Shown in pieces: positions 1 through 64,000 of a stretch of DNA of 64,000 bases. The notes under the pieces were generated by a model. The model saw nothing but the letters and a program-made list of their open reading frames with translations. It was not told the origin of the DNA and searched no databases. The position numbers and the translations under genes were made by a program. Origin of the DNA: an uncultured cyanobacterium (GTDB lineage Bacteria > Cyanobacteriota > Cyanobacteriia > Cyanobacteriales > CAWUOF01); contig CAVUSO010000001.1 of the NCBI GenBank assembly GCA_963744145.1, positions 1,632,001 to 1,696,000 on the forward strand, in the 5' to 3' direction. Numbering within the stretch: position 1 is the first letter of the stretch; each line of letters begins with the position of its first letter.

Positions 1-265
1 TGGAAGTAGCATGACGGCAACGAAAGATGATATTGAAGGTCAGTTGGAGTCCGAAGTAATAGTGTCCCCACCCCCAGAGGAAGTTGAAACTCTATTTGAT
101 TTGGCCATGATGGGAGATTTGCGAGGTATTGCAGATCACATCACTCAACTTGAAGCATTGAATCCGCTTCTTACACCTTTTGCTACTCGTCTCCATCAGT
201 TAATCAAAGGATTTGAAGTGAAACAAATTTTGGAATTAATCGCACAATATAAGAGGCCAATTTAA
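1..265 (+). CDS. C-terminal fragment of a hybrid sensor histidine kinase (gene begins upstream of the window)
   Basis: Frame is open to the window edge. The PPPEEVETLFDLAMMGDL...FATRLHQL...FE tail is typical of cyanobacterial hybrid kinases. Stop overlaps the next ATG (TAATG). Confidence 0.65.
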   Translation, partial: GSSMTATKDDIEGQLESEVIVSPPPEEVETLFDLAMMGDLRGIADHITQLEALNPLLTPFATRLHQLIKGFEVKQILELIAQYKRPI

Positions 266-1811
266 TGTCCATAAAAAAATAACCAATGGTGTGATTTTAA
301 TAGTTGATGATTTGCCAACTAATTTGGGGGTACTGTTCGATTTTTTGTCTGATTCTGGTTTCAAAGTTTTGGTAGCTAGGGATGGTGAAAGTGCGATCCA
401 GACAGCCGAATACGCCCCGCCTGACTTAATTCTACTGGACGTGCTGATGCCGGGTATAGACGGGTTTGAAACTTGTCAGCGTTTGAAAGCAAAAGAGCCA
501 ACAAAAGACATTCCCATAATTTTTATGACTGCGCTTTCCGACACAGTAGATCGGGTTAAGGGTTTGAGTTTGGGTGCAGTAGATTATCTTACCAAACCGC
601 TTCAGCATGAAGAGGTTTTAGCCCGCATTAATATCCATCTGAGCTTGCGGAATTTGACCAAAAAACTGCAAGAGCAAAATGAGGTTTTGCAACAGGAAAT
701 CGCACAACGTAGCCAAGCAGAAAAAGCGCTGTTTCAGTTAACATTAGAGTTGGAAAAACGAGTAGAGGAAAGAACTAATCAACTTTCTTACTCCAATTAT
801 CTATTAAAACAGGAGATTGAAGAGCGTCGTAGTGCAGAAGCAGAATTGCAGCACTCAGAAGCTCAATTACGAATTCAAGCTAAATCCCTAGAACAAACCT
901 TGCAACAATTGCGGTTAACTCAAACTCAACTGATTCAGACTGAAAAAATGTCGGCTTTGGGCAATTTAGTTGCGGGTGTTGCCCATGAAATTAACAATCC
1001 GGCGAATTTCATTTACGGTAATCTCAGCTATGCCAACGAATATACCAAAAATTTGATCGATATCCTGAATTTATATCAGGAAAAATTTCCAAATCCGGGA
1101 GAAGAAATTACGCAAAAACAGGAAGAGATAGAATTAGATTTTATCAGAGAAGACTTGTCTAAATTGATGACTTCCATGCAGGTGGGGGTTGAACGTATTT
1201 GTGAGATTATTCAATCGCTCCGCATCTTTTCTAGGATTGATGAAGCTGAAATGAAGCCTGTAAATATTCACTCTGGGATTGATAGCACGTTGTTGATTCT
1301 GAACAACTGTCTAAAATCCAAAGGAAATTTGCCTGCGATCGAAGTAATTAAGAACTATGGAGCTATCCCTCAAGTAGAGTGTTATGCTAGTCAAATGAAT
1401 CAGGTATTTATGAATTTAATTGTCAATGCAATTGATGCTTTAGATGATTATAATGCGACGCGCACTCCATTAGAAATTCAAGCCAATCCTAGCCGTATTA
1501 CGATCAGCACTGAGTTACTAGAAAAACATCGGGTGGTGATTCGGATTACCGATAATGGCCCTGGGATGACGGAAGAGGTGAAAAGGCATTTATTTGACCC
1601 ATTTTTTACCACTAAGCCTCCGGGAAAGGGGATGGGTATTGGCTTGTCAATTTCCCATCAGATTGTTGTGGAGAAACACAAAGGCAATTTGATTTGTGTG
1701 TCAAATTTAGGTCAGGGAACCCAGTTTACGATCGATATCCCAATTCAGCAACGAGTTATGCAAACTACCCTAGGTTTTATGAAGTTACCTAGTGATAACA
1801 TTGTGATGTAA
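265..1811 (+). CDS. Hybrid response regulator / histidine kinase (REC-coiled coil-HisKA-HATPase)
   Basis: ILIVDD, DLILLD and YLTKP receiver motifs; AGVAHEINNP H-box; N, G1, F and G2 boxes. Open frame begins at GTG 291. The coupled ATG at 265 is out of frame by one base in an A7 run. Confidence 0.9.
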
Positions 1812-2017
1812 CGCTGCACTTAATAAGTGCGAGTCTCGACTGGTTTGTAAACAAGATTTTTTTTAGGAACCGCGATCGGCACAGAATGCACGATCGCGGC
1901 GATGTTGGAGTCCAAAACCTGCATTCTCCGGTTGCATAGTTAAAAGTGTCTGAAGGATTAATTGAGGAATCATCATTTATTGTAAAATTAATCTCTATAG
2001 ATATTTTAAAAGTTCCT

Positions 2018-5000
2018 ATGAGTGATTCTAAACTCCCAAGTACCGGATTTTACGACGCCTTTATTTCCTATGGTCGGGCCGATAGTAAAACTTTCGCGGT
2101 CAAACTGAAAGAACGACTACAGAGTCAAAATCTTGAAGTTTGGTTGGATCTCGAGGAAATTCCCTTCGGAGTTAATTTTCAAAATCAAATAAATGATGGG
2201 ATCACCAAAGCTGATAACTTTCTGTTTCTAATTTCGCCCCATTCCGTCAATTCTGCCTATTGTCGCAAAGAAATTGACCTAGCCATCGAATTAAACAAAC
2301 GAATATATCCCATCTGGCACGTTGCGGAAATTGATCAGGAAACGTGGCAAGAACGTAATCCTGGTAAATCTGAAGCTGAATGGCTGAGGTATAAGGAAAC
2401 GGGACAACATTCTACTGTTCCCGGTAAGAATCCCAATATGCACCCTAAAATCGGCGAAATTAATTGGCTCCCTGGTGAAAAAGATAAACAAAGAGATGGT
2501 GAAAAAAGGGATGATTTTGAGGAGAGATTGTTCACATTATTAGATACCGAATTAATAAATATAGTGCGTCGCCATCAAGACTATGTGCGACAACATACAG
2601 TTTTGTTGAATCAAGCTCTTTACTGGAAAGATCAGCAGAAACAAACTCGTTATTTATTAATTGGAGAAGAACGGCAAAAAGCCGAAAAATGGTTAAAAGA
2701 GAGAAAAGAGAGGTTTAAGGAAAAAAAACTAGCGCCCGGCGAACCTACATTGCTGCATTGTGAGTTTATTTGCGAGAGTATCAAGAATGCTGATAACTTG
2801 ATGACTCAGGTGTTTCTCTCACATTCGGATGTAGACCGTGATTTCATGACTAAAATCCGGGAGAAATTGGTCAGAGAAGGGATCACGGTTTGGACAAATA
2901 AGACAGATATCCCAATTGGGGCTGAATTTGAGCAGGTAATAAATCAGGGAATTGAACAAGCGGATAATGTGGTCTATTTGATTTCGACCGATGCACTGAC
3001 ATCTCATTATTGTCAGAAAGAAATTGACTATGCTCTCTCGTTGAATAAAAGGATTATTCCTTTGAAAATTAAACCAACAGATCCAGCTCAAATTCCAGAA
3101 AGAATCAGCGAGTTACAATTTATTGACTTTACTGAAAATCAGACAGAGGCAGATGAACAAAAACATTTGGATGATTTGCTCAAGGTTTTACAAGAGGAGG
3201 AGATCTATTACAAAGATCATAAAATGTTGTTAACCAAGGCGCTGAAGTGGGAAGAACAGAAACGCAACCCGTGTATTTTATTGCGGGGTTACAATTTGCG
3301 CCATGCCAAAGATTGGTTGTATAGAGCGGAACAGAAAAAACAACATCAGGCGACAAGCTTACAGACAGAGTTTATTAATGAAAGTTCGCGCCAACCTCCT
3401 GCCCCATCACTGGATGTATTTATTTCCTACTCTAGGTCTGATTCGGATCTAGCCCGTCTGTTAAATGATGAATTGCAGATCCGAGGAGGGAAGACAACTT
3501 GGTTTGACCAAGAGAGTATAGCGTCTGGGGCGGATTTTCAGCAAGAGATTAATCAAGGAATTGAGAGTGCTGACAACTTTTTGTTTATTATTTCACCACG
3601 TTCTATTAATTCTCCCTACTGTAAGGATGAGGTTGAATATGCAGCAAAACTTAAAAAACGGGTTATTACCGTATTGTATCAAGGTGTGAATACTGCTGAT
3701 TTACATCCTGAGTTAGGCAAGGTGCAGTGGATTGATTTTACGCAAGGGGAATTTGCTGCGAATGTTACTGAATTGTTGAGGACTTTAGAGACAGACAGGG
3801 AATATCTAAAAAATCATACTAAATGGCTGCTTCGGGCGATCGCATGGGACGAACAAGGTCAAGATAAAGATTTACTGCTAAGAGGTAGTGAATTGGCGAT
3901 CGCCCAGGACTGGTTAAAGCAAGCAAATCAAGGCAAAAACCAACCCCAAGAATTGCAAATCAAGTTTATTGAATCTAGTCGCAAGAATAGCGATGCTCAT
4001 GCTAAAAGTGAAAAACGACAACGGCTTATAGGGCTTATAGTAGCGGCGGGGTCGCTCCTCTTTTTTGCGTTTATTATCTGGGCAATCAAATTCGGGGCAG
4101 AAAACCGCGAAAGACAATTCGTTACTAATAGCGCTAATGATGGGAGACTAGCTTTAGCCAAAGCGGATAATGGTCAAACATTTGATGCTTTAATTCTCGC
4201 AATAAAAGCCGGAAAGACTTTGGCAAAACACAAGACGAATGACTCAGTATGGACACAAGCGGATTCAATCGTGACAAAAGCTTTATCCAAATCATTTTTT
4301 AGTGTTAAAGAATACAATCGCTTGGTAACGCATAACCTTAGAGTCATGGACGTTAGTTTTAGTCCCGAGGGAAACATCTTAGCTGCTGTTAGTGATGACA
4401 ACACCAGTAAACTTTTGGATGTCACTACAGATAAGGAACTCGCTAAGGTTCCTGGGCAGTTTCGTGGGGTGAGGAGCATCAGTTTTAGCCCTGATGGGAA
4501 AATCTTGGCTTCTAGTGATGAGAACACCATCAAACTTTGGAATGTAATTACAGGTATGCCATTCCGTACTCTTACTGGGCATCGTAATTGGGTCAATAGC
4601 ATCAGTTTTAGTCCCAATGGGAAACTTTTAGCTTCTGGTAGTGATGACAAAACCATCAGCCTCTGGGATATGGAGACAGGCGATTTAATTGATACTCAGC
4701 ATGGGGATAATGGTGGGGTCTTGAGCGTCAGTTTCAGTCCGGATGGGAAAACCTTGGTTTCTGGTAGTCGTGGCAGCACCATCGAATTCTGGTATGTCAC
4801 CACTACAGGTCTGAAACACAATACTTATTATATTACACAACCTGGTCCGGTCTCGAGCATCAGTTTCAGTCAGGATAGGAAAACTTTGGCTTCTGGTAGT
4901 AATGATGACAACAACATAATAATCGCAGGTGTGCATACAATTCCGTACAGTTATTATATTTTGTTGAATACTAATCCTGTTACTAGTGTCAGTTTCAGCC

Positions 5001-5203
5001 CGGATGGGAAAACCTTGGTTTCTACTAGTAAATACAAAATCCACCTCTGGCATTTGATGGCAAACAAGAAATCTTCTCGCTCTGAAACTCGTGATTCGCT
5101 CATAGAAAAGGGTTGCCAGTGGTTAAAAGATTATTTGCAGAACCCAAATTCTGATGTCGATCCGAAGGATCGGCATCTTTGCGATGATATGATTAGGAGC
5201 TGA
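2018..5203 (+). CDS. Triple TIR-domain, single-transmembrane, WD40-repeat protein
   Basis: Three FISY/FLSH-type TIR starts, each with SxYCxxE; hydrophobic stretch LIGLIVAAGSLLFFAFIIWAI; about 6 SFSPDGK WD40 repeats. ATG 2018 preferred to GTG 1946. Confidence 0.88.
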   Translation: MSDSKLPSTGFYDAFISYGRADSKTFAVKLKERLQSQNLEVWLDLEEIPFGVNFQNQINDGITKADNFLFLISPHSVNSAYCRKEIDLAIELNKRIYPIWHVAEIDQETWQERNPGKSEAEWLRYKETGQHSTVPGKNPNMHPKIGEINWLPGEKDKQRDGEKRDDFEERLFTLLDTELINIVRRHQDYVRQHTVLLNQALYWKDQQKQTRYLLIGEERQKAEKWLKERKERFKEKKLAPGEPTLLHCEFICESIKNADNLMTQVFLSHSDVDRDFMTKIREKLVREGITVWTNKTDIPIGAEFEQVINQGIEQADNVVYLISTDALTSHYCQKEIDYALSLNKRIIPLKIKPTDPAQIPERISELQFIDFTENQTEADEQKHLDDLLKVLQEEEIYYKDHKMLLTKALKWEEQKRNPCILLRGYNLRHAKDWLYRAEQKKQHQATSLQTEFINESSRQPPAPSLDVFISYSRSDSDLARLLNDELQIRGGKTTWFDQESIASGADFQQEINQGIESADNFLFIISPRSINSPYCKDEVEYAAKLKKRVITVLYQGVNTADLHPELGKVQWIDFTQGEFAANVTELLRTLETDREYLKNHTKWLLRAIAWDEQGQDKDLLLRGSELAIAQDWLKQANQGKNQPQELQIKFIESSRKNSDAHAKSEKRQRLIGLIVAAGSLLFFAFIIWAIKFGAENRERQFVTNSANDGRLALAKADNGQTFDALILAIKAGKTLAKHKTNDSVWTQADSIVTKALSKSFFSVKEYNRLVTHNLRVMDVSFSPEGNILAAVSDDNTSKLLDVTTDKELAKVPGQFRGVRSISFSPDGKILASSDENTIKLWNVITGMPFRTLTGHRNWVNSISFSPNGKLLASGSDDKTISLWDMETGDLIDTQHGDNGGVLSVSFSPDGKTLVSGSRGSTIEFWYVTTTGLKHNTYYITQPGPVSSISFSQDRKTLASGSNDDNNIIIAGVHTIPYSYYILLNTNPVTSVSFSPDGKTLVSTSKYKIHLWHLMANKKSSRSETRDSLIEKGCQWLKDYLQNPNSDVDPKDRHLCDDMIRS

Positions 5204-5373
5204 TCACATTTCCCCAACTATCCACCCTTAATCTTGATCAGAGCGATCGCAATTTTCCAACCTGCATAAGCAGTCTTAATTCTGATCACGATCGCACCTA
5301 ATATTTTGCTCTTTTGTTTAACTCGGGACTCATCCCAACTACCGCCCCGATGCTGGGGACTTTTCTTGAAAAT

Positions 5374-5835
5374 TTATTCAATATTTACAGCAGTGGTGGG
5401 CAATCGATAGCCATAAAAATTAATCCGATATTCAGTAATTTTTACTCCTGTTTGTTGTTCGACTTGCTTGAGTATATCGACAGGCAAATCTATATGTATA
5501 TCTAAAATTTGTTCCGTATCTATACAGTTGACATGGGAATGGCAATCATTTATATTACCATATAAACGACCATCCGATCGCTCTAAACATTCAATGATGC
5601 CCTGACTAGATAAAGCGTCTAAATTTTGATAGACAGAAGTATGACCGATCGCTCTTCCTTGCAGATTCAAGCGATCGTAAATTTCCCGAGCCGATAAATG
5701 TTCTTTTTCTTGCCAGAGCAGTTCTAAAATAAAGCGTCGTTGACGACTTAAACGCATCCCTAATGTTTGACAACGGTTAAGAGCTTCTTCTAAAGAGCGA
5801 ATTGGTTTCACAACTTTCGCCTCATCTTGAATCAT
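5374..5835 (-). CDS. furC: Fur-family regulator, cyanobacterial FurC/PerR type
   Basis: RLSRQRRFILELLW, HLSAREIYDRLN, IGHTSVYQNL and HSHVNC motifs as in cyanobacterial FurC. Confidence 0.85.
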   Translation of the reverse strand: MIQDEAKVVKPIRSLEEALNRCQTLGMRLSRQRRFILELLWQEKEHLSAREIYDRLNLQGRAIGHTSVYQNLDALSSQGIIECLERSDGRLYGNINDCHSHVNCIDTEQILDIHIDLPVDILKQVEQQTGVKITEYRINFYGYRLPTTAVNIE

Positions 5836-6216
5836 ATTTTGACCTTGAGTAGTAGTAGCTGACTGGCTAAGACAAACTCATTACCACTTTAACCTAAATT
5901 GTCAAAATTTCCACTTCCACCGTCAGAGATACCTAAAAAAAAGGAGTGGTGGACAAGCAGAAAAATCGATTGACTAAACATTTATTTAACATAATTTTGG
6001 TTAAAATGTAAGGATCAGCTTGACAATTTAACTAGATTTGTGTTTTAAAAAGATAGTTGCAAAATTGATCCCTAGCGGGAAGTAGACAGTGTTGAACTAA
6101 TCGAGAGCGCCAGGTAAAATGGCCATTAGTTAACCGCTTGATCAAACCAATGTTTTATTTGTGGTTAAATTGATCACAAGATTGGGCTGAACCCTCTACC
6201 ACAGGAGTGACAGATC

Positions 6217-6486
6217 ATGAATCTAGAGAAAATTAGAAAATTGGTAGAAAAATATACAGTAGCAGATTTAGAAGCTACCATCCTCCGATTAGAAGCCTGT
6301 TTTATGCCCGATTTGCCAACCAGAGATCCAGTTTGTGGTAATTTAGCATCAGTAGAAGCTGATATGGAAGACTACGCTAAAGCCCTAACAATCCGCGAAA
6401 GAGTAGAAACACAAGGACTTTCTTTTCAGGAAGGAATTCGGGACTTAGCCAGTCGGATGCGCCGTTTTCCGGGAAGCAAAGTTTAA
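6217..6486 (+). CDS. Small hypothetical helical protein (89 aa, two Cys)
   Basis: AGGAG RBS upstream; 3 nt from the next gene; divergent from furC. Confidence 0.75.
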   Translation: MNLEKIRKLVEKYTVADLEATILRLEACFMPDLPTRDPVCGNLASVEADMEDYAKALTIRERVETQGLSFQEGIRDLASRMRRFPGSKV

Positions 6487-6489
6487 AAT

Positions 6490-6969
6490 ATGAGTATTAA
6501 GATCACCATTAATCCAGATGAGATCGAAAAATTAGATATATCCCCCGTAGAAATAGTGATCGAAAAATTAGTGAAATCAGGGGCGATCGCCACCACTCTA
6601 CCAGAAATAAGCTTAGAAATCAACTATTCCCAGGACCCAGAAGATCCCAGAGAACTCTCCGAAATTGCTGAAATCCGGTTGTGGTTTATCCGTTTAGATG
6701 CAATTTATCCCTGGTTTCCCATTGTATTAGATTGGAAAGCGGGAGAATTATCTCGTTATGTCGCGATGTTAGTCCCTCATCAATTCCATCGGAAGGAAGG
6801 AATTCAATACAATCCAGAAGCATTAGAAATTTTTCTGATGCACAAAATTTTTATCTTGACTAACTGGTTAAATCAGCAAAACCTACCTAGTCGCTCCCGA
6901 CTCAAATCAATGGCTCAACTACTTGGTTATGAACTAGATGATCGCTTTTTTGATTTACTCAATTCTTAA
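6490..6969 (+). CDS. crr6: CRR6 / DUF1817 family NDH-1 maturation factor
   Basis: DPRELSEIAEIRLWFIRLDAIYPW and RYVAMLVPHQF motifs. Confidence 0.9.
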   Translation: MSIKITINPDEIEKLDISPVEIVIEKLVKSGAIATTLPEISLEINYSQDPEDPRELSEIAEIRLWFIRLDAIYPWFPIVLDWKAGELSRYVAMLVPHQFHRKEGIQYNPEALEIFLMHKIFILTNWLNQQNLPSRSRLKSMAQLLGYELDDRFFDLLNS

Positions 6970-7109
6970 ATTAATATAAATAATTAACCTGGCTCTTGAT
7001 CTTCCTGGTGGTGTTTGACCAAAAAATGTCACAAAAATCCTCATTAGTTGTTACAATAGTGGATTGCAGATAAAATGACCCCCAACCATTGGGGAAGAGA
7101 AAGAGAGTG

Positions 7110-8474
7110 ATGGCATTACCTATAGTAGCTATTATCGGACGTCCAAACGTGGGCAAATCAACTATAGTCAATCGTTTAGCTAGTGCTAAAGAAGCAATTG
7201 TCCATGATCTACCAGGAATGACCCGCGATCGCACCTACCAACTAGCTTATTGGTGCGATCGGGAATTTCAAGTAGTAGATACGGGTGGTCTAGTTTTTGA
7301 CGATGATACAGAATTTTTACCTCAAATTCGGGAACAAGCGATCGCTGCTCTAGCTGAATCGAGTGTAGCGATCTTTTTGGTCGATGGACAAGCTGGTTTG
7401 ACCGTTGGTGATGAAATCATTGCTGATTGGTTACGTCAACAAACCGTCCCCGTGTTAGTAGCAGTGAATAAATGTGAATCTCCTGAACAAGGATTAGCTC
7501 AAGCTGCTCAATTTTGGGAACTGGGATTAGGAGAACCCTATCCCATCTCTGGAATCCACGGTAATGGGACAGGAGAACTACTTGACGAACTGATCAACTA
7601 TTTACCACCAATCACAGAAGTTACCGATACCCCCAACGAAATTAGAGTAGCGATCGTGGGACGTCCTAATGTGGGGAAATCAAGTTTATTAAACTCATTT
7701 CTAGGAGAAAATCGAGCGATCGTGAGTCCAATTTCTGGTACTACTCGTGATGCAATTGATATGGTAGTAGAACACAATCAACAAACCTATCGTCTCATTG
7801 ATACAGCCGGAATTCGCAAAAAGAAAAACGTGGAATATGGACCAGAATTTTTTGGAATTAATCGTGCCTTAAAAGCAATTCGTCGTTGTGATGTAGCCTT
7901 ATTAGTAATTGATGCGATCGATGGGGTGACAGAACAAGATCAAAAACTAGCAGGAAGAATCACAGAAGATGGCAGAGCTTGTGTAATTGTGGTGAATAAA
8001 TGGGATGCGATCGAAAAAGACTCCCACACAATTTATGAATATGAAAGACAGCTCAAAGACCGATTACATTTTCTCGATTGGGCAGAAATGATTTTTGTGA
8101 GCGCATTAAGTGGTCAAAGAGTCGAAAAAATTCTTGATTTAGTTAATATTGCAGCCGAACAACATAAACGTCGCGTCAGCACTTCGGTGATTAATGAAGT
8201 TTTGGAAGAAGCATTGAGATGGCACTCTCCTCCTAGCACCAGACAAGGACGTCAGGGGAAAATTTATTATGGTACTCAAGTTAGTGCCCAACCCCCCAGT
8301 ATTGCTTTATTTGTTAACGATCCGCAGCGTTTTAACGAAAACTATCGCAAATATATCGAACGACAATTTCGTCAACAATTAGGTTTTACTGGTACACCGA
8401 TCCGACTATTTTGGCGCGGTAAAAAAGTGCGTGAAGCTGAAGCGATTACTAAAAATCGTGCGACTCGGGTTTAA
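7110..8474 (+). CDS. der: Ribosome biogenesis GTPase Der (EngA)
   Basis: Two tandem GRPNVGKS P-loops, DTGG/DTAG, NKxE/NKWD, C-terminal KH-like GTPIRL. Confidence 0.97.
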
Positions 8475-8530
8475 TTAGCAATCGGCCCATGTTTAAGTGT
8501 GCGCCACTACTTTTTTGAGTATTAATCAAC

Positions 8531-9550
8531 ATGGATTTATTGCGATCGCTACCAATCGGACTGTATTTAGAACAACCAATTACTTGGCTCCATCAGCTCG
8601 ATCCGAGAGTAAAATTAGCATGGTTGATGACTTTTTTAGTAATCCCGTTGCTAGCTAATCCCCTGTGGAGAATTGCGGTGGTGGGATTACTGATTGTGAT
8701 TACTTTAACAGCAAAAATTCCCTGGCGAGTCTGGCGTCAACAAATTGGTTGGTTAATGGTATTAAGTATATGGGTGTTAATTTTAGCATCCTTTGCTCCT
8801 GACGGGCTCGACACCGAATATCAACCACGTTTACCAGCAGATGAACTCGGTTTTGTCCAAAAATCTTTACCAGAAGCGATCGCGGCTAGACCCTGGTACA
8901 ATCCTTTTGGTTGGGGAGAAAAAACTAATAACTCCCAGCCAAAAATTCCTGAGCCAAAATCTCTAATTGACTTACCTCAACCAACATCCTACAGATATAT
9001 TCTATTTCAAAAAGGACCACTGCGAATTAGTCGTCATTCCTTAGATATGGCGATTCGGATTAGTACCTTACTTTTTACCCTGATTTACAGTACGAATCTT
9101 TATCTATTAACAACTGCTCCGGAAGAAATTACGGCTGGATTGGAAAGTTTAATGCTACCATTAAAACGATTGAACTGGCCAATTACCGAAATTATTCTGA
9201 CTTTAACTCTATCTTTGCGGTTTATTCCGCTCGTGTTAGAAGAAATTCAAAATTTAGTGCGTTCTGTGCAAACAAGAGCAATTAATTGGCAGAAATTAGG
9301 TTTTCGTAAAGCACTACAAGTGTGGATGTTGGTAGCAGTAAGATTATTAGAAAATTTATTATTGCGAGCTGAACAAATTGCTAGTGCGATGCAAGTTCGC
9401 GGTTTTACCAGTCCGAATCAACATCGAGTACAATGGTATAAATTAAGTTTGAAAATAGTTGATTGGTTATCTTTAGCATTCTTAGGTTTAGTCTGGGGAG
9501 TGAGGATACTTTGGGGAGGAGAATCCTTTGATCTTAGTTCACTACTTTGA
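8531..9550 (+). CDS. Energy-coupling factor transporter T component (CbiQ/EcfT, Ycf92-like)
   Basis: LDPRVKL, LRFIP, TRA and MQVRG motifs; multiple TM segments; follows der. Confidence 0.88.
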   Translation: MDLLRSLPIGLYLEQPITWLHQLDPRVKLAWLMTFLVIPLLANPLWRIAVVGLLIVITLTAKIPWRVWRQQIGWLMVLSIWVLILASFAPDGLDTEYQPRLPADELGFVQKSLPEAIAARPWYNPFGWGEKTNNSQPKIPEPKSLIDLPQPTSYRYILFQKGPLRISRHSLDMAIRISTLLFTLIYSTNLYLLTTAPEEITAGLESLMLPLKRLNWPITEIILTLTLSLRFIPLVLEEIQNLVRSVQTRAINWQKLGFRKALQVWMLVAVRLLENLLLRAEQIASAMQVRGFTSPNQHRVQWYKLSLKIVDWLSLAFLGLVWGVRILWGGESFDLSSLL

Positions 9551-9605
9551 GATGAGTTCTGATTACCACTTTTGAGGGCTGTTTCATTCTGCTCGAAGAA
9601 TTTGA

Positions 9606-9643
9606 CCTCTCCCCCAACCCCTCTCCTAGGAGGAGAGGGGAGC
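9606..9643. repeat. Cyanobacterial short dispersed GC-rich hairpin repeat
   Basis: CCTCTCCCCCAACCCCTCTCCTAGGAGGAGAGGGGAGC with stem CCCCTCTCCT/AGGAGAGGGG between convergent genes. Confidence 0.6.
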
Positions 9644-9683
9644 AAAATTAATCTGATTAAATTACTTAATGCTTTTCTTTAGA

Positions 9684-9733
9684 TATAGAGGTTCTCAATT
9701 TAGAGAAATATATTTTATTTGAGAACCGCTATA
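9684..9733. repeat. Miniature inverted-repeat element (50 bp)
   Basis: TATAGAGGTTCTCAA ... TTGAGAACCGCTATA inverted repeats (1 mismatch) with TA ends. Confidence 0.55.
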
Positions 9734-9777
9734 ACTATCCAACTTAAAACTCAAAACATTTTCTACCTATAAAAATA

Positions 9778-10269
9778 TTAATAATATATCTTGCCACCTC
9801 CCCATTTGTTGCCAACAATTTTCGGCTGAAGTAGAATATGTCCTGCAATGCTTTTAAGATCCTCATCTGTGAGATTTCTCATTTGCGCGAAAATATTAGC
9901 ACTCTTCATACTAGGGTGAAGTTCAGAGATTTCTATCTCACCATCATAAGTGGTAGGATTTTTCAAATAATCTACTAGACTTTCAATATTGTTGCGTGGA
10001 GGAGTTGCATGAGCAAGTGTTTCGGGATCTAACCCAACATTTTGGTTAGTTTTTGTTACACCTCCAGCATGACATTGAGCACAAGCAAAATTAAAGAGTC
10101 GTTTGCCTTCCTTTACTTGTTGTAAACTCAGAACAGTTGTGTCTCCTTGTCCATTAAAAGGAACTGTACGGATATCTACATCCATTTCGAGTGCTGTCGC
10201 TCCACTAACAAAAATTTGTAATGAAAAGAGCAAGGTAGCAAAAATTAAGCAGATGGATTTTTTCAGCAT
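9778..10269 (-). CDS. psbV: Photosystem II cytochrome c550
   Basis: Signal peptide, CAQCH heme motif, KWGGGKIYY end; ATG 10269 with GAGG RBS. Confidence 0.96.
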   Translation of the reverse strand: MLKKSICLIFATLLFSLQIFVSGATALEMDVDIRTVPFNGQGDTTVLSLQQVKEGKRLFNFACAQCHAGGVTKTNQNVGLDPETLAHATPPRNNIESLVDYLKNPTTYDGEIEISELHPSMKSANIFAQMRNLTDEDLKSIAGHILLQPKIVGNKWGGGKIYY

Positions 10270-10452
10270 GATTTTCCTCAAAAGATTTGGCTTGAATGAT
10301 TGAAGAATCGAGAAATTAGGCTCAATGCCATTAGCAAACACTTGATCAGAGCAAGTAGATTAAAAACAGATTAATACCAATTTCCTCTCCTTAGCACTAC
10401 AGATAACTGCTCTAGACCAAGGGCAGGTTTGTCCCTCGATGAGAGTAATTAT

Positions 10453-11844
10453 CCCTATGATTGTCACTCTAGATAAAGTATAATAGAGACAATAAGCTAA
10501 AAGTCTGATCTGATATATGGTAGAACCAAAATCAAGCCCTCAAACAGTCAGCTTTATCGATGACTATTGTCAATATTATCAAAAGCTGTTTCCAGAAGTG
10601 AGAAGCTTTACAGCTTTTAAATATTTGCAGATCGGGTTACTTTCGGAATTAAAACGGAAATCCTTACCAGAAATTGCGAAACTGGTTGGGTTAAAAAATT
10701 CCCAATCATTACACCATTTTTTCCAAAACTCGCCCTGGTCAGCCGAGCCATTAAAATTAGCGCGATTGCAATTAATCTTAAAATTTTCAATGGCAGAGAA
10801 ATTACTGCGATCGTTGATGAAACAGGAGACCCAAAAACAGGAAAAACTACAGATGATGTCAAGCGACAATATATTGGGAACTTGGGTCAGCTAGAAAACG
10901 GAATTGTAGCGGTAACGGTATATGGTTTAATTGATAACTTAACTATTCCTCTGACCTTTGAAGTTGATCAACCGCAAGAGCGACTAAAACCAGGAGATAA
11001 ATATAAAAGTAAACCACAACTAGCTGGTGAAATGCTACAAGAACTCCGGGGGATGGGATTTAATTTTAAATTAGTTTTAGCAGATAGCTGATCGGGTTGA
11101 AAGTGGCAGTAATTTTATTAGTCTATTAGATGAATTACAGCTTAATTTTGTGATGGCAATCCGGAGTAACCACAAGGTGCTGATGGCAAAAGGCCAAAAA
11201 GTTCGGAAGAATAGATGGCGGAAATTTGAGCGAGTTTTTACCAATGGAAAAACTCAAGAGCGATAGATAAGAGAAATAATTTTTGGTCAACGTCGTTGTG
11301 ATCAATATTGGCAAATTACGACAGACAAAGAGGAATTACCTCAGAATGAGACTTGGTATGTAATAACCAAAGTTCCGGGAATTAAGTATGAGCAAGTTGG
11401 TCAATTCTATGGATTAAGAACATGGGTAGAATATGGGTTAAAGCCAAGTAAAAACTCCTTGGGATAGGCCGATTTCCGGCTCACGGATGATCAAGAAATT
11501 GAAAAATGGTGGGAATTAGTCTGTAGTGCTTATTTATTGGTGAGTCTTTATTCATCATCATTAGGATCACCGAGTGCTATGAATGAAACTAAATTTTCTG
11601 CTCATTCCCACTGGTGTCCGCCTAATAACTGGAATAATTTGCTGAATAATTTACGTTTAATTATCCAGCCTTTTATCGGTTTTAATCTGATTAAACTTTG
11701 GTTAGATGTTTTTCCAATTCCACAATTATCCTGGGGTTTTCCGAGACTAATTGCCCTGATGAATGAGTTTCCTAGTTGCTTAGATTTTAATGCTTTTGAG
11801 CTTGACCTATATTTTTCCTCTGCTAGCGAGTGACAATCATAGGG
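10453..11844 (+). mobile_element. IS701-family insertion sequence, decayed
   Basis: Perfect 17-bp TIRs CCCTATGATTGTCACTC (10453-10469) and GAGTGACAATCATAGGG (11828-11844). Confidence 0.88.
10517..11833 (+). pseudogene. IS701 DDE transposase pseudogene
   Basis: Fragments RKSLPEIAK, DETG, ENGIVAV, VLADS and IEKWWELV separated by frameshifts and in-frame stops. Confidence 0.88.
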
Positions 11845-12815
11845 CTATTTTTAAAAACCAATCAGTGAGTGCTCAACACCTGACGGTATCAAAGGTTAGG
11901 AAACAAGTGTTTAGTAAAAGAAATAATACCAATATATCGTGCTCAACACCTGACGGTATCAAAGGTTAGGAAACTTGCATTTAGCAATTAGGGAACTATC
12001 ACGCATATGTGCTCAACACCTGACGGTATCAAAGGTTAGGAAACCAACTCCATCCTGAACTATCCGAATGATACGATTGTGTGCTCAACACCTGACGGTA
12101 TCAAAGGTTAGGAAACTGGCAATTTCGCCAATTTGGTTGACCCAGTCAGCCGTGCTCAACACCTGACGGTATCAAAGGTTAGGAAACTTCCTTGCTCGTG
12201 ATAGGTTTGTTACCATTTTCGGGTGCTCAACACCTGACGGTATCAAAGGTTAGGAAACCTGCTTGACAATTTGTGGATAGTCGTGCATAATATATAGTGC
12301 TCAACACCTGACGGTATCAAAGGTTAGGAAACAAGTTTTCGTGCAGCAAAAATTAACCTACCGAGCCGTGCTCAACACCTGACGGTATCAAAGGTTAGGA
12401 AACAGCCCACCTAGATTCTACCGCTTCTAGTCCACCCTTGTGCTCAACACCTGACGGTATCAAAGGTTAGGAAACGCACTAGCCTGGTCCAAATCCCTAG
12501 AAATCGTTCGCTCGTGCTCAACACCTGACGGTATCAAAGGTTAGGAAACCTTCAAATCTTTTTCTGTGATCTGACAAACTCTCAACCATGTGCTCAACAC
12601 CTGACGGTATCAAAGGTTAGGAAACGAAAGTATAGCTCGGACATTCGGAAATATTTGAGGGTGCTCAACACCTGACGGTATCAAAGGTTAGGAAACTAGC
12701 TATCAGGAAGCTTCACCGCGGAGCTTGTAGATGTGCTCAACACCTGACGGTATCAAAGGTTAGGAAACCAATTAATCTTGTCTTTCTTTTTTCAACATAG
12801 AAGGTGCTCAACACC

Positions 12816-14288
12816 CAATACGGTTCGGTTAAGCTAAAAATCAGGTAAAATGAAAGTGTCACCTAAATGGAATGAGTAGGAATGCAGCTCAAAGAATTCA
12901 CTGTAATATCACCTGTGGTCGAATCAGGGATGATCCTCAAAGCGTTAGAAACAGCGATTCCATCGACAGCAATTGAAAAAGCCATTGAAGATACCAATAG
13001 AAAAGAGGAACGACAAAGAGCATTACCAACGCATCTGGTTATCTGTCTAATCATTGGGATGAGTCTATGGTCTAGGGGGTCAATGAGGACAGTGTTGAAA
13101 AATCTGGTTGATGGCTTAAATGAAGCATGGGTCAGAGTTAGTTATTATTGGCGAATACCATGTAAATCATCAATTACAGAAGCTAGACAGCGAGTAGGTG
13201 CAGGGGTAATGCGGCATCTGTTTCACATAGTAGTTAGACCACAGGCTACTAGGGAAACCCCAGGGGCTTTTTTAGGTGAAAAGCGAATTATGGCTGTAGA
13301 TGGAACAGTGTTTGATGTGCCAGATAGCGACACAAATGCCAGAGTATTTGGATATCCAGCTAGTCGTCCTGGAACTAGAGCCGCGTTTCCCAAGGTGCGT
13401 TTGGTTCTATTGATTGAAGCAGGAACACATTTAATTGTAGATGCCTTGATCTGCCCTTACCGAATCGGTGAGCGAGTCAGAGTGAAAAGGTTACTACGGT
13501 CAGTCACCACTGGAATGTTATTAATGTGGGATCGTGGATTGCATTCTTATGCAATGGTGCAAGCCACCTTGTCCCAAAAATGTGATTATTTGGGACGCAT
13601 CCCCAAAAATGTTAAATTTCCTGTGGAGCAGGTATTGGATGATGGTTCCTATCTCTCCTGGATTGCTCCCGACGGCAAGTCGAAAAAACAGGGCATGACC
13701 AAAATTATGGTTCGAGTCATTGAATACACTATTGATAATGGCGAAGCACAAACTTACCGTCTGATTACCAGTTTGACGGACATCGCTTTATTTCCAGCTT
13801 TATTATTAGCCACAGAATATCATCGTCGTTGGGAAGTTGAAAATACTATCGATGAATTGAAGGTTCATCAATTGGGACGTAAAACTCTGATTCGTTCTCT
13901 TCATCCCCGTGAAGTGGTTCAGGAAATTTATGGTTGGCTCCTCGGACATTGGGCGGTTCGTTCTCTCATGTTGACCGACGGCCACCTCTGCTCACATCTC
14001 CCCTTTACGATTGAGTTTTACTGGTACTCTCAATGTTGTCCGTCGTGCTATTCCCAAATTTCAGCGCCTTCAACCAGAAGAATTTCCCCTTTTTTTTAGT
14101 TGGTTGATCAGGGAAATTTTGGATGAACCAATTCCCAAACGTGAAGGTAGAAGTAACCCTCGTGTTATTAAAAAAACTCGCGCCAAATTTCCATCCAAGA
14201 AACCAATTCATAGAGGTCAGGGAGTTAAACATGAAACCCTCAATTTTTCTATCCTCAATACTGCTTAAAGCTTAACCGAACCGTATTG
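12816..14288 (+). mobile_element. IS4-family insertion sequence (1473 bp) inside CRISPR repeat 14
   Basis: Perfect 20-bp TIRs CAATACGGTTCGGTTAAGCT; 10-bp target duplication GCTCAACACC (12806-12815 and 14289-14298). Confidence 0.96.
12882..14268 (+). pseudogene. IS4 transposase, frameshifted near 13975
   Basis: AVDGT, WDRG and YHRRWEVE (YREK) DDE motifs; the C-terminus (ISPLRLSFTGTL...RSNPRVIK) continues in another frame. Confidence 0.88.
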
Positions 14289-17200
14289 GCTCAACACCTG
14301 ACGGTATCAAAGGTTAGGAAACATTTGTAACAAAACAAATCGATAACTCATAGTTACGTGCTCAACACCTGACGGTATCAAAGGTTAGGAAACAACCAAC
14401 TGACTAGTAAACTTTTGCGGATCAAGTTGTGCTCAACACCTGACGGTATCAAAGGTTAGGAAACCTATCCAAAAATTTCTGACAATAATACTGGGTCAAT
14501 GTGCTCAACACCTGACGGTATCAAAGGTTAGGAAACTCATCTAGATTTAGGCTGGGAAACGTTTGTTTTACGTGCTCAACACCTGACGGTATCAAAGGTT
14601 AGGAAACTATCCAATGGATGGACATCCTTAATGTAACTGGGGTGCTCAACACCTGACGGTATCAAAGGTTAGGAAACTAATTCATCCGAAACTAACAATA
14701 ATTCCTTAGCTTGTTGTGCTCAACACCTGACGGTATCAAAGGTTAGGAAACACAAATCAGATGGAAAAACCAAAGCAGCTAGTCTTGCGTGCTCAACACC
14801 TGACGGTATCAAAGGTTAGGAAACTTGGAATTGACTAGATAGCAAGAATGAACATGACTATGTGCTCAACACCTGACGGTATCAAAGGTTAGGAAACAGT
14901 CCCAAGATGATACTTTTGCTGATGATATTTATCGGTGCTCAACACCTGACGGTATCAAAGGTTAGGAAACAGTCCTGATTTTACAGGAATTATTAATTAT
15001 ATAAAGTGCTCAACACCTGACGGTATCAAAGGTTAGGAAACTTTGGGTAACGAGTGGTTTATTCGGGATGTCGTACGTGCTCAACACCTGACGGTATCAA
15101 AGGTTAGGAAACACTTTTTTCGCTCGCACTTGGGGCAAGTTTTATAATCGTGCTCAACACCTGACGGTATCAAAGGTTAGGAAACGCTCGCAGCTTGGCA
15201 ATACAGTGATTCTTATATAATGTGCTCAACACCTGACGGTATCAAAGGTTAGGAAACCCCCAAGTCCGGACAATACTGCACTGGCACTAAGAATGTGCTC
15301 AACACCTGACGGTATCAAAGGTTAGGAAACTAGCTGATGAAGCTCATACAGTTTGTTTTTTTGCTGGTGCTCAACACCTGACGGTATCAAAGGTTAGGAA
15401 ACTAATTGTTCTATTTTGTTTTGTTTATCTTTCAACCGTGCTCAACACCTGACGGTATCAAAGGTTAGGAAACCAGGCAAAAACTTGTCTTTTTCCCAAT
15501 CATGTCTTAGTGCTCAACACCTGACGGTATCAAAGGTTAGGAAACTTGCCCCTAAATGCCATTCATTAGGTGGGTAATAATGTGCTCAACACCTGACGGT
15601 ATCAAAGGTTAGGAAACTTATACGCCCCATAATAGTTTTCTGGGGATTTTAACGTGCTCAACACCTGACGGTATCAAAGGTTAGGAAACACCTCCGGAGA
15701 GATGGGAAAAAATTCCTAATTATCATGTGCTCAACACCTGACGGTATCAAAGGTTAGGAAACGATTGGTCAGCAAGAGAAGCGGCGAAAAATGCTGCTGT
15801 GCTCAACACCTGACGGTATCAAAGGTTAGGAAACGTCGGATAGATGTGTCGAGCTTTTTCGCTCAGATGTGCTCAACACCTGACGGTATCAAAGGTTAGG
15901 AAACACTCATTTTGGAGAAAAGATAAAAATCTTAACTTGTGCTCAACACCTGACGGTATCAAAGGTTAGGAAACTTCAAACATTACCCACGATTAACGAC
16001 TGGGATATGGTGCTCAACACCTGACGGTATCAAAGGTTAGGAAACTGAGGAACTAATAGAAAGTAACGGATATGAAAGAACGTGCTCAACACCTGACGGT
16101 ATCAAAGGTTAGGAAACTGATTTGATAGCTAACGATCGCGACCGAATTTGGATGTGCTCAACACCTGACGGTATCAAAGGTTAGGAAACAATCATCAAGC
16201 GGAGAAACTAAGAGAGCTTTTAGCGTGCTCAACACCTGACGGTATCAAAGGTTAGGAAACAAGAGCAGCCCGTAACGAATCTTTGCCGTTATTACGTGCT
16301 CAACACCTGACGGTATCAAAGGTTAGGAAACTACTGCATTATCTGGAAAGCCTCGTAATCCATAAGTCGTGCTCAACACCTGACGGTATCAAAGGTTAGG
16401 AAACACTTGACACAAGTCATAAAGACGTGCCATGATGTCGTGCTCAACACCTGACGGTATCAAAGGTTAGGAAACGAAGTTCATCCTTCAAATTGGCTAA
16501 GGATTGATAAGGTGCTCAACACCTGACGGTATCAAAGGTTAGGAAACAGTTCCCGGAACTACAAGTATTATTTTAAATAGTCGTGCTCAACACCTGACGG
16601 TATCAAAGGTTAGGAAACGGTAATTTATTTGTACCATCTACCTTGTCATTATCGTGCTCAACACCTGACGGTATCAAAGGTTAGGAAACTCGCTTGTTCA
16701 AGAATACGATCGGTTATGGGGGAAGTGCTCAACACCTGACGGTATCAAAGGTTAGGAAACACAGAAATCGATCAACTCCGCCGCGAACGAGATAAGTGCT
16801 CAACACCTGACGGTATCAAAGGTTAGGAAACAAGGGTTCCTGCTGGTATCCGCTTTCAGCGAGATGTGCTCAACACCTGACGGTATCAAAGGTTAGGAAA
16901 CATGGGGTCGTAGGTGCTGGAGTTACAGCCGCGTTAGTGTGCTCAACACCTGACGGTATCAAAGGTTAGGAAACAATTACCTTGACTTTTAGTCCCAGTC
17001 CCATCTACCCGTGCTCAACACCTGACGGTATCAAAGGTTAGGAAACATGGCTTGTGCTTTCGCACTTGAGCTAAATGTTGCTGTGCTCAACACCTGACGG
17101 TATCAAAGGTTAGGAAACCGTCCTACGCCACCAGGACAAACACCCCCTCCGCTCGTGCTCAACACCTGACGGTATCAAAGGTTAGGAAACGCGAAAAAGA

Positions 17201-20200
17201 GCAGAAAATAATTTAACAAAACTTAAGTGCTCAACACCTGACGGTATCAAAGGTTAGGAAACTAGATTAAGTGCTTGCACAGTTTCTTGAGGTAAGTGTG
17301 CTCAACACCTGACGGTATCAAAGGTTAGGAAACGGTTCTTCCGCAGGCGTTTCCATCCCACTGGTGCGTGCTCAACACCTGACGGTATCAAAGGTTAGGA
17401 AACACTTGGAACTATTCACAATGGAAAAGAACCCTATACCGTGCTCAACACCTGACGGTATCAAAGGTTAGGAAACTAAAATCTACCAAATGGTTAGCTG
17501 CTTTCCACATTTGTGCTCAACACCTGACGGTATCAAAGGTTAGGAAACGACCAGTAGAAAAAAACTGGCTGCCGCTGCTGCATGTGCTCAACACCTGACG
17601 GTATCAAAGGTTAGGAAACTCTGCTAGCAAAAGTTTTATCATCTGCACTAATATTGTGCTCAACACCTGACGGTATCAAAGGTTAGGAAACTGGGAGATT
17701 ATTAAACAATCTCCCATTCACTTAGGTGCTCAACACCTGACGGTATCAAAGGTTAGGAAACTATGGCTTTGGAACCATCAATCAAAATGATTGTTTGTGC
17801 TCAACACCTGACGGTATCAAAGGTTAGGAAACCAGAGGTTAAGAAACGAAAACAAAAGCTAGATGTCGTGCTCAACACCTGACGGTATCAAAGGTTAGGA
17901 AACATTGATCGTGTGATTTATGCCCGCTTTGTTCTAGGAGTGCTCAACACCTGACGGTATCAAAGGTTAGGAAACTATCGAATTTTCGATAGTGATATTA
18001 ATTCCTGTTCGTGCTCAACACCTGACGGTATCAAAGGTTAGGAAACCAATAATGGAGGAGTAGCCGGAGAAAACGAAACTACTGTGCTCAACACCTGACG
18101 GTATCAAAGGTTAGGAAACTTACTTAAATGGCAATGTAAACATATTGCTGGTATAGTGCTCAACACCTGACGGTATCAAAGGTTAGGAAACCTCTCCCAT
18201 CTTAACTTCCCCAGTGGTCAGTTTCACGTGCTCAACACCTGACGGTATCAAAGGTTAGGAAACGAACAAAAATATCAGGGTGAACTGCCCATCACACCCG
18301 TGCTCAACACCTGACGGTATCAAAGGTTAGGAAACATTGAATTTGCTGCAACTGTTCAAGCAGATATTTACGTGCTCAACACCTGACGGTATCAAAGGTT
18401 AGGAAACTGCATCTAGATCGGATTGCGATCGCTGAATCAGAAGGTGCTCAACACCTGACGGTATCAAAGGTTAGGAAACTCGTGGTCAATCGCCATTTAT
18501 TGCGGAAGTACCATAGTGCTCAACACCTGACGGTATCAAAGGTTAGGAAACTGTTTGGCTGCATCAGTCCCCCCCTCTTTATCTCGTGCTCAACACCTGA
18601 CGGTATCAAAGGTTAGGAAACTTGAGAAGTTCCAGCCGGAATACTGGGAGGAGAATATTGTGCTCAACACCTGACGGTATCAAAGGTTAGGAAACAACTG
18701 AAGAAATTAGATACTTACCTCTCAGTGATTGTGCTCAACACCTGACGGTATCAAAGGTTAGGAAACTCGGGGGCAACTACCTAGGATTTTGCATTAAAGA
18801 TTTTATGCCTGACCGTGCTCAACACCTGACGGTATCAAAGGTTAGGAAACCTTCAGTTTGTTCAAGGGAATCTCTATCCGTCCCGTGCTCAACACCTGAC
18901 GGTATCAAAGGTTAGGAAACTCGAGCATCAGCTTATCAATATACCCAAGACCCGTCGGTGCTCAACACCTGACGGTATCAAAGGTTAGGAAACAATGTCA
19001 CAGCATGATACTCAGCCCGTTGATCTCAGAGTGCTCAACACCTGACGGTATCAAAGGTTAGGAAACTAAGAAAGGACTTGACTCTAACTCTGTTAGTTGA
19101 AAGTGCTCAACACCTGACGGTATCAAAGGTTAGGAAACTGTATCCTTTGGAAGAGATTTTGTACCTATATCCGTGCTCAACACCTGACGGTATCAAAGGT
19201 TAGGAAACCTGGACATAGTTCACTTACCTCTCTACAAAGGTAGTGCTCAACACCTGACGGTATCAAAGGTTAGGAAACAACAAGTCAATACCCATATCCG
19301 TGGTGGCAATATCACGTGCTCAACACCTGACGGTATCAAAGGTTAGGAAACTTTATACCCTTTTTCAGACGCATCCAGTGTAAACAGTGCTCAACACCTG
19401 ACGGTATCAAAGGTTAGGAAACTAGTGTTGCGTGACATGGGACTTCGCGAGTTTTTAGTGCTCAACACCTGACGGTATCAAAGGTTAGGAAACCAGTACC
19501 TTCAGCCTCTTCAGTCTCTAGAGCTTCTGGTGCTCAACACCTGACGGTATCAAAGGTTAGGAAACACGCAAAACGAAAAAAAACTGGAATTAATAATTTC
19601 GTCCTCAACACCTGACGGTATCAAAGGTTAGGAAACATAGTGAGTTGCAGATATGGACTATATCGGTGCCAGGTGCTCAACACCTGACGGTATCAAAGGT
19701 TAGGAAACTTCCCAGTATTCTTTCAGCTCTTCACTAACTTTACAGTGCTCAACACCTGACGGTATCAAAGGTTAGGAAACCAGATTAGTCGGGATACCAT
19801 AAACTGGTGTTGGTAAGGTGCTCAACACCTGACGGTATCAAAGGTTAGGAAACTTCTTGGACCGATGCAACCAGCACCAGCTGGTTACGTGCTCAACACC
19901 TGACGGTATCAAAGGTTAGGAAACGTTGAAGAAGGACCACAAGAACCAAAAAACACGATCAGTGCTCAACACCTGACGGTATCAAAGGTTAGGAAACATT
20001 GAGTGCAACATGTGATAAGTCATTACAGGTGACATCGTGCTCAACACCTGACGGTATCAAAGGTTAGGAAACGCTTGGAGCAAGTCAGGGTTCTAAACAA
20101 CAATAATGTGCTCAACACCTGACGGTATCAAAGGTTAGGAAACTGGGAACTTAGACGTGCAGCGGATAATCGAAAATATTTAGGTGCTCAACACCTGACG

Positions 20201-21340
20201 GTATCAAAGGTTAGGAAACACAAATGGCATTCTCATTTCTACGAATCTATACGGTAATGTGCTCAACACCTGACGGTATCAAAGGTTAGGAAACTTGGAT
20301 ATTGACGATATTGGATAATCAAAGTCCGGTGTGCTCAACACCTGACGGTATCAAAGGTTAGGAAACTCTTTCTACCATCGGAATACTTAATGCTATTACT
20401 TTGTGCTCAACACCTGACGGTATCAAAGGTTAGGAAACTATCGTGCGATTAATCCGTGAACTGGACTACACTATCAGTGCTCAACACCTGACGGTATCAA
20501 AGGTTAGGAAACCTTTGAAGCCAAGCATATTCCACAGCGTTTACCAAGTGCTCAACACCTGACGGTATCAAAGGTTAGGAAACTACCGCGCGAAATAAGA
20601 AGCCTAATTAATTGTACAATGACCTGTGCTCAACACCTGACGGTATCAAAGGTTAGGAAACCTGACTAATTGCAGGGATACACTAAGGAAGATACCGAAC
20701 AGTGCTCAACACCTGACGGTATCAAAGGTTAGGAAACAGCTAGCATTGACGTAACTTTATAACGTGCTGGGAAATATCGTGCTCAACACCTGACGGTATC
20801 AAAGGTTAGGAAACAAAGAACTTGGTATCCAGCAAATGCTTGCCGAATCTGGATAGTGCTCAACACCTGACGGTATCAAAGGTTAGGAAACTTACCCCCA
20901 ATCAGTGAAAAGACAGAGCGGTCAGAAAGAGTGCTCAACACCTGACGGTATCAAAGGTTAGGAAACATGCCTAGCTCTTTTGCATTACAAGAGTTATCGC
21001 AAGATGACGTGCTCAACACCTGACGGTATCAAAGGTTAGGAAACTACGATAGACGACCAGTACGGACGTAAATTATGTTTATGAGTGCTCAACACCTGAC
21101 GGTATCAAAGGTTAGGAAACTTGCTACTGGGACGGGCTATTTCTGCGGCGTTCATGTGTGCTCAACACCTGACGGTATCAAAGGTTAGGAAACATTTTAA
21201 TCTGGATAAGCATTACATGACAGTAATTGCGTGCTCAACACCTGACGGTATCAAAGGTTAGGAAACATGAACTTAAAGGCAGTTGGATACGCCAATAGCT
21301 TAGTGTGCTCAACACCTGACGGTATCAAAGGTTAGGAAAC

Positions 21341-21601
21341 CGCGATCGCTGAACATCTCATAGCATAAGCGTTTCTGGCATATTTTACAAGCATCACCAA
21401 TTTGGAAACTATAAAGCTAAAAAATTTAGGTGAAATACCCGTTAAGAGTGACCCTCTCATATACCAAAACCCTTATCTAGTCTAGGATTTACCATTTTGC
21501 AAGCATCTTACCTGGTTCCAAAACTACCTCGATCGCAGTCCAGACAACGGTTTTCAGCTTTAATTTATTCTGTAAAACCTCTACAAACAGCGATCCTTGC
21601 A
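21341..21601 (-). promoter_or_regulatory. CRISPR leader
   Basis: AT-rich non-coding gap between cas2 and the first repeat in transcribed orientation; direct repeat ATTTT(A/G)CAAGCATC at 21382 and 21494. Confidence 0.85.
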
Positions 21602-21895
21602 TCAGATAATTCGGTATGCTTCCTCTACTAAAGGCCAAGCTTGAGGACGATTATACAGATGTATTCCCTCAACACAGCGATTACATAGACGAATCAAAAG
21701 TAAGCTATCCTTAATATCTAAAACTTGCTCTAGTTCCCATCGTAGTTTCTCCCGTTCTCGCTGGCTTAACCAACAGCGAAAAATAGAGTATTGGATTCTT
21801 TCACCGTAGCCTTTAAGTAGTTTGTAAGCCTTACGCCAGCGTTTGGAGTCCCGAATATCGTAGGCTACCAGATACCAGTTTTGGGATTCAGCCAT
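21602..21895 (-). CDS. cas2: CRISPR-associated Cas2
   Basis: YLVAYDI, GERIQYSIF and DSL motifs; 97 aa. Confidence 0.96.
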   Translation of the reverse strand: MAESQNWYLVAYDIRDSKRWRKAYKLLKGYGERIQYSIFRCWLSQREREKLRWELEQVLDIKDSLLLIRLCNRCVEGIHLYNRPQAWPLVEEAYRII

Positions 21896-21904
21896 AATCT
21901 TACC

Positions 21905-23569
21905 TCATCGCATAACTAACTGACCAAATAATCCGCCTTCACCGTTCCACTCCTTTTCCAGCAACCGTACCTCTAGCTCCAATAGACGACGGTAAGTCAG
22001 GGAATAGCCTGTAGCTGGATGTTTCCAACTTTCTTGCTTACGACGTTCATATAGGCTAACCAACTTGTGCCGTCCTGGCTCACTTAACCATACCTGTTCA
22101 CCTCGTATGGTAAAATCTGCCTGCGCGTCCCACTGACCGCGATTGACTGCACCCATTACAATCACATCCACCAAAGGCACCCGAAAAACTTCCATCAAAT
22201 CCAGTGCTAGAGGTGCAGCCTGAGAGCGCGGTTGATGATAAAAACCCAATGCAGGTTCTAATCCCACAGTCAGAATACTATTCATCACATCTTTAAGCAG
22301 GAGTGCATAGCCAAAACTCAGCAGAGCATTAAATCGGTCTTTGGGTGGACGGCGATTGCGACCATTAAAATGTAGTTCTGGATTAACTTCTGCGGAAATC
22401 AGACAGGGCAATGCCCCAAAATACAAAGCAGCCAAATTGCCTTCCAAGCCTAGTAGAGATTCCAAGGACTTAGCTTTGGGAACTTGTTTAAGGATAAGTC
22501 GCATCTGAGCGATCGCCCGTTTCAAAGCCTCTGGTGCTGGTTTAACTCCTCTTGTCCCTCGCATCAAAAATTTCCGCTGCCCCTGACCGCGACAGCTCAC
22601 CAGTTTGCAAGCTAGCTCCAAACAAGTATTGGAATTGCTCAAAGCCTCATACTGGCGAATACGACGCTGGATACTACCTTGTCGAGAATCAAAGCTACCA
22701 ATATAACGCCCTCCTCCAGAGATAAAATGCACACCAATACCCTGGTCAGTACAAAAGTGTAAGGCTTGAGTAGAGATTTGGGAAAAGCTGTGCAGCACTA
22801 ACTGTCCTACCTGATGGGCAGGAATAGTTTCTACTGGTTGAGCGCGACGGACAATTTTGAGCTGTTCTCCAGTGCGCCCAACACTTGTACCGGGTTCAAG
22901 AATATGGATTACCTGGCGATCGTCATCTGCTGGAAATAAGCGAATCGTTTCCTGCTCCTGGTTATGGGCAAGTCGGGCTTCTTCTGGAAGACAAACCGGA
23001 GCTAAAGAACAGCGGATACAAAGCCGTTCATTATCTGTGACGGGTGGACGACAAGAAGACTGTCTGATTTCTCGCGCTTGTTCGATCGCAGCTTTAACAC
23101 TTGCTCGTCCTTCATCATCAAGAGGTACATGCACCAGTACATTATCAGCATGATAACGGATACGACCTTCTTGGATAGGGATATTCAGGGCTGATTCCAG
23201 CAAACAAGCATAAGCAAGAACTTGAATGCGATCGCTTTCCCAAGCTTGGGGTTGCTTATTCTCATCTCGGTGACAGCGACCACGTTTGTGTTCATAGGGA
23301 ATAGTTTGTCCATCACGAGTACGGAGAGCATCGAGCCGACCACGTAAACCTAGTTCTTCACTTTCAAGAAATAATTCTTCCCACTCTTCATCTTCTTTTT
23401 TTTCAATTTCAACGTGCAGCCTACGTCCGGCAAAAACAGCCGCATCTTGCGTGTAAAGTTCTTCGACTTCTTCGAGATAGAATAGACGAGGACAATAAGC
23501 TAAAGCATGAAGGGCAGAGACGCGAATAGTAGCTGGTGAAACATCAATTTCAGGCGCAAACATAATCAT
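21905..23569 (-). CDS. cas1: Cas4-Cas1 fusion (Myxan type)
   Basis: N-terminal YCPR, D-x-EHK and CxxCxxxxxC Cas4 motifs; C-terminal LEG, FNALLSFGY, GFYH and DLME Cas1 motifs. GAGG RBS 5 nt before ATG 23569. Confidence 0.95.
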   Translation of the reverse strand: MIMFAPEIDVSPATIRVSALHALAYCPRLFYLEEVEELYTQDAAVFAGRRLHVEIEKKEDEEWEELFLESEELGLRGRLDALRTRDGQTIPYEHKRGRCHRDENKQPQAWESDRIQVLAYACLLESALNIPIQEGRIRYHADNVLVHVPLDDEGRASVKAAIEQAREIRQSSCRPPVTDNERLCIRCSLAPVCLPEEARLAHNQEQETIRLFPADDDRQVIHILEPGTSVGRTGEQLKIVRRAQPVETIPAHQVGQLVLHSFSQISTQALHFCTDQGIGVHFISGGGRYIGSFDSRQGSIQRRIRQYEALSNSNTCLELACKLVSCRGQGQRKFLMRGTRGVKPAPEALKRAIAQMRLILKQVPKAKSLESLLGLEGNLAALYFGALPCLISAEVNPELHFNGRNRRPPKDRFNALLSFGYALLLKDVMNSILTVGLEPALGFYHQPRSQAAPLALDLMEVFRVPLVDVIVMGAVNRGQWDAQADFTIRGEQVWLSEPGRHKLVSLYERRKQESWKHPATGYSLTYRRLLELEVRLLEKEWNGEGGLFGQLVMR

Positions 23570-23590
23570 GAATACCTCAAGGATAAGAAT

Positions 23591-23666
23591 TAGGTAAGCG
23601 CCCAAAGGCATCAAAGATTAAGGGGATTTTTGATAACGTTTTGCCGTATCAATAGTGCAATTAAAC
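23591..23666 (-). repeat. Degenerate CRISPR-repeat-like hairpin(s) in the cas5-cas4/1 intergenic region
   Basis: 23591-23626 matches the repeat at 20/36 positions (18/26 core) with a covarying stem pair; 23629-23666 is a weaker copy with its own hairpin. Confidence 0.65.
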
Positions 23667-23673
23667 TCTGTGG

Positions 23674-24372
23674 CTAGTCTGGTTTTTTAGGTGTCCATAT
23701 CCAAGCATTACTTGGTGGATATATAGACGGTTCAACAATGGGTGCAAATAGGTAATTCGTGGTTTTACTATTATCAAGGCGATCGATACCTACAGTCAAT
23801 CGATGCGATCGCTTACGTGGTGCTGAATCAATTTCCATCTTTTCATACCAGTGAGTTAATGGTGGGTGATCAACAATATCAATTCGATCAAACAGGAAGT
23901 TATTGTCCCCTGCAAATGGCATACCGTATCGGCGATCATTTAGTTCACCTCGTAAACCTTGACGAATGCGATCAAATAAGCCGTCAAATTCACAAATACC
24001 GATGATCATATCTAAACCAACCAGTAACTCTCTCCGCACAGGTACAATCCAATACTTAGCACCATGTGTTTTTATTTTCAATTCCTTCCCCGAAGCTCCG
24101 ACAGGATAACTATGAAGCTGTTGATAAAGGGTGCATATTTCACTTTCCGAACCATCAACTGCACCGATCGCTAACTGCAAATGGGGAATATCTGAACAAA
24201 TTTGGGTTGTTGGTTTATCCAACCCTGTTCGCATTTCAATCCCTGCCAGATTTAGCACTAAACCCAAAGCAGCAGATGGAGGCATGATCGGCATTGTTGA
24301 GCGATAAACACCAGCTTGAAAACCACGATAGGCAGCAAAGGGTGCACGAACGCGCAACCACATACAATTCAT
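23674..24372 (-). CDS. cas5: Cas5 (DevS/Cmx5 type)
   Basis: LRVRAPFAAYR, PPSAALGLVLNLAG and RRELL motifs. Confidence 0.93.
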   Translation of the reverse strand: MNCMWLRVRAPFAAYRGFQAGVYRSTMPIMPPSAALGLVLNLAGIEMRTGLDKPTTQICSDIPHLQLAIGAVDGSESEICTLYQQLHSYPVGASGKELKIKTHGAKYWIVPVRRELLVGLDMIIGICEFDGLFDRIRQGLRGELNDRRYGMPFAGDNNFLFDRIDIVDHPPLTHWYEKMEIDSAPRKRSHRLTVGIDRLDNSKTTNYLFAPIVEPSIYPPSNAWIWTPKKPD

Positions 24373-24381
24373 TACATTCTC

Positions 24382-25269
24382 CTAACCTAAAAATTCCTTC
24401 GCGATTTCAATTAGCAACTTTTGCGGATTTTCGTATAACTTGGCACCAGCATCTCCGTTTTCTAAACGTTTCCGTTCTTCAGCTTTCATATTGCGAACAA
24501 TCTCACCACCAATCCAAAACTCATTAGGTGGGAGATCTTCAGAATTCAATCGGGACAATTCAGGAAAGTTTCCAGTTTCATCAAAACCATAGGTATTAAA
24601 TCCTGCCACAAGACAAGGAGTAAGACGTGCAATAATACTCTTAGGAGCCATTTCGTAATAACTACGTGCGTGACCACCTGCTACATCTGAGAGTTCACTA
24701 ATTGCCTTAAGTAAAGCCTTTACCCAATTAGGCTGATCTTTACAGTCATTGTAAGCGAGAGCAAACGGATACTGATAAGCTGTATGAGAAATCTCACGAT
24801 GCAAAAGTGCCGAAGTAGATGAGTTTTTCCAAGGGCTATTTCCTGCATTGAGGGGAGATTGATGAAAAGTAGCATCAAATCGATAGGGATTTAAAGCTAG
24901 AGCCATATTCATTCGTAGAATACTATCGCGCTTTGGTGGCAATCCTTTGTTCTTTTTAATAGCATCATTATCTGCAACCATGAAGCCGAACAAGAAATCA
25001 TCAGCATATTTAGTAGCATTAGGGAATTCTTGAAACTCAACAGCAAGTTGGTCTTGATCATGCAAGCGTCGGCGGTTAGATGGTAAACCTGCGGCAATCA
25101 ACATTTCGCGCAAAGCATTACGCATAGACTCAGGACTGATGACGGTGTATTCCTTTTTGTCTTTCACAATTTTCTGGAGAACAGTACGGTTTTCTTCGCT
25201 TTCACCACGATAATTAGAACTTGGTGCAGCATAGGTGAGAATAGTTGCAAATAGATTCTTGTTAGACAT
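24382..25269 (-). CDS. cas7: Cas7 (DevR type)
   Basis: SNYRGESEENRTVLQK, ISPESMRNALRE, DDFLFGFM and VAGGHARS motifs. Confidence 0.93.
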   Translation of the reverse strand: MSNKNLFATILTYAAPSSNYRGESEENRTVLQKIVKDKKEYTVISPESMRNALREMLIAAGLPSNRRRLHDQDQLAVEFQEFPNATKYADDFLFGFMVADNDAIKKNKGLPPKRDSILRMNMALALNPYRFDATFHQSPLNAGNSPWKNSSTSALLHREISHTAYQYPFALAYNDCKDQPNWVKALLKAISELSDVAGGHARSYYEMAPKSIIARLTPCLVAGFNTYGFDETGNFPELSRLNSEDLPPNEFWIGGEIVRNMKAEERKRLENGDAGAKLYENPQKLLIEIAKEFLG

Positions 25270-25289
25270 TGTTTTTCTCCTGTAATTAA

Positions 25290-25667
25290 TTAGCTGTTAG
25301 CTGAAAGAGCAAGCATGGTCAAAGTACGCACTTTGTCTGTATCTTCATAGAGATCGCGAGTGAGTTTTTCAAAACTTTCCTCATTCATTCTTCGCTGTGG
25401 TACAGAACAAAGGGTAGAAGCAAAGTAATTGATAAAATCTGACTTTTCGGTACGGCTACGAACTTCGAGAAAAGCTGATTTAGCAATCTTGACTTTCTTC
25501 TCACGATATTCACTTTCTTTCGGTGAACCTTGTACATCCTTCCACTTAAGTTGATATTTACTATCCAACTTAGTCAATACATAGGATTGCACTAATTTGT
25601 ATATGAGTTTCTCACAAGAGTATTCGGAAACTTCAAGATCGGGATTTTGTTCTGTTTCTTCGGTCAT
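25290..25667 (-). CDS. cas11: Cas11 small subunit from an internal in-frame start in cas8 (125 aa)
   Basis: GAGGTGG RBS (25673-25679) 5 nt before in-frame ATG (Met424); internal Cas11 translation is established for type I-B. Confidence 0.75.
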   Translation of the reverse strand: MTEETEQNPDLEVSEYSCEKLIYKLVQSYVLTKLDSKYQLKWKDVQGSPKESEYREKKVKIAKSAFLEVRSRTEKSDFINYFASTLCSVPQRRMNEESFEKLTRDLYEDTDKVRTLTMLALSANS

Positions 25668-26936
25668 ATTTTCCACCTCATATTTGAATGATTCGCGAAC
25701 ATCATGACAGAAATAATCATTTGCCATCGTTTGTTCATAGGAAATAGTACATAGTAGCGAATCAAATCCTATATACCAAGCTTTATTACTTACTAGATTG
25801 AGCAATCTTTGGCGGCGAAATGTAGCGTGCCACAAATTGTTTCGGATGTCTCGATACTTATCAATCCATTCTGGTTCTGGTGGATCGAGCCTTATTGTAC
25901 CGAGAATGCGAACATTGTTACCTTGCTTTTCAGCGTGAATTACATCCACACCCATTACCAAATCACCGATGCTAGTTTCTAATCTAGAAACACGATCTCG
26001 CAATCTAGCCATCATATCTAAGGCTCCTTCTACCGCTAAATCAACTACAGCGTCACGAGGGCGATAGCCTGTAATTTCACTTCCGCGTTCTTTCAATAAC
26101 TCGAAAAATTCATCACAGAATGTTTTTAACTGTGCAATATCAGGAATAGCGATCGCATAGCCAACAAAATCGCGCTTACCTTCGTTGTTAATTACGGCTG
26201 GTATATAGATAGAAACTGCAAATACCCAAAAATGCAAAAGGAATTGATATCTTGCCCGATCCTTAAATGGTACATTTTCAGGATTACTAGCTTGCGCTCC
26301 TAAATAATAGGTACTCGGTAAGTCAACTGTAAACTCAGAAGGCTGTAAAAGTTCTTGCCAGATTTTATCAGCATCTTTGGTATAATAGTGACCCAAGGGC
26401 AAATTTACCCTTGATTCATAGGGTAATCGCGTGCTTGGAACACCGCGCAAAATACTCCAGAGCATATCTCGCCAAAGTTTAATCCACTTACCGCGATCGC
26501 CTTCAGGATCTGCATCAGCAATAAATGCACCTTTTGGCACAACTATCGGATAAATATAGACTTTTTTCTTGACAGGATTACCTTTTTTATCAACATCGTC
26601 TTTTTCTTCTTCTCGCAAATAAGGAATAACTTCCTTAGTACGAGAATTTTTCAAAACTTGCGTCCGTTCTTGTTCTTCCTCATTTGCAGCATAAACCTCA
26701 TTGAATAGAGCTTGTAAACCTAGTTGGTTAATTCGTAAAGTAACTGAGCGATCGCTTAAATGCTCAGTTTCACAAATTGCAATTCCATCCTGTTTCCATA
26801 GCTCAAAACGATTTAACCACCGCACCATCAAAACCAATCCTGCTAAACCAGCGCGATGCTGTGATGATGGCAACTCCGCCAAAGAATAGGTAAGATCCAA
26901 TACGTCAATATGTGTATTGATCTTTTTCTTAGCCAA
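25290..26936 (-). CDS. cas8: Cas8 large subunit (Cmx8 type)
   Basis: LPSSQHRAGLAGL, WRDMLWSILRGVP and EKQGNNVR motifs; position between cas3 and cas7. Confidence 0.9.
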   Translation of the reverse strand: MAKKKINTHIDVLDLTYSLAELPSSQHRAGLAGLVLMVRWLNRFELWKQDGIAICETEHLSDRSVTLRINQLGLQALFNEVYAANEEEQERTQVLKNSRTKEVIPYLREEEKDDVDKKGNPVKKKVYIYPIVVPKGAFIADADPEGDRGKWIKLWRDMLWSILRGVPSTRLPYESRVNLPLGHYYTKDADKIWQELLQPSEFTVDLPSTYYLGAQASNPENVPFKDRARYQFLLHFWVFAVSIYIPAVINNEGKRDFVGYAIAIPDIAQLKTFCDEFFELLKERGSEITGYRPRDAVVDLAVEGALDMMARLRDRVSRLETSIGDLVMGVDVIHAEKQGNNVRILGTIRLDPPEPEWIDKYRDIRNNLWHATFRRQRLLNLVSNKAWYIGFDSLLCTISYEQTMANDYFCHDVRESFKYEVENMTEETEQNPDLEVSEYSCEKLIYKLVQSYVLTKLDSKYQLKWKDVQGSPKESEYREKKVKIAKSAFLEVRSRTEKSDFINYFASTLCSVPQRRMNEESFEKLTRDLYEDTDKVRTLTMLALSANS

Positions 26937-29271
26937 GGTTTATCTCCTCCTGGTTTTTCGTTGAAAATCCCGATCGCTCATCATAATTACCTTCCCACTG
27001 AGCAACACCTAAATATTTTGGCAACCAACTTGGTTTTTCATCGGATGGGTTTACTGCTTGACGTGGAACGCTTATAATAAATCCGTCATAAGTTTGTTTC
27101 TTAGGCTTAGATTCAATACATTTCTTGACCTCATCAAGATCGCGATCTAAAATGCAAGGAAGAGCATACTCATCGGGATCACGGAAATTACCCATTGTGG
27201 CAAAATAACCACTTGTAAAGAATGATGGTAATCCATCGGCTGTTCTCTCTTCGTTGGCAAATTTCTCTAAAGCCTCAGCTAACTGCTTTTGACTGATATC
27301 ACCACTACCTAATTTATCAATAAAGGTTTTTGCAGTACCTAACTCTTTAGCCTCGTATGGCAAATCCTTTGGTGGTTTGTAAATATGTAGCATAGCCCGA
27401 AAATTATCACCTCTAGCCAAGTGACGATTAGCTCGTCCAAAACGTTGAACCAATGAGGATATTGGTGCAAGTTCAGTAATCAAAACATCAGCATCTAAAT
27501 CGAGGGACATTTCACAAACTTGTGTAGTTACAGCGATCGCCGACCGGCGATCGCCATCTTTTTGAAAAGCAAACGCTTTTACAGTATCCGCATGAACTTT
27601 TTGGCGATCCATCAATCGGAAGCGACTATGATAGGTCAAAACTTCCACATTCAATTCATCAGCCAACTTCTTGGAAATTGCCAAACAACGATCAACTGTA
27701 TTCACAACCCATAAAACTCTTTCACCTTGTCTATATGCCTGAATTGCCTTTGTAAAAGCATTCCTAAAACATTCTACAGGTTGAAGTCGATAGCGGGGGT
27801 GATTTTCTTTCTTTTCAAGGTCTTGCAGACTCTGGCGATCGCTTTCTGTTGGATAAACCTCTAACCCCAAATTCACAAGTTGTTTACGACGAGATGGGGG
27901 TAAAGTCGCAGTCATACATAAAACAGGGATATCGAAATGCTTGAGAAAAGCTATCAAACTATCAAACATCTTCAAATCGAAGCTATGGATCTCGTCAATA
28001 ATCAGAACGCTATCCGCTAAAGCAGGTAATAAACAGATACCACCATAATTATGTTCCATAAAGCCCAAAAATTGATCAACTGTTGCGCTAAAATACCGCC
28101 GCGACCAGAAACCTAAAGAAAACAAACGGTGATCACTTGTAAAGTCTTTTTCTTTCATTGATTCGGGTGGGTTAGAAGCGATTGCTTCCAGTTCATAACG
28201 GGCTGTACCCGTCACTAATGCTGCATCAGTTTCAGGTGCCCAACTCACATAATCTTTAAAACCCTCTGTAGCAGTACCGCGTGTGGGATAGAGAAAAATC
28301 ACTTTCCCAACTTTATAATGCTTAACCTGTTCCTCAGCCCATTTCCAAGCTGCAAGGGTTTTACCTGCACCGCAAGCTGCCAAAAGTAAAACTCGCGATC
28401 CTTTTTGCGCTGCTAATCTTTGAAATTCATCCCATTTGAAGCTACCTTTATCTTTGATTATTTTTTCAATACGAGGATTAATAATCTTTGTAGTGATATC
28501 TGCACTAGAAATATTATCACTATGGACAACATCTTCAATCCAATCATAAATATTTTTATTCTCTCTAACTAATCCAGAAGCAACCGCATCAGAGACAATC
28601 AGTCCTGCTTTTACCCCTAAAAGTAATCTTCTTCTTTCTTCGGTTATTTGACGCATTAGCTTCTTGGCTGTATCCATCCCTTCTGTCCGTGCTTTAGACC
28701 ATATAGGGTCATTTTGAGAGAAAGTAGAAAATGAAAGTTCAGGTGGTTTGTCAAGAGCCGCAATATTAGCAATTTCTTCCAAAATGCTTTTAACTTCATC
28801 ATGTAGCAAATAAAGCCGAACAGATCCACGAAGTTTATTTGGTTTTGCCCATTCGCGATCACCTTTGCTAGAAGCTTTTAAATGATGGGACAATACCGCT
28901 GCTGTTATAATTTCAACATCTAAAGGTGTTCGATTTAACCAAGAGCGTATTTGAGGTAAGTGTAGTATCAAAGCACTGATATGTTCGTGTCTGAAAGTCT
29001 GAGTGGAACCTTTTAATACAGCGTCATAGAATTCTTCATTCGCCTTTCCAACGTCATGAAATAAGGCTGCAATACGCAAATTCAAAAGAAATTTATGTTG
29101 CTCTTTCTCACTTGTTAACTGAAAAAAACGACACCAGTTTTGCCCCCAACGACCATCTAATCGAAATATTTGATGTGCAGATTTCTCTGTATCTAATAAA
29201 TGCTCTTGCAATGTAACAATGCGATCGCCAAGTTTACTTTTTGCTAAGAGTTGTTCTGGTAAGTTTGCCAT
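26929..29271 (-). CDS. cas3: Cas3 HD nuclease-helicase
   Basis: HDVGK, RHEH and SHH HD motifs; GAGKT, DEIH, TAT and QRFGRANR helicase motifs. Confidence 0.96.
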   Translation of the reverse strand: MANLPEQLLAKSKLGDRIVTLQEHLLDTEKSAHQIFRLDGRWGQNWCRFFQLTSEKEQHKFLLNLRIAALFHDVGKANEEFYDAVLKGSTQTFRHEHISALILHLPQIRSWLNRTPLDVEIITAAVLSHHLKASSKGDREWAKPNKLRGSVRLYLLHDEVKSILEEIANIAALDKPPELSFSTFSQNDPIWSKARTEGMDTAKKLMRQITEERRRLLLGVKAGLIVSDAVASGLVRENKNIYDWIEDVVHSDNISSADITTKIINPRIEKIIKDKGSFKWDEFQRLAAQKGSRVLLLAACGAGKTLAAWKWAEEQVKHYKVGKVIFLYPTRGTATEGFKDYVSWAPETDAALVTGTARYELEAIASNPPESMKEKDFTSDHRLFSLGFWSRRYFSATVDQFLGFMEHNYGGICLLPALADSVLIIDEIHSFDLKMFDSLIAFLKHFDIPVLCMTATLPPSRRKQLVNLGLEVYPTESDRQSLQDLEKKENHPRYRLQPVECFRNAFTKAIQAYRQGERVLWVVNTVDRCLAISKKLADELNVEVLTYHSRFRLMDRQKVHADTVKAFAFQKDGDRRSAIAVTTQVCEMSLDLDADVLITELAPISSLVQRFGRANRHLARGDNFRAMLHIYKPPKDLPYEAKELGTAKTFIDKLGSGDISQKQLAEALEKFANEERTADGLPSFFTSGYFATMGNFRDPDEYALPCILDRDLDEVKKCIESKPKKQTYDGFIISVPRQAVNPSDEKPSWLPKYLGVAQWEGNYDERSGFSTKNQEEINLG

Positions 29272-29922
29272 TTATTTAACCTCTTTCATTGGCATAAATA
29301 CACCGCAACCCATACGATGCTTACCACCCAATCCAGAAACCTGTAACTTAATCGAGTCTTCCTCACTTAAGCCCGATACTTCCAGCCCAAACCCTACTAC
29401 AGTATAGGTCTTGATTTTGATGGTCTTGCGATCTGCTTTCCCCTCAGTATTCAAAGGCAAAATTACCTCACCCATAACTCCCAAATCCGCTAATTGTAAC
29501 TTTGCCGCTTGCAAAAAACTCTCTGGTTCCTGATAGTTTTTGATAATAACAATCCGAGCGCGTAATCTCTCAGCAGGACGCAACATAAAAATTTGCGGAA
29601 TACCCAATTGAATTGAATGCCCCCCAATAGTTAACCGTTTTCCCGCCAAGTGATAAATCGTAGGCATACACTCATAGGGCAACCGAATGCGTAAATGCGA
29701 TCGCTCGGTCAAAAAAATCTGGCCTTGCTTATCCGGAATTCCAGCAATTGTGAGAATACTCAAACCATCTTGCTGGTGAATTTGGGGAGCTAAATGAGCG
29801 ATCGCGCTATACAACCCATAACCATGATCGGCGGGAAGCGTCTGCCCAACTACTCCAAAACTCAACTCCACACAAGGCAAACTACCTAACTGTGTAACTG
29901 AACCGTATTCATTTGCCAGCAT
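29272..29922 (-). CDS. cas6: Cas6 endoribonuclease (Cmx6 type)
   Basis: LPADHGYGLYSAI; glycine-rich GLGGKHRMGCGVF. Confidence 0.95.
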   Translation of the reverse strand: MLANEYGSVTQLGSLPCVELSFGVVGQTLPADHGYGLYSAIAHLAPQIHQQDGLSILTIAGIPDKQGQIFLTERSHLRIRLPYECMPTIYHLAGKRLTIGGHSIQLGIPQIFMLRPAERLRARIVIIKNYQEPESFLQAAKLQLADLGVMGEVILPLNTEGKADRKTIKIKTYTVVGFGLEVSGLSEEDSIKLQVSGLGGKHRMGCGVFMPMKEVK

Positions 29923-30904
29923 CCTTGTCTCCTAAAGAGTTTGAATAAATACTGTACATTTGCTTTATTTCTTCCTGAACCATCTGCACCAATTCTGGTG
30001 GAGCCTTTACCACTGCTCCCTTCCCATAGCCCAAAACCCACCGTTTTAGATCATTTATCCCCCGGACTACCATACACAAGGTTAATGACCCATCAGAATG
30101 TTCTTGGATCTTCTGTGTTGAATGCCAGCATCGCTCCCGGATGTACGGAGCTGTTGGTGCATCAAACCAAATAGCAACTGAGTGTTCTATTCCACCCGCT
30201 TCATGCTGGAAAATCATCGCCAGATGATCTTTTGCATTGAATAAAGGGTTTGGCACAAAAGTTGATTCCAATATCTGAAGTTGCTTAATCCGATCAACAC
30301 GAAACCAGCGAATCTCCTGACGGTTATGGCAGTAACCAATCACATAGGGATTAGTGCCACGATAAATATACAAAACATAAGGATCGAGCTTGCGTGTTGA
30401 AACTGTATCCCGACTAGCAGTGTAATAGGTCATCTCAACTGTTTTATGAATCTGACAAGCTTCTTCTAGCTGATGCCATATCTCTGGATTTAGGTCGATC
30501 TGTGCTCCGGCCCGAAACAAAATCCGCTCCTCTGCTAACTCTTGCAGATCAACCCATGTTTCCTCTGGCAGCCGCTCCTTCAACCGTTCAATCGCTGAAC
30601 GCAACTTCTCCGCCCAAACTGAACCAGCATAAGTTTCTAGCATCCGCGCTCCCAAAGTAAGAGCAAACAGTTCTCCTTGGGAGAGAGAAATGCTTGGTAA
30701 GCGCCACTGGGAATTAGTGTAATGAAAACCTTGTTGAGGATTATATGCCAATGGAGCACTGAAGCGATCGCGCAAAAACGCTATATCATTACGAACAGTA
30801 CGCTCACTAACTTCTAAAGTTAAAGCTATTTTGGCTGTTGTCGGTCGTTTTGCAGTCCGCAGCAGCTCATCAAGTTGCAATAATCTTTCTAAGTGACGAG
30901 ACAT
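29909..30904 (-). CDS. HTH-WYL-WCX transcriptional regulator heading the cas operon
   Basis: LEVSERTVRNDI HTH; R-x-x-DPY, YVIGYC and RWFRVDRI WYL motifs; WVLGYG...PPEL WCX. Confidence 0.93.
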   Translation of the reverse strand: MSRHLERLLQLDELLRTAKRPTTAKIALTLEVSERTVRNDIAFLRDRFSAPLAYNPQQGFHYTNSQWRLPSISLSQGELFALTLGARMLETYAGSVWAEKLRSAIERLKERLPEETWVDLQELAEERILFRAGAQIDLNPEIWHQLEEACQIHKTVEMTYYTASRDTVSTRKLDPYVLYIYRGTNPYVIGYCHNRQEIRWFRVDRIKQLQILESTFVPNPLFNAKDHLAMIFQHEAGGIEHSVAIWFDAPTAPYIRERCWHSTQKIQEHSDGSLTLCMVVRGINDLKRWVLGYGKGAVVKAPPELVQMVQEEIKQMYSIYSNSLGDKDAGK

Positions 30905-30936
30905 AGACGAAATAAATTTAAGTTAATATAACTAAA

Positions 30937-30970
30937 ACTTTAATGGAGCTACCCGGCAAAAACCTTGCCG
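30937..30970 (-). promoter_or_regulatory. Candidate WYL operator and -10 element
   Basis: Palindrome CGGCAA-N5-TTGCCG (30954-30970); minus-strand TAAAGT at 30942-30937. Confidence 0.55.
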
Positions 30971-31024
30971 CCTTCAGCAAATTTATAAGATTAATTCTTA
31001 GTAATTGATAAAAAATAAACAGCC

Positions 31025-31058
31025 CAAAGCCCCTCCATAATAAAATGAAGGGGCTTTG
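31025..31058 (-). terminator. rrn operon intrinsic terminator
   Basis: Stem CAAAGCCCCT/AGGGGCTTTG after 5S, followed by a T-rich tract on the minus strand. Confidence 0.75.
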
Positions 31059-31071
31059 AGTGAAATAATAA

Positions 31072-31189
31072 CCTGGCACCGAGCTATTTTCCCAGGCAGC
31101 AACCCGCCAAGTATCTTCGCCGCAGCAGCGTTTCACAACTGAGTTCGGGATGGGGTCAGAGTGGGACCACTGCGCCAACAGCACCAGGA
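31072..31189 (-). rRNA. rrf: 5S rRNA
   Basis: TCCTGGTG...CCGAACTCAGTTGTGAAACG...CCAGG. Confidence 0.96.
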
Positions 31190-31272
31190 AAGCTGTAGGA
31201 CTCTCAAAAGACAGAGACCTGAAGACTGCATAAAAAACAAGTCAAGAAGCGACATCGAAACCAAAAATTAGA

Positions 31273-34151
<2,879 letters not shown>

Positions 34152-34364
34152 ACTTTTGTTCAAACTTTTTTGGCTTGTTTTTTTGCTTAGTAAGAAATTG
34201 CTGTGGTTTCTTCTTCAGAAACTTCACTTTCTCACCTGCTTTCTGACTTGTTTTTATGCAGTTTTCAAGGTTCTGGCTGGGAAAGAGCCCCAGCAGTCCG
34301 TGCCCTGGTCTACCCAAGTTCACGCTTTGCTGAGTTCTGTTGTTCTAGCAGTTACTTCTGCTAG

Positions 34365-34437
34365 TGGAGGTATGCGGACTCGAACCGCAGACATCTGCCT
34401 TGCAAAGGCAGCGCTCTACCAACTGAGCTATACCCCC
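34365..34437 (-). tRNA. tRNA-Ala(TGC)
   Basis: GGGGGTATAGCTCAG...TGC...GGTTCGAGTCC...CTCCA, 73 nt, in the ITS. Confidence 0.97.
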
Positions 34438-34457
34438 TGTCGCTTGACTACCCTAGG

Positions 34458-34531
<74 letters not shown>

Positions 34532-34670
34532 TTATCCCGGACCCCGTCTGGGCAGGTTTGACCCTGCCCGACTCAGTGAAAAGTCTTTCCCCAAACCTGT
34601 CCCGACCTAGGATGACCTCATCTCGACCTTAATACTTTTTTTCGGTCTGAAATGGGTTAGGTCTCCTTGT

Positions 34671-36160
<1,490 letters not shown>

Positions 36161-36358
36161 TGTGGTTTGAGTCTTTTTCGGCTCTTTTACTTATCTTTTT
36201 CGGTCTCACAACTTTTTTTCACACCGAAGTGTTTTTTAGTTGTTTTAACCTATAATTACTTTTGACAAGGTTTGGTTATATTTAACTTTTCACTGATTCT
36301 GTTGTCTAGGTTCGGTGCGCTTTCCGTTCGCCTTGGCTTTTCTTCGAGCGCATTTACT

Positions 36359-36387
36359 AAGTTATCAACTTTCCCTCGGCTTGTCAA
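36359..36387 (-). promoter_or_regulatory. rrn sigma70 promoter
   Basis: TTGACA-17 nt-TAACTT with TG extension; A-tracts upstream; boxA-like GAACCTAGACAAC downstream. Confidence 0.75.
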
Positions 36388-36501
36388 GCCTTTTTTTGAC
36401 TTTTTTTGAAAATTCTTGAAATTCTCTCTGGGTAAGCTTTTTTGCTAGGTTAAGTCTATATATTTGTCCTGATTCTCGAAAAATTGAAGGAAAAAGTTTT
36501 T

Positions 36502-37383
36502 ATGGGGCATTCTGCTGCGGTTCTACCTCCCTGGCTCGTCTTAGAACCTATGTTGCACGCTTGGTTGCTCGAAGATATTGGTCGGGGCGATCGCACTACG
36601 GGTAGTCTATTCAATGGACAAGTTCCCAGGGGACGAGGAAAATGGATTGCTAAAGAATCTGGGATTATTGCGGGATTACCGATCGCAAGTAAAGTCTTTG
36701 GGCTTTTAAGCTCGGAAGTAAATTTCGTTACTAATATAGTGGATGGAGAATCTTGTAGTCCGGGACAAGTGATTGCGGTTCTCGATGGTCCACTTGATGC
36801 GCTGCTGATGGGAGAACGGGTAGCTCTGAATTTGTCGATGCGTTTGAGTGGGATTGCTACTTGTACAAGTCAGTATGTAGATTTAATTGCTGATTTACCT
36901 GTTCAATTAGTTGATACTCGTAAGACTACCCCAGGTCTAAGGTTGTTAGAGAAATACGCTACTGTTGTCGGAGGTGCTAGAAATCATCGTTTGGGGTTAG
37001 ATGATGCGGTGATGATTAAAGATAATCATATTGTTGCAGGGGGAGGGATTGAGCAGGCGATCGCCCAGATCCGATCGCGAATTCCCTATCCCTTGACGAT
37101 TGAAGTTGAAACAGAATCTCTGGCTGAAGTAGAATCAGCATTACAGCATGGCGCTGATATTATTATGCTTGATAATATGCCTCTAGATCGGATGGAGCAA
37201 GCAGTTAAGCTTATTCGTCAGCATAATCACCGCATCAAAATTGAAGCTTCCGGTAATATTACTCTCAATACTATTCGCGATGTAGCCCAAACAGGCGTAG
37301 ATTATATTTCTACTAGCGCTCCAATAACGCGCTCAACTTGGCTAGATTTAAGTATGAAAATAGATCAGACCACTATATATTAA
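36502..37383 (+). CDS. nadC: Nicotinate-nucleotide pyrophosphorylase (carboxylating)
   Basis: DTRKTTPGLR, NHRLGL, IKDNH and IMLDN motifs. Confidence 0.96.
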   Translation: MGHSAAVLPPWLVLEPMLHAWLLEDIGRGDRTTGSLFNGQVPRGRGKWIAKESGIIAGLPIASKVFGLLSSEVNFVTNIVDGESCSPGQVIAVLDGPLDALLMGERVALNLSMRLSGIATCTSQYVDLIADLPVQLVDTRKTTPGLRLLEKYATVVGGARNHRLGLDDAVMIKDNHIVAGGGIEQAIAQIRSRIPYPLTIEVETESLAEVESALQHGADIIMLDNMPLDRMEQAVKLIRQHNHRIKIEASGNITLNTIRDVAQTGVDYISTSAPITRSTWLDLSMKIDQTTIY

Positions 37384-37465
37384 AATCGGCGTTGCTGAAT
37401 GATGATATGATCAATGTCCGCAGCGATCGCTTTGATCGCAACGACAAATTATTAGTCACTGTACA

Positions 37466-37654
37466 CTATTCAATAATTTCATCGTACCGATCTGGATCTT
37501 CTTCTCGATGCTGCTTCATTAATATCAGAATATCTTGTAACGAGATTCGATCTAGCCTCTCAGGACGTTCTTGGCTGTAGTCTCCTTGACCAGGGCTATT
37601 GACTAATGCTTGATACCCTTGTCTAACAATTTCTTGTTGAGTTTTAGTCATCAT
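37466..37654 (-). pseudogene. Antitoxin-like small protein, apparently internally deleted
   Basis: EIVRQGYQALVNS joined directly to PGQGDYSQER; recalled homologues carry an LG..AIRF segment between; overlaps the PIN remnant stop. Confidence 0.5.
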
Positions 37655-37805
37655 TATTGTCCTCGACTTGTGTAGATTTCATCAGCCATTGCACTGGATT
37701 GTCAATAGCTACATTGATGACTTGGGTATTTCTTTGAGCTTTTCTGAGTATTTCTACATCTAACGCAGTGCTGGTGATGAGTTTCCATTGTCCTGACTGG
37801 CATTG
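37644..37805 (-). pseudogene. PIN-domain toxin remnant
   Basis: Translates QCQSGQWKLITSTALDVEI-LRKAQ, then after a frameshift NTQVINVAIDNPVQWL; no start; middle missing. Confidence 0.55.
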
Positions 37806-37914
37806 ACTTTAGCGGCAGATTTCGGATTGTTGAACCTGTCAATAGTCTAACCCCATCTCAAGGTAATATGGGGTTTTCAACTCTGATCCTTATAATTAAG
37901 TCTAGGTATCCCGG

Positions 37915-38919
37915 ATGTCTGTTGTTTCTACTGTCACTGTCACCGTCCCTGCAACTACTGCTAATCTAGGACCAGGTTTTGACTGCATTGGCGCTGCTTT
38001 GACATTGTATAATCGATTTAAGTTTAGCCGTCTTGGCGATGATACACCATTAGAAGAAGATCGAGCAATTAGAATCAAGTTAACTACAGCGCCATTCGGT
38101 GTGCTCAATTGTGGTTCTTTAGAACAAGTAAAAAGTGATTCTAGTAATTTAGTATATCAAACATTTGCTCAATTTTACCATCAGATCGGTCAGACCCCAC
38201 CACCAATCCAGATTGAAATTTTTCTCGGATATCCACTAACTAGAGGTTTAGGTAGTTCTTCAACCGCGATCGCCGGAGGTTTATTGGGTGCTAATGCTCT
38301 AGCTGGTTCACCCTTAAGTTTAACCGAGTTAATCCAATTAGCGATCGCGATCGAAGGACATCCCGATAATGTAGTTCCTGCTTTTTTAGGAGGATGTTGT
38401 TTAGCTGCGACTAGGAGCAATTATCCTGATTTAGAACCGGGTAAAGCCACCTGTTGGGAAATTTGCGATATTCCCTGGCATTCAGATATTATACCTGTAT
38501 TAGCAGTTCCTAATTTTGAACTTTTAACAGCAGAATCTCGTCGAGTTCTCCCTGCTAATTATTCCCGTGCTGAGTCAATTTTTAATACTTCCCATCTGGG
38601 GTTATTATTACGGGGATTAGAAACTGGTAATCCTAATTGGTTGCGCTCTGGATTGCAAGATTGTCTTCATCAACCTTATCGCAAAAGTTTAATTCCTGGT
38701 TATGATACTGTTGTAACTGCTGCTCTACAAGCTGGTGCTTATGGGGTAGTAATTAGTGGTGCTGGACCGACTCTTTTAGCTTTAACCAATCCCCAATCAG
38801 CTCAATCTTTAGAAACAGCGATCGCGATCGCTTGGAAATCCGAAGGTATTTTAGCTGAAGTCCGATCACTTAATTTGGATACCCAAGGAGCGACCATTGT
38901 GACTGAACATCTTATTTAA
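37915..38919 (+). CDS. thrB: Homoserine kinase
   Basis: VPATTANLGPGFD, RGLGSS, EGHPDNV and ISGAGPT motifs. Confidence 0.96.
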   Translation: MSVVSTVTVTVPATTANLGPGFDCIGAALTLYNRFKFSRLGDDTPLEEDRAIRIKLTTAPFGVLNCGSLEQVKSDSSNLVYQTFAQFYHQIGQTPPPIQIEIFLGYPLTRGLGSSSTAIAGGLLGANALAGSPLSLTELIQLAIAIEGHPDNVVPAFLGGCCLAATRSNYPDLEPGKATCWEICDIPWHSDIIPVLAVPNFELLTAESRRVLPANYSRAESIFNTSHLGLLLRGLETGNPNWLRSGLQDCLHQPYRKSLIPGYDTVVTAALQAGAYGVVISGAGPTLLALTNPQSAQSLETAIAIAWKSEGILAEVRSLNLDTQGATIVTEHLI

Positions 38920-38926
38920 TCTGATC

Positions 38927-38950
38927 GGGGGTTAACGGTTGTTGACCCCT
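38927..38950. repeat. REP-like hairpin between convergent genes
   Basis: GGGGTTAAC-GGTT-GTTGACCCC stem-loop. Confidence 0.5.
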
Positions 38951-38957
38951 GTTTGAT

Positions 38958-40328
38958 TTATCTAGATTTGCTGGATATTTTCGCGATCGCCATTTTTTCT
39001 ACTACTGAACGATTGATTTTTCCTTGGGGATTCCGAGGTAATCTCTCTACAGGGAGCCAATATTTAGGATGCTTGTATTTACTGAGCTGATCAGCAATAG
39101 CAGCTTTTAATAAATCTGGAGATATTTGGGGAGATTTAGGTACATAAACTGCTGTTACTGCTTGACCCCAATCAGCATCAAATAAACCGATTATACAAAT
39201 ATCTGTAACTAAGTTAGTTGACAAAATTATCGCTTCTATTTCATGAGGAAATACTTTCTTACCTCCAGTAATAATTTTCTGACTATTTCTCCCTATAATA
39301 GTTAAATAACCTTGCTGATCAAAAAATCCTAAATCATCAGTTTCAAAATCCTTTTGCTGAGTAAATATTTCCGGATAATAACCTAGTGCAAGAGCATCTG
39401 ATTTAATTCTAATAGTTCCAGTTTGGTCAATACCTAATCTTTCTCCATGCTCGTTATAAATATTTACTTGAGCATGGGGTAATACTTGACCACAACTATG
39501 ATTACCTAGGAAAAAATCTGCTGGTTTCAGAGCAACAACTTGGGATGCAGTTTCGGTCATTCCGTAGGTAAGTGCGATCGGAATATGATGATCTCTTGCG
39601 GATTGTAAAAGTTCATCCCAAGCTGGTCCTCCACCTAATAAAACTGTGTGAAATGATGCTAACCAAGTAGTTAATTCCGGATTTTGTAAAATCCGCTGAA
39701 GTTGGGTTGGTACTAAGGAAATAAAAAATTCGGCTGGATTAATCGGACATTTTATACTTAATTCTAATGCTTGAGGGGGAATGATTACCAGTTTACCTCC
39801 GCTAGTGAAAGAGCGCATAAATTGCATTAAACCACTAACATGATAAAATGGTAATATACAGAAGGAATTAACCTGAGCTACTTGAAAATATTGCTGAAAT
39901 CCTGTTACAGATACCCTTAAGGTTTCCCAAGTGTGGATCGCAAAACGAATTTTTCCAGACGATCCTCCTGTGGGAATCATAATCCAGTTATTGATATCTG
40001 GAAGATTGGGTTGGGAGTTTTGCTCAATTAACTTTTGAGCTTGTTCCCATTCACTTTTTACCCAATCTAAATTTCCCAGAAAAATGGGTATTTTCGCAGC
40101 AACAGCAGCAATAAAATGGGAGAGGTATTCTATTGATTGGGAGTGGGAGATCAAATTTTTAGATGTTATTTGCTCAGATTTAGTTGCAGCTAACTGTTGA
40201 TATTTAGTTTGCGAAATTTTGGTGAAATTTGCCGCAACTGATTGATAATTGGTAAGATTGAAATCATAAACAAGTAACCAATTATCGTCATGATTACGTT
40301 GAGCAAAATAATCTAGAGGGGAAGACAT
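38958..40328 (-). CDS. menE: O-succinylbenzoate-CoA ligase
   Basis: TGGSSGKIR, YGMTETASQ and PRNPQGK adenylation motifs; men cluster context. Confidence 0.9.
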   Translation of the reverse strand: MSSPLDYFAQRNHDDNWLLVYDFNLTNYQSVAANFTKISQTKYQQLAATKSEQITSKNLISHSQSIEYLSHFIAAVAAKIPIFLGNLDWVKSEWEQAQKLIEQNSQPNLPDINNWIMIPTGGSSGKIRFAIHTWETLRVSVTGFQQYFQVAQVNSFCILPFYHVSGLMQFMRSFTSGGKLVIIPPQALELSIKCPINPAEFFISLVPTQLQRILQNPELTTWLASFHTVLLGGGPAWDELLQSARDHHIPIALTYGMTETASQVVALKPADFFLGNHSCGQVLPHAQVNIYNEHGERLGIDQTGTIRIKSDALALGYYPEIFTQQKDFETDDLGFFDQQGYLTIIGRNSQKIITGGKKVFPHEIEAIILSTNLVTDICIIGLFDADWGQAVTAVYVPKSPQISPDLLKAAIADQLSKYKHPKYWLPVERLPRNPQGKINRSVVEKMAIAKISSKSR

Positions 40329-41266
40329 AAAATTTTGAGCCAATTTTCATTATTTTCCGGAAACCAATGGTTGGTTCCAAATCCTACTGCTCTTTTGTTG
40401 GTTTGGATAGAAGCAGCTAATTTTAAAGCTGCTTGTCTACCAATTGGGGTTTCAAAAACTGAAGAAAAAACTAGATCAAGATGATAATTTTGGCAAAAAT
40501 TAGACAATTGAGAAGGAAACCCAAATATAGCAGGTTTAATCACAAATATTCCCCTCCAACCTTGGTGGTAATAGGTTTTCATTTGCTCGAAGTTAGCGAC
40601 GGATTCATCTAAAGCGATCGCTGTAGAATATTGTTGATTTAATTTTTGCATCGCTCTAAATTCACTGACGGGAAGTGGTTGCTCAATAAATTCAATTATT
40701 TCCCCAGATCGATCGCAAATTTCTAACCACTGTTGTGCTTCTTGTTCAGTTAAACCTCCATTAGCATCTAAACGCAATTTGGCTGATTTTGGTAACTGCT
40801 GAATTAAAACAGTAAAAATTTCCAGTTCAGTTTGAATTGGTGCAACACCAATTTTCCATTTAAAAGTATGATAGTCTTGCTCCCACAATGATTTCCATGT
40901 ACTTAAAGCTAATTTTTCTGCTGGTAATAAAGCACTGTAAGTAAGCTGTTTTTCTGTTTCCTCACTGGAGTTGGAAAATAAAATAGCAGACTCAAACCCA
41001 AATTGACAAGCAGGAAATTCTGTCGGAATTGACCAGATTATTTCCTCACTGATTTGAGTCGGTAATTGACTACAAAATTCGATCGCTTCCTCGATAGTCT
41101 CGGAACCAAACCAACTAATCGGGGCAATTTCACCCCAGCTAATTCTATTGGTTTCATCCGTTAGACTGATAATGATACCTTCACGAATTTTCCAGCACCC
41201 ATGACTCGTATATATGGGACGCTGAAATGGTTGTTGATAGGGATAAAAATTAAATTTATATAGCAT
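40313..41266 (-). CDS. menC: O-succinylbenzoate synthase
   Basis: FKWKIG, LRLDANGG, FIEQP, ALDES and VIKP enolase-family motifs. Confidence 0.92.
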   Translation of the reverse strand: MLYKFNFYPYQQPFQRPIYTSHGCWKIREGIIISLTDETNRISWGEIAPISWFGSETIEEAIEFCSQLPTQISEEIIWSIPTEFPACQFGFESAILFSNSSEETEKQLTYSALLPAEKLALSTWKSLWEQDYHTFKWKIGVAPIQTELEIFTVLIQQLPKSAKLRLDANGGLTEQEAQQWLEICDRSGEIIEFIEQPLPVSEFRAMQKLNQQYSTAIALDESVANFEQMKTYYHQGWRGIFVIKPAIFGFPSQLSNFCQNYHLDLVFSSVFETPIGRQAALKLAASIQTNKRAVGFGTNHWFPENNENWLKILCLPL

Positions 41267-42186
41267 TATCTCCAGGGAAGAATAAAACCTAACCCCAATA
41301 ATAAACCACTGCAAAAATGCAACCCGACAGCAATAAATTTACTGTTACTTACCCGTTCTGGTTGATCGTGATAGGTATTAACATGGTGGCATAATTGGAT
41401 GGCAAAAGGTAGACTACCAAAAATTAATAATGTCCAGAAGGGGAAAACTTGAAGCAGCACAAAAAAAACGGTGAGGACATAAATACTAGCAGTAGACCAG
41501 GTTAAGATTTGCGCTCCTTTTTTAGTACCGAGACGAACAATGGGCGATCGCTTACCAGCGGCTAAGTCATCTTCAACTTGATGAAAATGAGAACAAAACA
41601 AAATTATACTGGTGCTAATACCAATAATAATCGCAGCCACCAGATTAGTAAAAGACCAATTTTGAGTTTGACTGAAATAAGATGCAGCGATCGCTAGTGG
41701 TCCAAAGGTAAAAAAGCAGATAATTTCTCCCCAACCCTGGTATCCTAAGCGAAAGGGGGGACCTTGATAACTATAACCCAAAGCACAGCTAAGTAAGATC
41801 ATACCTAACACCGTCAAATTTTGTTGCCAGTAGGCGATCGCCCAGATCCCGCATATACCGAGCGCCAAAAATAGATTAGCTAACCAAAAGATTAAAGATT
41901 TATTACCAGTTAAATTCACCACCGAATGGGCTTTATTGACATCAATTCCGGTTTCCGAATCAAACACATCATTACTGAGATTGAGCCAAGCAATAATCAG
42001 GATAGCTGAAATTAAAAAAGTAGCAAATATTTGGCTATTAATTGTTTGAGTTTCAGCCACAGCAACAGCCGTTCCTACCCAGATCGGAATAATGGCTACA
42101 CTATACATAGGTGGTTTGATTGCAGCTAACCACAATTTACGATTCGTGATGGTTGACGAACCCGTAGTTTCTGAGTGGGTCTTCAT
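41266..42186 (-). CDS. menA: DHNA phytyltransferase
   Basis: AAIKPPMYSVA, NDVFD, YQGPPFRLGY and DDLAAGKRS motifs. Confidence 0.93.
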   Translation of the reverse strand: MKTHSETTGSSTITNRKLWLAAIKPPMYSVAIIPIWVGTAVAVAETQTINSQIFATFLISAILIIAWLNLSNDVFDSETGIDVNKAHSVVNLTGNKSLIFWLANLFLALGICGIWAIAYWQQNLTVLGMILLSCALGYSYQGPPFRLGYQGWGEIICFFTFGPLAIAASYFSQTQNWSFTNLVAAIIIGISTSIILFCSHFHQVEDDLAAGKRSPIVRLGTKKGAQILTWSTASIYVLTVFFVLLQVFPFWTLLIFGSLPFAIQLCHHVNTYHDQPERVSNSKFIAVGLHFCSGLLLGLGFILPWR

Positions 42187-42484
42187 TTGTCCTCATTAAG
42201 TGACTTCCAGTGATTCGATCAATTTTACGATGCTGTTGTCATTGTGGAATAGCACATTCACTCTAGATTAATGTGATCTGTCCAGGTTGCTGTGGTAAGG
42301 TGAAAAATTGGTGCTGTGACAAAAATCGCTTTTTGTCCCTCGATCTAGCTGGTGAGACGGCACAAATCGTGATTGGGAATGCTATTAATTGTGTGAAAGA
42401 GGGGAAATATGGTCTTTCTAGCTAAAGGATTAAAAAATGCAACATCAGGGCGTTAATTCCAGAAAATCTGCTATCCTCTCTTCC

Positions 42485-43905
42485 ATGCCAGTTACAGATT
42501 CTGAATCAGGACCAATATTTTTCTGGATCGTCAAACACTAGATCAGTTTCTTTTATCTTGTCAGCAGACATCAATCAAAAAAGAACAGACCACGATCGCC
42601 AGCATTTCCTTACCAATTCAACATCTCGACCCATTGACGGTGATGAATGCGATCGCGAAACCAAATCAATTTAATTTTTACTGGGAGAAAGTTGCTCAAG
42701 GAGAAGCAATCTGTGCGATCGATTCTGTGATGTATTTACAAATAGAAGGACATCAGCGGTTTCAACTTGCTCAGGATTTTATCTGCTCTGGTTTTGAGCG
42801 GATGATGACGATTGGGGCTTTAGATCTACCTTTAGCTGGTCCAAGATTTTTTTGTAGTTTTCCTTTTTTTGAAACATCTTTGAATCGTCAGACACCTTTT
42901 TCTGCAACGACTATTTTTTTACCAAAATGGCAATTTACTTGTAGCAAAAATAGTAGTGTTTTTGTTGCTAATATTCTGATCAATCCCAATAGTGATCTGC
43001 CCAGATTATCTTATCAAGTCTGGCAAATATTTCACCAAGTCAATACATCTAGATATCAAAAATTGCCTAGTCAGGTAAGAACTAAAAAATATACTTATGA
43101 AGATGTCACCCATACCAATTGTTTTCAATATGCTGTCCAAGGGGCTTTAAATTCGATTCAGGAGAATCGTTATCAGAAAATTGTACTTGCCCATGCAATT
43201 AATGTCAAATCAAAAACACCCTTTCATATTGTTGACTCTTTAAATCAATTAAGAATACTCCATCCTGATTGCTATATATTTGGCACCAGTAATCATCAGG
43301 GTCAAAATTTTATTGGTGCTAGTCCAGAAAGGTTAGTCAGTCTTCATAATCAAGTTTTAGAAACCGACGCATTAGCTGGATCAGCACCCCGAGGAAAAAC
43401 CTCTTCCGAAGATACATATTTAGGGAAAATTCTGCTGAATGATGAAAAAGAAAGACATGAACATCAAGTGGTAATCGATTTTATTGTTCAATGTTTATCT
43501 CGTCTGGGGTTAACACCTCATTTATCACCACCAAGTTTAAGACAATTATCCAATATTCAACATTTATGGACACCGATCCTCGCTCAAGTACCGACGAATT
43601 TGCATCTATTAGAAATTTTAGCAGAATTCCATCCTACCCCGGCTGTAGCTGGAGACCCCAGAAATATTGCTTGTCAAGAAATCCAACATTATGAAGCTTT
43701 TGATCGTGGTCTTTATGCTGGACCATTAGGGTGGATAGATCGTCATGGAAATGGAGAGTTTATTGTCGGAATTCGTTCGGCATTAATCGATGGTTGTCAT
43801 GCTAGACTTTATGCTGGTGCTGGAATTGTAGCTGGTTCGATTCCCGAAAAAGAATTAGCAGAAATTAAATTAAAATTACAAGCACTCATTAAAGCTTTAG
43901 TATAA
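42485..43905 (+). CDS. menF: Isochorismate synthase (apparent frameshift near 42503)
   Basis: KIVLA, GASPERL, ALAGS, KERHEH, HPTPAV and AGAGIV motifs. ATG 42485 (MPVT) is out of frame with the main ORF, which is open from about 42505. Confidence 0.88.
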
Positions 43906-43945
43906 AAAAAATTGCTGATTAGATAGGGATTAACTCTGATTAATC

Positions 43946-45670
43946 ATGTTACATAAACAACAGAATGTAAATTCGGTTTGGGCAACAATTTTAGTCGAAA
44001 CTTATCAACGTCTGGGCTTAAAAACAGCCGTGATTTGTCCGGGTTCGCGATCGACACCTTTAGCGATCGCTTTTGGAACTCATCCTCACCTAGAAGCAAT
44101 CCCAATTTTAGATGAAAGATCAGCGGGTTTTTTGGCTTTAGGAGTTGCCAAAAAAACTGGTTTACCTGTAGTCTTAGTTTGTACTTCTGGTACAGCAGGT
44201 GCTAACTTTTATCCAGCCGTAATTGAAGCAAAAGAAAGTCGAATACCCTTATTATTATTGACAGCCGATCGTCCTCCAGAATTGCGCGATTGTCATGCTG
44301 GACAAACTATTGATCAAGTAAAATTATATGGTCACTATCCTAATTGGCAAACTGAATTAGCTATGCCTTCCCTAGAAAAGGGAATATTAAAGTATCTGCG
44401 ACAAATGTTAATATATAGTTGGGAGCGTTCTCTTTTTCCTGTTCCCGGTCCGGTACATATTAATCTCCCTTTTCGCGATCCGCTAGCACCGATTGTTCAA
44501 CCAGAAATAGCCGCTTTTAATGCTAATTTTGATTGGGAAGATTTCTTAGCTGGAATTGAATCTTTACCATTGCTCACAACTAAAGAAATTCCCTTTCCAT
44601 CTAGCTGGAAACAAGGCGATCGCGGTATTATTATTGCAGGAATTGCTCAACCTCCATTACCAGAAAGATATTGTCAAGCGATCGCAAATCTTTCCCAATA
44701 TTTACAATGGCCCGTTTTAGCTGAAGGTTTATCTCCAGTCAGAAATTATGCTGCTCTAAATCCTTATTTAATTTCCACCTACGATTTAATTTTACGGAAC
44801 CAAGAACTAGCACAACAACTAACTCCAGATCTGATCATTCAAATCGGAGAATTACCGACTAGCAAAGAACTACGTGGTTGGATAGAATCTAGCCATGCTC
44901 GGATTTGGGTAATCGACCCTAGTCATCATAATCTGGATGCTCTTCATCACCAAACTATCCATTTAAGAGCTACCATCGAACAAGTTGTGATTCCTGAGCA
45001 ATTGGTAGCGATCGCCTTTAGTAAATATTTACAATTATGGTGGAATATTGAATTAAAAACTAGACAAAAAGTTCATGAAGTAATGACATCAATTGACCAA
45101 GTAATTGAACCTAAAGTTGCTTGGTTAATCTCCCAATGTTTACCACCAGAAACTCCTATATTTATCGCTAATAGTATGCCCGTGCGTGATGTAGAATTTT
45201 TTTGGACTCCCAACAATTTAAAGATCCAACCATTTTTTAATCGAGGAGCAAATGGAATCGACGGGACCTTATCTACCGCATTAGGAATAGCACACCGCTC
45301 CCAAAACACGGTCATGTTAACAGGAGATTTAGCCCTATTACATGATACTAATGGATTTTTACTGCGAAATAAATTTATTGGCCATTTAACCATTATTTTG
45401 ATTAATAATAATGGTGGAGGTATTTTTGAAATGCTACCGATCGCTAATTTCGATCTACCATTTGAAGAATTTTTTGCTACTCCCCAGCATCTAGATTTTG
45501 CCAAATTATGTGCTACTTATGGAGTCGAACATAATTTGATTACTTCCTGGACTCAATTACAGCAATTGTTAAACCCATTACCAACCCAAGGAATTCGGGT
45601 ATTAGAATTGCCAACTAATCGGAAAAAAGACGCATTTTGGCGAAAAACGAATTTAGGAAAATTTGCTTAA
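43946..45670 (+). CDS. menD: SEPHCHC synthase
   Basis: CPGSRSTPL, DERSA, TSGTA, NRGANGIDG, GDLA and NNNGGGIF motifs. Confidence 0.96.
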   Translation: MLHKQQNVNSVWATILVETYQRLGLKTAVICPGSRSTPLAIAFGTHPHLEAIPILDERSAGFLALGVAKKTGLPVVLVCTSGTAGANFYPAVIEAKESRIPLLLLTADRPPELRDCHAGQTIDQVKLYGHYPNWQTELAMPSLEKGILKYLRQMLIYSWERSLFPVPGPVHINLPFRDPLAPIVQPEIAAFNANFDWEDFLAGIESLPLLTTKEIPFPSSWKQGDRGIIIAGIAQPPLPERYCQAIANLSQYLQWPVLAEGLSPVRNYAALNPYLISTYDLILRNQELAQQLTPDLIIQIGELPTSKELRGWIESSHARIWVIDPSHHNLDALHHQTIHLRATIEQVVIPEQLVAIAFSKYLQLWWNIELKTRQKVHEVMTSIDQVIEPKVAWLISQCLPPETPIFIANSMPVRDVEFFWTPNNLKIQPFFNRGANGIDGTLSTALGIAHRSQNTVMLTGDLALLHDTNGFLLRNKFIGHLTIILINNNGGGIFEMLPIANFDLPFEEFFATPQHLDFAKLCATYGVEHNLITSWTQLQQLLNPLPTQGIRVLELPTNRKKDAFWRKTNLGKFA

Positions 45671-45672
45671 AT

Positions 45673-46185
45673 TTAGCAGTTATTTTCCGATTGCTCACAC
45701 AGACCAATACTTACCCAACTACTGGATAATTTCCCCGTATTTGGATCGTTATACCATTCCTTTTTCCAAATAGGAGCATGATGTTTTAGGGTATCAATTC
45801 CATAACGACAAGCTGCAAATGCTTCAGCTCGATGGGGACAACCCACAGCTACTAGGACACTAATTTCTCCAATTGGTAAACGTCCGACCCGATGATGAAT
45901 CACCACCCGATTAACATCAGACCATTGTTGACGAATCTCAATCGCAATTTGACGGAATACTTGGATTGCCATTGGCTCATAAGCTTGATACTCTAAAGCA
46001 ACTACGGGAATTCCATCTGTTTGATTGCGTACCATCCCACTCATGATCATGATCGCTCCATTAGCTGGATCATCTGCTAAAGCATAAACTTCTGCTAAGG
46101 AAAGTGGGGCAAAAGTAATGGCAAAATTATCTGTTGTTGGTGATTGAAGCGAATTTGATAAGGATGTAATGCTTGAGTGTTTCAT
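45673..46185 (-). CDS. moaE: Molybdopterin synthase large subunit
   Basis: LEYQAYEPMA, HRVG, PHRAEAF and PIWKKE motifs; start uncertain. Confidence 0.92.
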   Translation of the reverse strand: MKHSSITSLSNSLQSPTTDNFAITFAPLSLAEVYALADDPANGAIMIMSGMVRNQTDGIPVVALEYQAYEPMAIQVFRQIAIEIRQQWSDVNRVVIHHRVGRLPIGEISVLVAVGCPHRAEAFAACRYGIDTLKHHAPIWKKEWYNDPNTGKLSSSWVSIGLCEQSENNC

Positions 46186-46240
46186 AGCGGAACTTTTTCC
46201 GGTTAACTTAGTTTGATCCAGGAGGAAAATCCTGAAAAAT

Positions 46241-47224
46241 TTAACCTCTTCCTCCACCCATCAGATATAAAAGTGCCATTCGGACCGCTACACCACTGGT
46301 TACTTGTTGGGAGATAAGACTAAATTCGGGGTCGTCCATCACATCAGAACTAATTTCTACCCCTCGATTAGTTGGACCGGGATGGAGAATCTTTACACCT
46401 GGTTGACAGAATTTTAGTCGATCGCGGGTAATCCCAAAACCCTGATGATACTCGCGTAAACTAGGTAATAGGTGATCGCTCATCCGTTCCTGTTGGAGAC
46501 GTAGGGTCATCACAAAATCAGCATCTTGTAGTGCTGGTTCAATTTCCCAATGTAAATGAAGTGGAGTTGGAGTTCCAAGATCAGCAAAGAATTTAGGTAA
46601 TAAAGTCGGGGGTCCAGCTAAATGGACTTGAGCACCACTAGCAGTTAAACTCCAAATATTTGATCGGGCTACTCGAGAATGCAAAATATCCCCAACAATC
46701 ACAATTTTTTTACCCTCAAGCAATTCTAAACGTGGATGTTCAGGATCTAGTTGGGTACAAATTGTAAATAAATCTAACAATGCTTGAGAAGGATGTTCAT
46801 GTTGTCCATCACCCGCGTTCATCACCCCCACTTTGGTTCCCAATCGGTTCATTTCCATCGCGATCGCACTAGGAACACCAGCTTCCCGATGACGGATCAC
46901 CATTAAATCACATCCCATCGCTAGATAGGTTTTGGCTGTATCGAGAATTGTTTCTCCTTTAGTCAGAGAAGATGTCCCTGGAGTAAAATTAAGTGTATCA
47001 GCCGAAAGACGTTTAGCTGCTAGTTCAAAACTGCTCCGAGTTCGAGTGGATGATTCAAAAAATAAATTTGCGACCACCTGACCTTGGAGGGTAGGAACTT
47101 TTTTAGTCCGACGGGAAAGGACTTCTCGGAAACTAGCCGCAGTTTGCAGCACTGTATTGTATTCACTATAGACAAAATCAGCGAGAGACAGAATGTGACG
47201 ACGAGTCCAGGAGGTAGTAGTCAT
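46241..47224 (-). CDS. pyrB: Aspartate carbamoyltransferase
   Basis: [26 protein letters not shown] and HPGP motifs. Confidence 0.96.
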
Positions 47225-47780
47225 GAGGGTGATGTTTTATTATAGTGTCATCACAAAAAATATAGCTAAGACGATCGCTCAAGTCAGCCTCATCTGCTTA
47301 AGTAGTTGTAGCTCATCATCTTCTGTCACCACTAATCCTAGTCCCACCGCAACTATTACTTCTGTAACCTCACCTACTCACCAAATTCCCGCTAAATATA
47401 TCTTAGTTAAGAATGCTGGTGTGAATGCTACTGTTATGGTCACTATCTATAAAGTTGATAGTCAATGTGAAAAGTTCATTCCTGAACAAGTCTCTCTCCC
47501 AAAAGAACGTGCCATGGACATCGCTGTGGGTCAAGTTATTCAGCAACAGAACACCGGTGACTTTAATTTAGAGGGTTATCGAATTAGCGTAGAACCTAAG
47601 ACCGCAATCGCTACAGTTGATTTTCGCTTGTCTGGGAGTTCTCAACGTCGATTGAGTTCTTTGTCGAGTTGTGAACAGATGGCTTTATTTGGGAGTTTGA
47701 ATAAAACTTTAACAGGTAATTCCCTCTGGCACATTAAAAAAGTCCGTTTTACTGAACAAGGAAAAACAATTTTGCTTTAA
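47223..47780 (+). CDS. GerMN-domain lipoprotein-like protein
   Basis: LSSC lipobox-like motif, Ser/Thr linker, ATVDF...LSSCEQ...SLNKTL...IKKVRF; start uncertain. Confidence 0.7.
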
Positions 47781-47808
47781 GGTTGGACTACCTTGGGACA
47801 CTGAGTTA

Positions 47809-47944
47809 TACCAATTTTTGATGAAACTGCAGAGAATTGATCCCCCCAACCCCCTTAAAAAGGGGGAGCCGGAATTCTTGCGTCCCCCTTTTGAAGGGGG
47901 ATTTAGGGGGATTTAGATCTGTGCAACTTCACATTAAATTGGTA
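47809..47944. mobile_element. MITE (136 bp) carrying an internal GC hairpin repeat
   Basis: Imperfect TIRs TACCAATTTTTGATGAAACTGCA / TGCAACTTCACATTAAATTGGTA; flanking TTA duplication; internal CCCCC/GGGGG hairpins. Confidence 0.75.
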
Positions 47945-48027
47945 TTAGTCATCCAGCTCTAGACAGGAAAGCTAGAAACAATCTACAATCAGATTGTCCG
48001 TTTTTTTATTTCTGATGGCGCAAAATT

Positions 48028-48150
48028 ATGGATGTCAAATTAGTTATAGCGGTATTGACAGTAGTTTTCACCGTAGCTACCTTGTTTTTTGGCACTAAAA
48101 ACGGATTCTATGATTCAGATAACTATCATGGTAATGGCTCTGCCCATTAG
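48028..48150 (+). CDS. ndhP: NDH-1 small subunit NdhP (40 aa; absent from the ORF track)
   Basis: MDVKLVIAVLTVVFTVATLFFGTKNGFYDSDNYHGNGSAH with the diagnostic C-terminus. Confidence 0.92.
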   Translation: MDVKLVIAVLTVVFTVATLFFGTKNGFYDSDNYHGNGSAH

Positions 48151-48178
48151 ATTTGCTTAGATCGTATTAAGCTTGGTC

Positions 48179-48211
48179 AAGACGCATTTGGGAAACAAGT
48201 GCGTTTTTTTT
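48179..48211 (+). terminator. Intrinsic terminator after ndhP
   Basis: GACGCATTTG-GGAAA-CAAGTGCGTT stem-loop followed by a T-run. Confidence 0.7.
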
Positions 48212-48689
48212 CCCGATCGGGTTATTTTAGCCAATCGATCGCGACAACCAGAGTTAACTGAACTTACACCCTCTTTGCTAAAAAAATATATTTAGATATT
48301 TTAAGTTTACCAAAATTCCATAAACCTTGAGTTATAGTCGTTGTAAATACTGATTTAACGAGGGTGAAAAATCAAAAAACTGCTAATTTTAAAGTTCTTT
48401 TAAGTATTTTCGCGGAGTTAATGTGATGTAATATACGGGTATCTATTTACCAACATTTACATAAAGAAACAGATCATAATCTGTGAAAATCTGTCCGTCA
48501 TCAGTAATTATACTCAATCAAATTGGGATAATAACTTTTGAGCGAAAAAAAATGTTTTTACTGCCATGGAGAAAATAGGAAAATTATTTTTCTGAGTTAT
48601 AGATTCAGTCAGCTCAAAGTAAGAAAATAGATGAAAGCTTACACAACTGTGTTTTACTAATCCATAAGGGTTCAAGGAATCATCAGACT

Positions 48690-49799
48690 ATGTTAGAAAA
48701 ACTTCCTCATTCTTTTGCTCCTAATCCAGATCAAGACCTCCCTACTCAGGGGGCAAAAAAAAATATTGTAGCACCAGAGAAAAAGTTTTTTATTTCGTTA
48801 CTCGTACCAGCTTATAATGAAGCTGTAATTATCAAAGAAAACCTAGAGCTACTGTATGAATACATGAAATCCCTGGAAGATGAGTATAACTGGGAAATAG
48901 TTGTAGTCAACGATGGTAGTAAAGATGAGACTGGAGAACTAGCTGAAGATTTTGCCAGAGATAAAGATCATATTCAGATCTTACACCATTACGTTAACGG
49001 TGGTCTTGGTCAAGCATTAAAAACTGGATTTAGTGCCTGTCAAGGGGATTGCATTATCACCATTGACTTAGACTTAAGTTATGCACCTGATCATATTGAG
49101 AGGATGGTCAGGAAAATGCAACAGACTAGAGCTAAAATTGTCGTAGCTTCTCCTTATATTAAAGGTGGTAAAGTTTCTAATGTCCCTTGGCTAAGACTAT
49201 ATTTAAGCATCTGGGCAAATAAATTTTTATCTGCTACTTCTAAAGGAGACTTGCATACTTTAACAGGAATGGTAAGAGCTTATGATGGAATATTTATCAA
49301 GTCGATTAATCTCAGATGTATGGGGATGGAAGTAAATCCAGAAATTATCCATAAAGCGCGAATGTTACGTGCTAAAATCGAAGAAATTCCCGCCCATTTA
49401 TGCTGGCACCCTCAACCGAAAAAGAAGGTGAAAAGACAGTCGAGTATGAAAATCTTGAAGCATACATGGGCGATCGTATTTTTTGGCTTTATTTTTAGGC
49501 CAGTTATGTTTTTTATTATTCCTGGGTTTATCCTATTATTAATTTCTATTTATGCCAGTATATCAACGGCCATTTTGGTATTTAATACTTATCAATTTGA
49601 ACCACATCATGCCATCGCGCTCGCTTTTGATGTATCCCCCCATTTATTTGTAATCGGTGGCATGAGTTTGATGTTGGCAGTTCAGTTAATGAGCTTGGGG
49701 ATTTTATCTTTGCAAAATAAGACTTATTTTGAAGAGATGTTTTATTTGGGGACAGCTATCTACAATTCTAAGCAAAATAATCAGGACCAGAATCAATGA
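48690..49799 (+). CDS. GT2 polyprenyl-phosphate glycosyltransferase (ArnC/GtrB/DPM-like) with C-terminal TMs
   Basis: LVPAYNE, VNDGSKD and IDLD motifs; C-terminal hydrophobic helices. Confidence 0.85.
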   Translation: MLEKLPHSFAPNPDQDLPTQGAKKNIVAPEKKFFISLLVPAYNEAVIIKENLELLYEYMKSLEDEYNWEIVVVNDGSKDETGELAEDFARDKDHIQILHHYVNGGLGQALKTGFSACQGDCIITIDLDLSYAPDHIERMVRKMQQTRAKIVVASPYIKGGKVSNVPWLRLYLSIWANKFLSATSKGDLHTLTGMVRAYDGIFIKSINLRCMGMEVNPEIIHKARMLRAKIEEIPAHLCWHPQPKKKVKRQSSMKILKHTWAIVFFGFIFRPVMFFIIPGFILLLISIYASISTAILVFNTYQFEPHHAIALAFDVSPHLFVIGGMSLMLAVQLMSLGILSLQNKTYFEEMFYLGTAIYNSKQNNQDQNQ

Positions 49800-51031
49800 C
49801 TAAAGATGTATTATCGCCAGAAAAGATTTTGACTCTGCCCTCAGATCAAGAAGCTTCAGGTCGAACTTTAGGTGAAGAAGAAATTGCACTACTAACTAAG
49901 GCAATTCACAGTGGTACTTTGACCAGTACGAAAGGCAATTTTGTGAAAACCTTAGAAACCCAATTTGCTAAATCTATTGGGGTTAAACACGCTTATGCTT
50001 GTGCATCAGGAACAGGTGCAATTCATGTCGCTGTTGCAGCGATCGACCCAGAACCAGGTGATGAGATCGTCACCACTGCGATTACAGATATGGGAGCATT
50101 AACACCCATTCTTTATCAAGGTGCAATTCCTGTATTTGCTGATGTCGATCCAAAAACTTGGAACGTCACCGCAGCGAGTATTGAAAAAAGTTTAAGCGAT
50201 CGCACCAAAGCAATTATCGTGACCCACTTATTTGGTAATCCCTGTGAGATGGATGAAATTACTGAATTAGCGCGATCGCGAAATATTCCCATCATCGAAG
50301 ATTGCGCTCAAGCATTTGGAGCTAAACATAACAACCAGCATATCGGCTCCTTTGGAGCAGTAGGTTGTTTTAGCTTACAACAAGGTAAACATATTACCAC
50401 AGGTGAAGGTGGAATAGTTACCACCAATGACGATGCTTTAGCTCGACGGATGTTTTTATTTATTAACAAAGCTTGGGGATATGGTGATCCCCAACCCGAT
50501 CATTACTTTTTAGCACTTAATTATCGGATGTGCGAATTGCAGGGAGCAGTAGCAGTCGGACAGTTAGAAAAATTAGACAGTGTTGTCCAGAGCCGAATTA
50601 CTGCTGCTAATAAACTAACTGAAAAATTGCAAGGACTAAAGGGAATCCAAACACCATGGGTGAGTGCTAAAAATGTTCACACTTATTGGAAATATTGCCT
50701 CAGTGTAGATGGTACAGTTATCCCTAATGGTCCAGTTGGATTAGCGCAACGCTTAAAAGAAAAAGGAATTTTCTCAGCTCCAAGATATATCCAAAAACCA
50801 GCCTTTATGTGCGAAATTTTCCAAAAACAAAACACTTTTGGTAAATCTCGCTTTCCCTTCACCTTAGCTCGTCCTGAAGCAGTTAATTACGATCGCTCCC
50901 TCTTCCCAGGAACTTTTGCTGGGTTAGAAAGCGTTTTAGTTTTACCCTGGAATGAACGCTACACTGACGAACATATCGACTATATTGCCAATTCCATCTC
51001 CCAAGTACATCAGACTCTTGTCGCTCAATAA
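49796..51031 (+). CDS. DegT/DnrJ/EryC1/StrS sugar aminotransferase
   Basis: SGTGAIH, IIEDCAQ and FSLQQGKHITTGEGG motifs. Confidence 0.92.
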   Translation: MTKDVLSPEKILTLPSDQEASGRTLGEEEIALLTKAIHSGTLTSTKGNFVKTLETQFAKSIGVKHAYACASGTGAIHVAVAAIDPEPGDEIVTTAITDMGALTPILYQGAIPVFADVDPKTWNVTAASIEKSLSDRTKAIIVTHLFGNPCEMDEITELARSRNIPIIEDCAQAFGAKHNNQHIGSFGAVGCFSLQQGKHITTGEGGIVTTNDDALARRMFLFINKAWGYGDPQPDHYFLALNYRMCELQGAVAVGQLEKLDSVVQSRITAANKLTEKLQGLKGIQTPWVSAKNVHTYWKYCLSVDGTVIPNGPVGLAQRLKEKGIFSAPRYIQKPAFMCEIFQKQNTFGKSRFPFTLARPEAVNYDRSLFPGTFAGLESVLVLPWNERYTDEHIDYIANSISQVHQTLVAQ

Positions 51032-51076
51032 CCAGCAACAAGATTACTCATTCACACAGAATAAACTAGTAAAATC

Positions 51077-52120
51077 ATGGAAGAAAAAATCAAGTTCGGA
51101 CTGGTTGGTGCTGGAGGTATCGCTCAATCTTATGTGCAAGCATTTGGTAGTAGCGAACATGGTCAATTAGTAGCAGTTGCTGATATTTATCCGGAATTAG
51201 CACTACGATTAGCCGAAAAAATTCCTGGATGTCAAAGTTATGAGTCTTACCAAAAAATGGCGGAATCAGCTGATGTCGATGCTGTCATTATCTGTACACC
51301 ACCAATTAGTCACCCAGAAATCAGTCTCTACTTTTTAGAACGCAAAATTAACGTTTTGTGTGAAAAACCTCTCAGCGTCAATGTCCAAAGCGCCAATCTG
51401 ATGTTGGAAGGAGCAAAAAAAGCTGGTGTAATTCTGACGATGGCTTCAAAATTTCGCTATGTTAAAGATGTAGAAAAAGCCAAAAGCATTGTTGATTCCG
51501 GAATTTTAGGTGAGATCGTTTTATTTGAAAACGCTTTTACCTCTCGGGTCGATATGAAATCCCGTTGGAATTCCGATCCTAAAATTAGCGGTGGTGGAGT
51601 TTTAATTGATAATGGAACTCACTCCGTTGATATTATGCGCTACTTCCTTGGACCGATCGCCGAAGTGCAAGTGGTGGAAGGAAAAAAAGTGCAAGGATTA
51701 CCTGTAGAAGATACAGTCCGGATTTTTGTGAAAAGTGTTGCTGGTGTAGTTGGTAATGTAGATCTTTCCTGGAGTATCAATAAGGAAATAGATTACTATA
51801 TCCGGATTTATGGTTCTCTCGGAACTATTTCTATTGGTTGGAAAGAATCAAAATATCGTCAGGGATCTAACAACGAGTGGATTGCTTTTGGTACAGGTTA
51901 CGACAAAGTGCAAGCATTTCGCTCTCAAATCGATAACTTTGCTCAAGCAATTCGTAAAGAAGAACGTCTGATTATTACTGGTGAAGATGCGATCGCTTCG
52001 GTGCAAGTAATCGAAACTGCTTATGAAGCTCTACGTCAAAGTAATTGGCTTCCGGTTACCCAAAATTTAGCTTACCAGAAAAATGTTGAAGCTCAAGCTG
52101 AACCCAGTATAGTGGGCTAA
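51077..52120 (+). CDS. Gfo/Idh/MocA NAD-dependent sugar oxidoreductase
   Basis: GLVGAGGIA, VLCEKP and GGGVLIDNGTH motifs. Confidence 0.92.
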   Translation: MEEKIKFGLVGAGGIAQSYVQAFGSSEHGQLVAVADIYPELALRLAEKIPGCQSYESYQKMAESADVDAVIICTPPISHPEISLYFLERKINVLCEKPLSVNVQSANLMLEGAKKAGVILTMASKFRYVKDVEKAKSIVDSGILGEIVLFENAFTSRVDMKSRWNSDPKISGGGVLIDNGTHSVDIMRYFLGPIAEVQVVEGKKVQGLPVEDTVRIFVKSVAGVVGNVDLSWSINKEIDYYIRIYGSLGTISIGWKESKYRQGSNNEWIAFGTGYDKVQAFRSQIDNFAQAIRKEERLIITGEDAIASVQVIETAYEALRQSNWLPVTQNLAYQKNVEAQAEPSIVG

Positions 52121-52210
52121 TTAAATATTTAGTTTCAGTTAGGTTATTGTTCAGAAACTGAGTTTTTTTGGCAAAGAAAACTCAGTTTTACTTATCTACA
52201 GTTAGGGATT

Positions 52211-52837
52211 ATGGACATTCGCATTCATCCGACTGCTAACATTGAAAAAGATGTAAAAATTGGTGCTGGTTCGGCAATTTGGGATAATGTTCACATTAGA
52301 TATGCAACTCAGATTGGTGTAGAGTGCATTATTGGTGAAAAAACTTATATTGCTTATGGAGTAAAAATTGGTAATCGCGTCAAAATTAATGCTTTTGTTT
52401 ATATTTGTACCGCAGTCACAATCGAAGATGGAGTAATGATTGCTGCGGGCACAATTTTTACAAATGACCGTTTTCCTCGAGCCACAACAGTGGATTTAAA
52501 AGAGTTACGCAGTTCCGACCCCGATGAACATACTTTACCAACCTTAGTCCGGGAAGGAGCAACTATTGGTGCTGGATGTATCATTGGTAATGATTTAGAA
52601 ATTGGTCGTTTTGCGATGATTGGGATGGGTGCTGTAATCACTAAATCAGTACCTGATTTTCATCTCATGATGGGACATCCAGCTAAGTCAGCAGGTTGTG
52701 TATGTAGATGTGGACAATTACTACAACGTTTCTCTTTAGAGAATATTTGTGATTTTAATGAATTAGTTTGTAGTAGTTGTGGATTAAAATATGCAGTCAA
52801 AAATGGTACAGTCATTGAACTAACTCCACCATCATAA
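52211..52837 (+). CDS. Hexapeptide-repeat N-acyltransferase (WbpD/WlbB-like)
   Basis: Left-handed beta-helix repeats, FTND.FPRA, GHPA, C-terminal CxC...CxxC. Confidence 0.88.
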   Translation: MDIRIHPTANIEKDVKIGAGSAIWDNVHIRYATQIGVECIIGEKTYIAYGVKIGNRVKINAFVYICTAVTIEDGVMIAAGTIFTNDRFPRATTVDLKELRSSDPDEHTLPTLVREGATIGAGCIIGNDLEIGRFAMIGMGAVITKSVPDFHLMMGHPAKSAGCVCRCGQLLQRFSLENICDFNELVCSSCGLKYAVKNGTVIELTPPS

Positions 52838-52894
52838 AAGTTCCCTGCTTTTACCTGACTAACGCTGAAATAAATTATATCCAATCAATTAAAA

Positions 52895-54238
52895 ATGAAT
52901 AAATTAGAAAGCTGGGGTATTGTTGGGGGCGGAATTTTGGGGATGACTCTAGCTCTCCGTCTAGCTCAACAAGGTAAAAATGTAACTTTGTTCGAGAAAG
53001 CAGATCATTTCGGGGGACTTGCTAGTACCTGGTACATTGGGGATGTGCAGTGGGATCGTCATTATCATGTTACCTTGCTATCTGATACCAGGTTGCGATC
53101 GCTTTTAACCGAATTAGGTTTAGAAACAGAAATGGAATGGGTGATTACCCGAACTGGTTTTTATACCGATGGGAAACTATATTCCATGTCCAATGCGATC
53201 GAATTTCTCCGTTTTCCCCCACTAGGTTTAATCGATAAAATTCGGTTAGCGTTTACGATTATTTATGCTTCCAAAATTAAAAATTGGCGTGATCTCGAAA
53301 AAATTCCTGTCACTGATTGGTTAAAAAAATGGTCTGGTAAACATACTTTTGATAAAATCTGGCTTCCTTTATTACGAGCTAAGTTAGGTGAAAACTATCA
53401 AAAAGCCTCAGCTTCTTTTATTTGGGCAATTATCGCTCGGATGTATGCAGCGCGTCGGACTGGTTTAAAAAAAGAAATGTTTGGCTATGTGCGTGGTGGA
53501 TATGCACAAATTATTGAGCGTTTTGCTGAAGTTTTAACTGAGAAAAATGTCACGTTAAAATTAAATCATTCTCTCTCTAAAGTAGAGTCAGGTGCAGATC
53601 AGAAAATTAATATTCATTTTGAAAATGGACAACAAGAAACTTTTGATCGGGTGATAGTCACTACAGCAGCTCCCATTGCAGCTCAAGTTTGTGCAGGACT
53701 AACTCAAACGGAAATATCTAAGTTAAAAGGGATTGAATATCAAGGGATCATTTGTGCTTCCCTATTATTAAAAAAATCCCTTTCCCCTTTCTATGTTACT
53801 AACATTACTGATACTTGGGTGCCGTTTACCGGAGTAATTGAAATGTCCGCACTGGTCGATCGCAAACATTTTGGTGGTAATGCTTTAGTTTATCTCCCTA
53901 AATATGTGGTTCCAGATGACCCAGCTTTTGCTTTATCAGATGCAGAATTAGAAGAAAAATTTGTTTCTGCTCTCATCCAAATGTATCCCCATTTTGAACG
54001 GAGTGATGTGCTAGCATTTCGGGTGTCTAGAGTTAAATATGTCCTAGCAATTTCGACGTTAAACTATTCAGATATTATCCCACCCATACCAACTTCGATC
54101 CGCGGTCTTTATATTATTAATTCTGCCCATATTGCTAACGGAACTCTCAATGTAAATGAAAGTATCCAATTAGCCGAAAAAGCCGTTTCTGAAGTTTTAT
54201 TTGATCCGGCATATTCAGCAGAATCACCGTTAGAATAA
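52895..54238 (+). CDS. FAD-dependent oxidoreductase/mutase of polysaccharide clusters
   Basis: IVGGGILG, FEK...GGLA, DRHYH and GYVRGG motifs. Confidence 0.8.
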   Translation: MNKLESWGIVGGGILGMTLALRLAQQGKNVTLFEKADHFGGLASTWYIGDVQWDRHYHVTLLSDTRLRSLLTELGLETEMEWVITRTGFYTDGKLYSMSNAIEFLRFPPLGLIDKIRLAFTIIYASKIKNWRDLEKIPVTDWLKKWSGKHTFDKIWLPLLRAKLGENYQKASASFIWAIIARMYAARRTGLKKEMFGYVRGGYAQIIERFAEVLTEKNVTLKLNHSLSKVESGADQKINIHFENGQQETFDRVIVTTAAPIAAQVCAGLTQTEISKLKGIEYQGIICASLLLKKSLSPFYVTNITDTWVPFTGVIEMSALVDRKHFGGNALVYLPKYVVPDDPAFALSDAELEEKFVSALIQMYPHFERSDVLAFRVSRVKYVLAISTLNYSDIIPPIPTSIRGLYIINSAHIANGTLNVNESIQLAEKAVSEVLFDPAYSAESPLE

Positions 54239-54263
54239 AATCATACCAAACCACCAAAAACCT

Positions 54264-55232
54264 ATGAAACCTATCGCTAGTTTATCCCTCGATCTTGATA
54301 ATCAATGGTCCTATATGAAAACCCATGGTGATCCAGGTTGGGAAAGTTTTCCTTCTTACTTGGATATTGTTGTACCCCGGTTTCTCGATTTTCTCCAAGA
54401 ACGAGAACTCACCATTACAGTTTTTATTGTCGGTCAAGATGCGGCTTTAGAAAAGAATCATCAAGCACTCAGAGCGATCGCCAATGCGGGACATGAAATT
54501 GGGAATCATTCCTTTCACCATCAACCCTGGTTACATCTTTATTCTGAGTCAGAAATTGATAATGAAATTGCGATCGCTGAGGAAAATATTCAATTAGCTA
54601 CAGGGAAAAAAACCATTGGTTTTCGTGGACCGGGTTTTAGTATTTCCCGTGCGACTTTGCAAGTATTAGCAAGGAGAGGTTATCAATATGATGCTTCTAC
54701 TTTTCCGACTTTTCTCGGACCTTTAGCTCGTGCTTATTATTTTATGACCAGTAAGTTAAGCAAAGAAGAAATGGAACAACGCAAAGCACTTTTTGGCACC
54801 CTAGGAGAAGGTTTACGACCCTTAAAACCCTACCAATGGCGTTTAGATGCTGCGGAAATAATTGAAATTCCTGTGACTACTATGCCAATTTTTAAAGTGC
54901 CAATTCATTTCAGCTATCTGCTTTATTTAGCCATATTTTCTGCTCCTTTAGCACAATTTTATTTTCAAATTGCCCTGCTCATGTGCCGATTGACAGGAAC
55001 TCAACCATCTTTATTGCTCCATCCCCTCGATTTTTTAGGTGGTGATGATGTACCGGAATTAGCTTTTTTCCCAGCTATGAATATGCCCGCTTATAAAAAA
55101 ATTGCTTTGCTCAGTAAAACAATTGGAATGCTCTCCCAAGAATTTAAGATCGTCACTATGCAACAACACGCTCACCTAATAAGTGCTGCTAAAATTCCCT
55201 TAGTTGAACCCAATTTTCATCATCAAACTTAA
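54264..55232 (+). CDS. Polysaccharide deacetylase (NodB/ArnD-like)
   Basis: LSLDLD, TVFIVG, HEIGNHSFHH, GFRGPGF and YDAS motifs. Confidence 0.88.
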   Translation: MKPIASLSLDLDNQWSYMKTHGDPGWESFPSYLDIVVPRFLDFLQERELTITVFIVGQDAALEKNHQALRAIANAGHEIGNHSFHHQPWLHLYSESEIDNEIAIAEENIQLATGKKTIGFRGPGFSISRATLQVLARRGYQYDASTFPTFLGPLARAYYFMTSKLSKEEMEQRKALFGTLGEGLRPLKPYQWRLDAAEIIEIPVTTMPIFKVPIHFSYLLYLAIFSAPLAQFYFQIALLMCRLTGTQPSLLLHPLDFLGGDDVPELAFFPAMNMPAYKKIALLSKTIGMLSQEFKIVTMQQHAHLISAAKIPLVEPNFHHQT

Positions 55233-55247
55233 TCAAGTTTAATCTTT

Positions 55248-56822
55248 ATGACCATCAAAATTCCTACATCTCCTATTCACATCGAGCCAAAATTAGTGAT
55301 TAGTGGATGTATATTTTTAAATCTGTTAATTTGTCTGATACTAGGAGCAAATCTCAATTTGTCTTCCGATGAAGCTTATGCTTTCCATACGACCGGAAGC
55401 AATCTTAAATATGCCTTCGATCAAGCAATAAATTTTGAATTGCAACCCCCCCTATATTTTATCATGCTCTGGGGGTGGCGCAGTTTAAAAAGTTCGATTT
55501 TTTTCGCCAGATTGTTATCGATTATATTTATTACGATCACCCTGACAATTCTGCCCAAAATATCCCGCAGGTTTTTGCCAGAAATTAATCCAGTCTGGCT
55601 CGTTATTTTTCTCGCTTTTAACCCTTTTGTAATTTGGGCTGCTTTAGAAATTAGAGTTTATGCTTTTGTCCTACTTCTGTCAGCTTTATTGTTGTTATTT
55701 TTTTTCGATGGTTATTTAGCAGAAATACCTCAGCATCGAGCTAGATGGTGGTATATATTAGTTGCCATCCTGGCTTTATATACACAATATTATTTAGGTT
55801 TCTTTTTAGTTGCTAATGCTTGTGCTTTGCTAGTTTTAAGACGTTGGCAAACATTACGTGATTATGTGATCGCAATGGTGCCCGTGGGAGTTTGCTTCAG
55901 CCCCATGTTATGGTTTTTTTTATCCCATAAACAGACTGAGCAACTTGTTTATGCACATACCCACACAAATACTGTAGAAATTATTTCTTTAAGCGATGTT
56001 TTTAAACTGATATCTCGGCGCATATTAGGGTTAATTTTGAGACCAGAATGGATTGGATTTGAACAGCGGGATAGTATCGGATTTTATCTGATTTTTGGGA
56101 TTGCGGTGATCGCGATCGGTTGGCAAACTATTAGATTCCGTCGTCAAATCACTTCTCCTGATCTGGCGATCGCAGTTATTACTGTAGTTTTGATCTTATT
56201 TTTTGTTCCCACCTTATATGTGGTCGGACAATATGGAGTCTTAAGTCGTCATGTAACTCTGATTTTATTACCATTAACTTTGTTAGTTTTTTCTGTACTC
56301 AAAGTATCAATCTTACCAGCTTTTCCCAGATTAGAAAAAAAACAAGTTATCATAGTTGTGATTGTGCTGGTACTAATATCACATCTATCTTCTCTGTATG
56401 TAACCTATGCAAACATGGCGAAACTAGGTGATCAAGTTCGCATTGCTGCTTATCTTCAAGCCCAAGAAAAACCAGGACAACTTATTGTAGTTTTTAATGA
56501 GTTTATCGCTCTATCCTTGGGATACCAATATACGGGCATCAATCCGCTCGTTACTTTACCACAAGAGTTAACTTTTGAAAAATATGATATGCACCAATAT
56601 GCCCTAGAAGATGAGGGACAAATTGTCAATGCTTTAGCTAAATTTCCTCCCGATCGCCGTACATCTATTTGGCTAGTTAAAACTAATACTTGTGCCTACG
56701 CTAATATTGATTTTCATTGTGAAATCTTAAATAATTTTGTTAATAAAAATTATCAAATTGAGATCCAGCAAGAATTTTATGGTGCAACCGTAGAATTATT
56801 ACATCGAAAATCGAAAAATTAA
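55248..56822 (+). CDS. GT-C membrane glycosyltransferase (PMT/ArnT-like)
   Basis: SDEAY loop after TM1, QPPLYF, ARLLS and EIRVY motifs; many TMs. Confidence 0.85.
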   Translation: MTIKIPTSPIHIEPKLVISGCIFLNLLICLILGANLNLSSDEAYAFHTTGSNLKYAFDQAINFELQPPLYFIMLWGWRSLKSSIFFARLLSIIFITITLTILPKISRRFLPEINPVWLVIFLAFNPFVIWAALEIRVYAFVLLLSALLLLFFFDGYLAEIPQHRARWWYILVAILALYTQYYLGFFLVANACALLVLRRWQTLRDYVIAMVPVGVCFSPMLWFFLSHKQTEQLVYAHTHTNTVEIISLSDVFKLISRRILGLILRPEWIGFEQRDSIGFYLIFGIAVIAIGWQTIRFRRQITSPDLAIAVITVVLILFFVPTLYVVGQYGVLSRHVTLILLPLTLLVFSVLKVSILPAFPRLEKKQVIIVVIVLVLISHLSSLYVTYANMAKLGDQVRIAAYLQAQEKPGQLIVVFNEFIALSLGYQYTGINPLVTLPQELTFEKYDMHQYALEDEGQIVNALAKFPPDRRTSIWLVKTNTCAYANIDFHCEILNNFVNKNYQIEIQQEFYGATVELLHRKSKN

Positions 56823-56871
56823 TATGCTACTCTGAATTTAGCCAGATTTGCAAAAATACCTAGGAAAAATA

Positions 56872-57246
56872 ATGCTAAGTTTACCAGAATTAGGAATGCT
56901 GTTAATGGCAACTATCGGGAGTGTATCCGGACAATATTTTCTCAAACAAGGAGCATTAAAAATTGGCAAAGTGACTGCTAGTAATTTGGTCGGTCACATT
57001 TTGAGTTTTGCCACCACCCCAGAATTAGTGATTGGTATTACTTGTTATGCTCTGGGGGCGATCGCCTATATTTTGGCCATGACCCGGATTAGACTGAGTA
57101 TTGTTGGACCTTCCTTAGCTTTGAGCTATGTTTTCTCCGTTTTATTGGGCTACTATGCTTTTCACGAAGCAATTCCTGTCCATCGACTCTTTGGGTTAGG
57201 GTTCATTATGTGTGGTGTGATCCTAGTGGTGTGGGAAAAATCCTAA
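56872..57246 (+). CDS. SMR/EamA-like 4-TM flippase (ArnE/F-like)
   Basis: GQYFLKQG, LSIVGP and FHEAI motifs; 4 TMs, 124 aa. Confidence 0.8.
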   Translation: MLSLPELGMLLMATIGSVSGQYFLKQGALKIGKVTASNLVGHILSFATTPELVIGITCYALGAIAYILAMTRIRLSIVGPSLALSYVFSVLLGYYAFHEAIPVHRLFGLGFIMCGVILVVWEKS

Positions 57247-57499
57247 GTTAAAAAAGCAATAATCTAAAAATATTATTAAGAATATTTGGCCTAGATGATG
57301 ATGTCCTCTAGTTTTTTTTGGCATAGATCCCGATATGTATAGTTTTGTAAACAAAAATCCTACCCAGTTAAAATTATTTTCATCATCAACTTGACCATCA
57401 GAAATTTCAGTGAGAACACAGGGGATCGCCTTTTTTTCACCATCTGGAGCGGGTTTTACTCAATGGACTGCATAAATTTTTGGGATCAAATTCTCCACA

Positions 57500-57537
57500 T
57501 TTACAAAACTTTACACATTTTTGTAATAAATTGTAAT
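57500..57537. promoter_or_regulatory. Two oppositely oriented HLR1-like (RpaB) motifs upstream of cpcB
   Basis: TTTACAAA-N2-TTTACACA (+, 57500-57517) and ATTACAAT-N2-ATTACAAA (-, 57520-57537). Confidence 0.6.
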
Positions 57538-57785
57538 AACAAGCGGCTCAATAGCGTTGTATAAAAATAACCTGAAGGGTAGAGAGGACAGGCAAAAATA
57601 ATCAAAACACTGTTTTACCAGAATTATCTGGGTTCTCATAAAAAAGGTAAAATTTTCTAAGATTTCTCAAATCGACAGTTTGATCGCCGCAGCAGGGGAA
57701 GGTCAGGCCAAAAAGAGAGAAACTTAAAATCAGTGTAAAAAATGTCTGTCCTTGAACTTTCCAGGTTGTGCCATCCGCAGCTTGA

Positions 57786-58362
<577 letters not shown>

Positions 58363-58494
58363 GAATCAAACCTCTAATTAATCAGGCATTTCTGAGTCAA
58401 AGTTGAAAACTAAAAACTTCAACTAGAGACAAAGTTTGTCCCATCATTCTTGTCACTGAACACTTTGCATATAAATTAGGGAGACAAAACCAAG

Positions 58495-58983
58495 ATGAAA
58501 ACCCCAATTACTGAAGCAATTGCAGCAGCAGATACCCAAGGTCGTTTTTTAAGCAACACCGAACTGCAAGCTGTTGATGGTCGTTTCAAACGCGCTGTGG
58601 TATGTATGGATGCTGCTCGTGCTTTAACCAACAATGCTCAAAACCTGGTTAATGGTGCAGCTCAAGCAGTATACAACAAATTCCCCTACACCACCCAACT
58701 GCAAGGCAATAACTATGCCTCTACCCAATACGGTAAAGACAAATGCAGTCGTGACATCGGTTACTACCTCCGGATTATCACCTACGCTTTGGTAGCTGGT
58801 GGTACCGGTCCTCTAGATGAGTTCTTGATTGCTGGTTTAGCTGAAATCAACACTACCTTTGAACTCTCTCCTACCTGGTATGTAGAAGCTCTGAAATATA
58901 TCAAGAGCAACCACGGTTTGGGTGGTCAAGCAGCAGTTGAAGCCAATGCTTATATCGACTACGTGATCAACGCTCTGAGCTAA
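58495..58983 (+). CDS. cpcA: Phycocyanin alpha subunit
   Basis: [18 protein letters not shown] and YVINALS; 162 aa. Confidence 0.97.
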
Positions 58984-59149
58984 TTGCAGTAGGACAAAAT
59001 TAGTCCGAATTCGCAGTTGCGTAGTCCGGAGAAGAGATGTCCGGATAGGTATGCAGAGGCTAGATAGTCTAGTAATTGTTTACCAGTCTGGGCATCTTTG
59101 TTATTGAAACAGGCTTGGCTGAAAAATCTGTTGGTTGGGAGATTGGTAA

Positions 59150-60016
59150 ATGTCTATTACAACATCAGCGGCTCGCTTGGGCACATCACCCTTTAGCGAT
59201 GCTAGCCCATTAGAATTGCGGTCAAATTGGACAAGTGCAGATGCCGAAAATGTAGTTCGTGCGGTCTACCGTCATTTATTAGGCAACGACTATGTGATGG
59301 CATCCGAGCGTTTGGTCGGTGCTGAATCATTATTGAAAAATGGCAGCATCACTGTACGCGAATTCGTGCGTTCTGTCGCTAAATCGGAACTTTACAAATC
59401 AAAGTTTCTTTACAACAATTTTCAAACTCGAGTCATTGAGTTAAACTATAAGCATTTGTTGGGCCGTGCCCCCTACGATGAAACAGAGGTAATCTATCAC
59501 TTAGACCTCTATCAAAACGAAGGGTATGAAGCGGAAATCGATTCTTACATCGACTCACCCGAGTATGAATCAGCATTTGGGGAAAATGTCGTTCCCTATT
59601 ATCGTGGATTTGATTTTCAAGCAGGACAAAGATCCGTTGGGTTTACCCGGTTGTTCCGCTTATATCGCGGCTATGCTAACAGCGATCGCTCTCAAGTAGA
59701 AGGCAATAATACTCGTTTAGCCCGAGAATTAGGACAAAATGGGACTTCAGCCATAGTTGCTCCTTCTGGTGATAACGATGGTTGGGCTTATCGTTCTAGT
59801 GTTGATGCTAAACCCAGAACTGCGTTAGGTGGTGCTTTAGTATTTGGACAGAAAGGCCAAGTCTATCGGCTCCAAGTAACGGGCCTTCGTAATCCTGGAT
59901 ATCCCCAGTTGCGTCGGAGTAGCACTAGCTTTATCATTCCTTACGAACAGCTAACCACTAAAATTCAGCAAATCCTACGCCAAGGCGGTAAGATTGCCAG
60001 TGTGACCCTAGCCTAA
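59150..60016 (+). CDS. cpcC: Phycocyanin rod linker
   Basis: [18 protein letters not shown] and FGENVVPY motifs; C-terminal GGKIASV. Confidence 0.94.
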
Positions 60017-60151
60017 GGGCTAATTTGGTAAGTGGGAAAATCAGAATTTAGTAATCAGAATTTTCTGGCTCTGCCTAGAGAAATTAAATCTCTAGGCAAT
60101 GCTAAATTATGAATTCTTCTGTTAATTTTACCTAAAGGAGATCAGACAGAT

Positions 60152-60379
60152 ATGTTTGTTGAAAGCACAGTTGGCAGTTATATTAACCGCTTCTTTCGTT
60201 ATGAAGTAGTCGGGTTAAAGCAAAGCGAAGAAACTGAGAATTCTACTCATGCGATTCGTCAAAGTGGGAGTGTGTTCCTCACGGTGCCTTACAACCGCAT
60301 GAACGATGAAATGCGGAAAATTGCTCGCTTAGGTGGCAGAATCGTCAGTATTCACCCCATCAGTATCCCTCAAGAATAA
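60152..60379 (+). CDS. cpcD: Rod-capping linker
   Basis: RFFRYEV...VPYNRMNDEM...LGGRIVSI. Confidence 0.93.
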   Translation: MFVESTVGSYINRFFRYEVVGLKQSEETENSTHAIRQSGSVFLTVPYNRMNDEMRKIARLGGRIVSIHPISIPQE

Positions 60380-60415
60380 GATATTTTCGCCCTGGCTGCC
60401 TCAGCATCAAGATTT

Positions 60416-61261
60416 ATGTCGAAGGATTGGGAATCTTTGGAAGCAAAACCTGCACCATTAGATGGTGAATCGTTAACCGTAGAAAAAGCGATCGCCAATC
60501 TCAGTGATCCAGACTTAAGTCTGCGTTATTATGCTGCTTGGTGGCTCGGTAAGTTCCGGGTGCGTGAACCAGCAGCGATCGAGGGATTGATGGCTTTGTT
60601 AGCAGATCAAGAGCTACAAACAGAAGCTGGAGGCTATCCACTGCGACGCAATGCAGCCAGGGCTTTAGGAAAATTAGGAGATGTACGGGCAGTACCACTA
60701 TTAATTGAGTGTTTAAACTGCCCGGATTTTTACGTGCGGGAAGCAGCGGCGCAATCCTTAGGGATGTTGCAAGCAGCAAGTGCAATTCCGGGTTTAATTA
60801 AATTATTAGATGGTGGGGTTGCGGCTGCTGTCCAAGTGCCAGGAAAACCCCATTTGGTTCAACCCTACGATGCCATTTTAGAAGCATTGGGAAGTCTTGG
60901 TGCAACTGAAGCAATTGCCTTAATTCAGCCTTTTTTAGATCATGAAATTCCTAGAGTTCAGTATGCAGCGGCTCGAGCTTTATATCAGTTAACTGAAAAT
61001 CCCCTTTATGGCGATCGCTTAGTCGCAGCTTTACAAGGTCGGGATCTGCAATTGCGACGATCAGCTTTGCTGGATTTAGGTGCCATTGGCTATTTACCCG
61101 CAGTTGAGGCGATCGGTAAAACTTTAGCAGAAAATAGTATTAAATTGATCGCTCTAAAAGGAATCTTAGAACATCATTTGACTTTAAATATTGAGAGCGA
61201 ATCCGGCTCATTATCTGAATCGGCGATCCAGATCATGAATTTAATGGACTCTCTCCTATGA
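60416..61261 (+). CDS. cpcE: Phycocyanin alpha lyase subunit E
   Basis: RYYAAWWLG and GGYPLRRNAARALG HEAT repeats. Confidence 0.94.
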   Translation: MSKDWESLEAKPAPLDGESLTVEKAIANLSDPDLSLRYYAAWWLGKFRVREPAAIEGLMALLADQELQTEAGGYPLRRNAARALGKLGDVRAVPLLIECLNCPDFYVREAAAQSLGMLQAASAIPGLIKLLDGGVAAAVQVPGKPHLVQPYDAILEALGSLGATEAIALIQPFLDHEIPRVQYAAARALYQLTENPLYGDRLVAALQGRDLQLRRSALLDLGAIGYLPAVEAIGKTLAENSIKLIALKGILEHHLTLNIESESGSLSESAIQIMNLMDSLL

Positions 61262-61917
61262 ATAATCCAAACAATATATTAAAACTAATCCAAGCTGTTG
61301 AAGATGCAGATTCAGCTCCTAGCTTATTAAAAGCGGTGCGGGAACTAGCTCAGGCTCAATCAGTCCCAGCGATCCCTGTATTAATTAAGGTTTTAGGTTA
61401 TAATAATCCAGGTGCCGCAGTAGCCGCAGTAGAAGGATTAGTTGCCCTAGGAGAAATTGCGGTAGAACCAATTTTAAATCAACTAGATAGTTATAATTAT
61501 GGCGCTCGTGCTTGGACGATTCGGGCTTTAGCAGAAATTGGTGACCATCGGGCTTTAGATTTATTAATTCTAGCCGCAGAAACAGACTTTGCACTGAGTG
61601 TCCGACGCTCTGCGGCTAAAGGGATTGGTAGTATTAAATGGGAGAAGATGGGACTGAGTGATCGTCCTGTAGCACAAAAAAGAGTTTTTCAAACCCTAGG
61701 CTTAAACTGTGAAGATCCGGAATGGGTAGTCCGTTATGCAGCGATCGTGGGATTAGAGAAATTAGCGATCGCCGTTAGTAGCGATCCTCCTGATTGGTAT
61801 CCTCAAATTTTGGCTCTATGGCAAAAACTATCAACCATAGATGCAGAATTAGTAATTAAAGCTCGTTGTCAACTAGCAATTCAACATTGGCAAAAAGAAC
61901 CAATCTCAATCATCTGA
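61258..61917 (+). CDS. cpcF: Phycocyanin alpha lyase subunit F
   Basis: LGYNNPGAAVAAV, NYGARAW and EWVVRYA motifs. Confidence 0.94.
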   Translation: MNNPNNILKLIQAVEDADSAPSLLKAVRELAQAQSVPAIPVLIKVLGYNNPGAAVAAVEGLVALGEIAVEPILNQLDSYNYGARAWTIRALAEIGDHRALDLLILAAETDFALSVRRSAAKGIGSIKWEKMGLSDRPVAQKRVFQTLGLNCEDPEWVVRYAAIVGLEKLAIAVSSDPPDWYPQILALWQKLSTIDAELVIKARCQLAIQHWQKEPISII

Positions 61918-61936
61918 ATCAATTATTTTTTCAGCT

Positions 61937-62125
61937 ATGGAAAATACCGAAACATGGTATATCGTCAAACGTCCAACTGGATTTTGCGATATTCTGGCTA
62001 GTACAGAAGTTAACAACTCAGAAAATCCTAATATTGTCCAACAATGGGGTCCGTTTAGCGATCGTCAACAAGCGATCGCCCGTCAAGTTGGTTTAATTAG
62101 AGCTGGTAAATGTCAGCCTAAATAA
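61937..62125 (+). CDS. Conserved small cyanobacterial hypothetical protein
   Basis: WYIVK...WGPF...AIARQVGLIRAGKCQP pattern. Confidence 0.75.
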   Translation: MENTETWYIVKRPTGFCDILASTEVNNSENPNIVQQWGPFSDRQQAIARQVGLIRAGKCQPK

Positions 62126-62166
62126 ACAAAAGGAACCCATTCAATCATCAATAGGAGGTAAAAATT

Positions 62167-62742
62167 ATGTCTGTAGTAGCAACAGAGCGAAAGAAATTTA
62201 CTGTAGAGGAATATTACCAACTAGGTGAAGTCGGGATACTTCGTGATGATGATCGGGTAGAGCTAATTGATGGGGATATTATTTATATGGCACCAATAGG
62301 GACTCGCCACTCAGGGTGCGTTACTCGTTTAGTAACAATTTTTTCTGGACTTGTTTTCAGAAAGATTATTTCTTTACCAGTACAAAATCCAGTTCATATA
62401 GATGGCTATTCTCAGTTACAGCCAGATGTAGTGATAGCCAAACCAGCTAAAAATGGTTATGGCGATCGACATCCTCATCCTGAAGATATTCTTTTGCTGA
62501 TTGAAGTAGCAGATACCACAATTAAAAAAGACCATCAAAAGGCAATTGTCTATGGTAGAGCAGGGATTATTGAACTTTGGATCGTAAATTTAGAAGCCGA
62601 ATTAATTGAGGTTTATCGCCACCCCAGTTCTAATGGCTATGAAAGTATCCAACAATTTAGACCTGGTGAAACTATCACACCCCTGGCATTTTCAGACATA
62701 GTAATTAGGGTTGATGAGATTTTATGGGCTATTGAGGAGTGA
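62167..62742 (+). CDS. Uma2-family endonuclease-fold protein
   Basis: FTVEEY, VELIDG, QPD, LLIEVAD and WIVNL motifs; AGGAGG RBS. Confidence 0.92.
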   Translation: MSVVATERKKFTVEEYYQLGEVGILRDDDRVELIDGDIIYMAPIGTRHSGCVTRLVTIFSGLVFRKIISLPVQNPVHIDGYSQLQPDVVIAKPAKNGYGDRHPHPEDILLLIEVADTTIKKDHQKAIVYGRAGIIELWIVNLEAELIEVYRHPSSNGYESIQQFRPGETITPLAFSDIVIRVDEILWAIEE

Positions 62743-62903
62743 CTAAACCACTGACTTTCGGGCATTAAATTGGTTGCGATCGGTAAGTTTGGCGATCGCC
62801 GAACTACTGCCAATAACAGACCACCAAATAATTAATCTTGATATCATTTGCCCAAATCCCATAGATAGGGTAATGGATCGATATATTGGTGGTCTCGTAT
62901 TCA

Positions 62904-62953
62904 GTAGGGACGCAATATCTCTTGCGCTGGGCGCAAGAGCAATACATCCCTAC
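62904..62953. repeat. GTAG-type REP-like palindrome
   Basis: GTAGGGA ... TCCCTAC enclosing CTCTTGCGC/GCGCAAGAG. Confidence 0.6.
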
Positions 62954-63355
62954 TTAGTTCCCTTTTGACAAAGCTGTTTCGACTTGATTAAATTCTTGCT
63001 CAAGTCGGTTTTTCAGCTTTTCTGACAACGGACGATTTGGATAGGAACTATAGTGTCCAGCTAAAGAATTCAATGCAGTTCGCATGGTGGTAAATGATGT
63101 CAGTGTTAGTAAGGAGCTGTCCCGTCGATACCAAGCAGCAAAATCATTAATTCTTTGACGTGCTTCTACTTGAGCTGCGGCTTGCTCTGGTGTATGGTCG
63201 GGTAAATTAATCGCAGTTCGCAAACTATTTACCAAAGCCAAGGTATCTTGACGATAATCACCACTAATGCTACTGTTTCCCGTCGAACAGCCTGATAAGC
63301 TTAGGGTTACCACCAAAAATAGTGCGAATAGCACTGTCAGAAAACGTTTCATCAT
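62954..63355 (-). CDS. psb27: Photosystem II assembly lipoprotein Psb27
   Basis: LSGC lipobox; SFTTMRTALNSLAGHYSSYPNRPL. Confidence 0.95.
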   Translation of the reverse strand: MMKRFLTVLFALFLVVTLSLSGCSTGNSSISGDYRQDTLALVNSLRTAINLPDHTPEQAAAQVEARQRINDFAAWYRRDSSLLTLTSFTTMRTALNSLAGHYSSYPNRPLSEKLKNRLEQEFNQVETALSKGN

Positions 63356-63467
63356 AAATGACCACAAAAGGATAGCTTTTTAATCATCAAAAGTAAGGTT
63401 GATCCTACCTTGGATCGGTATCATGCGATCTGGGTGCTATTTAAAAAGCTATTAATCAGACTATGGT

Positions 63468-64000
63468 TTAACCAAAACGTCCACTGACATATTCCTGAGT
63501 TGATTTCTGAGCAGGACTTTGGAAGATAATTTGAGTTTCATCATATTCGACCAAGTAACCGATCCTACCACCTTTGTCCGTGGATTCCACATTAAAAAAT
63601 GCGGTCATATCGGATACCCGTGAAGCTTGCTGCATATTGTGAGTAACAATCACAATGGTATATTGCTCTTTGAGTTCATGGAGAACCTCTTCAATCCGAA
63701 GGGTAGAGATGGGATCTAAAGCTGAACAAGGTTCGTCCATCAAAATCACATCCGGTTGAACTGCTAAAGCACGAGCAATACATAATCGTTGCTGTTGTCC
63801 TCCTGATAAAGCTAGACCACTTTGTTTCAGTTTATCCTTAACCTCATCCCAAATTGCAGCTTGCTTGAGCGATCGCTCGACTAACTCATCCATATCCCCT
63901 TTAAACCCATTAATCCGGGAACCAAAAGCAATATTGTCATAAATTGATTTTGGAAAAGGATTAGGTTTTTGAAATACCATTCCAATCCGACGACGGACCT
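63468..64000 (-). CDS. pstB: Phosphate ABC transporter ATPase (5' end outside the window)
   Basis: [37 protein letters not shown] and YVSGRFG motifs. Confidence 0.95.

Follow-up and report, generated by a model that had tools for sequence, protein, structure and literature searches.

A degenerate CRISPR repeat in front of cas4/1 in cyanobacterial type I-MYXAN loci as a candidate Cas6-responsive element of the adaptation mRNA

The window, a stretch of 64,000 nucleotides from an uncultured cyanobacterium, carries a complete type I-MYXAN CRISPR-Cas system, all of it on the minus strand. In order of transcription the locus opens with a WYL-domain regulator (29909-30904), followed by cas6 (Cmx6, 29272-29922; NCBIfam TIGR02807, 245.5 bits), cas3 (26929-29271), cmx8 (25290-26936), cas7 (24382-25269) and a cas5 gene of the Cmx5/DevS type (23674-24372; NCBIfam TIGR02586, 121 bits), the last being the upstream neighbour of the cas4/1 fusion (21905-23569; NCBIfam cas1_MYXAN, 568 bits, together with cas4). 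Located 3' of cas4/1, in the same presumed transcription unit, is cas2 (21602-21895; NCBIfam TIGR01573), after which come a presumed array leader of about 260 nt (21341-21601) and the main CRISPR array of 111 repeats (11869-21340), split by an IS4-family insertion recognised from its transposase domains. The start of cas4/1 was placed at the ATG at 23569-23567 in preference to an upstream TTG at 23614, because alignments with orthologues open at residues 1-15 of that reading. The stop codon of cas5 and this ATG are separated by 104 nt, the sole sizeable intergenic gap of the operon, and it is within this gap that the element considered here, psiR, resides.

The array is taken to be transcribed on the gene strand, since the Rfam model CRISPR-DR33 matches it on the minus strand (E about 1e-5), its repeat on inspection forms a 6-bp stem with two G.U pairs on the minus strand only, and in nearly all relatives the array lies about 250 nt downstream of cas2 in the orientation of the genes. 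A promoter-like site inside cas5 (23799-23770, 10 of 12 matches) was set aside, as the scan returned 2 sites against 5.9 in shuffled sequences.

psiR is a solitary, degenerate CRISPR repeat at 23591-23626 on the minus strand, beginning 57 nt 5' of the cas4/1 ATG. Read from 23626 to 23591 against the transcribed strand of the array repeat, it agrees without gaps at 20 of 36 positions, and at 18 of 26 over repeat positions 5-30. Identity to the repeat of its own locus is at chance level, given that across the 64 kb five non-array sites in array orientation and ten in the opposite one reach at least 20 of 36, these 15 sites scoring 20 or 21. As this measure is uninformative, it was replaced by a weight matrix of the repeat family, for which 66 full-length array repeats from related I-MYXAN loci, but none of the mimics, were used; sites were scored over repeat positions 9-30. 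On this scale psiR reaches a core score of 13.4, a match to the I-MYXAN repeat family that extends over the stem and its 5' flank. Only three non-array sites, psiR among them, score 13.4 or more in the 15.4 million placements offered by both strands of the 7.7 Mb genome, and about 9e-6 such sites would be expected over the 68 sense-strand placements of the cas5-cas4/1 gap.

The stem-loop of psiR, hairpin A, occupies 23597-23612 on the minus strand, with the 5' arm at 23612-23607, the loop at 23606-23603 and the 3' arm at 23602-23597. It reads GATGCC / TTTG / GGCGCT, the counterpart of GATACC / GTCA / GGTGTT in the array of the window, with one mismatch, A.C, at the pair next to the outermost. 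The array repeats of relatives have in common the stem GATGCC / GTAA / GGCGTT and the 3' end GAGCAC; psiR of the window, with TTTG for GTAA in the loop, is among the most diverged members of the family. Its decayed 3' end (23591-23596, minus strand) reads TACCTA in place of the conserved GAGCAC or GATCAC of true repeats, a segment that would make up most of the 5' handle of a crRNA. A matrix for this handle (repeat positions 31-36) gives negative values in all of the listed elements at -45 to -80 of cas4/1, compared with +3 to +11 for canonical repeats. With the Rfam covariance model CRISPR-DR33, which matches the array repeats, no match at E <= 1 is obtained over 23591-23666.

A second repeat-like copy, more decayed, lies at 23629-23664 on the same strand, 2 nt upstream of psiR and with no spacer between the two. 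It forms a hairpin at 23630-23652 and by hand count is identical to the repeat of the window at 17 of 36 positions; its core score of 5.8 is reached by 41 non-array sites of the genome, with about 2e-4 expected in the gap. This copy is probably repeat-derived as well, judged by its sequence, and comparable near-spacerless tandems are found in two other loci (L049 and L064). In these respects the initial annotation, in which the element had been described from the letters of the window alone, proves accurate: the placement, orientation and degree of match of the repeat mimic, the correspondence of its stem to that of the array with one mismatch, the decay of the 3' handle (also seen in the copies of relatives inspected) and the presence of a weaker upstream copy were all recovered. 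It had further proposed a compensatory change from an A-U to a G-C pair in the mimic. The pair does differ, but the direction is the reverse, in that the mimic retains the G-C pair of the family, seen in nearly every related array repeat listed, while the array of the window has turned to A-U.

Conservation of the element was assessed across cyanobacteria. A search of 401 genomes of the phylum gave 28 matches including that of the window, and thus 27 I-MYXAN loci from the 400 others; 80 further loci were found through the Cas4/1 protein, for a total of 108 with the window, all of them cyanobacterial. Removal of 10 loci without the 5' end of cas4/1 or its upstream DNA left 98 that could be scored, and removal of 8 duplicates left 90. 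With a locus counted as positive where a core score of at least 10 falls at -45 to -80 from the cas4/1 ATG, a repeat-like hairpin is present at this position in 49 of the 90 distinct loci. The element is solitary in 36 of these, the window included, and accompanied by further repeats upstream in 13; a distal match alone occurs in 3 loci and no element in the remaining 38. psiR is accordingly best described as a standalone repeat-like element, being intergenic, outside any array and conserved in related loci. In a FastTree phylogeny of Cas4/1, with local supports only, 48 of the 49 positive loci fall inside one clade of 63 rows (support 97), inside which loci with a solitary element are mixed with array-bearing ones and several sub-lineages have lost the element. 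It accompanies cas4/1 both where the gene stands behind cas5, as in the window, and where its upstream neighbour is an inserted gene of the Uma2 family (PF05685), an arrangement seen in many loci of the Nostoc type. The linker between element and ATG varies from 18 to 35 nt with almost no conserved column, and the element is far better kept than its surroundings.

The 13 array-bearing relatives are informative as to origin. There an array directly 5' of cas4/1 has the element as its degenerate terminal repeat, the full array reaching cas4/1 in, for example, L047, L052, L053, L054, L067, L085, L093 and L104, and it is in these relatives only that it takes part in an alternation of repeats with spacers of about 35 nt. 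Given its place at the end of an array in these 13 loci, psiR originated as an array relic, and the initial annotation, which had listed such a relic among its alternatives, was right on this point. By sequence comparison, psiR would be the degenerate terminal repeat that was left after collapse of an array between the effector and the adaptation genes. One may then ask whether it is a relic and nothing else, the last repeat of a collapsed array in functionless decay. The terminal position in the 13 relatives fits this explanation, as do the second, more decayed and spacerless copy in the window, the rank of the window psiR among the weakest of its family and the losses in several sub-lineages. 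Neutral decay is nevertheless improbable in our estimate, because the element is held at -45 to -80 across a large Cas4/1 clade while the linker beside it varies in sequence and length, and because it is joined by a complementary, compensating segment at the ribosome-binding site (RBS) of cas4/1, described below, which is missing from all 27 of the psiR-less loci compared.

A second alternative that had been offered at the outset, a crRNA-like regulatory RNA, fared less well. In its fullest form it would be a mini-array of the CreA/CreR type, in which a short guide, made from the two copies, directs Cascade to a promoter. Such a role is common among repeat-like elements of cas loci, according to the part of the Shmakov et al. 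preprint drawn on here (PMC10120712), and in two loci (L047 and L071) a repeat and a spacer of 36-41 nt do precede psiR. In the window, though, the two copies stand 2 nt apart with no spacer of 20-60 bp, or indeed any spacer, and psiR is solitary in 36 of the 49 positive loci. The last spacers differ among L052, L053, L054 and L104, which together form one clade of the Calothrix group, and conservation falls on the hairpin and on the RBS complement instead of a handle and seed. A guide function of this kind is very improbable, and the claim of a crRNA-like RNA was not upheld.

The feature that sets psiR apart lies downstream of it. The 12-15 nt just 5' of the cas4/1 ATG are complementary to psiR over its 5' arm, its loop and the two G residues that open the 3' arm. 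In the window this anti-psiR segment of the cas4/1 5' UTR is found at 23571-23582 on the minus strand, with the Shine-Dalgarno sequence GAGG inside it at 23575-23578, and the resulting helix B, which covers the GAGG, is composed of GAUGCCUU/GAGGUAUU plus GGG/CCU. When sequences are folded from the first base of the element to ATG+12, helix B is the minimum free energy (MFE) structure for 35 of the 38 non-identical sequences, that of the window among them, with hairpin A favoured over it in two (L065 and L087); it is also found in 10 of 14 further loci, which are mostly array-bearing. In the window the MFE of this stretch is -13.4 kcal/mol in a fold that contains helix B, compared with -1.8 kcal/mol for hairpin A, and the duplex between psiR and the RBS amounts to -12.5 kcal/mol against -6.2 for shuffled sequences. 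The prediction for the window depends on the flanks chosen: once the fold takes in 40 nt of the coding sequence, or all of the intergenic region, another structure has the MFE, one in which codons 4-6 of cas4/1 are paired with the 3' arm. The window may, on these folding results, hold a weakened or rewired version of the family element.

Covariation was examined in a MAFFT alignment, A1, of 48 sequences (47 distinct). Here 83.0% of helix B cells are paired, a share that drops to 31-50% if the 3' partner is shifted by 1-3 columns, and 18 cells are changed on both sides compared with 8.6 in shuffles, a number reached in 1 of 500 shuffles; the covariation score of 0.147 exceeds the 0.113 of shuffles to the same degree (1 of 500). 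The clearest case is pair 23-70, which is U-A in 20 rows and C-G in another 11, while 3 rows have U-G. Counted by pairs instead of cells, the two-sided changes of helix B in A1 do not stand out from shuffles (175 of 500). Since the rows are kin and this per-pair measure does not exceed shuffles, the covariation of helix B is supportive rather than proof. A measure free of alignment points the same way: the duplex between each core and its own RBS has a mean energy of -13.6 kcal/mol, shuffled RBS segments come to -6.1, and z is below -2 in 42 of 47 sequences.

The complement is also selective in where it occurs. Among psiR-less loci, the RBS segment paired against the array repeat gives z < -2 in 0 of 27, with a mean of -4.6 kcal/mol. 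Seven other solitary repeat-like elements, five located 5' of uma2 and two 5' of cas7, range in z from -2.0 to +1.4 against the RBS of the gene that follows; a general rule by which such an element is accompanied by a complementary RBS was discarded on this account, and the pairing is specific to cas4/1. The RBS segment matches the psiR in cis better than the array repeat of the locus in 25 of 32 loci. Together these comparisons confine the RBS complement to the cas4/1-linked element, which it tracks. By prediction, then, this is a conserved pairing over the cas4/1 initiation region, with compensatory changes, of the kind that sequesters an RBS, the outcome for the window being flank-dependent.

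The same comparisons bear on a reading in which the RBS segment senses repeats in trans, pairing with unprocessed array repeats in the pre-crRNA so that a heavy array load would repress adaptation. Such pairing is energetically conceivable: the duplex of array repeat and RBS has a mean of -11.2 kcal/mol over 32 loci, in the window it reaches -11.6 where psiR gives -12.5, and among element-bearing loci z falls below -2 against the array repeat too in 18 of 35. We nonetheless give the idea little credence. Besides the better fit of the cis psiR in 25 of the 32 loci, the RBS segment follows the U or C of psiR at the covarying position, not that of the array, and loci that have no psiR lack an anti-repeat in every one of the 27 cases.

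Hairpin A shows a different pattern of constraint. Its inner 4 pairs are intact in 46-47 of the 47 distinct rows of A1, while the outer A-U pair is broken in 23. No pair of hairpin A is changed on both sides in A1, so that what speaks for this hairpin is conservation. The initial annotation had looked to both conservation and stem covariation among relatives; the former was borne out by the 49 of 90 loci, while two-sided changes in the repeat-type stem did not appear. Two short motifs are of particular interest: CG at repeat positions 27-28, which belongs to hairpin A and lies outside helix B, and CCT at repeat positions 10-12, which lies outside both helices. Each is invariant or nearly so, as in true repeats. 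With these motifs kept outside helix B and the inner pairs preserved, selection appears to act on the repeat-type fold itself.

It is against this observation that a Cas6-independent explanation has to be weighed. Helix B could be the sole functional structure, a damper that holds down translation of Cas4/1-Cas2 at all times or adjusts the stability of the mRNA; the resemblance to a repeat would then be no more than a trace of the raw material from which it evolved. The prediction of helix B as the MFE structure in 35 of 38 sequences is what such a damper would have, and hairpin A is weak, eroded at its outer pair in 23 of 47 rows, followed by a decayed handle and without two-sided changes. 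A plain damper, however, needs neither the CCT nor the CG that are retained outside helix B. Nor can a ribosome arriving from upstream explain how the helix is opened: the upstream gene, where an ORF is present at all, has its stop codon at a distance of 46-160 nt, and translational coupling to that gene was rejected for this reason. We regard a damper of this sort as rather unlikely, though it deserves to be kept in view.

In the reading preferred here, psiR works in cis as a regulatory RNA that can adopt either of two incompatible folds, responds to Cas6 and controls the translation of cas4/1. We put this, as a joint figure for the repeat origin together with the two-fold cis-regulation involving Cas6, at about 45%, slightly short of even odds. 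Fold A, the local repeat-type hairpin of the kind recognised by Cas6 in pre-crRNA, would form first during transcription, and the more stable fold B would conceal the initiation region of cas4/1, in the window including its Shine-Dalgarno GAGG. Free Cas6 (Cmx6, the presumed partner in trans) could capture fold A. Cas6 enzymes cut at the 3' base of the repeat stem, and by analogy Cmx6 would probably cut psiR at this place, about 29 nt before the cas4/1 ATG. On capture, the anti-RBS strand would be held or severed, and cas4/1-cas2 could be translated; where Cas6 does not capture the hairpin, fold B would prevail and the adaptation genes would be poorly translated. The pairing of the 5' half of the hairpin with the RBS provides a concrete mechanism for the switch on the cas4/1 mRNA that had been proposed in the initial annotation. 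Of that proposal, the repeat derivation, sense orientation and conservation in 49 of 90 loci hold, and the RBS pairing is added to them, while control by Cas6 is a plausible conjecture.

Models of accessibility agree with this scheme across the family and less so in the window. A cut at repeat position 28/29 raises the predicted unpaired probability of positions -16 to +3 from 0.38 to 0.69, with higher values in 43 of 48 sequences. In a control with psiR reversed the value is 0.50 compared with 0.38, the reversed sequence being a poor control as it retains partial pairing. In the window with longer flanks, cutting leaves the predicted accessibility of the RBS flat (0.56 vs 0.57). Cleavage of psiR may also fail, since the nucleotides 3' of the stem depart from the canonical repeat. 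In array-bearing relatives cas4/1 begins 18-35 nt past the terminal repeat, and the 5' end of its mRNA would most simply arise from processing there.

A more specific form of this reading treats psiR as a natural riboregulator operated by Cas6, in which spare Cas6, not engaged on pre-crRNA, would bind or cut the mimic and so unmask the RBS, with acquisition licensed only when processing capacity exceeds the load of the array. This is a tentative proposal, somewhat less likely than not; if true, it would provide a built-in feedback from array size or expression to adaptation.

To our knowledge, the known controls of spacer acquisition are mostly transcriptional, and how acquisition stays low yet inducible is poorly understood. 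In the cyanobacterial loci described here a CRISPR repeat appears to have been put to new use in cis on an mRNA, where it would tie translation of the genes for acquisition to the enzyme that processes crRNA. Confirmation of this would reveal a new layer of CRISPR self-regulation, and solitary repeats would gain a function beyond that of the known guide-like RNAs. Standalone regulatory elements derived from CRISPR repeats are already known; what is new is the complementarity of the 5' arm and loop of psiR to the RBS region of cas4/1. A full-text literature search, whose reach did not extend to the large supplementary tables of Shmakov et al., returned no natural Cas6-type hairpin that masks the RBS of an adaptation gene.

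Several known systems resemble psiR in part. The closest by descent is the degenerate terminal repeat of an array, which has the same family and orientation, an intact 5' part and stem, and a decayed 3' end. psiR is distinguished from it by its occurrence in the window and 35 further loci without an attached array, by its fixed distance to cas4/1 and by the complementary RBS. In terms of logic, a parallel is offered by mRNA leaders that mimic the substrate of an RNA-binding protein, such as the tRNA-like operator of thrS and the rRNA-like sites bound by ribosomal proteins, in which the free protein sets the level of translation. Those mimics repress when bound, whereas binding or cutting of psiR is predicted to activate, and the target is not the binder's own gene.

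Among elements of CRISPR-cas loci, the Shmakov et al. preprint describes single repeat units as well as mini-arrays whose distal repeat is degenerate, and proposes, in the part drawn on here, that guide-like RNAs repress promoters by way of Cascade (PMC10120712). Like psiR, these are intergenic repeat-like sequences inside CRISPR-cas loci that are conserved among related loci, but the conserved partner of psiR is the adjacent RBS in cis, while theirs would be promoters, reached through Cascade as proposed there (PMC10120712). The main text of the preprint has no occurrence of "cyanobacteri-", "Myxan", "cas4" or "translation", and two of its supplement files contain no match for Nostoc, Calothrix, Fischerella or cas4, although the larger tables may list such loci (PMC10120712). 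The copy in the window would probably be missed by that pipeline, as its longest exact run shared with the repeat of its own locus, about 7 nt by our reading of the alignment, is under the 16-bp match threshold (PMC10120712). CreTA and CreR, as treated in the portion of the preprint used here, are likewise RNA elements of repeat origin that lie within cas loci and act as regulators of cas-linked genes; they differ in requiring two repeat-like units, a spacer and binding of Cascade to DNA, none of which was seen for psiR (PMC10120712).

Two further comparisons concern Cas proteins as regulators. The Cas5 and Cas7 proteins of the window share families with DevS and DevR (Cas5/DevS, Cas7/DevR), and DevTRS of the Myxococcus xanthus dev locus is, in the portion of the source relied on here, autoregulated by a route independent of Cas6, a different step from that proposed for psiR and cas4/1 (PMC8616872). 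The nearest counterpart in mode of action is an engineered activator that employs Csy4 (Cas6f), in which, as outlined in the section of the source cited here, a hairpin is placed between a cis-repressive strand and the RBS, and cleavage frees the RBS (PMC8621321). That device is synthetic and has a separate repressive strand, whereas psiR is natural, its own 5' arm and loop would be the repressing strand, and Cas6 would be the presumed effector; if confirmed, psiR would supply a natural precedent for the Cas6-based RNA switches of synthetic biology.

Paired copies resembling the CRISPR repeat recur upstream of cas4/1 in the I-MYXAN loci of two related cyanobacteria, L049 (-105/-64) and L064 (-106/-64), with just 5–6 nt separating the two copies. 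The tandem of the window (23591–23626 and 23629–23664, minus strand) is comparable, with 2 nt between its copies. Since all three tandems are nearly spacerless, repeated deletion of spacers at this site upstream of cas4/1 is suggested by the sequences.

Other junctions between cas-operon genes hold additional solitary repeat-like elements in relatives, lying upstream of uma2, a Uma2-family gene (PF05685), in L046, L058, L100, L105 and L033, and upstream of cas7 in L087 and L084. In none of these seven loci does the solitary element pair with the ribosome-binding site of the gene that follows. Several loci carry uma2 flanked by two solitary repeat-like elements, an arrangement that looks as if the gene had been inserted into a former array.

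The main CRISPR array of the window (11869–21340, minus strand) is itself interrupted by an IS4-family insertion (about 12730–14286), whose transposase gene (Nterm_IS4 and DDE_Tnp_1 domains; 12882–14099, plus strand) lies inside the array and which divides the 111 repeats into 13 and 98. The repeat adjoining the insertion, at 14287, has two altered bases. Elsewhere in the array, the repeat at 19601 is a single-base variant (GTCCTC...), and one spacer (18767–18814) measures 48 nt while the remaining spacers are of ca. 35 nt.

The WYL-regulator gene (29909–30904), which heads the cas operon, is preceded at a distance of ca. 50 nt by an inverted-repeat motif (30950–30975, minus strand) that reads CGGCAA-N5-TTGCCG and then GG. 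A motif resembling it, GGAAR..TTTTGCCGGG, is present upstream of cas4/1 in loci lacking a repeat-like element there (L057, L082, L035, L069 and L087), at about -75 to -100 from the cas4/1 ATG. The motif may be an operator or -35 region common to both sites, and would then offer another possible drive for cas4/1. The 8-mer TTTTGCCG also occurs within the second repeat copy of the window (23639–23646, plus strand), and shows no enrichment across the window (5 observed vs 2.7 expected).

Directly upstream of the cas operon, and on the same minus strand, is a complete rRNA operon (16S, two tRNAs, 23S, 5S; 31071–36161), the end of the 5S gene being 167 nt ahead of the WYL-regulator gene. Transcription of the rRNA operon might run on into the cas genes, a possibility worth checking. 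The stretch between the 5S and WYL-regulator genes contains, as judged by eye, a hairpin with a T-run after it.

Beyond the window, its own genome (G000) harbors three additional cas1 loci, on G000:C1 at about 4.48, 4.81 and 5.09 Mb. As all three fall under the I-MYXAN cut-off, this genome has other CRISPR-Cas types as well, and possibly other Cas6 proteins.
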